DNA of 32,000 bases from Sedimentisphaera cyanobacteriorum (GTDB lineage Bacteria; Planctomycetota; Phycisphaerae; Sedimentisphaerales; Sedimentisphaeraceae), in assembly GCF_001997385.1 (NCBI RefSeq), contig NZ_CP019633.1, forward strand, positions 660,001 through 692,000. The letters run 5' to 3'. Position numbers and translations under genes: made by a program. Numbering within the stretch: position 1 is the first letter of the stretch; every line of letters starts with the position of its first letter. A model generated the notes under the pieces. It saw only the letters and a list, made by a program, of their open reading frames with translations, was not told where the DNA came from and did not search any database. Below, one piece after another: positions 1 to 32,000 of the stretch.

Positions 1-1
1 C

Positions 2-1714
2 GACGGGAAGCTCAATACGAAGATTGTAGGCCAGCCGGCTGCCAAAATTGCCGAGATGGGCGGGGTGAAGGTAAACGAGGATGCCAAGGTTCTCGTTGCA
101 GAGGCAGAAAAAATCGGCGACAGCGAACCTTTCAGCCGCGAGAAGCTCTCTCCAGTGCTCGGAATGTTTAAGGCAAAAGACTACGCCGAGGCTCTTGAAA
201 AGGCGGAGGCTATGGTTCAGTACGGTGGAATGGGGCATACCTCTGTGCTCTATACAGACCCTGCAAATCAAGACAGGATACAGCAGTTCGGCAGGCGCAT
301 GAAAACCGGCAGAACGCTTGTTAATATGCCTTCTTCTCAGGGTGCGATAGGCGATCTGTACAACTTCAAGCTCGAGCCTTCACTAACCCTCGGCTGCGGC
401 AGCTGGGGCGGAAACAGTGTCAGTGAAAATGTAGGTGTCAAGCATCTGTTGAACGTAAAAACTATTGCTGAGAGGAGAGAAAATATGCTCTGGTTTAAAG
501 TGCCGCCTCAGGTTTACTTCAAATATAACTGCCTTGAAACGGCCCTTGGCGAAATCTCAGACCATAAGCGGGCTGTCCTTGTTACAGATAAGCCGCTTGT
601 TGAGCTGGGGATTACCGATAAGGTTACAAGCGTGCTGGAAAAGCTGGGGATTGAATGCGAAATCTTTTACGATGTAAAGCCGGACCCAGATCTTTCTACT
701 GTACGCAGGGGGCTGGATGTATTCAACAGCTTCAAACCAGATACCGTAATCGCTCTTGGAGGCGGGTCTCCGATAGATGCTGCGAAGATTATGTGGATGA
801 TGTATGAGTATCCCGATATCCAGTTCAAAGACCTTGCAATGCGGTTTATGGATATACGCAAGAGGATTGTGAAATTCCCCGAGATGGGCAAGAAGGCAAC
901 TATGGTGGCAATTCCCACTACCAGCGGGACAGGCTCTGAGGTAACTCCGTTCTCAGTTATCACCGACGATACTGAGGGGATTAAGTATCCGATTGCCGAT
1001 TATGAGCTTACGCCGGATATGGCGATTGTAGATGCAGCCCTCGTGATGAGTATGCCAAAAGGCCTAACTGCTGCCTCTGGGATTGATGCGGTTACCCACG
1101 CAATCGAAGCGATCGCGGCGGTTACTGCTACAGACTATACTAACGGGCTCGCGATGGAGAGTCTGCGTATTCTGTTCAAGTATCTACCTATTGCGTACAA
1201 CGAAGGCAATACCAACGTAAAGGCTAGAGAAAAGGTTCACAACGCTGCAACTATGGCGGGTATGGCCTTTGCCAACGCATTCCTCGGCCTTTGCCACTCT
1301 ATGGCGCACAAGCTCGGGTCTGCGTTCCATATTCCGCACGGCGTTGCAAATGCGATCCTTATACCGCACGTGATCCGGTATAACGCAACCGATAAGCCTC
1401 TAAAACAGGCAGCATTCTCACAGTACACCCATCCGGTGGCTAAGATGAGATATGCTAAGATTGCAGATTATCTCTGCCTTGGCGGAAAGAGCGAAGACGA
1501 GAAGATCGAAAAGCTTATTGCTAAAATAAAAGAGCTCAGCAGGGCGGTTGACATCCCTGAAACAATCTCTGACTGCGGCGTGAGCGAGAAAGACTTCAAC
1601 AACCGCATACAGAAGCTCAGTGAATCTGCATTTGATGATCAGTGTACCGGAACGAATCCGAGATACCCGCTCATCAGCGAAATAGAAGAGCTTTATCGCT
1701 CTGCTTTCAAATAA
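2..1714 (+). CDS. adhE: Bifunctional acetaldehyde-CoA/alcohol dehydrogenase AdhE, C-terminal iron-type alcohol dehydrogenase half. The gene is 5'-truncated by the window edge.
   Basis: The frame is open from base 2 (DGKLNTKIVGQPAAKIAEMGGVKV...), so the listed ATG at 56 is internal. Fe-ADH motifs are present: GGGSPIDAAK, and the metal-binding HSMAHKLG...FHIPHG. The ORF ends at TAA 1712-1714 and a hairpin terminator follows. Confidence 0.9.
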   Translation, partial: DGKLNTKIVGQPAAKIAEMGGVKVNEDAKVLVAEAEKIGDSEPFSREKLSPVLGMFKAKDYAEALEKAEAMVQYGGMGHTSVLYTDPANQDRIQQFGRRMKTGRTLVNMPSSQGAIGDLYNFKLEPSLTLGCGSWGGNSVSENVGVKHLLNVKTIAERRENMLWFKVPPQVYFKYNCLETALGEISDHKRAVLVTDKPLVELGITDKVTSVLEKLGIECEIFYDVKPDPDLSTVRRGLDVFNSFKPDTVIALGGGSPIDAAKIMWMMYEYPDIQFKDLAMRFMDIRKRIVKFPEMGKKATMVAIPTTSGTGSEVTPFSVITDDTEGIKYPIADYELTPDMAIVDAALVMSMPKGLTAASGIDAVTHAIEAIAAVTATDYTNGLAMESLRILFKYLPIAYNEGNTNVKAREKVHNAATMAGMAFANAFLGLCHSMAHKLGSAFHIPHGVANAILIPHVIRYNATDKPLKQAAFSQYTHPVAKMRYAKIADYLCLGGKSEDEKIEKLIAKIKELSRAVDIPETISDCGVSEKDFNNRIQKLSESAFDDQCTGTNPRYPLISEIEELYRSAFK

Positions 1715-1763
1715 CAGCAGACTGATTCGTAAGATTCAGAGAAAATAGATTCTCCACCAAAAA

Positions 1764-1785
1764 AGCCCCGCTTATCGGCGGGGCT
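1764..1785. terminator. Bidirectional rho-independent terminator between convergent adhE and galE
   Basis: A perfect 8-bp stem pairs agccccgc (1764-1771) with gcggggct (1778-1785) around a 6-nt loop. It is flanked by an A-run upstream and tttgctt downstream, so it reads as a hairpin plus U-tract on both strands. Confidence 0.7.
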
Positions 1786-1817
1786 TTGCTTATGCGCTTT
1801 GAAAAGATTTACAGCTC

Positions 1818-2804
1818 TCAGCCGCTGTAGCCGCTGGGGCGGGCTGAGTGGAATTTCCAAGCTGTTTCTACAATATCCTCGAGATTTGTCCATTTCGGTT
1901 TCCAGCCGAGCTGTGTTTGAGCCTTTGTGGAATCTGCTGTGAGAACAGCAGGGTCTCCGGGCCGGCGGTCGGTTTCGGTTACCTTGAAATCTTTACCCGA
2001 TACCTTCTTCACGGTTCCAATAACCTCTCGCACTGTATATCCGTTTCCGTTGCCCAGATTGAAAATAATTTCGCTTTCGGTTGAGAGCTTTTCCAGAGCA
2101 AGAAGGTGCGCAGAGCAGAGGTCTTCAATATGTATATAATCACGAACGCAGGTTCCGTCTTTGGTATCGTAGTCTGTGCCGAAAATTTTAATGTCTTCTC
2201 TTTGCCCCAGTGCGGCCTGAATGATTAGCGGAATAAGATGAGATTCGGGCTTGTGGTCTTCTCCGAGCTGGCTGTCTCTTCCCGCTCCGCAGGCATTGAA
2301 GTATCGCAGAGCAGCGTAATTCAGCCGGCCTGTCTGGCTTTGGAAGTGGCACATTCTTTCAACTGCCCATTTGCTTTCGCCGTAAGGATTTATAGGCTCT
2401 TTCGGAAGGGTTTCAACAATCGGCACCTCATCAGGCATCCCGTATGTTGCCGCTGTTGAGCTGAATACGAATTTATTAACGCCCATAAAGTCCATTGCCC
2501 TGAGCAGATTGTGAGTGTTGCAGAAGTTGTTGTTGTAGTAGCCCAGAGGGTCTTTAACGCTCTCGCCAACCTCAATAAACGCTGCAAAGTGCATTACTGC
2601 TTCAATCTTTTTATCACGAATAACTCGAACGAGCTTGTCGTAGTCTGCCAGATCTCCATAGATAAACTCCGCTTCGGGTACAACCGCTTCAATATGCCCT
2701 TTGCTGAGATTATCGTAAACATAAGCCTTATGCCCGTTTTCAGCGAGCATTGCTGTCATATTACTGCCTATATAGCCGGCTCCGCCGCATACCAATACAT
2801 TCAT
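1818..2804 (-). CDS. galE: UDP-glucose 4-epimerase
   Basis: 328 aa with an ATG start. It has the N-terminal Rossmann motif MNVLVCGGAGYIGS, the SDR catalytic YGESK (PYGESKWAVE), and full-length collinearity with GalE as I remember it. Confidence 0.9.
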   Translation of the reverse strand: MNVLVCGGAGYIGSNMTAMLAENGHKAYVYDNLSKGHIEAVVPEAEFIYGDLADYDKLVRVIRDKKIEAVMHFAAFIEVGESVKDPLGYYNNNFCNTHNLLRAMDFMGVNKFVFSSTAATYGMPDEVPIVETLPKEPINPYGESKWAVERMCHFQSQTGRLNYAALRYFNACGAGRDSQLGEDHKPESHLIPLIIQAALGQREDIKIFGTDYDTKDGTCVRDYIHIEDLCSAHLLALEKLSTESEIIFNLGNGNGYTVREVIGTVKKVSGKDFKVTETDRRPGDPAVLTADSTKAQTQLGWKPKWTNLEDIVETAWKFHSARPSGYSG

Positions 2805-2827
2805 AAATCTATCCGTTCTCTAAAAGG

Positions 2828-3400
2828 TTAAAAACAATTTAAAATGCGTTTCTCGAGGGCCTTATCCCTGCCTACAATGCTCCATTCAACGCCTTCTTCC
2901 GGCAGCTCAAGGCCTGCAAGCATCCCGCTTCGCTGCGTGAATACATCATTTATATCTGAGATTAGGCCTTCGTAGTCCTTTTCTATTCTTAGCTGTTTAA
3001 CGAGTACATTGCCTTGGACACTTCCCTCTGCAAACTCAAATTCACCTATACGAACAATGCTTTGAATGCTGCTGTAGGCTGCTGAATGGAGGGTCTGATT
3101 GTCTTTTCGCCAAATCTCGAAAAACTGTCCGCCCCGAAGGGGGGCTGTGAGAAGGTAGCCTTTTTCAGTGTCGAACTTGTCTATCTTAAAGCCCGTTTCT
3201 TCGAGCTCTTCCCTTATTGTGTTCATAACTTCTTCTCTGGGAGAGTCGTATTTCGCTGCCGCCTCGTTCATTTCCGCTGGCTCTTCGAATTTTATACCCT
3301 GCGAGCAGCCTGAAGCTGCAAATATAATGATTGTAATCAAGGCAACAGTACAGGCTTTCAGGAAAGCTTTTACTCTTCGTTTGAGGCTTTTTGAATTCAT
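2828..3400 (-). CDS. Putative lipoprotein, function unknown
   Basis: 190 aa with an ATG start. It has a basic N-region, a hydrophobic core and a lipobox-like FAASGC. It lies 23 nt upstream of galE and 10 nt downstream of the UDP-sugar pyrophosphorylase gene, which implies one operon. I recognise no motif. Confidence 0.55.
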   Translation of the reverse strand: MNSKSLKRRVKAFLKACTVALITIIIFAASGCSQGIKFEEPAEMNEAAAKYDSPREEVMNTIREELEETGFKIDKFDTEKGYLLTAPLRGGQFFEIWRKDNQTLHSAAYSSIQSIVRIGEFEFAEGSVQGNVLVKQLRIEKDYEGLISDINDVFTQRSGMLAGLELPEEGVEWSIVGRDKALEKRILNCF

Positions 3401-3410
3401 AAAAAATCCA

Positions 3411-4835
3411 TTACTCTAAATAGTAAGTTTTGCCCGCTTCAAATTTGGGCAGTTCGCTCTTCTTCTCTATTATATCATTGATGCAGGCTGCGAAAAGAGG
3501 GCTCATCTCAATAACGCAGTCTGCTTTGCCTTCGGAATTGCGGGGAATATCAACGCCTGCAGCCTCAAGCCATTTGGCCGCTCGTTCGGTCATCATTTCT
3601 CGGGTTACCGCAGGGCTGTCAACGCCTTCCTTATTCTTAACGGGAGCAAACTCTTCCTCTCTGAGCGTTTCGAGTATCACTGATTCTCCAGCCATAGGAA
3701 GCGCATCAAATACGAACGTCTCGAGTTTGATTCCGTTTTTCTCCTCGGGTTTAATCTTCTCGCCCGCTTCGTTTACATGAGGAATCTTTTTTACTGCCTT
3801 ATGGAAGGGCAGTGCAAAGCCTTCTGAGTTTATATCTTCGATGAAGCTTCTGCTTATGATGTGAATTGCTATAGACCCGAGCTGGAAAACAGGGCTTCCG
3901 TCGGGATTCTTCTTCTCTGCCTCTTCATCAGGCAGGTCGCTGTATTCAATTACATTCACTCTGCCGTTTACAAGGCAGAAATTGCCAACCTTTTCCTTCG
4001 GATACCCCTTAATCAGAGTCTTTGAAGACATCTCTGCGTCTGCCTTGGCATGCAGACCGATAAATAGAGGGTCTATAATCTGGATAAGGGGATTGTCCAC
4101 CTGAAAATAGCTCAGATGTTCGATTCCGCGCCTGTTCATATCTGCCACGGCTCCGCTAGCATAGAGGGCCTTAAGGCTTCCCCCGTGGCCGTCGGGGCTC
4201 TTGGCGATTTCATCTTTTTCTGCAAGGAAAATCTTCCCGTCAAACTGAAAGTTAGGCATTGTTCCCTGCTCGAACATAAACACATCGTTTTTGTCTAAGC
4301 CGAAGTAGTTGTTGTCTTCAAATGCCTGAACAGTTGCGTTGTGATTTAGAGGGCTTGTCATTATATACCACGGTATCTTTGCCCCGTATTTCCTGCTTGC
4401 AAAGATAATTGTTTCTGCAAATATCTGAAAAAGAGTTTTGTTTTTTACCGGACTAACAGGATAGCAGCCTTTCGGACCGCCGAAGCCGAGCCTCGTTCCC
4501 TGTCCGCCTGCCACTACAAAAGCCCCGACCTTCCCTTCACGAATCAAATCCTCGCCAGCCGCTTTGGCATCCGCGTAAGTTTCTTCTTGGCCTTTTGGGG
4601 GCTCTGCCTTGAAATAAGGAGCGGGATCGAATTTGCTGGGAATCTCTACCGAATATTCCTGCTTTACGTATTTCTCAACCCAGCTCGGTATATTTTCAAA
4701 CTCAAGCTGTTCAATATCTCTAAGCAGCTTTTCCTTTTTGGTTTCTTCCAGTTCCTCCCAGAACCGAAGAAGATGCTCCTGGCCAATCTGGTTAAGTTGG
4801 TTTTTTAGTTTTTCGTACCTCTCTGTTATGCTCAT
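3411..4835 (-). CDS. Eukaryote-type UDP-N-acetylhexosamine / UDP-sugar pyrophosphorylase (UAP1/Qri1-like, UDPGP family)
   Basis: 474 aa, ATG start, with GAGG 9 nt upstream. The nucleotide-binding loop VVAGGQGTRLGFGGPKGCYPV matches the UAP1-type AGGQGTRLG...PKG signature rather than GlmU or GalU. Confidence 0.75.
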   Translation of the reverse strand: MSITERYEKLKNQLNQIGQEHLLRFWEELEETKKEKLLRDIEQLEFENIPSWVEKYVKQEYSVEIPSKFDPAPYFKAEPPKGQEETYADAKAAGEDLIREGKVGAFVVAGGQGTRLGFGGPKGCYPVSPVKNKTLFQIFAETIIFASRKYGAKIPWYIMTSPLNHNATVQAFEDNNYFGLDKNDVFMFEQGTMPNFQFDGKIFLAEKDEIAKSPDGHGGSLKALYASGAVADMNRRGIEHLSYFQVDNPLIQIIDPLFIGLHAKADAEMSSKTLIKGYPKEKVGNFCLVNGRVNVIEYSDLPDEEAEKKNPDGSPVFQLGSIAIHIISRSFIEDINSEGFALPFHKAVKKIPHVNEAGEKIKPEEKNGIKLETFVFDALPMAGESVILETLREEEFAPVKNKEGVDSPAVTREMMTERAAKWLEAAGVDIPRNSEGKADCVIEMSPLFAACINDIIEKKSELPKFEAGKTYYLE

Positions 4836-5080
4836 CGATTAAACCTCATAATTGTTATAGCTAAAGTTTGCCGGCTCCAAATCGTGGGTTATTATATAAA
4901 AATAAACACCCAAAAAAAGCCAAAAATTGACTCTCGCTTTGAGGTTTCAATGAGGGCATAAAAACTATATTTAAACGTTTTTTTGTTTACACACTCAATA
5001 AATTCCTGCCTTTGTTCTTTTATTTTTATCATCTTCGAATAAAATAGCTGCCTAATTGAAAATGTAGTCAGGGCTTCAAA

Positions 5081-6190
5081 ATGATTGATACAGATACAAC
5101 CAAAATAAATCTTAAGAATGTAATCTACCCAGCAGCTGCGCTTTTGATTTTGGCAGTTGCCGGAATTTTTGTATATAACAGGGCTGTTTCCGATCCTTTC
5201 GCTGTTTCATACAATTTTGCAGAAAGCAAGGTTGTAGGCGCTTTTATAGCAATGTTTTTTATAGTTTTCTTTAGTGAGCTAAAGGTTGTCAATAAGCTCC
5301 GAATGATCCTTGTGTGTATTACGGGGATGGTGGCGATTGGAATGCTTCTCTGGCCTGTTGCCGCCGGTAGCAGTAAGTTTGATGCGATCTGTTTCATTGG
5401 AGGAACGCTAACCTTCCAGAATTCAATCCTGCTTATAGCGGCCTCTTTCCTTGCGGGGATGGCGGGCTGCGCTTTAGGCTGGGCTTCAAGCCCGATGTAT
5501 GGGAGTCTCGCAGCATTAACCGGCTTTGGCCTCTGGGGGCTGAGAACTGGTCAGCTCAGCAGTCTTCTGATGTACAGCAGCACTGCTCAGCAGCAGGCAC
5601 AGGTATATACCTCTTTCCGCTGGGAGATTTTCTTCTGGCTTGCCGTTGTGATTGCCGCCCATTACGGCAGCTTCTTAACTGCAAAGCTTTTCGGTTCACA
5701 AAGACTGCACACACCGCAGCCTGAAGTAATGTTCAACTGGACAGAAAAGGCTTTCATTGTGCCTCTTGCTGTATGTTCGATAGCAGGTTATATTATCTCA
5801 AGATATCTTGTCTTGGGAATTATGCTGCCTGTAGAAAATTTCGGGATTGTACATCACCAGCCTCTGCCTCAGCAGATAGCTTTCGGCCTGATTGCCGGCT
5901 TCGGAATAGCAGCATTTCTTGTGAGAAAACATTTCAAATCTTCAGTAGAAATTTTATATCTTTCGGTAGCGGTAGCCGCATTTTTCACTTATGTTCTGCT
6001 TGCCAAAGATTCTACTCTGGAAACTGTAAACAAGTTTCTGCCTCCGAGCTACTTCAGTTCTCCGATGACTGCCGTGCTTCCAATGCAGTTTATAATTTAC
6101 GGGTGTCTCGGTGTTTGGGGCGGCTGGTTCACTAGTATCTGCATGGACAAGAAAAACGAAGAAAATCAAACCGAACAAAATCAGGTTTAA
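5081..6190 (+). CDS. Polytopic inner-membrane protein, function unknown
   Basis: 369 aa, ATG start, with roughly 10 hydrophobic helices by eye and a polar C-terminal tail (KKNEENQTEQNQV). I recognise no catalytic motif. Confidence 0.55.
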   Translation: MIDTDTTKINLKNVIYPAAALLILAVAGIFVYNRAVSDPFAVSYNFAESKVVGAFIAMFFIVFFSELKVVNKLRMILVCITGMVAIGMLLWPVAAGSSKFDAICFIGGTLTFQNSILLIAASFLAGMAGCALGWASSPMYGSLAALTGFGLWGLRTGQLSSLLMYSSTAQQQAQVYTSFRWEIFFWLAVVIAAHYGSFLTAKLFGSQRLHTPQPEVMFNWTEKAFIVPLAVCSIAGYIISRYLVLGIMLPVENFGIVHHQPLPQQIAFGLIAGFGIAAFLVRKHFKSSVEILYLSVAVAAFFTYVLLAKDSTLETVNKFLPPSYFSSPMTAVLPMQFIIYGCLGVWGGWFTSICMDKKNEENQTEQNQV

Positions 6191-6200
6191 GGCTCTCTTG

Positions 6201-7148
6201 TCATAGATTCGAGAATTCCTTGAGCATAGTTGAAGCTGTCTGAAGGAAATAAATCAGCATACCAAGTTTGTATTCGCTTAGCTCATCAATCACGAGCCTT
6301 ATATCACTTTGCTCTGTTTCGCCGATACCAAAGGAAAAGGTAAGCGGATTTCCTGCATTTCTGGTTAAATTATTGCCCATCAAGGCCTTGCACATTTCAC
6401 AGATTCCATGAAGGCTGTTTTCACTGTACCCAAATTTCAGCCCGTTTTTCTCTGGTCTGCTGTGATAAATTACTGATGCAAAAATTGCTGCCGGGTTTTT
6501 TTGCGGGGCTTCTCTGCCGAGGAAGCTGTCTATCTTTCTTGCGCCTGAAAGGAGCTGCCCTATATCAAGCTGCATAAATTCCCCGGCAAGAAGTCCTGGA
6601 AGCCCGAGAGGGCTGAAGATTCTCATCTTTTTTAAAACGATCTTTTTGCTCTCGAGGTTTTTAATGTCATCTGAAATGCTTTCTGAGAATACAAAAATTT
6701 GCGAATCAAGGTTGGAAATTTTTTCGAGCAGGGCAGGGGCGCTATCGCTGGCGGCGGCCGGGATGAATATAATGCCGGACTGCGGGTTTTCAGCTGTAAA
6801 TTTTCCTGCTTGCTCGGCAGTCTGCTCAAGGCTTTTGGCCTTGAGGCTGATCGAGTGGAATTTGCTGTAGGCAGATAAGGCTTTTATCTGCCCAATCTCT
6901 TTTGAGTCTGCAATGATAAGCAGTTTTTTCCCTCTTACCTTATATTCCTCAGAGATTTTTTCTATCCAGTCAAAGTTGTCCTGATTGTAAGGAAAATCAC
7001 GCAGAGGCGATTTGTCCTCGTTGCGGTTTTTGTTGCAGTTGTAAATTACATCCTTTGCCGATTGCAGGATTTGAATGTTTCTGGCCGCAGAAAATGATTT
7101 TACATTTATCGAAGAGCTGTATCCTGTACCTGAAAATATTATCTCCAA
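6201..7148 (-). CDS. Short, divergent glucose-6-phosphate isomerase-like (SIS-fold) protein with degenerate active-site motifs
   Basis: Segments are collinear with Bacillus-type PGI as recalled from memory. NPQSGIIFIPAAASDS...IFVFSESISDD aligns to NPQVIFIGNNISSS...INVISKSGTTTE. FSPLGLPGLLAGEF aligns to YSVLTAVGLLPIAVSG. LSEYKLGMLIYFLQTAS aligns to LNAYTFGYLVYFFEKAC. I chose the TTG at 7148, which has AAGGA 8 nt upstream and sits just after the mnmE stop. The track's TTG at 7175 lacks an SD and overlaps mnmE. Confidence 0.5.
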   Translation of the reverse strand: MEIIFSGTGYSSSINVKSFSAARNIQILQSAKDVIYNCNKNRNEDKSPLRDFPYNQDNFDWIEKISEEYKVRGKKLLIIADSKEIGQIKALSAYSKFHSISLKAKSLEQTAEQAGKFTAENPQSGIIFIPAAASDSAPALLEKISNLDSQIFVFSESISDDIKNLESKKIVLKKMRIFSPLGLPGLLAGEFMQLDIGQLLSGARKIDSFLGREAPQKNPAAIFASVIYHSRPEKNGLKFGYSENSLHGICEMCKALMGNNLTRNAGNPLTFSFGIGETEQSDIRLVIDELSEYKLGMLIYFLQTASTMLKEFSNL

Positions 7149-7159
7149 TTGAAGCGTCC

Positions 7160-8527
7160 TTACTTGCCAATACAAAAATTCTGAAAAATACTCGACAAAA
7201 CTCTCTCGTCAAGCTCCTTCTGCTGGTCAATATCTGCTATCTTGCTGTAGCCTTCTCGCAGACAAAGAGCTGCCAGCTCCTCATCGCCTTGAGCAAAAAG
7301 CTCGGCAGCCTTGTCTAAATCTTCAAGGCATTGAAAAACTGAATCCCTGTGCCGTTTGTTTACTGCGGTGATCTGCTCGCCTGCAGGGCTAAGTTCGCTT
7401 AGTCGGCTTTGGATTTCAGTTTTCAAAATCTGCAATTTTTCAGGCTGCTTAATGCTGAATTCCACAAATCTAATTCCGAAAATTTCCTCCATCTGCCTTT
7501 TGCTGCCTGCCAAATCGCATTTTGTCGCAACGCCGAGGATATTTTTTTGCCTTATTCTATCAAACACCCTTTTCTCATCTTCATAGCATGCCTTGCCCGA
7601 TTCAACGCAAAAGAGGATTAAATCTGAAGACAGTATATATTCGCCTGCAAGCTCCTGAGCGGCCTGATCAATTTCATCAGCGAACGAACCGGCCATCATG
7701 CCCGCACAGTCGCTCAAAATGCAGTCCTGATATTCAAGCTGGCATACAGAACTCAAAATATCTCTCGTTGTGGCCTTCTGCTCTGAAACAATAGCCCTGT
7801 CGCAGCCGAGAAGAGCATTAACAAGCGAGCTCTTTCCCGCATTAGGCAGTCCCGCAGCTGCAGCAGAAGCAAGCCCAAGCATCCTTTCGTATGCGAGGTT
7901 GTTTTCGATGATTTCTCTGAGAGTTTTCTTGATCTGTTCGGCTCTTTCTTTTGCCTCTTCGGGCTGAATAAACACGATATCTTCACCGGAAAAATCAAGT
8001 CCCGCCTCAAATAAGCCGAGAAGCTCAACAATAGAATTTTTTATTTGTTCAAGGCGGATTGTCAAATCGCCTTTCATAAGTTTCTGGGCAGCCTGAATAT
8101 GATACCTGCTGCTCCCCGATACAATCTGAGAAACCGCCTCTGATTGTGCGAGGCTGAGCCTTCCGTTCATAAATGCCCTGTATGTAAATTCGCCTGGGCC
8201 GGCAAGCCTTATCCCTTCGACCGCCGTTAGAACGCTGATTATTTCTTCCGCCGCAGGCAGGGGGGCTTGTACGTGGATTTCGATGAGCCTTTCCAGAGTA
8301 TATGAGCGCCCTTCAGGGAATGAATATACAAATGACGAAAATCTCAGCTTCCTATCATTGAAGCTCAAAAAGATATCACGTTTCTCAACACCCTGCTCGG
8401 CAGTTTTTTTTATGCCGAGTTCGGCAATGCCCGTTCTGCATTCAGAGCCGGAGAGCCTGATTATATGTCTTGGCGCATCAACACCGCCGCTGCTTAATGC
8501 GCATATCGTATCTCTCATATCATACAT
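7160..8527 (-). CDS. mnmE: tRNA modification GTPase MnmE (TrmE)
   Basis: The hallmark C-terminal CIGK is present. G-domain motifs are GLPNAGKSSL (G1), ATTRD (G2), DCAG (G3, DxxG) and TKCD (G4). The N-terminus reads DTICALSS...IIRLSG. The track's start at 8548 is TTG. I prefer the ATG at 8527, with AGGA upstream; the ATG at 8518 is also possible. Confidence 0.85.
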   Translation of the reverse strand: MYDMRDTICALSSGGVDAPRHIIRLSGSECRTGIAELGIKKTAEQGVEKRDIFLSFNDRKLRFSSFVYSFPEGRSYTLERLIEIHVQAPLPAAEEIISVLTAVEGIRLAGPGEFTYRAFMNGRLSLAQSEAVSQIVSGSSRYHIQAAQKLMKGDLTIRLEQIKNSIVELLGLFEAGLDFSGEDIVFIQPEEAKERAEQIKKTLREIIENNLAYERMLGLASAAAAGLPNAGKSSLVNALLGCDRAIVSEQKATTRDILSSVCQLEYQDCILSDCAGMMAGSFADEIDQAAQELAGEYILSSDLILFCVESGKACYEDEKRVFDRIRQKNILGVATKCDLAGSKRQMEEIFGIRFVEFSIKQPEKLQILKTEIQSRLSELSPAGEQITAVNKRHRDSVFQCLEDLDKAAELFAQGDEELAALCLREGYSKIADIDQQKELDERVLSSIFQNFCIGK

Positions 8528-8595
8528 TACTGCTGTATCCTGAAGCAAAAGTTAGCAAGACTGCATATATTTTATCTAACTCTGCTCAAATTAAA

Positions 8596-8627
8596 ACGGG
8601 GAAAGCCTTATTTCAGACTTTCCCCGT
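8596..8627 (-). terminator. Rho-independent terminator downstream of tig
   Basis: A perfect 10-bp stem pairs acggggaaag (8596-8605) with ctttccccgt (8618-8627) around a 12-nt loop. On the minus strand it is followed by tttaattt. It starts 21 nt after the tig stop. Confidence 0.75.
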
Positions 8628-8647
8628 AAAATTGCGTGTGTTACAGC

Positions 8648-10033
8648 TTATTCTGCATCGTCCTGATTGCTGTCCTGCTGTTTTTCGTCTTCATTTTCCT
8701 CCGGCGACACTTCTTTGATGTTTGCTTTTTCGATAATCTTTTCAAGGCACTTCTGCTCTCTTGCCTGCATATTGAATTCCTGAAGAGAACCGTCTTTGGC
8801 CAGCTCTTCACGAACCTTTTCAGGCCTTCTCTGCTGCTGAGCGGCGGTTTGTGCGATGTAGCCGTTTATCTCTTCGGGCGTTACTTTAATATCGTACTTA
8901 TCAGCAATTGCATTCATTATGAAAACGGATTTCAGCATATTCTTTGCGTTATCTTTGCTTCTGGCCTGAATCTGCTCAAGCTGACGTTTGAGCTCTTCTT
9001 CGCCGTAGCCCTGCATCATCAGTCTTGAGTATTCCCGCTTCATCACAGAATCTGCCTGTTCGGAAACGATATCTTCAGGAAGCTCAAAATCGCAGTTCTC
9101 AAGCAGATAATTACGAACATTCTCATGGAGAGCTGAATTGGTTCTTCTTTCAGCGTCTTGCTTGCCGTATTCGATAATACGTTCCTTCAGTTGGTCCATG
9201 CTCTCCATCCCGATTTTTTCGGCAAACTCATCATTGAGATCAGGCATCTTCTGGTATTTGATTTCTTTGATTTCGATCTTAACCCTGCACTTCTTGCCCT
9301 TGAACTGATCGTTGAAGAAATCTTCGGGCACCTGTGTTTCGGTTTCAGCCTCATCCCCGATTTTCTTTCCTTCAAGCAGTTTATCGAGATCTTCCACTGG
9401 CACCTTGCCTGCAAATCCCTGCCCGCTTGAAACAAACAGCTCAGAATCTTCCGCAGTAACCGGCTCTTCGCCATCCGGGGTGATCTCAATATCAGCGATT
9501 ATCTGGTCGTCTTTCTCAATCGCTTCATTTTCATCTCTGTCTACCCATTCAGCAAACCTCTTCTGAATCTGTTCGAGCTGATTGTCAACGAAATTTTCAT
9601 CCATTTTGTGTACCGGCTTTTCGATTTCGATGCCTTCAATCTCCGGCAGTTCAATTTCAGGACGAATATTTACCTTAATATCGTATGAGAAAGAGCCTTC
9701 CTCAGGCAGTTCCAATTTTTCGTGGTCTATGTCCGGCTCGCCTAAAGTGTCCAAGTTCTCTTCCTCAAGGGCCTGTTGTGTGCAGTCTGAAAGGATCTTG
9801 AGCTTTGCCTGCTCTTCAATCTCGGTGCCGAAACGCTTTTGAATGAGCCTTCTCGGGGCTCGGCCGCGCCTGAAACCGGGAAGAACTACTTCTTTCTGCA
9901 AGTCTGAATACTGCTCTGAAAAAACCTTTTTAATTGTTTCTTCCGGAACCTCAATAGTAACTTTCATCCTGCAAGGGCCAACTTTCTCAGTGGTTACGTT
10001 GATATCGAGTTTGTTTGCTGTTTCTTCTGTCAT
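8648..10033 (-). CDS. tig: Trigger factor (ribosome-associated chaperone / PPIase)
   Basis: 461 aa, ATG start, with GAAGGGA upstream. The ribosome-binding signature PGFRRGRAPRRLIQKRFG is present. The overall N-domain / FKBP-like / C-domain length fits, and there is an acidic C-terminal tail. Confidence 0.9.
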   Translation of the reverse strand: MTEETANKLDINVTTEKVGPCRMKVTIEVPEETIKKVFSEQYSDLQKEVVLPGFRRGRAPRRLIQKRFGTEIEEQAKLKILSDCTQQALEEENLDTLGEPDIDHEKLELPEEGSFSYDIKVNIRPEIELPEIEGIEIEKPVHKMDENFVDNQLEQIQKRFAEWVDRDENEAIEKDDQIIADIEITPDGEEPVTAEDSELFVSSGQGFAGKVPVEDLDKLLEGKKIGDEAETETQVPEDFFNDQFKGKKCRVKIEIKEIKYQKMPDLNDEFAEKIGMESMDQLKERIIEYGKQDAERRTNSALHENVRNYLLENCDFELPEDIVSEQADSVMKREYSRLMMQGYGEEELKRQLEQIQARSKDNAKNMLKSVFIMNAIADKYDIKVTPEEINGYIAQTAAQQQRRPEKVREELAKDGSLQEFNMQAREQKCLEKIIEKANIKEVSPEENEDEKQQDSNQDDAE

Positions 10034-10057
10034 TTCGATTTTCCCTTCAATAAAAAA

Positions 10058-10083
10058 AAGACTGCGGAGACGTCCGCAGTCTT
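10058..10083 (-). terminator. Rho-independent terminator after tRNA-Gly, lying immediately upstream of the tig ribosome-binding site
   Basis: A perfect 11-bp stem pairs aagactgcgga (10058-10068) with tccgcagtctt (10073-10083) around a 4-nt loop. On the minus strand it is followed by a run of eight T (10051-10058 region). Confidence 0.65.
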
Positions 10084-10167
10084 AATTTAACTTATCTGAA
10101 CATCCCGCCGACCAGCGCCAGGCAAACGCTTTGCCCGATAACTCGTCGAGACTATGTCAATCATAAA

Positions 10168-10239
10168 AGCGGGTGATGAGATTCGAACTCACGACATTCA
10201 CGTTGGCAACGTGACGCTCTACCACTGAGCTACACCCGC
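10168..10239 (-). tRNA. tRNA-Gly (anticodon GCC), no encoded CCA
   Basis: The reverse complement is GCGGGTG TA GCTC AGTGGTA GAGC G TCACG TTGCCAA CGTGA ATGTC GTGAG TTCGAAT CTCAT CACCCGC T. All four stems pair, with one G-U in the T stem. The T-loop TTCGAAT is present, the anticodon loop is TT-GCC-AA, and the discriminator is U as expected for bacterial tRNA-Gly. Confidence 0.95.
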
Positions 10240-10273
10240 ATTCAGCAGCAACCTGCTGTCTGAGAGAAAGAGA

Positions 10274-10301
10274 ATTCTATATTTCAGCTTTCGGAATGCA
10301 A
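10274..10301 (-). promoter_or_regulatory. Candidate sigma70-like promoter for tRNA-Gly
   Basis: The minus strand reads TTGCAT, then 16 nt, then TAGAAT. The -10 element ends 34 nt upstream of the mature tRNA 5' end. This is a weak match by eye only, and promoter consensus in this lineage is unknown to me. Confidence 0.25.
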
Positions 10302-10546
10302 GAGTTTTTTCTTCAATTTTTTGTTTTTTTTTGCTTGTGCATTTCATTCTGTTCTGATTTTTCAGCTTCTGCCTGCTTAGCAGTAAGGTATCACAGACCG
10401 CCTCAAATAAATATTCTTAATCTCTTATTAAATGTGTTTTCTAAGTATTCGGGAGATATTTTTTCTTGCATTTATCCGGCTTATAAATATTCTTTGGCTC
10501 TCGGTTAGAAATTAGATATACAATATTGTAAGTACAGGATTTATTT

Positions 10547-12538
10547 ATGGGAAAAATTGAAAATAAATGCGTAGAAGCTGTGAGATTTTTGAGTGCAGAA
10601 GGCGTTCAAGCGGCCAAATCCGGTCATCCGGGAATGGCGATGGGAATGGCTGCTTTAGGTGTAAAGCTCTGGACGGAGCATATGAACCACAGCCCAAAGA
10701 ATCCTCAGTGGCCCAATAGAGACAGATTCATCCTCTCAGCAGGGCACGGCTCTATGCTGCTGTATTCACTGCTCCATCTTACCGGCTACGAGCTGCCTAT
10801 GGAAGATTTGAAAAGATTCCGTCAGCTTGGCAGCCTAACCCCAGGGCATCCGGAATACGGTAAAACAGCCGGCGTGGAAGCAACTACAGGCCCGCTGGGC
10901 CAAGGACTTTCCAACGGTGTTGGAATGGCAATCGCTCAGAAGTATCTTGCCTCGAGATACAACAAGGATGGCTTCAACCTCTTCGACTACAATATATACG
11001 TTGTTTCAGGCGACGGCTGCATGCAGGAAGGAATATCCAGCGAGGCTTGCTCGCTTGCCGGGCATCTCGGCCTTGATAACCTCGTGCTGATTTATGACGA
11101 CAACAGCATCACAATTGATGGAGATACAGGCCTTTCCTTCACAGAAGATGTGGCTGCAAGGTTCCGGGCATACGGCTGGGACGTGCAGGAAGTGAGCGGA
11201 GACGGGGGCGATTTAGATAAGATTGGCCAAGCTCTGGAGAATGCAAAGAGATGCAAAGGCAAGCCGAGCATGATAAAGCTCCAGACAAAGATCGGATTCG
11301 GCGCACCAACCCTTGCCGGTTCAAGCAAATCTCACGGCGCTCCGCTGGGCGAGGATGAGATTAGCCAGATGAAATCCGACCACGGCTGGGATCCGGAAAA
11401 GCATTTCCATATCCCTGAAGAAGTGAACGAATATATGCGAGGCTGTATTGACAAGGGCGAAAAGCTCGAGAAAAACTGGAACGAACTCTTCCGCAGCTAC
11501 AAAGAAAAATATCCCGAACTTGCCGAAGAATACGAGCAGGCTATGAAAGGCGGTCTGCCGGTCAATCTTGATGATGTGCTCCCTGAATTTGAAGCAGGGG
11601 AGGCCCTTGCCTCAAGGAAAGCTTCTGGAAAGGCTATTGCAGGGTTTATGCCAAAGATGCCTCTGGTTCTTGGCGGTTCTGCTGATCTTACCCCCTCCAA
11701 CAACACCGACTTCCCTGATATGGTTAATTTCCAAAAGGATGCTCCAAACGGCAGATATATCCGTTACGGCGTTCGCGAGCATGCAATGGGGGCAATCCTA
11801 AACGGCATATCCCTAACCAAGCCTCTTCGCTGCTACGGCGGAACATTCCTCGTTTTCAGCGATTATATGCGGGGTTCATTGAGGGTGGCATCTGTAAGCG
11901 GGTATCCTTCAATATACGTATTCACTCACGACAGCATTGGAGTGGGCGAGGACGGCCCGACACATCAGCCTGTAGAACAGCTTGCTTCGCTCAGGGCAAT
12001 GCCCGGTCTTACATGTTTCCGTCCTGCAGATGCAAACGAAACAGTTATGGCATGGAAGTATGCCCTTACTCACAATGACGGGCCTATGGCTATGTTTTTA
12101 ACAAGGCAGAAGCTTACAACCTTGGACAGAATGAAATATGCGCCGGCCGAAGGGGCATTGAAAGGTGCTTACACACTCAACTGTCCTGACAATCCTCAGG
12201 CGATAATATTTGCAAGCGGGTCTGAGGTAGAAAAAGCCCTTGAGGCTGTCGACAAACTCGCAGATGATGGGATTCAAGTAAGGGTAGTCAGTATGCCGAG
12301 CTGGGAGATATTCGAGCAGCAGAATGAAGATTACAAACGCTCTGTCCTCAGTCCTGAGATTAAGATAAGAATCGCAATGGAGGCTGGCGTTGAGATGGGA
12401 TGGCGCAAATATATCGGCCAAGAAGGCATTTTCATCGGTATGAAAGGCTTCGGCACAAGTGCCCCGTGCAATCAGTGCTTCGAGCATTTCGGAATAACCG
12501 CTCAGGCGGCAGTTGAAGCCGTGAAAAGCAAATTATAG
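10547..12538 (+). CDS. tkt: Transketolase
   Basis: 663 aa with an ATG start. Motifs include SGHPG (AAKSGHPGMAMG), the ThDP-binding GDGCMQEGISSEA, and THDSIGVGEDGPTHQPVE. The match to transketolase is full length. Confidence 0.95.
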   Translation: MGKIENKCVEAVRFLSAEGVQAAKSGHPGMAMGMAALGVKLWTEHMNHSPKNPQWPNRDRFILSAGHGSMLLYSLLHLTGYELPMEDLKRFRQLGSLTPGHPEYGKTAGVEATTGPLGQGLSNGVGMAIAQKYLASRYNKDGFNLFDYNIYVVSGDGCMQEGISSEACSLAGHLGLDNLVLIYDDNSITIDGDTGLSFTEDVAARFRAYGWDVQEVSGDGGDLDKIGQALENAKRCKGKPSMIKLQTKIGFGAPTLAGSSKSHGAPLGEDEISQMKSDHGWDPEKHFHIPEEVNEYMRGCIDKGEKLEKNWNELFRSYKEKYPELAEEYEQAMKGGLPVNLDDVLPEFEAGEALASRKASGKAIAGFMPKMPLVLGGSADLTPSNNTDFPDMVNFQKDAPNGRYIRYGVREHAMGAILNGISLTKPLRCYGGTFLVFSDYMRGSLRVASVSGYPSIYVFTHDSIGVGEDGPTHQPVEQLASLRAMPGLTCFRPADANETVMAWKYALTHNDGPMAMFLTRQKLTTLDRMKYAPAEGALKGAYTLNCPDNPQAIIFASGSEVEKALEAVDKLADDGIQVRVVSMPSWEIFEQQNEDYKRSVLSPEIKIRIAMEAGVEMGWRKYIGQEGIFIGMKGFGTSAPCNQCFEHFGITAQAAVEAVKSKL

Positions 12539-12560
12539 CTTCACTAAATAAGCAGACAAA

Positions 12561-12597
12561 GCCCGGGGAAAGCCATTAGCTGCCTCGGGCTTTTTTT
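12561..12597 (+). terminator. Rho-independent terminator after tkt. It abuts the stop codon of the convergent glycosyltransferase gene.
   Basis: An 8-bp stem pairs gcccgggg (12561-12568) with cctcgggc (12583-12590), including one G-U, and a T7 run follows at 12591-12597. Confidence 0.7.
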
Positions 12598-13543
12598 ATT
12601 TTCCTATTATTTTTTTGACAGCTTTCTTAAACTCGCTGTACGCCTTAAAAAGCTGCGAAGAACCGTATGCTGCGGGCTTAAGGGATTTACAAAAAGTCCA
12701 TGGTAGTTTTGGCGGAAGTTCAAATCCCTGCTGTTTTACCCACTCAAGGGTATCGATTACAAGCGGATAATGTCTTATCTGAGAGTCTGTCCAAATTACC
12801 CAAGGCTTTTTCCGTTCGTAGAAATGTACTACAAGGGCTTTAGGGTCGTTTGAGAGAAGGTGGGGATGAATCTCTGGGGCATCCTCAGCGAATGCAAGCA
12901 AAGCGTTCAGTGCGAGCTCATCGCTCATTCTCTTACCGCTAAGCCCGAGCGAATATGCCGGAGACTGTTTGCCGCTGTCTCTTATCTCCTGCATAAAGCT
13001 GTTCCATTTTTCTACAAAATCCATTCTGGAAGCGTCTATTGTAAAAGCGCAGTTGGAAGCAGCTGATTCCGTGCGGGGCTCGCGGAGCTCGCCTATATCC
13101 TCCTGCCAGTTATCTGTATAAAGGCTTGGAAGGCTGCCCGGAGCTTCCCCTGGCTGGTAATCTTCTTTGAAGCGATGCACGTTTTCTTCTTTGCTTCTAA
13201 AGCGTATTCTTATGCCGTCTTCAGGAACGTTCAAATAGTCGGTAACATCTCCGTTTACCATACAGTCTGAATCCATCCAAGTTACAGAGCCTTCATTTGC
13301 TGTTTTTAATGCAGCTATCTTGCCGTTGAAGGCCATATCTTTGCCGTCTTGAATAAGATTTACTCTGCCGAATTGTTCAAGCAGAGAGGCTGATAAGCTG
13401 GATAGCCCGAAGCCTCTTACGTTTATATCGCAGTCCACATTGAACCTCCGCAATGATGCGGTCAGCAGAAACGCACCCCATAGATATCCATCATCACATG
13501 CAGTAACCACTGTTCTTTTTTTGAGATTTTCCGAACCGGCCAT
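12596..13543 (-). CDS. Putative glycosyltransferase, family-8-like (nucleotide-diphospho-sugar transferase fold)
   Basis: 315 aa with an ATG start. GT8-like landmarks are VVTACDDGYLWGAFLLTASL (N-terminal DxxY region), the DxD motif WMDSDCMV, and the C-terminal VVHFYERKKPW (HF...KPW). There is no signal peptide. Confidence 0.55.
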   Translation of the reverse strand: MAGSENLKKRTVVTACDDGYLWGAFLLTASLRRFNVDCDINVRGFGLSSLSASLLEQFGRVNLIQDGKDMAFNGKIAALKTANEGSVTWMDSDCMVNGDVTDYLNVPEDGIRIRFRSKEENVHRFKEDYQPGEAPGSLPSLYTDNWQEDIGELREPRTESAASNCAFTIDASRMDFVEKWNSFMQEIRDSGKQSPAYSLGLSGKRMSDELALNALLAFAEDAPEIHPHLLSNDPKALVVHFYERKKPWVIWTDSQIRHYPLVIDTLEWVKQQGFELPPKLPWTFCKSLKPAAYGSSQLFKAYSEFKKAVKKIIGK

Positions 13544-13598
13544 TATTGTCCTTTCTTAGGTTTTAGATGAAAGCACTGATGCTTAAAGTCTGCCATTA

Positions 13599-14636
13599 TT
13601 AAAAGTCCATGCCTACGCTAAACATATATTTGGTGTCTGTACTTTCGGTCCCGGCGGCAGGAGATTTATCATAATCAAGAATAGATTTGAAGCTTGCAAA
13701 AATTGAATCTGTCATCTGATATTTAAACTGGGCGAAAGTGGAAACGTAATATTCATCGCTCAAGCTCTCGAAGCTCGGATAAAATGTGAGCTCATGAATA
13801 AACATCAGATTGTCCAGCATCTGCTTATCAAAATGATAGCTGGCCTGTCCTGAAAGCTCGGTATTGCTGTCGGGCTCATTGTCATATTTTTCGTATCTCG
13901 AGGCCACACCAAGGTCTGTCGAGAAGTTCATTGCAGGCGTTTCAATCCACTGATAACCAAGACCGCTGCCTATAAGCACCCGGCGGTCGAGGTCTGCGAT
14001 TTTGTCGGTTTCGTATCGTCCATCAAGGAACGCATAAAGCTTCTTGCTCAAGAAATAGTCGAATTTTGCCCTTGTCTTCCACCATTCCTCTGTAGTGGTT
14101 TCCTCGCCGGTATCCTCATCTGTCTGCTCGCTTTGAGCATAATCTGCCGAGAGGGTAATTCTGTCCTGCTCTGTGCGTTTCTGCATATAAGCGCTTAGAT
14201 TGTAGTCTGTTTTGTCTGTGTTTCCATTGCTCACGGCTACGCCGCCTGAAATGCTCCCCTTCCACCTTGGTTTCTCAGGGGCTGGCGGATTTACAGAGGA
14301 TATTGAATCAACCTTCAGCTTTTGCGGCTTGAGCAGCTCTGTCTCTTTGGTTTGTATGTAGCCTTTTGATCCTTTTTTTACGGGCTGATTGAGCGTGCTT
14401 CCGTCTTCGAGATGCATTTCCACAGGCTCCTGAGTTTCAAAGGATGAAACATTTTCCAGAGGGATCTCTATATCCCCTGCAAGCTCTGAGGCGATTTTCA
14501 GCTTTCCGCCGGTAACAGTTTTTACCGTCCCGCTGATCTTGTCTCCATTGCTTAAATACACCACATCTGCATTTACTGCTGCTGCAAACAGAATCAAGGC
14601 CGTTATTGTTAGTAATCTTTTCATAAGTTTCCCCAT
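13599..14636 (-). CDS. Outer-membrane beta-barrel protein of the DUF481 / YdiY family, with an extra N-terminal domain
   Basis: 345 aa with the signal peptide MGKLMKRLLTITALILFAAAVNA. The C-terminal ~230 aa are collinear with E. coli YdiY as I recall it. WKGSISGGVAVSNGNTDKT aligns to FEGNLNAGYLAQSGNTKSS, and FLDGRYETDKIADLDRRVLIGSGLGYQW aligns to ASWLTDRYNGYRERDVLTAGYGRQF. The sequence ends in an aromatic residue (GMDF). Confidence 0.6.
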   Translation of the reverse strand: MGKLMKRLLTITALILFAAAVNADVVYLSNGDKISGTVKTVTGGKLKIASELAGDIEIPLENVSSFETQEPVEMHLEDGSTLNQPVKKGSKGYIQTKETELLKPQKLKVDSISSVNPPAPEKPRWKGSISGGVAVSNGNTDKTDYNLSAYMQKRTEQDRITLSADYAQSEQTDEDTGEETTTEEWWKTRAKFDYFLSKKLYAFLDGRYETDKIADLDRRVLIGSGLGYQWIETPAMNFSTDLGVASRYEKYDNEPDSNTELSGQASYHFDKQMLDNLMFIHELTFYPSFESLSDEYYVSTFAQFKYQMTDSIFASFKSILDYDKSPAAGTESTDTKYMFSVGMDF

Positions 14637-14668
14637 AAAACGTTAAAATTAGCGGATTATAAAGAGCC

Positions 14669-15565
14669 TTACTGCTCTTCTTCCATTCCTGATGAGTTCT
14701 GCTCATCAGAAGGTTTTTGACTGTTTTTTTCAGATGGTTCATTTTTATTCTTTTTCGCTTCGCTGTAAAGATGCACATCTGTCTGCGGGAACGGGATGCT
14801 TATACCCGCCTTATCAAACTCTTCTTTTACACAGCGCATTAGATTCCAGTAAACTGCCCAGTAGTCGCCGGTTTTAACCCACGGTCTGCAGATCAGATTT
14901 ACTGATGAATCTGCCAGCTCATGCACCTGAATATTCGGCTCAGGGCTTTCGAGAACGAGGCTGTGCGATTTTACAAGCTCCAGAAGTATTTGCTGAGCTT
15001 TTGAGATGTCCGAATCGTAGGATATTCCGAAGACCATATCCACACGCCTTATATCGCTTCCTGTAACGTTTGTTATCACATCGCCCCAGATAGAACCGTT
15101 CGGCACAACAACTATCTGATTATCGAAGCTTTTTATCGTTGTTGTGTTAAGGCTCATTGATTCTACCACTCCCGAAACGCCGGCAGTATTAACAACATCT
15201 CCCACATCGTATGGGCGGTGAAGCAGGATCATTATCCCAGCGGCGAAATTGTTCAAAGTACCCTGCAGCGCAAAACCAACAATAAAGCCGACAGCCCCAA
15301 TACCTGCGATCAGCGGGGCAACGTTCAGTCCGAGCGAAGAAAGAGCAACTACCCAGCCGACTATAATTACCGTCTTCTTAACAATATTCACGAAGAAGTT
15401 GCGAAGCAGTTCAGAAGCCTTTTTGTTCATTTGGGCAGCACGCCTTACAATTCCTCCTGCGACGGCCGCTAAAATATAAAATGCAATCAGGACTGCCAGA
15501 AAAGAAGCGAGCCTAATCCCCCAGCGTATTCCCCCGTTTGGAGATTTCAGCCAGTTAATAAGCAT
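14669..15565 (-). CDS. Small-conductance mechanosensitive channel (MscS family)
   Basis: 298 aa with an ATG start. Three N-terminal TM helices precede the pore-helix signature GAVGFIVGFALQGTLNNFAAGIMILLHRPYDVGDVV, followed by a beta-domain. Confidence 0.9.
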   Translation of the reverse strand: MLINWLKSPNGGIRWGIRLASFLAVLIAFYILAAVAGGIVRRAAQMNKKASELLRNFFVNIVKKTVIIVGWVVALSSLGLNVAPLIAGIGAVGFIVGFALQGTLNNFAAGIMILLHRPYDVGDVVNTAGVSGVVESMSLNTTTIKSFDNQIVVVPNGSIWGDVITNVTGSDIRRVDMVFGISYDSDISKAQQILLELVKSHSLVLESPEPNIQVHELADSSVNLICRPWVKTGDYWAVYWNLMRCVKEEFDKAGISIPFPQTDVHLYSEAKKNKNEPSEKNSQKPSDEQNSSGMEEEQ

Positions 15566-16020
15566 TTTGATGTCCCGTTTACATCCGAAACATCAACATT
15601 GGCTTTGGAAACCGCAGAGATGTATTTTTTGTATTCTTCAATGTCGCCGCCTTTTTGCTCCAGCTCTTCCAATACCCTCAAGAGGCGGTCAATTATATCT
15701 GTTCTCTGCTCGTGAAGCTTTGAAATCTCTTCCGGCGGGGCATCGCTAATCTCTGCAGCCGAGATCTGCTGCACATTATTTTGAAGAATTTCCATCCAGC
15801 CTTCAGCTTCCTTTTCGAGCTGTGTTTTTCTAAGAGGTTTTAGGAGGCTTTCGAGGTTGGAAATCGAGATGTCTGGTTTGGAAGCTGTAAATGTGCCTGC
15901 ACTGTCAATTTTGTATTCGCTAATCTCTTTCGGCGGGGGCTGAGTGTCAGCACAAAATCCGCCTGCTGAAATTATCAGCACCAGCGCAAGCATTTTACGC
16001 ATAACTTTGCACTCTAACAT
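15547..16020 (-). CDS. Secreted or periplasmic helical protein, unknown function, translationally coupled to the MscS gene
   Basis: The signal-like N-terminus (MRKMLALVLIISAGGFCA) is followed by a charged, heptad-like sequence. Its stop (15547-15549) overlaps the MscS start (15565) by 19 nt. The start is ambiguous: the track gives TTG 16026, and in-frame ATGs lie at 16020, 16002 and 15993. Confidence 0.5.
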   Translation of the reverse strand: MLECKVMRKMLALVLIISAGGFCADTQPPPKEISEYKIDSAGTFTASKPDISISNLESLLKPLRKTQLEKEAEGWMEILQNNVQQISAAEISDAPPEEISKLHEQRTDIIDRLLRVLEELEQKGGDIEEYKKYISAVSKANVDVSDVNGTSKCLLTG

Positions 16021-16166
16021 TTTCAAACCAAAACTCCCATTAAATTTAAAGTCTTTCAGTCTTCAGCTGCTAAGCTATTCTCACATTTTCTCGGCAGCAT
16101 TTAACAAATTGTCTCTTTCCGTTTTTCCAATTATACAGACTGCTTAGTATCATTCCTGCAGTAAGG

Positions 16167-16949
16167 TTACAGATTATTTTGGACGTATTCAGCGGCATTG
16201 TTGAAAATTGTCATCCCGTCCGCTTCAATATTCTCCGGCAGCCTAGTCCATTGCGGGTGCTGTATTCGTCTTATGAATCGTTCCGGATGCGGCATCAGAC
16301 CGAGAACCCTTCCTGTGGAATCAGTAAGGCCTGCAATGGAATCCACAGCTCCATTGGGATTGATTGGATAATCGCCTGTTTTGCCGTCTTTATCCACGTA
16401 GCGGAAAGCAATATGCCCGTCTTTCTGCAGAGCTTTCAGTGTTCTTGCATCTTTTGTAACAACTTTCCCCTCCCCGTGTGCCATTGGCAAATATATCCTC
16501 TGCTCAGGATTTATAAAAACGCATTTTTCTGTGCCGGGCTGGAGATATACCCAATTATCGTAGAATTGGGGGATATCATTGTGCGTTATGCTCACGCTCC
16601 TGCAGCCGATTTGGGGTGAGGCAGGAAGAAGACCGGATTTAACAAGCACCTGAAAGCCGTTGCAGATTCCAAGAACCAGTTTGCCCGCTCCCACAAATTC
16701 TTCAATTATTTCATACAAATGATGCTCAATCTGGTTTGCCAGAATTCTGCCTGCTGCCACGTCGTCTCCATAGCTGAAGCCTCCCGGGAAAACAAGTATA
16801 TGGTTTTCCTCGAGCATCGATTTGTTTTTCAGCAGTTCGTTTATATGTACTCTCTCGGCCTTAAAGCCTGCAAGCTCAAGTGCGTATTTTGTTTCTACAT
16901 CGCAGTTAATCCCTGCTGCCCGCAGAACTAAGCCATTCATCTTACTCAT
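16167..16949 (-). CDS. purQ: Phosphoribosylformylglycinamidine synthase, glutaminase subunit (FGAM synthase I)
   Basis: Class-I glutamine amidotransferase triad context is present: LVLGICNGFQVL (nucleophile Cys) and MPHPER (His/Glu). The track's start at 16970 is TTG. I prefer the ATG at 16949, with AGGA 5 nt upstream, giving MSKMNGLVLRAAGINCD. Confidence 0.85.
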   Translation of the reverse strand: MSKMNGLVLRAAGINCDVETKYALELAGFKAERVHINELLKNKSMLEENHILVFPGGFSYGDDVAAGRILANQIEHHLYEIIEEFVGAGKLVLGICNGFQVLVKSGLLPASPQIGCRSVSITHNDIPQFYDNWVYLQPGTEKCVFINPEQRIYLPMAHGEGKVVTKDARTLKALQKDGHIAFRYVDKDGKTGDYPINPNGAVDSIAGLTDSTGRVLGLMPHPERFIRRIQHPQWTRLPENIEADGMTIFNNAAEYVQNNL

Positions 16950-17037
16950 ATTTTTCCTGTAGTTTATCAATGCTTATCCAAAGAAAGATTATATCTTCGG
17001 CTCGCTTTTATTCAAGTTTTCAACTGAAACCGAGCTT

Positions 17038-18168
17038 TTAAAAATCACGGCACAGACCGCATTTTTGGTACTTCTCCACCTGCTTATCTGCCCAGCTTGA
17101 GAAGCTTCCGTCTTTTATTCTCTCTTTTATAGAAGCGATGAGCCGCTGGAAGAAACGAATGTTGTGTATTGATACAAGAGTAGGCCCGAGCATCTCGCCT
17201 ACGTTGAAGAAGTGCCTGATTGCAGCTCTGGAAAAATTTCTGCACGCATAGCAGTCGCAGTTATTTTCTATAGGTGAGCTGTCTTTAGTGTGTATTGAGT
17301 TTCTAAGCCTTACAGCTCCCGATTGGGTGAAGGCGAAGGCGTTTCTGCCGTTTCGTGTGGGGAGTACGCAGTCGAACATATCCACCCCAGCTTTAACAGC
17401 TGCAATTATATCCGGCGGCATACCCACTCCCATAAGGTATCTTGGTTTATCCTCCGGAAGCAGAGTAGCGGTGTGGTTAACTGTTTCAATCATATTTTTA
17501 TGCCCTTCGCCAACGCTCAGCCCGCCTATTGCATAGCCGGGGAAACCCATTGATACCAGCCCTTCTGCGCATCCGCTGCGAAGGGCGAGGTCTATCCCGC
17601 CCTGAACTATACCGAAAAGCAGCTGATCATCTCTTTTGTGGGATTTGAGGCTTTGCTCCGCCCATCTTATGCTTCTGTTTACTGCTGTTTTCAGTCTCTC
17701 TTCAGGGCAGGGAAACGGGGTGCATTCATCGAATGCCATTATAATATCAGCCCCGAGTTTGTTTTGTATTTCGATTGAGCTTTCCGGCCCGAGGATATAT
17801 TTCTTTCCGTCGATGTGGCTTGCAAACTCAACGCCGCTGTCGGTTATTTTGTTGAGGGTGCTCAGGGAGAAAACCTGATAGCCTCCGCTGTCGGTTAGTA
17901 TGGGTTTATCCCAAGCCATAAGTTTATGCAGGCCGCCCAGTTCTTCAACAATATCCGCTCCCGGGCGGAGCATCATATGGTAGGTGTTGGCCAGAATAAT
18001 CTGAGAGTCTGTTTCGGTAATCTGTTCCGGCGTAAGCCCTTTAACGCTTCCTCTTGTCCCAACAGGCATAAACACGGGGGTTTCTATTTCCCCGTGGGCA
18101 GTTTCTAGTACGCCCGTTCTGGCATGAGAAAATTCATCTTTGGATTTAACTTCAAAAACTTTGCCCAA
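17038..18168 (-). CDS. tgt: Queuine tRNA-ribosyltransferase (tRNA-guanine transglycosylase)
   Basis: Motifs seen are TPVFMPVGT, DSGGYQV, the LFGIVQGG region, and the zinc site CDCYAC...H. The track ORF (to 18333, TTG) adds about 55 non-homologous residues overlapping the upstream gene. The TTG at 18168 lies 1 nt after the upstream gene's TGA (18170-18172), with AAAGGA 9 nt upstream, and gives a typical 376-aa Tgt. The TTG at 18186 is an alternative. Confidence 0.88.
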   Translation of the reverse strand: MGKVFEVKSKDEFSHARTGVLETAHGEIETPVFMPVGTRGSVKGLTPEQITETDSQIILANTYHMMLRPGADIVEELGGLHKLMAWDKPILTDSGGYQVFSLSTLNKITDSGVEFASHIDGKKYILGPESSIEIQNKLGADIIMAFDECTPFPCPEERLKTAVNRSIRWAEQSLKSHKRDDQLLFGIVQGGIDLALRSGCAEGLVSMGFPGYAIGGLSVGEGHKNMIETVNHTATLLPEDKPRYLMGVGMPPDIIAAVKAGVDMFDCVLPTRNGRNAFAFTQSGAVRLRNSIHTKDSSPIENNCDCYACRNFSRAAIRHFFNVGEMLGPTLVSIHNIRFFQRLIASIKERIKDGSFSSWADKQVEKYQKCGLCRDF

Positions 18169-18169
18169 C

Positions 18170-19411
18170 TCAGTAAATCCTTTCAAGAACTGCTTCAGGG
18201 TAATAGTGTTTGAGTATCTGTCTGTAATTATTCCCCTCGACGGCCATCTGTTTTGCTCCATACTGGCACATACCCACATTGTGTCCGAATCCCTTGCCGT
18301 CTGCTGCTTTGAGTGTCCCGTTTCGTATTTCAAGCCTGCATACTGTGCTGCGAAATTTTATGCCCGTAGGGTCGGCCGTTAGGCGAAGGTCTTCAGCTCT
18401 GAGGGTTTCATCTCCGTTTTCGCAAATAATTCGAACTTTAGTTATCTTTTCAAAGCCTGCGTTCTTGAGAGTTTCGGCAGGGCGGATATCCTTTATTTTT
18501 CCAAGCTTTTTCATTGAAGAATAGTTGCTGACAAGTTTTTTCCTGAGCTCGCTGAGACTGATTTCAAATTCCGGCCAATTGAGATAGTCCTTTTTTGCTG
18601 ATTTTTTGCAGTAAGGGCATTCTACTCCTACTATACTGAAATCCTCGCCGCCGAAAACTTCTGAAGCCTTGAAAGTTGCCCCGCCGCAGGTTGAGCTGAA
18701 GTATGCCGGCAGAATGTCCTCGCTGTTTTGCACGAGAAGAACTTCGCCCTGGGTTTTGAGAAGAATTCTCCAAATCTTTTTCTCTTCTGCCTCAATCCCC
18801 CGATAAACCTGGTTTGCCTGAGTAGTTCTCAAGTGCCAGTTTTCATCTTCTCGTTGATTTGCCTGAAAAAGGGCGTAGCTCCTCGAGGCCACAGACTGTG
18901 CCTTTAGGGTTTCATCAGGCCATCTTGCCGGCACCTCCGAAGATATTACCCCTGCCAAATAGAGTTCGAGAGGTATTTCATTAATCGCCGCAATTCTTTC
19001 GCTTTCAGGATAAGGGATTATTTTAAGCCGCCCGCGATAATTCCTTCCGTTTACCGAGAAACTTTTTTTATGAGTGTAAAGCTCTATCCCTGACTCGAAT
19101 TTCGCCTTGCCGCCGGCATTTATAACTCCGTTTTCGAAGTGCAGAGCTATATTCGAGGGGGATTTTTGAAACATCACAATCTTATCACCGCTGATATCGC
19201 AAAGCTGAAAACTCCCTTCGCAGTTTATCTCGATGCTTTCTGATTTTGTCAGAAGCACTTTTAAATCCTTGCCTTTACTCTCAAACTCATCCCGCAAAGA
19301 CTTGAAATCTTTTGGCTTGGGTTTGCAGCTTTGAAAGTTTAGTATGCAAAAAAACAGGCTGCAGTATAAAAGCAGCCTGAAGGTTTTCTTTATTTTCCCG
19401 CAGGGAATCAT
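18170..19411 (-). CDS. SpoIID/LytB-domain protein (peptidoglycan remodelling, lytic transglycosylase/amidase-enhancer family)
   Basis: 413 aa with a signal or lipoprotein-like N-terminus (LLYCSLFFCILNFQSC). SpoIID landmarks are LELYLAGVISSEVPARWPDETLKAQSVASRSYAL, YFSSTCGGAT and GFGHNVGMCQYGAKQMA. The ATG at 19411 overlaps the upstream stop in an ATGA arrangement. Confidence 0.85.
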   Translation of the reverse strand: MIPCGKIKKTFRLLLYCSLFFCILNFQSCKPKPKDFKSLRDEFESKGKDLKVLLTKSESIEINCEGSFQLCDISGDKIVMFQKSPSNIALHFENGVINAGGKAKFESGIELYTHKKSFSVNGRNYRGRLKIIPYPESERIAAINEIPLELYLAGVISSEVPARWPDETLKAQSVASRSYALFQANQREDENWHLRTTQANQVYRGIEAEEKKIWRILLKTQGEVLLVQNSEDILPAYFSSTCGGATFKASEVFGGEDFSIVGVECPYCKKSAKKDYLNWPEFEISLSELRKKLVSNYSSMKKLGKIKDIRPAETLKNAGFEKITKVRIICENGDETLRAEDLRLTADPTGIKFRSTVCRLEIRNGTLKAADGKGFGHNVGMCQYGAKQMAVEGNNYRQILKHYYPEAVLERIY

Positions 19412-20733
19412 TCTTCAGATTGTTTCAGTGTAAGATTGTATTTTGCCAGCTTCTCTTTAATCTCGGTAAGACTTGTAACACCGAAATTCTTGCAGTTAAG
19501 CAGTTCTTCTTCAGTTTTATCAACCACCTCGCCGAATGTTTGAAGGCTGAGCCTGTCTATAGCTCGTCTTGCCCTTACTGAAAGCTCAAGCTCTGAAACG
19601 GGCTTGGAGAGCAGTTCGTTATCAGCCTTTTTCTTCTCTGTTTCGGCTTTCTGAGATGTGTTTTCGGTGCCGTCTTCGTTGAACTGCCCGAGTCTCAAGC
19701 CTTCGCTTTCGAGGATGGCTCTTATTTCTGTAAGGCTTGTCTCACCGAAATTTTTGTAAGAAAGGAGCTCCTGCTCGCTTATTCTGAGCAGGTCGCCTAT
19801 AGTGTTTATGTCCATCTTCTTGAGGCAGTTTCTGCTTCGCACGGAAAGCTCATATTCGCTGATAGGCTTCTCTAGAATCCTGCTTCTTGTGCTCTTTCTC
19901 TGTTCCTGCTCCTCATCATAGAGCATATTTCTCGAGCTTTCAATGTCCTTTTTGTACATCCTTGCCTGTTCGTGGTTTGGGTAGTACTTCAGGATAAGGT
20001 CAACGCAGTTTGCCGCATTTTCGTATTCTCCATTGTCCTCGTAGATCACGGCCATATTCAAAAGCACATTTACGCTTATCGGATTGCTCTCGGCGATCCT
20101 CTTGTAGAGCTTTATGGCCTGAGCTGGATTGCCGTGCAGGTCGAGCATATAGGCGAAGCTCAGGAGAGTCTGCTCATGTGCAGGGTCTATATCCAGAGCC
20201 TTTTCATACTCCCTTGCAGCCTTGTCAAATTCCCCCTGTGCATCGTATAGATTACCGTAAACGCAGTGATACTTTGCATTTTTGCCTTTTAAAACCTTCG
20301 AAAGATTTTTGAGCGCATTTTCTGCGGAGCGGTAGTCGCTTCCGTCTATAAGTACTTTAATCCTCTCAAGCTCGGCAACCGTGGGGTTGTCTATCTCATC
20401 AACTGCTTTCTGAAAATGGTCAACCGCTTCGGCTTTCCTGCCTACTCCTAAGTAAGACTTGGCAATGCAGTAGTTTTTGATTCCCGAATCTCCGGCCTTT
20501 TCGAGGCTTTCTATAGCGTCTTTGTATCTGCCTGCGATGCAATACCCTATTCCTGCCTTCAAAGCAGAATTCTTTTTACTGCTGCCAGCAATTTCATCAA
20601 CCTTCTCAACAAACTTCATTTTGTTTCGCTCTGAATTGTTTACCGAGAGGTTGACTTTCTGGTAGTCCTCTAAAGTAGGTGCGGTTTTAGAGGAGAATAA
20701 GCTGTTCCAAATTTTTTCAGTGTTTTCTTGCAT
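19408..20733 (-). CDS. TPR-repeat protein with two C-terminal RNA polymerase alpha-subunit CTD-like (helix-hairpin-helix) domains
   Basis: The N-terminal ~300 aa have TPR-like A/Y/G periodicity (for example AKSYLGVGRKAEAVDHFQKAV and YGNLYDAQGEFDKAAREYEKALDIDP). Two segments then closely resemble RpoA alpha-CTD. The first is ELSVRSRNCLKKMDINTIGDLLRISEQELLSYKNFGETSLTEIRAILESEGLRLG. The second is ELSVRARRAIDRLSLQTFGEVVDKTEEELLNCKNFGVTSLTEIKEKLAKYNLTL. The track's start at 20799 is TTG; I prefer the ATG at 20733. Confidence 0.8.
   Translation of the reverse strand: MQENTEKIWNSLFSSKTAPTLEDYQKVNLSVNNSERNKMKFVEKVDEIAGSSKKNSALKAGIGYCIAGRYKDAIESLEKAGDSGIKNYCIAKSYLGVGRKAEAVDHFQKAVDEIDNPTVAELERIKVLIDGSDYRSAENALKNLSKVLKGKNAKYHCVYGNLYDAQGEFDKAAREYEKALDIDPAHEQTLLSFAYMLDLHGNPAQAIKLYKRIAESNPISVNVLLNMAVIYEDNGEYENAANCVDLILKYYPNHEQARMYKKDIESSRNMLYDEEQEQRKSTRSRILEKPISEYELSVRSRNCLKKMDINTIGDLLRISEQELLSYKNFGETSLTEIRAILESEGLRLGQFNEDGTENTSQKAETEKKKADNELLSKPVSELELSVRARRAIDRLSLQTFGEVVDKTEEELLNCKNFGVTSLTEIKEKLAKYNLTLKQSEE
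19426..19863 (-). repeat. Intragenic tandem duplication encoding the two alpha-CTD-like domains (19684-19863 and 19426-19599)
   Basis: The two ~60-aa units share the ELSVR-x-R...G(D/E)...EL(L)...KNFG-x-TSLTEI pattern. Residual nucleotide similarity is visible on the + strand: gtaagacttgtaacaccgaaattcttgca versus gtaaggcttgtctcaccgaaatttttgta. Confidence 0.7.
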
Positions 20734-20877
20734 ATTTTGTTTTCGCCTGTTAATTATTCGCTGATAACGAAATTCTTTTCTTTCTTCAATTATAAACAAT
20801 ATTGCGATTGATTATAATAAGCCGTCAATCTTTTGCAACCGTTTTGTAAGCCTCTGAGGCAGGATTGTACTTGTTAT

Positions 20878-21843
20878 CTATCCAACTTCCCTTCTCTGGA
20901 AAAATGATGCTGCAATCGCAATTACGCCAGCGGCATAGCTGAAAGAATAGGCACCGCATTTGAGTACGTATTTGAAAGGAACACTGCTGTCTAAGTATAT
21001 TGCATCGCTGATCCAGAATACTTGGAGATTTGGCACTATTGCGTAGGCGATTTTTGCGAAGACATTTTCTCCAGCGAACCGTCCGAATATGTAGTCGCTT
21101 ACTAAGCCGAGAAGAAACACGCCGATGCATAAAAGCAAAGTCAGCACCATATTGCAGCGGGTAGAAAAGAGCACTGCAAGGGATACCAGAACAATAATTG
21201 CCAAGAAAATCAGGGTGGAACTGTAAAGGTCAAATGCGGAGAAGTTGTTTTCAGCAGGGTTAAACTGCCATTGCTTATCTATGAAGCTAAGGGCAATGAA
21301 TGCCGCTGCTGCTGTGATTGACGAGGTGATAATTGCAGTGGAGGCGAAGTTCCAGTCCCACGAATAGTTTGCCAAGGCCCCAACGATTATTCCCAGCAGG
21401 AATATCGCAGAAAGGGCGGTTAATACCGTCCAGTCTATCTCATCTCTGGCGGTCTGGAGAACTCCGTGCCTGATAATCATCATCATTACCGCGGTGCTGA
21501 GAAAGTGGCAAAGCGCAACAGCTCCGGATATTCCGAAAAATTTACCAAGAACAAATGTTATCCGGGAAACGGGTTTGCTCAAAACTGTTGCAGCGGTTTT
21601 TGATTCCAACTCCTGCGTTATCGCACCTGATGCGGAAAATACTGCTATGAACAACCCCGAGATAAAAATCGTAGAATACGAAATTTCTCGCAAGAGTTTG
21701 TTATCATCGTCAATCGTAAACATTGTTAAGGAAGGGCTTATAAGCAGCATAATAAGGCAGATTAAAAGAATAATCGAAAAAACAGGCTGCCTGAGCGTTT
21801 CTACGAACGTGTTTTTAGCTATAGTGAAAAGCTTTATGAACAT
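20878..21843 (-). CDS. ABC-2 family transporter permease (NosY/ABC2_membrane_2-like), with no adjacent ATPase gene on its strand
   Basis: 321 aa with an ATG start. It has the typical N-terminus MFIKLFTIAKNTFVETLRQPVFSIILLI, the conserved ELESKTAATVLSKPVSRITFVLGKF block, about 6-7 TM helices, and the C-terminus FFQRREVG. It appears paralogous to the 29629-31005 product. Confidence 0.65.
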   Translation of the reverse strand: MFIKLFTIAKNTFVETLRQPVFSIILLICLIMLLISPSLTMFTIDDDNKLLREISYSTIFISGLFIAVFSASGAITQELESKTAATVLSKPVSRITFVLGKFFGISGAVALCHFLSTAVMMMIIRHGVLQTARDEIDWTVLTALSAIFLLGIIVGALANYSWDWNFASTAIITSSITAAAAFIALSFIDKQWQFNPAENNFSAFDLYSSTLIFLAIIVLVSLAVLFSTRCNMVLTLLLCIGVFLLGLVSDYIFGRFAGENVFAKIAYAIVPNLQVFWISDAIYLDSSVPFKYVLKCGAYSFSYAAGVIAIAASFFQRREVG

Positions 21844-22068
21844 TTATAAAATCCTAAAATTAAATTTAACAAGGTTGATTTTTTGATTGTATAATATAAA
21901 CTTTCGCCCTTTGCAAGCGGTAAATTTATACGATTTTGCTTTTTAAGTAAAGCATCAAGTTGATTTTTGCCACTGCGTTTTTATACGGTTTCTTTAAAAA
22001 ACTGTTTTAAACAATTTCAGTTAGCCATTTTTATATAACAAAAATAATTATAACATTCAGGAAATAAA

Positions 22069-24120
22069 ATGAAAGACTCCTCCAGAAAGGCGATGAACGT
22101 TGCTCTCGGCGGAATGATCCTGTCATTGATAGGCTTTTTGGGATGCCTGCTTACCGGTATTATTACAAGCATCCTTCCGGTGCAGTTTATAGCTTGGCAT
22201 CTTCTCGGTGCAGCAATTATATGGCTGTACTTAATTGTCTATTACCACAACTTCGGACTGGCAGAGCGTGAAAAACGCGATGAAGCTATCCTGAAATCAC
22301 AGGATGAGACGATTTTTCAGGATTCACAGCAGAGACAGGCGATGTTTTCTGCTGCCCGTAAGAGGTTCAAGATATTTGAGCGGTGGGGAGGTATAGTTTT
22401 TTCAATTCTATCAGCGGCCTACAGCATTGCGATTGGCCTCTGGCTCATATCAAAACTCAGAGAAGGATTGGAATTAGTCGGCAGGAATCCGCTTGCAGGT
22501 GCTTCAGCAATGATAGTTGCATGGTTTGCAAGCTTCCTTCTTGCAAAGTACGCCTCGGGGATGTCCTCAGAGAAAGACTGGCAGCCGCTAAGGGCGGGAG
22601 GCAGTTATCTGATTTCCTCCTCAGCCGCCTCGCTCATAACAGCAATAGCCCTGGGCATCAGTTTCTTTCACTACGAACTGCCCGTTTTAATAGCAAGCTG
22701 GCTTATACCTGTAGTAATGCTTGCTTTTGGTGCAGAGACGGTTTTGAATACTGTGCTGGATATCTATCGCCCGAGAATCAAAGGTGCTTATCACAGGCCC
22801 GGATTAGACAGCCGCCTGCTTGGTATAATCAGCCAGCCGGGAAGTATGCTGCATACCGCAGCCAGCACGATTGATTATCAGTTTGGATTTAAGGTGTCCC
22901 AGACTTGGTTTTATCGTCTTCTTGAGAAGGCGATTCTCCCTCTTATGCTCCTGCTTATTTTGTGTATGTATCTGATGAGCTGTTTTGTGGTAGTAGGGCC
23001 TGGGAAAAAGGCCGCTATAGAGCATCTCGGCTCTACAGACAACGGCAGAAGAATTGTTGGCCCTGGTATGCATCTTAAATGGCCTGCACCTTTCGACAAG
23101 GCTTACATACACGATACCGAGAGAATACAGCAGCTAAACATCGGCATTATGAATGCCCCTGAGATAAATGAAGAAACCGATGAGATCGTTAAAAAGCCCC
23201 TTCTATGGGGTCAGAAACATCAAGAGGTTGAATTACGCCTTATAGTTGCCACTGAATCCTCAGAGGCTATAAGCAATGAAGACGCCCCGCCGGTAAGTTT
23301 GATAGTCGCTGCGGTACCGGTTCAGTACAGGGTGAACGACCTGTATGAATTCCTGTACAACCATAAAGGCCCCGAAACTATCCTTAAAAACGTATCGTAT
23401 AGAGAGATTGCACGCTATATGGCAAGTGCAAAGCTTGAAACCAACATATTCGGCGGTGATATTCAAGACGATGAAAGCGTGCTTGGAGCGGGCAGGAAAG
23501 AGGCAAGCGAGAAGCTCACTAAAATAATACAGTCAAGAGCTGATGAGCTCGGCCTCGGCGTTGAAATTGTAACGGTCGGCCTTCAGGGTATCCACCCGCC
23601 TCTGGATGTGGCCTCAGATTACGAAGAGGTTATAGGAGCTGTGCAGCAGAGGCAGCAATCAATCCTTTCAGCGCTTGCTGAAAGAAATAAAACGCTTACT
23701 GAGCTTGGCGGTTCTCTCGAACAGGTTAACAGTCTTTATCAGAAGCTCTCAGATTACGAGCAGGAAAAAGACCAGTTGTCCGAGTCTGTCAGGGAACAGA
23801 GGCTTGCCGAGCTTGATAATGCCTTCCTTGATGCACGCGGGGAGATAGCAGAAAAGATCTTTGATGCAGAGCAGTATGCCTTTAAGAAGAAGCGGCTGTC
23901 TAAAGCCTCCGGCGAGAGGTTCAAGAGCCAGCTCAAGGCCTATCAGGCTGCTCCGAAGATTTATCTGCAGAATGAAAGGCTGCTTACTCTGGAAAGGTCT
24001 CTTGAAGATGTGCGCAAGTATATTGTAGTTTCCGGCGAGCAAGACAGTGAGGTTATGATTGTTGATCTCAAACAGAAACTCAACCCCGATATATACGACT
24101 TAGAGCTTCCTGAAGAATAA
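22069..24120 (+). CDS. SPFH/band-7 (HflK-like) protein fused to an N-terminal ~300-aa polytopic membrane domain
   Basis: 683 aa, ATG start, with AGGAAA upstream. Seven hydrophobic segments occur in aa 10-310, for example VALGGMILSLIGFLGCLLTGIITSIL and AILPLMLLLILCMYLMSCFVVV. An SPFH-type core follows (VVVGPGKKAAIEHLG...IVGPGMHLKWPAPFDKAYIHDT...VPVQYRVNDLYEFLYN), then a long coiled-coil-like C-terminus. Confidence 0.8.
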   Translation: MKDSSRKAMNVALGGMILSLIGFLGCLLTGIITSILPVQFIAWHLLGAAIIWLYLIVYYHNFGLAEREKRDEAILKSQDETIFQDSQQRQAMFSAARKRFKIFERWGGIVFSILSAAYSIAIGLWLISKLREGLELVGRNPLAGASAMIVAWFASFLLAKYASGMSSEKDWQPLRAGGSYLISSSAASLITAIALGISFFHYELPVLIASWLIPVVMLAFGAETVLNTVLDIYRPRIKGAYHRPGLDSRLLGIISQPGSMLHTAASTIDYQFGFKVSQTWFYRLLEKAILPLMLLLILCMYLMSCFVVVGPGKKAAIEHLGSTDNGRRIVGPGMHLKWPAPFDKAYIHDTERIQQLNIGIMNAPEINEETDEIVKKPLLWGQKHQEVELRLIVATESSEAISNEDAPPVSLIVAAVPVQYRVNDLYEFLYNHKGPETILKNVSYREIARYMASAKLETNIFGGDIQDDESVLGAGRKEASEKLTKIIQSRADELGLGVEIVTVGLQGIHPPLDVASDYEEVIGAVQQRQQSILSALAERNKTLTELGGSLEQVNSLYQKLSDYEQEKDQLSESVREQRLAELDNAFLDARGEIAEKIFDAEQYAFKKKRLSKASGERFKSQLKAYQAAPKIYLQNERLLTLERSLEDVRKYIVVSGEQDSEVMIVDLKQKLNPDIYDLELPEE

Positions 24121-24164
24121 TTGAAATTGAATATTGATACTAAGGTGTTTAAGGCAGAATAAAA

Positions 24165-25106
24165 ATGAGAAGATTACCAAAGCTGATTCTTGTAACAGCA
24201 ATCGTAGTGCTGCTTGGATTCAAGCTGTGCAGCTATCAGGTCAGGGAAACAGAGTCTGCATTGATAACGAGGTTCGGAAAACCAATAGCTGAAAAAACCG
24301 AGCCTGGGCTTTACTTCAAACTTCCTACGCCCTTTGATGTTGTACATAAATTCGATTCCCGATTGCAGGTTTTTGAAGGCCAGCAGGAGGAAACTACAAC
24401 CAAAGGCGGGGAGCCTGTTATCATCACCCCTTATATGATATGGCAGATTTCTCAGCCTCAGCTGTTTTTCGAGAGGGTTTCCACTGACAGAGAGGTGCAG
24501 AAGTTTCTTTTGAGCCAGCTTCGAAATCATGCCAACGCGGTGGTCGGGAAGCATTATTTCAGCGAGTTTGTTAACACAGATCCTGAAAAAATAAAATTTG
24601 AGCAGATTGAGAATGAACTGCTTCAGGCTCTCAAGGAATCCACCGAAGATGAGTACGGGATTACAGTTGCATCTGTAGGGATTAAGAAGCTTGAACTCAA
24701 TGAAGAGGTTACAGAGGCTGTCTTTGAGAGAATGCGTGCCGACAGGCAGCGCAAGAAAGAAGACATCCTTGGAGAAGGCCGCTCTACCGCAACGAGAATC
24801 AGAACTGATGCCGATAAGAAAAAGCAGCAGCTTCTGGCAGCTGTCGAGTCCCGCGTGATTGCGATTAAAGGTGAGGGTGATGCAGGAGCAGCAAAATATT
24901 ACAAAATGCTTCAGGACGACCCCGAACTTGCCATGTATTTAAGAGATCTGGAAGCTCTTGCCAAAATTCTTGAGAACAGGTCAACTGTTGTTCTCGGGGC
25001 AGAGACTGACCCAATGAAACTGCTTCGTGAGGTGCCCGAACTTGAGTCTTCCAAACCGAAAGACTCGAAGGCATCTAAGCAAGATAGTGAAAACAAAGAA
25101 AAGTAA
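24165..25106 (+). CDS. SPFH/band-7 protein, HflC-like
   Basis: 313 aa with an ATG start. A single N-terminal TM (LILVTAIVVLLGFKLC) is followed by YQVRETESALITRFGKPI...PGLYFKLPTPFDVVHKFDSR...ISQPQLFFERV and an Arg/Lys/Glu-rich helical region (RMRADRQRKKEDILGEGRS), as in HflC. Confidence 0.8.
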   Translation: MRRLPKLILVTAIVVLLGFKLCSYQVRETESALITRFGKPIAEKTEPGLYFKLPTPFDVVHKFDSRLQVFEGQQEETTTKGGEPVIITPYMIWQISQPQLFFERVSTDREVQKFLLSQLRNHANAVVGKHYFSEFVNTDPEKIKFEQIENELLQALKESTEDEYGITVASVGIKKLELNEEVTEAVFERMRADRQRKKEDILGEGRSTATRIRTDADKKKQQLLAAVESRVIAIKGEGDAGAAKYYKMLQDDPELAMYLRDLEALAKILENRSTVVLGAETDPMKLLREVPELESSKPKDSKASKQDSENKEK

Positions 25107-25124
25107 ATTCTCGGAGCTGTCTTG

Positions 25125-26399
25125 ATGAATGAAATAGAAAACAAAAACCCTGAAAATCAGCAGGATATTACAGCCGACATGGATTCAGGCAGCAAAGCAC
25201 TTGCAGATGCGCTGAAACTGAGCTTTGCTGTTTTGAAGCTTATAATGATTGTGCTCATAATCCTGTTCTTTGCTTCGGGTGTTTATACAGTAGAAAAGAA
25301 TGAAAAGGCAATAGTTCTTCGTTTAGGGAAGGTTGTTCGTGATGCCTCAGGAACTTCCCTTAAAGAGCCCGGACTTCACTGGGCGCTTCCTTACCCGATT
25401 GATGAGATTGTTAAAATACCCGTAACTGCCACACAGAAGCTTGAAATCGATGATTTCTGGTATTTCGATCCTGAACAGGGCAGCAGGCCAGGACAAACTC
25501 TCAATCCGATAAGAGACGGCTACTGCCTCACACGCAATGAAGAGGTTCAGGGCTATGAAGACCAGCTCGCAACCGACTACAACATCGTGCACTGCAAATG
25601 GCAGCTCAACTGGACTATTGAAGACGACCCTTACGCATTCTTTAGAAACGTGAAGGTTCGCTCGGTTAGGCCTGGAGAGCTTTACAGAGATGTGATTTCT
25701 GAAAGCGTTGAGCCTCTGCTTACGACTGTTGCAGATGACGCAATAGTGCGAACGCTGGCAAAATACAGCATCGATCAGGCGGTTACAACATCAAAATCGA
25801 ATATCACAAGGGAAGTTACTGCTCGAGTTCAGAAAAGGCTCCGAGAGCTTTCAACAGGTATAAGAGTTCGCGATATGCAGATACTCAAAATAACCTGGCC
25901 GCGTCAGGTTGACCAGGCCTTCCTTGCTTCAATAAAGGCCGGCCAGAACCGCAGCAGCATTGAAACCGAAGCCTGGACTTACTACGAGAAAACACTCAAT
26001 GAAGCGGGCGGCCCGAGAGCGGAAGAATCGCTGAAGGTCCTTCTTGATGAGAGCTCCACAGAGGCTGAAATCCGCAGGGCTTATTCAGACCTTACTGGTC
26101 AGGCCAGCAAGAATCTCAGCGAGGCACGGTCTTACAAGACTAAGGTTATAGAAACCGCCAAGGCAAACGCTAACTACCTCAGTCAGCTGCTCCCTGAATA
26201 CCGAAAGAGGCCTGAGCTTGTGATAGAAAGAATCTATCAGGATAATATGGAACAAATATTGGACACTGTTGACGAAAAGATTATCGTACAGCCCGCTAAA
26301 CAGGGCAAAGACAGAGAATTCAGGGTACTGATTAGCAGAAACCCCTCGATTAAAGATAAAAAAAGCGGCAGTGATGAAAACCAGAATGGCAATCAGTAA
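25125..26399 (+). CDS. SPFH/band-7 protein, HflK-like (second HflK-type paralog)
   Basis: The ATG at 25125 has GGAG 8 nt upstream; the track's 25122 is a TTG one codon earlier. A polar N-terminus and one TM (LKLIMIVLIILFFASGVY) precede TVEKNEKAIVLRLGKV...PGLHWALPYPIDEIVKIP...DYNIVHCKWQLNWTIEDDPYAFFRNV, followed by a helical C-terminus. Confidence 0.75.
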   Translation: MNEIENKNPENQQDITADMDSGSKALADALKLSFAVLKLIMIVLIILFFASGVYTVEKNEKAIVLRLGKVVRDASGTSLKEPGLHWALPYPIDEIVKIPVTATQKLEIDDFWYFDPEQGSRPGQTLNPIRDGYCLTRNEEVQGYEDQLATDYNIVHCKWQLNWTIEDDPYAFFRNVKVRSVRPGELYRDVISESVEPLLTTVADDAIVRTLAKYSIDQAVTTSKSNITREVTARVQKRLRELSTGIRVRDMQILKITWPRQVDQAFLASIKAGQNRSSIETEAWTYYEKTLNEAGGPRAEESLKVLLDESSTEAEIRRAYSDLTGQASKNLSEARSYKTKVIETAKANANYLSQLLPEYRKRPELVIERIYQDNMEQILDTVDEKIIVQPAKQGKDREFRVLISRNPSIKDKKSGSDENQNGNQ

Positions 26400-26419
26400 T
26401 AAATAAGGCGCAATCTACA

Positions 26420-28414
26420 ATGGCACATGACCACCTTCATATAGAACAATTAGAGTTTGAAAGTCAGGACGGGCTCAAGGAAGCCGGAAGGGTTCGCAGA
26501 GTGAGCCTTGCACTGATTGCTACCTTGGCCGGCGGAGTGCTGCTGCTGAACAGCTATCTCAGCGGTCTGCCTTTCCTTTACGGTGCAGACAGCCCGGTTG
26601 TTGAACTCAGTGCAATGTTCGGCGCAATTCTGCTCGGTCTTCCTGTGATAATACATTCAGTGAAAAATATCATCAAAGGCCATATGCATATGGATGAGCT
26701 TGTTGCGCTTGCGATTATTGCTGCATTTGCAACAGGCCAGTATAAAGAGGCCGGTATCGTATCTTTCTTCCTGCTTCTGAGCGAACTGATGGAAACGAGA
26801 ACCGCTCTTGGAGCAAGAGCCTCAATCGAATCTCTGATAAAGCTTACGCCCAAGAGAGCGGTAAAGTTAGAATCAGACGGAAACGAGAAGGAAGTTAAGG
26901 TTTCTGAGCTCAGCAAGGATGATGTAATACGAATCCGCCCGGGTGATAATGTAGCGGCAGATGGAGAAGTGATATCAGGCCTTACAAGCATAAACGAGGC
27001 CACTATCACAGGTGAGTCTCTGCCTGTGGACAAAGTGCCCGGGATGCAGGTTTTTGCAGGTACAACAAACCTTACCGGCGGAATTGATGTTAAGGTTACC
27101 AAGGTAGGCTCCCAGACAACTCTCGGCAAGGTGCAGGAGCTGATAATGCAGGCCGAGAAAACCAAAATCCCTATTATGAGGATTATGGATAAATACATAA
27201 AGTGGTATATCCCAACGATCCTTATGATAGCAGCAATCGCTTGGTTTTTCACAAAACACCTCGACAGGTCTATAGCGGTTCTTGTTGTATCCTGTCCTTG
27301 TGCTCTTATTCTCGCCACGCCTACTGCTATGGTGGCAGCAATATCGGCCGCAGCGAGGCTCGGTATATTTGTCAAAAATGTTGCCGATCTGGAAATTGCC
27401 GGAAAACTCAGTTCAATGGTGTTTGATAAAACAGGAACATTGACCACTGGCCGGCTCTATGTAACAAAGCTCGAACCCGCTGAAGGGGTGGAACCGGCAG
27501 ACCTGCTTCGAACAGCAGCATCTGCTGAAAAAATGAGCAAGCACCCGGCAGCAAGAGCTTTGATGGGGCTTGCTAAAGAGGCCAACGTCTCTCTGCAGGA
27601 AAGCGAGAACTTTGAAGAAGTTCCCGGCAAGGGCGTTCAGGCAGCTGTTGAGGGAAGCAAGGTGCTTATTGGAAGAGACAGCTTCCTCAAAGACAGCAGC
27701 ATCGATCTTTCTGCTGTATCTGATCCGGCTCTTCACGAAGAAGAAGGCTTCAGCACCCTTTACATAGCGAAAGACGGGGTTTGCATGGGCTGGATTGGTA
27801 TGCAGGATAAAACAAGGCCTGAGGCCAGAGAGGCTGTAAAGAAGCTGCTCGATTCAGGGCTCAAAAGAATCACTATGCTTACAGGCGACCGTAAGGAAGT
27901 TGCCAACAGGGTAGCATCGGAGCTTGGCTGTACCGATTTCAGGGCAAGCTGCCTGCCGCAGGACAAGCTCTCAATCGTTAGGAAAATCAGAGATGAGGGC
28001 CACGTTGTGGCGGTAATCGGAGATGGAATCAATGATGCCCCTGCTCTTGCTGAAGGCGATTTGGGGATCGCAATGGGAGCAGCAGGCAGTGATGTGGCTA
28101 TCAGTTCAGCATCTATAGCCCTGATGAACAACGACCTTGAAAGGCTTCCATTTCTGGTGAATCTGTCAAGAAAAACAAGAACAGTTATCACTCAGAACCT
28201 GCTTTTCGGGAGTCTGTTTATTGTTATAGGCATTGCTCTTACCCTTTCAGGCATTGTTTCAGCAGCGCTTGCAGCCCCGCTTCATTTTGTCGGTTCACTT
28301 TTTGTAATTTTCAACAGTGCCCGCTTAGTACGCTACGGCGAATACTTTGACACACACGAAGCTGTTATAGCACGTGATAAAATTACTGATGCGGGAGAAA
28401 AAAATAATGAATAA
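26420..28414 (+). CDS. Heavy-metal-translocating P-type ATPase (P1B class), lacking an N-terminal HMA metal-binding domain
   Basis: 664 aa with an ATG start. Motifs are TGES (ITGESLPV), the transmembrane CPC (VVSCPCALILATP), the phosphorylation site DKTGTLT, the hinge GDGINDAPALA, and MLTGD. The N-terminus begins MAHDHLHIEQ (short His cluster) and runs straight into TM helices. Confidence 0.9.
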   Translation: MAHDHLHIEQLEFESQDGLKEAGRVRRVSLALIATLAGGVLLLNSYLSGLPFLYGADSPVVELSAMFGAILLGLPVIIHSVKNIIKGHMHMDELVALAIIAAFATGQYKEAGIVSFFLLLSELMETRTALGARASIESLIKLTPKRAVKLESDGNEKEVKVSELSKDDVIRIRPGDNVAADGEVISGLTSINEATITGESLPVDKVPGMQVFAGTTNLTGGIDVKVTKVGSQTTLGKVQELIMQAEKTKIPIMRIMDKYIKWYIPTILMIAAIAWFFTKHLDRSIAVLVVSCPCALILATPTAMVAAISAAARLGIFVKNVADLEIAGKLSSMVFDKTGTLTTGRLYVTKLEPAEGVEPADLLRTAASAEKMSKHPAARALMGLAKEANVSLQESENFEEVPGKGVQAAVEGSKVLIGRDSFLKDSSIDLSAVSDPALHEEEGFSTLYIAKDGVCMGWIGMQDKTRPEAREAVKKLLDSGLKRITMLTGDRKEVANRVASELGCTDFRASCLPQDKLSIVRKIRDEGHVVAVIGDGINDAPALAEGDLGIAMGAAGSDVAISSASIALMNNDLERLPFLVNLSRKTRTVITQNLLFGSLFIVIGIALTLSGIVSAALAAPLHFVGSLFVIFNSARLVRYGEYFDTHEAVIARDKITDAGEKNNE

Positions 28415-28448
28415 TCACACTTGCTCTAATTTGTGATGAGGGGTAATT

Positions 28449-29642
28449 TTGAGTGAACAATATGCAATAGAAACAATCTCTCTTACCAAGGCCTTTAAGG
28501 ACTGGTGGGGCAGAACAAAGGTTCTTGCAGTGGACGATTTAAACCTCAAGATAAAACGCAATGAGGTTTACGGACTGCTCGGCCCGAATGGCTCTGGCAA
28601 GAGCACAACGATAAAAGTTCTCCTTTCTCTGCTTCATCCGACAAAGGGAAAATCTTTCATACTCGGGGCAGACAGCAGGGAGAAACGTGTTGCAGAGCGT
28701 ATAGGGTTTCTTCCCGAAGAGTCTTATCTGTACAAGTATCTTTCTGCCAAAGAAACTTTGAAATTTTACGGGAATCTCTTCGGGATACCCTCAAAAGTTC
28801 TCAATATGCGTATTGAATCTCTGCTTGATATGGTAGGCCTTTCGGCAGTTGCCAACAGGCCTATAGGGACATTTTCAAAGGGTATGCAGAGAAGGATAGG
28901 GCTCGCTCAGGCCCTTGTAAACGACCCTGATGTTTTGATTCTTGATGAGCCGACATCCGGTCTGGATCCAATAGGCACAAGACAGATCAAAGATTTGATT
29001 AAGAAGCTCGCAGAACGCGGGAAAACCGTTCTTATGTGCAGCCATTTGCTCGCTGATGTAGAAGACGTTTGCGACAGAATCTGCGTTCTCTACGGCGGAA
29101 GAGTGCAGTGTGAAGGCAGCGTTAAAGATCTTCTCCGCCAGACAGGCAAGAAGCAGATTATAGCTGAAAATATTCAGGAAGATGCCTTGGAGAAGGCGTG
29201 CAGCGTGATTCAGCAGGCCGGCGGGGCCTGCGAGGTGAGCTCACCCCAGTTCCGTCTTGAAGACCTGTTTATTCAGGTTGTAGAGAAGGCGCAGAAGGAA
29301 AAAATTGCTACAGGAGGGGCATACAGCACCGGTAAAATCGGAAGCTTCCTTGGAGAAGAGCAGCAGGAAGATAAAACTGAAAAAGTGCTTGACGAGCTTG
29401 TCTCGGCAGATGTTTCAAAGAAGGAAGAAACCGAAAAAACCCGTCCTGAGCCGGAAACACAGCCGGCAGAGCATGAGGAGGACAAGAAGGTGTTAAGCGA
29501 GCTTGTTAAGGAAGAAGATTCGAATGAAGAAAAGGCCGAAAGCGGCGAGGACGAACTCACTCCTGCCAAAGAAGAAAAGAAAAAGCAGGAGCCGGTAAAA
29601 GATGATGTTTTGAAGGATTTGATGGGGGATGATGATGCGTAA
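28449..29642 (+). CDS. ABC transporter ATP-binding protein (ABC-2 subfamily type) with a ~95-aa acidic/lysine-rich C-terminal extension
   Basis: The TTG start has a strong GAGGGG 5 nt upstream, and no in-frame ATG lies nearby. Motifs are Walker A GPNGSGKST, Q-loop, signature FSKGMQRR, Walker B VLILDEPTSGLD and H-loop CSHLL. The tail from about aa 303 is E/K/D-rich. Confidence 0.9.
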   Translation: MSEQYAIETISLTKAFKDWWGRTKVLAVDDLNLKIKRNEVYGLLGPNGSGKSTTIKVLLSLLHPTKGKSFILGADSREKRVAERIGFLPEESYLYKYLSAKETLKFYGNLFGIPSKVLNMRIESLLDMVGLSAVANRPIGTFSKGMQRRIGLAQALVNDPDVLILDEPTSGLDPIGTRQIKDLIKKLAERGKTVLMCSHLLADVEDVCDRICVLYGGRVQCEGSVKDLLRQTGKKQIIAENIQEDALEKACSVIQQAGGACEVSSPQFRLEDLFIQVVEKAQKEKIATGGAYSTGKIGSFLGEEQQEDKTEKVLDELVSADVSKKEETEKTRPEPETQPAEHEEDKKVLSELVKEEDSNEEKAESGEDELTPAKEEKKKQEPVKDDVLKDLMGDDDA

Positions 29643-31005
29643 TATTCGCATTATTGCTCTTAACACCTTTTCGCAGCTTATAAGGATGAAGGTGGCGGTA
29701 ATTGTTATCCTCCTGCTGCTTGCCCTTATCCCGTTTATGGCTGTGCAGGCGGTCGGAGACGGTACGCTGCTCGGTAAGCTTCAAACCTTCTCGAGCTACG
29801 GGGTCTCGCTTGTGAGCCTTCTTTTATGTATGCTCACTATTACCCTGTCGTGCTACGCTCTTTCAAGCGATATCAAAAATAAGCAGATATTCAGTATTGC
29901 AACAAAGCCTGTTCAGAGATATGAGATTCTCCTCGGCAAATTTGGCGGCGTTATGTTTGTGAATCTGCTGTTTTTAGCGGTATTCGGAAGCATTTTATAT
30001 TTCCTTACGGTGAGCCTGCCGAAATATACTGAGACTGATTCGCAGGAGCTGCAGCAGGTTGAAGACGAGTTCTTCAATGCAAGAACCGGTATTACTCCCG
30101 AAATTGATGAGGTTAGCTTCCGCGAGGAAGCCAGAAAAGAGTATTCCCGCCTTCGAAGCGAAGGGCAGGTACCGCAGGATAAAACTATGCGGGAATACAT
30201 AAATGAGTATGTTAATCAGAAAAAGTATCAGGCGGTTTCTGTAGCGGCTGGAGAAATGAAAGACTGGACTTTCAAGGATCTCAAACCGCAGGACAAACAA
30301 AACGGCTTTATATATCTTAGATTTAAGTATGAAGCTTCTACGCCGCCGCCGGATAATATGATTGCCGGCAGATGGCTGATCGGCGATAAACGCCAGCTGG
30401 AACAGGCCAAAAAAACGCAAACTCCGATTTATGACAGCTATGTAAGGAAAGATGCTGTCAAAACGTTCCACGAGATCAAAATCCCCGCTGCTGTTGTTCC
30501 CGAAGACGGACAGCTGACTGTGGAATTTCAGAATTTGTATTTCAATAATACAACCGTGATACCGAGGGAGATCGAACTGCTCTATAAATCCGGGTCTTTC
30601 GGTATGAACTACTTCAAAGCCAATTTACTGATTTTGATACGTCTGGTCTTCCTCACGGCAATGGGAGTCTTTCTGACTACTTGGCTGTCTTTCCCAGTGG
30701 CGATATTTGTTTCTCTTGTCGTGTATTTTACCGGAATGGTAAACGGCTTTATCGTAGGGGCGATAGATTCGCTCACTCAGGGAATAGGGCTTATCTATAT
30801 GTTCACTGTTAAGCCTCTGCTTCATCTTCTGCCCAGTTTCGATGGAGAAAGCAATCCTTCAGGCAAGATACTTTCTGCCCGTATGATAGGCTCTCTTTTC
30901 CTTTTGGAAAAGACAGGCATAACGATAATTCTCAAGTCCGGAGGGCTTTTAGCCGCCGGTGCACTTGTATTCAACAGACGCGAGCTTGCTAAAGTAACCG
31001 TGTAA
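29629..31005 (+). CDS. ABC-2 family permease with a ~200-aa extracytoplasmic insertion
   Basis: 458 aa. Three consecutive ATGs (29629-29637) overlap the ATPase stop (29640-29642). It has the N-terminus RIIALNTFSQLIRMKVAVIVILLLL, the conserved block SSDIKNKQIFSIATKPVQRYEILLGKF, and a large polar loop (about aa 130-330) before the C-terminal TM bundle. It ends FNRRELAKVTV, similar to the 20878-21843 product. Confidence 0.65.
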   Translation: MMMRNIRIIALNTFSQLIRMKVAVIVILLLLALIPFMAVQAVGDGTLLGKLQTFSSYGVSLVSLLLCMLTITLSCYALSSDIKNKQIFSIATKPVQRYEILLGKFGGVMFVNLLFLAVFGSILYFLTVSLPKYTETDSQELQQVEDEFFNARTGITPEIDEVSFREEARKEYSRLRSEGQVPQDKTMREYINEYVNQKKYQAVSVAAGEMKDWTFKDLKPQDKQNGFIYLRFKYEASTPPPDNMIAGRWLIGDKRQLEQAKKTQTPIYDSYVRKDAVKTFHEIKIPAAVVPEDGQLTVEFQNLYFNNTTVIPREIELLYKSGSFGMNYFKANLLILIRLVFLTAMGVFLTTWLSFPVAIFVSLVVYFTGMVNGFIVGAIDSLTQGIGLIYMFTVKPLLHLLPSFDGESNPSGKILSARMIGSLFLLEKTGITIILKSGGLLAAGALVFNRRELAKVTV

Positions 31006-31012
31006 GGTTTTT

Positions 31013-32000
31013 ATGGCATATAAAAATATAATCATAACTATAATGCTTTTTGCAGTGGGATGCAGCATACTCTTTACATCCTCTCTGCAGTTAGACGATT
31101 TAAATAAATCACGCAAAGACCTTGACCTTGTGGCCAATAAGCCGCTCGAGAATGCGCCTCCTGCCCTTGCCTTCGCAACCGTAGCGATGGGAGCTTTTCG
31201 CGGGCTTGTTGTTGACATACTGTGGATGAGGGCGGATTCCCTAAAAGAAGAAGGCAAGTTTTTCGATGCAAAGCAGCTTGCTGAATGGATTACCGTCCTT
31301 CAGCCCCGCTTCAGCGCTGTATGGGATTTTCAGTCTTGGAATATGGCCTACAATATATCCGTGGCAATGCCTCCTTCCCAGCCTGAGGAGAGATGGAAAT
31401 GGGTGCGGAACGGATACGAGCTTCTAAGGGATAAGGGAATACCGCGGAATCCCAATTCTATCATACTATACAGATCGCTTGCGTGGATATTCCAGCACAA
31501 GATCAGCGGGGTAACTGATGATGTGCATAAATACTACAAGATTCAGCTTGCATTATCGATGCGTCCTTTGATATCTCCTTTAACTAATGAGCATTTCGAA
31601 AAGCTTTCGAATGCCCCTGAGACGCTTTCGCAGCTTACCGAATCGGATGAGTCCGCAGCTGAGCTTGTATCTAAGATGAGGGAATTTGCGCCGGATGTTT
31701 TCAGCGAAGAACTAACGGATTTGGAATTTGCAGGTGTATTCTTTGCTCTTCTTGATTCGGCAGGCGAGGGATACCCCGACCAGCTTGTTGAATTTGTAAG
31801 GGCGGAGATTGAAAGCCAGAGGTTTGAAAAACTGCGTAATTTCTGTCAGGCCTGCAAGCTGAGGCAGGAGTGGAAGTTCGATATAGACCTTATGAAAAAA
31901 GTCAATAAACGTTACGGCCCCGTTGATCTGAAAACAGGCGACAGGCTCCCTCTAAACTGGGAACACCCCGATGCCCATGCAATCTTCTGGGCTGAAAAGG
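31013..32000 (+). CDS. Putative lipoprotein of unknown function, 3'-truncated by the window edge and last visible gene of the SPFH/transporter operon
   Basis: This ORF is not in the track because it has no stop in the window. I translated it by hand from the ATG at 31013: MAYKNIIITIMLFAVGCSILF...AMGAFRGLVVDILWMRADSLKEEGKFFDAKQLAEWITVLQPRFSAVWDFQSWNMAYNISV... The frame is open through base 32000. It has a lipobox-like FAVGC and AAGG 7 nt upstream, and starts 7 nt after the permease stop. Confidence 0.6.
   Translation, partial: MAYKNIIITIMLFAVGCSILFTSSLQLDDLNKSRKDLDLVANKPLENAPPALAFATVAMGAFRGLVVDILWMRADSLKEEGKFFDAKQLAEWITVLQPRFSAVWDFQSWNMAYNISVAMPPSQPEERWKWVRNGYELLRDKGIPRNPNSIILYRSLAWIFQHKISGVTDDVHKYYKIQLALSMRPLISPLTNEHFEKLSNAPETLSQLTESDESAAELVSKMREFAPDVFSEELTDLEFAGVFFALLDSAGEGYPDQLVEFVRAEIESQRFEKLRNFCQACKLRQEWKFDIDLMKKVNKRYGPVDLKTGDRLPLNWEHPDAHAIFWAEK

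Follow-up and report, generated by a model that had tools for sequence, protein, structure and literature searches.

An undescribed eight-gene module of the Phycisphaerae encodes three SPFH paralogues, a putative ABC-2-type exporter and a P1B-type ATPase

In Sedimentisphaera cyanobacteriorum, seven same-strand open reading frames (g1-g7) place three SPFH genes beside genes for a P1B-type ATPase, an ABC ATPase and an ABC-2-type permease, with a second permease gene (u1) lying divergently upstream (Table 1). Does this arrangement, found in a 32-kb window (the whole stretch of DNA analysed), represent one system, and what might the SPFH proteins do in it? An earlier note had proposed a seven-gene, undescribed SPFH-transporter system ending in a lipoprotein gene. 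We found that the cluster is a lineage-wide eight-gene module of the class Phycisphaerae (Planctomycetota). It is undescribed, as the note had suspected: no characterised operon matching it was found in papers, Pfam, NCBIfam, PADLOC or Rfam.

Table 1. Positions of the cluster genes and selected features in the window
Feature	Position	Strand	Description
u1	20878..21843	-	ABC-2-type permease, 321 aa
Divergent intergenic region	21844..22068	.	AT-rich, 225 nt
g1	22069..24120	+	HflK-like SPFH protein, 683 aa, N-terminal 6-7-TM domain aa 1-310
g1 most conserved segment	22759..22932	+	aa 231-288, loop directly before last TM helix
g2	24165..25106	+	HflC-like SPFH protein, 313 aa, single N-terminal TM
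g3	25122..26399	+	HflK-like SPFH protein, 425 aa, single N-terminal TM
g4	26420..28414	+	P1B-type ATPase, 664 aa
g5	28449..29642	+	ABC ATPase, 397 aa
g5 tail	29346..29639	+	three copies of short motif
g6	29629..31005	+	ABC-2-type permease, 458 aa
g7	31013..32000	+	first 329 of 612 aa; window end cuts g7

All seven + strand ORFs were recovered at the coordinates and spacings given in the earlier note, with gaps from g1 to g7 of 44, 15/18, 20, 34, -14 and 7 nt (g3 starts at a TTG at 25122, and an ATG comes next at 25125). As had also been reported, there were no + strand terminator-like sites between these genes, which together with the tight same-strand packing makes g1-g7 operon-like. Across 80 loci, the median gap was -4 nt at g1-g2, -8 nt at g5-g6 and 29-43 nt at the other junctions; most orthologous loci have a 4-nt overlap at g1-g2, and the g5/g6 overlap, 14 nt in S. 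cyanobacteriorum, has a median of 8 nt across 63 loci. Domain and profile searches confirmed that neither an FtsH nor an NfeD gene lies within the window, a result that for FtsH says nothing about partnership, given a window of 32 kb.

The divergent leader has the length and AT-richness previously described (GC 0.24). A sigma-70-like site (TTAACA-18-TATAAT, 11/12 match) lies on the + strand at 21866-21895, and the promoter assignment is ambiguous. Several blocks are kept in about 60 loci: TTATTG-TTATATTAC, then 14 nt on TTGTAAAG, ATACTGT..TTTG, TTTTTTGTTC and, ahead of the ATG, GGGAT with an A-rich stretch. A hairpin around TTGTAAAG was no better than those of shuffled sequences. The Rfam search of the leader returned zero matches and no riboswitch, and no metal-sensing regulator was found adjoining the cluster.

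To describe conservation, we counted each gene only at loci with a contig long enough. The order u1(-)|g1-g7 was nearly invariant in 81 related genomes (g1 identity 42-61%). In these near loci u1 adjoins g1 in 74/74 cases, and the other genes are retained at similarly high rates (g2 79/79, g3 74/74, g4 64/64, g5 62/63, g6 58/59, g7 53/57). Because u1 is co-conserved in 74/74 loci, we count it as the eighth cluster gene; the seven genes of the original unit stand and the count changes. Relatives of g1 are encoded in at least 573 species genomes, retrieved by the peptides VSQTWFY and DYQFGF alone. In nine distant Phycisphaerae loci, where g1 is 28-33% identical, u1 and the three SPFH genes stay together with the permease, the ABC ATPase and a g7-like gene in 9/9; u1 switches strand, sometimes sharing that of g1, yet stays adjacent. 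The P1B ATPase is linked in 7/9, in three different arrangements, and missing from 2/9. Wherever it is not interposed in the distant loci, the SPFH-C gene runs directly up to the ABC ATPase gene or into it, with 1 nt shared in L091. One near locus, L073, retains u1, the three SPFH genes and the P1B ATPase and lacks g5-g7. Since the P1B gene is missing in two distant loci and g5-g7 in L073, the module can be split. Its invariant core comprises the three SPFH genes, the ABC-2 exporter and g7, with the P1B ATPase outside.

Could these be unrelated genes that share no function and adjoin by chance, or only in this genome? In its favour, L073 lacks the ABC half, the P1B gene drops out of two distant loci, and the link between the genes comes from sequence comparison. 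Chance adjacency is already contradicted by near-universal co-conservation, seen in nine deeply divergent loci as well as in 80 or more species-level genomes, and by junctions that are translationally coupled; we regard this explanation as extremely improbable. Conserved gene order, on which the earlier proposal had turned, was found in essentially every related genome examined as well as in the nine divergent loci, and synteny thus lends good support to the view that the cluster genes form one system.

The HflK-like/HflC-like/HflK-like triplet named in the earlier note was recognised by profile searches, with Band_7 domains in g1, g2 and g3 and top profiles HflK, HflC and HflK, respectively. 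The best solved relative of g2 (Band_7 E=1.7e-25; TIGR01932 hflC 124.4 bits vs cut-off 134.4) is E. coli HflC (E=1e-24), and that of g3 (Band_7 E=5e-19; TIGR01933 hflK 136.5 bits vs cut-off 159.4) is E. coli HflK (E=2.7e-20). Identity between g3 and the SPFH region of g1 is just 21%. g1 has Band_7 at aa 308-535, a TIGR01933 score of 82.7 bits (below cut-off) and no hflC match. It begins with a novel 6-7-TM domain, which bears an invariant loop, and continues as an HflK-like protein. Its architecture, an N-terminal multi-TM domain followed by an SPFH and coiled-coil region, is kept at full length in more than 1300 homologues (E<=1e-30; 705 clusters at 50% identity). The AF2 model of aa 1-312 (pLDDT 74) contains six long TM helices plus TM7, and we found no informative structural match for this N-domain. 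The loop (DIYRPR...DSRLLG...PGG...DYQFGFKVSQTWFYxLLEKA) is invariant at D231, Y233, R234, P235, S248, R249, P257, G258 and D269-Y282 in alignment A1, has low pLDDT in the AF2 monomer model and is predicted from TM counting to be cytoplasmic.

In E. coli HflK/HflC-FtsH (PDB 7vhp, 7wi3), the closest relatives of g2 and g3 likewise have one N-terminal TM followed by SPFH and coiled coil, the genes for the K-like and C-like subunits lie side by side with translational coupling, and the subunits form a hetero-oligomeric cage or arc that covers a patch of membrane on its periplasmic face, as would be predicted for the cluster. Unlike the E. coli system, the cluster has three paralogues rather than two, one of which (g1) carries a 6-7-TM domain and invariant loop with no counterpart; g1, g2 and g3 all fall below the NCBIfam equivalog cut-offs; and the genes are linked to an ABC-2 exporter, a TPR-like protein and a P1B ATPase, not to hflX/hfq or FtsH.

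Given their scores just under the equivalog cut-offs, g2 and g3 may simply modulate FtsH in this lineage in the ordinary way, and g1 may be an additional paralogue. The cage would then hold FtsH, and the transporters would be merely co-transcribed or FtsH substrates. FtsH need not adjoin hflKC in other bacteria, enterobacterial P-type ATPases such as MgtA are known FtsH substrates, and the K gene precedes the C gene at g1-g2, the canonical order, with 4 nt of overlap in most orthologous loci, all of which fits, as do the solved relatives of g2 and g3. An incidental operon would not, however, persist at 28-33% identity through rearrangements that keep the partners adjacent, and g1, the third paralogue, which bears a unique multi-TM domain and the invariant loop, was confined to the cluster context in every locus examined. 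We therefore consider this explanation rather unlikely; it is compatible with a version of our preferred reading, a scaffold dedicated to the exporter, in which the cage encloses FtsH as well.

The cluster also resembles SPFH-NfeD operons (stomatin/YbbK-YbbJ, YqiK-YqiJ, FloA/FloT), in which an SPFH gene is kept with a dedicated membrane partner and, in some, SPFH genes are duplicated (Hinderhofer et al. 2009, PMC2636767); it differs from them in lacking an NfeD gene. In that survey of 497 genomes (PMC2636767), "ATPase" and "ABC" have 0 occurrences and such SPFH partners are unlisted.

The P1B assignment of g4 was upheld by E1-E2_ATPase, Hydrolase and TIGR01525 (heavy-metal P1B, 561 bits vs cut-off 346) matches. 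g4 has 8 predicted TM helices without an HMA domain, and an N-terminal MAHxHLH, CPC in M4 and a His in M6 (motif conservation checked across 65 orthologues); it can be aligned to LpCopA 3rfu, sCoaT 7qbz and ZntA 4umv. Its 8-TM core, DKTGT, missing HMA domain, His-rich N-terminus and M5 without YN or Lys recall P1B-4 ATPases (sCoaT; CzcP/PfeT/CtpD type) and P1B-2 ZntA, and the M6 His aligns with the HEGST-motif His of sCoaT. Unlike P1B-4 enzymes, g4 has CPC rather than SPC in M4 and LHFxGS rather than HEGxT in M6. It has neither the ZntA Lys/Asp nor the CopA YN/MxxSS, and so by its motifs g4 fits no standard metal subgroup of P1B ATPases. The metal ligands are altered in two distant loci (CPS; CPG with H->N). 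A metal-stress reading of the cluster is weak, because the core excludes the P1B ATPase, 2/9 distant loci lack it and the ligands drift in two others.

The ABC ATPase call for g5 likewise stands (ABC_tran E=1.6e-31). g5 is DrrA/GldA/NodI-like, scores under every equivalog cut-off, and has ABCA3/7/4/1 and NosF as closest solved NBDs; it is an NBD of the ABC-2/type V class with a long acidic disordered tail. The tail motif [IVL][LI]-x-x-L-[VTLIM] occurs as VLDELV, VLSELV and VLKDLM. Three copies are present in 46/62 unique orthologues and none in 61/62 shuffled tails; 8/9 distant loci have 1-3 copies, and L089 has near-variants only, with the exact pattern unmatched. For g6, weak ABC2_membrane_4/2 matches fall below the Pfam cut-off, and its orthologues match PF12679 cleanly, in agreement with the permease call. 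An insert of ~200 aa between TM helices (aa ~130-325) is predicted to be periplasmic, and sequence search found no solved relative of g6. u1, with weak Pfam ABC2_membrane_2/4 matches, has an ABC-2 signature stretch in common with g6 and probably supplies the exporter's second transmembrane subunit.

These parts recall the type-V exporters NosDFY-NosL, GldAFG and the ABCA transporters, with a DrrA/NosF/ABCA-like NBD, NosY/GldF-family (PF12679) permeases, one with a large extracytoplasmic domain (predicted in g6), and an extra non-catalytic partner encoded alongside. The cluster differs in having two different permeases, an NBD tail with three conserved motifs, and a partner (g7) in no described family; it has no NosD, NosL or GldG homologue, and g5 scores 194 against the GldA equivalog cut-off of 403.

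The g7 product is identical (100%) to L21SP3_00526 of S. cyanobacteriorum. A TM helix at its N-terminus is followed by a further hydrophobic helix, conserved and containing R63 and D68, and then by an all-alpha TPR-like solenoid (AF2 pLDDT 83). More than 3000 homologues are all annotated "hypothetical", Pfam gave zero matches, and Foldseek returned only weak TPR-type matches (E>2e-3), none informative. g7 is an uncharacterised, TPR-like helical-repeat protein anchored in the membrane at its N-terminus. The earlier note had called it a lipoprotein, a call that we found unsupported: Pfam offers no match, and the "FAVGC" Cys lacks conservation, the N-terminus of the L004 orthologue containing no Cys at all. 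Of the dedicated SPFH-transporter system then proposed, one undescribed linked system is supported by synteny and the lipoprotein call is not.

Might the exporter handle lipids? ABCA-type and other type-V exporters have a large extracytoplasmic insert, as predicted for g6. An ABCA/NosFY-like type-V machine could move a lipid or lipid-linked envelope molecule, with the SPFH proteins organising a lipid microdomain and the P1B ATPase an accessory passenger unrelated to metals. The NBD relatives of g5, the exclusion of P1B from the core shared by 9/9 distant loci and the degenerate P1B ligands of some lineages agree with this, and native HflK/C-FtsH complexes curve the membrane and increase lipid scrambling (bioRxiv 10.1101/2024.08.09.604662). 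NBD similarity does not specify substrate, however, and g6 matches no solved transporter in sequence. The P1B ATPase is also the best conserved cluster gene (median 68% identity, range 64-83%, near loci), and its retention in 64/64 near and 7/9 distant loci argues for functional integration. We consider the lipid explanation unlikely.

The reading we prefer, at about even confidence, is that the cluster encodes an HflK/C-type scaffold dedicated to an ABC exporter, whether or not a P1B pump is included. The eight genes would encode one membrane machine: an SPFH assembly of three paralogues (K-like g1 and g3, C-like g2), a type-V (ABC-2) exporter of permeases u1 and g6 with ATPase g5, a membrane-anchored TPR-like accessory (g7) and, added in most lineages, the CPC-type P1B ATPase g4. 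The SPFH and coiled-coil regions would lie on the periplasmic face, as they do in E. coli HflK/C, and K-like and C-like subunits would alternate in a cage or arc. This would fence off part of the cytoplasmic membrane, and the 6-7-TM domain of g1 would strengthen the fence. The exporter, with its g6 domain reaching into the periplasm, and the P1B pump would be the enclosed clients. Around membrane clients, HflK/C assembles into cages or nautilus-like arcs (bioRxiv 10.1101/2024.08.09.604662), and it affects the stability of other proteins (PMC12005517). The scaffold would govern how its clients are assembled or turned over, or which lipids surround them, and might do so by presenting them to FtsH. 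The g1 loop, the triple tail motif of g5 and a charged helix of g7 are strongly constrained, cluster-specific features; the first two are likely cytoplasmic docking elements, and the g7 solenoid is a candidate receptor. Oligomerisation, topology, physical contact and a role in the envelope or metal export are what we infer, and scaffolding or gating by the SPFH proteins is suggested by synteny only. The cluster would thus offer a defined candidate client, other than the FtsH protease, for bacterial SPFH cages.

The earlier note, made from the sequence alone, had described a seven-gene operon, and our ORF check recovered seven plus-strand ORFs with the same coordinates and spacings: three SPFH genes (g1 and g3 HflK-like, g2 HflC-like), a P1B ATPase (g4), an ABC ATPase (g5), an ABC-2 permease (g6) and a TPR-like helical-repeat protein (g7). 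Successive genes are spaced by 44, 15 (18 if g3 starts at its alternative ATG), 20, 34, −14 and 7 nt. No terminator-like site was found on the plus strand between g1 and g7, in agreement with the note, and the AT-rich leader that it described is a 225-nt spacer before g1 with a GC content of 0.24, within which lies a sigma-70-like site (11/12) at 21866-21895. Domain searches agreed with it that neither FtsH nor NfeD is encoded in the 32-kb window; the remaining window genes are housekeeping. Over the part of g7 that lies in the window, the protein is 100% identical to L21SP3_00526, a hypothetical protein from Sedimentisphaera cyanobacteriorum (Planctomycetota, Phycisphaerae, Sedimentisphaerales). 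The proposed unit does have to be enlarged: its seven genes are all present, but it left out an eighth member, the divergent ABC-2 permease gene u1 beside g1, which was found in 74/74 near loci. We refer to u1 and g1-g7 together as the cluster.

Positions of the cluster genes in the window
Gene	Product	Position	Strand	Remark
u1	ABC-2 permease	20878-21843	-	divergently transcribed
g1	SPFH, HflK-like	22069-24120	+	
g2	SPFH, HflC-like	24165-25106	+	
g3	SPFH, HflK-like	25122-26399	+	alternative ATG at 25125
g4	P1B ATPase	26420-28414	+	
g5	ABC ATPase	28449-29642	+	
g6	ABC-2 permease	29629-31005	+	
g7	TPR-like helical-repeat protein	31013 to window end	+	partial in window

Two other window genes have uncommon features. 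Next upstream of u1, the minus strand (19408-20799) encodes a 463-aa protein of unusual architecture, with TPR repeats and two tandem RNA_pol_A_CTD domains (E = 4e-41, two stretches); this gene was not conserved beside the cluster in the other genomes compared. At 56-1714 (plus strand) lies an iron-containing alcohol dehydrogenase whose Fe-ADH domain begins at aa 150, after a ~150-residue N-terminal extension without a Pfam hit.

We assessed how widely the neighborhood is conserved, beginning with g1. A homology search returned >1300 full-length homologues of g1, and a pattern scan with two invariant g1 peptides, taking one genome per species, confirmed at least 573 relatives. The near set consisted of the 80 best loci (g1 42-61% identical) and three more identified by exact protein look-up; every window protein was compared with them, and only loci whose contig was long enough were counted. 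Gene order was the same for g2 in 79/79 loci, g3 in 74/74, g4 in 64/64, g5 in 62/63, g6 in 58/59 and g7 in 53/57. Junctions from g1 to g7 are operon-like throughout, with median gaps of −4 nt between g1 and g2, −8 nt between g5 and g6, and 29-43 nt at the remaining junctions. One locus (L068) is missing g7, two (L056 and L066) have masked sequence directly downstream of g6, and another (L073, 16400-19140) keeps u1, the SPFH trio and the P1B gene and has two unrelated PEP-CTERM-type proteins where g5-g7 would be.

To reach more distant relatives, we performed a HMMER search with g1 against 1.84 billion cluster representatives, which yielded 705 clusters at E <= 1e-30, many of them full-length at 29-38% identity; among the matches listed, all distant homologues carrying names were from Phycisphaerae or Planctomycetota. 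Nine distant loci (L084-L092) were fetched and their orthology confirmed by tblastn, with identities of 33-41% for u1, 28-33% for g1, 30-38% for g2, 24-30% for g3, 51-55% for both g4 and g5, 24-34% for g6 and 23-49% for g7. In all nine, u1 and three SPFH genes are retained together with genes for the ABC ATPase, the large permease and a g7-like protein, in varying arrangements. In L085, L088 and L089, u1 and g1 share a strand; the P1B gene lies between the SPFH-C and ABC ATPase genes in L088 and L089 and upstream of u1 in L085, L086, L087, L091 and L092. L084 and L090 lack a P1B gene over a distance of 10 kb and keep every other cluster gene. Rearrangement without dispersal is a classic signature of selection for linkage. 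Since the genes of these nine loci are rearranged yet adjacent, the invariant core comprises the three SPFH genes, the ABC-2 exporter and g7, and the P1B pump is a strongly, though not universally, associated member.

The earlier note had named a lack of conservation outside this genome as grounds for refutation, and the association came through that test, with order kept in the near loci and linkage of the core in all of the distant ones. The same synteny contradicts a chance adjacency of the cluster genes, which we consider very improbable. The view that u1 and g1-g7 act as a single functional unit has good support and is, in our estimation, quite probable. The distribution seen so far is confined to one bacterial class, the Phycisphaerae. 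In L086 (4361-5925) and L092 (4649-6239), the P1B gene is directly preceded by two genes of the other strand, one for a McsB-like arginine kinase acting on proteins and one for a McsA-like protein with a UVR domain; nothing more than lineage-specific synteny may be involved.

Pfam and NCBIfam upheld the families that had been assigned to the SPFH trio, g4 and g5. PF01145 (Band_7) matched g1, g2 and g3 (E 4.7e-12 to 1.7e-25), and all three combine the SPFH/Band_7 domain with a coiled-coil C-terminal region, a stretch that aligns with the hflK/hflC models and with the E. coli HflK/HflC chains. Among NCBIfam models, g2 scored best against HflC, and g1 and g3 against HflK. The best solved relatives of g2 and g3 are E. 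coli HflC and HflK, respectively, and each of these two proteins has one N-terminal hydrophobic segment (single TM). All scores fell below the equivalog cut-offs (g3 hflK, 136.5 vs 159.4; g2 hflC, 124.4 vs 134.4; g1 hflK, 82.7 vs 159.4), and by sequence the trio is best described as HflK/C-like, not as certified TIGR01933/TIGR01932 equivalogs. The SPFH part of g1 is just 21% identical to g3; the SPFH paralogues are therefore ancient.

The N-terminal ~310 residues of g1, ahead of the HflK-like part, are without any Pfam match. An AF2 model of aa 1-312 (window 22069-23004; pLDDT 74) consists of six long TM helices followed by a loop of low confidence and then TM7; because the predicted TM count is odd, the SPFH domain would still be outside. 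The loop (aa 231-288, DIYRPR...DSRLLG...DYQFGFKVSQTWFY) is the most conserved stretch of the protein and, by TM counting, should face the cytoplasm. Foldseek top matches of the N-domain were all ZnT/YiiP and weak (E 0.025-0.3, TM-score 0.41-0.49), and Pfam Cation_efflux did not match this domain in 14 members even at E <= 10. Its TM6 carries a conserved polar ladder, E223/N227/D231, that differs from the CDF HxxxD/DxxxD motif. For the modelled domain, we treat a CDF-like metal transporter as no more than a lead. Separately, an invariant g1 segment, SQTWFYRLLEKA (aa 273-307, window 22885-22989), resembles the caveolin scaffolding-domain sequence TKYWFYRLLSA, a likeness that is curious because both proteins are membrane-microdomain scaffolds. 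Pfam Caveolin matches on the loop were weak (8/14 members, best E = 0.014), and a caveolin relationship was set aside; the likeness is probably chance or a convergent interfacial amphipathic motif.

The P1B ATPase g4 scored 561 bits against TIGR01525 (heavy-metal P1B; cut-off 346) and is the best conserved cluster gene, with a median identity of 68% across near loci. Its P-type core (DKTGT, TGES, GDGxNDxP) is conserved among 65 orthologues, and the SCPC of M4, a CPx motif, is invariant in 65 near orthologues. The protein has no HMA domain and carries a conserved N-terminal MAHxHLH. Aligned to LpCopA, it departs from the P1B-1 (Cu+) signature (FI vs YN in M5, HFVGS vs MALSS in M6), and its M5, NLLFGSLFI, is without the Lys of the P1B-2 (Zn/Cd/Pb) signature, which pairs that Lys with an M6 Asp (DxG). 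The M6 His is aligned to that of HEGST in sCoaT and, by our reading of the alignment, sits at the ZntA Asp714 position. The protein also departs from the P1B-4 (Co/Zn/Fe) signature, with CPC rather than SPC in M4 and, in place of HEGxT, an M6 that shares only His and Gly-Ser with sCoaT. Judged by these residues, g4 is a P1B-type pump fitting no defined P1B subgroup. Distant orthologues have CPC, CPS or CPG in M4: the P1B of L086 (6390-8372) has CPS, and that of L089 (14199-16211) has CPG together with an M6 His-to-Asn change. Canonical transmembrane metal ligands are thus not universally kept in the g4 family, and this drift cautions against a simple metal-export reading. The earlier note had proposed an SPFH scaffold for a metal-ATPase/ABC export module; synteny sustains the genes as one unit, but the simple metal part of the proposal is weakened.

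The ABC ATPase g5 (ABC_tran, E = 1.6e-31) is of the DrrA/NodI/GldA type, and among solved NBDs it is closest to NosF and to those of the ABCA lipid transporters, so that the exporter falls into the type-V/ABC-2 class. The cluster has the composition of that class, an ABC_tran NBD with ABC-2 permease(s). In the window, u1 and g6 scored below the Pfam cut-off (24.7 and 23.5 bits), and their orthologues gave unmarked PF12679 matches; the earlier ABC-2 assignment of g6 accordingly finds weak matches in the window protein and firmer ground in its orthologues. The two permeases are distant paralogues with an ABC-2 signature stretch in common, which makes it likely that they form a heterodimeric membrane domain. 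No solved relative of g6 was found by sequence, and its insert of ~200 residues between TM helices is predicted to be periplasmic. The long, acidic and disordered tail of g5 (aa 300-397, window 29346-29639) carries three copies of the motif [IVL][LI]xxL[VTLIM] (VLDELV, VLSELV and VLKDLM). Three copies occur in 46/62 unique orthologues, and 61/62 shuffled tails had zero. Eight of the nine distant loci have one to three matches and L089 has near-variants only. This triple motif is likely a docking motif.

Full-length g7 (612 aa; AF2 pLDDT 83) is confidently modelled as an all-alpha TPR-like solenoid preceded by two helices, the first an N-terminal TM helix and the second hydrophobic and highly conserved, with invariant R63 and D68 (Kyte-Doolittle mean about 1.65 by our calculation). 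It belongs to a family of >3000 members without annotation; no Pfam or NCBIfam model matched it, GldG-type models included, and Foldseek on the model returned generic TPR proteins only. The earlier reading of g7 as a lipoprotein does not hold: the window protein has FAVGC, but the L004 orthologue is without an N-terminal Cys, and a 29-sequence alignment has no invariant Cys. With a membrane-spanning second helix the solenoid would be cytoplasmic, and otherwise periplasmic; if cytoplasmic, it could receive the g5 tail motifs.

The u1-g1 spacer (window 21844-22068) contains blocks conserved in about 60 loci (among L002-L083): TTATTG-TTATATTAC, followed exactly 14 nt on by TTGTAAAG, as well as ATACTGT..TTTG, TTTTTTGTTC, and GGGAT with an A-rich stretch ahead of the ATG. 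These blocks support the idea that u1 is co-regulated with the g1-g7 operon. Read as a TTTACA-N17-TATAAT promoter driving u1 on the minus strand, they fit some loci, L002 and L010 among them, but were inconsistent over 76 loci. Two further candidates were rejected: a riboswitch or leader RNA in the g1 leader, for which Rfam at a permissive E-value gave a chance match only, and a hairpin presenting TTGTAAAG, which had seemed plausible on inspection but whose best-stem length was no better than in shuffles (4.6 vs 4.2).

To our knowledge, FtsH and NfeD are the sole well-documented partners of bacterial SPFH assemblies. Recent work has found HflK/C effects hard to ascribe to FtsH alone (PMC12005517; bioRxiv 10.1101/2024.08.09.604662). 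The cluster resembles HflK/C-FtsH, SPFH-NfeD operons, P1B-4/P1B-2 pumps and type-V ABC systems in parts, and as a system is a member of none. It differs from HflK/C-FtsH in that its SPFH proteins stay under the HflK/HflC equivalog thresholds. The trio could nonetheless be the lineage's ordinary FtsH-modulating HflK/C, with the transporters as operon passengers or substrates, a reading we find doubtful. Unlike SPFH-NfeD operons, the cluster lacks an NfeD domain: none occurs in u1 or g1-g7, nor among the genes called at the 12 loci inspected. Unlike P1B-4/P1B-2 pumps, g4 lacks the subgroup signatures. The type-V ABC systems with accessory proteins to which it can be likened are NosDFY-L, GldAFG and ABCA; with respect to GldAFG, g5 scored 193.6 bits for GldA against a cut-off of 402.6. 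In a 2009 survey of prokaryotic SPFH operons, the words "ATPase" and "ABC" are absent (PMC2636767). Searches of full-text literature, PADLOC and Rfam found no description of the cluster, in keeping with the earlier note, which did not recognise it as a described system. Anti-phage defence was dismissed, as PADLOC gave generic ABC-ATPase similarity only. The cluster is real, deeply conserved and undescribed, and its novelty lies in the kind of partner to which an SPFH scaffold is hard-wired.

We regard it as an even call that the cluster is one machine, in which an HflK/C-type hetero-oligomer fences a membrane patch containing the ABC-2 exporter, together with the P1B pump in loci that have it. 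The 12+12 cage of E. coli and the nautilus-like arc of native HflK/C (bioRxiv 10.1101/2024.08.09.604662) suggest, by analogy, a periplasmic arrangement in which g2 would alternate with g1 and g3. The SPFH assembly, whose physical enclosure of the transporters we infer, would control their assembly, their turnover or the environment around them. That the machine exports a lipid or envelope component, with the metal pump as an accessory, seems unlikely; this account overlaps with the fenced-patch model. More tentatively, it is possible that the SPFH proteins form a closed protein-walled compartment, to which g1 would add a 6-7-TM bundle per subunit, with the exporter and the P1B pump as obligate clients docked via the invariant g1 loop, the g5 tail triple motif and the g7 solenoid. 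If true, this SPFH cage would be the first in bacteria to have two primary active transporters, not FtsH, as genetically defined cargo, and would establish a new, "corralled" class of transport machine.

These results bear on what bacterial SPFH (HflK/C, flotillin, stomatin) enclosures contain and what they are for. Several uncharacterised elements are under strong constraint, namely the multi-TM domain and loop of g1, the g7 family, the g5 tail motif and the subgroup-less P1B g4, and the split variants L073, L084 and L090 are useful for working out how the parts depend on one another. With three cultured hosts (Sedimentisphaera cyanobacteriorum, S. salicampi and Limihaloglobus sulfuriphilus), the model is testable. 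An HflK/C-type trio kept class-wide beside an ABC exporter, a helical-repeat protein and a P1B pump makes a genetically defined candidate client complex, and the SPFH field thereby gains a defined non-FtsH candidate client together with cultured organisms that host it.
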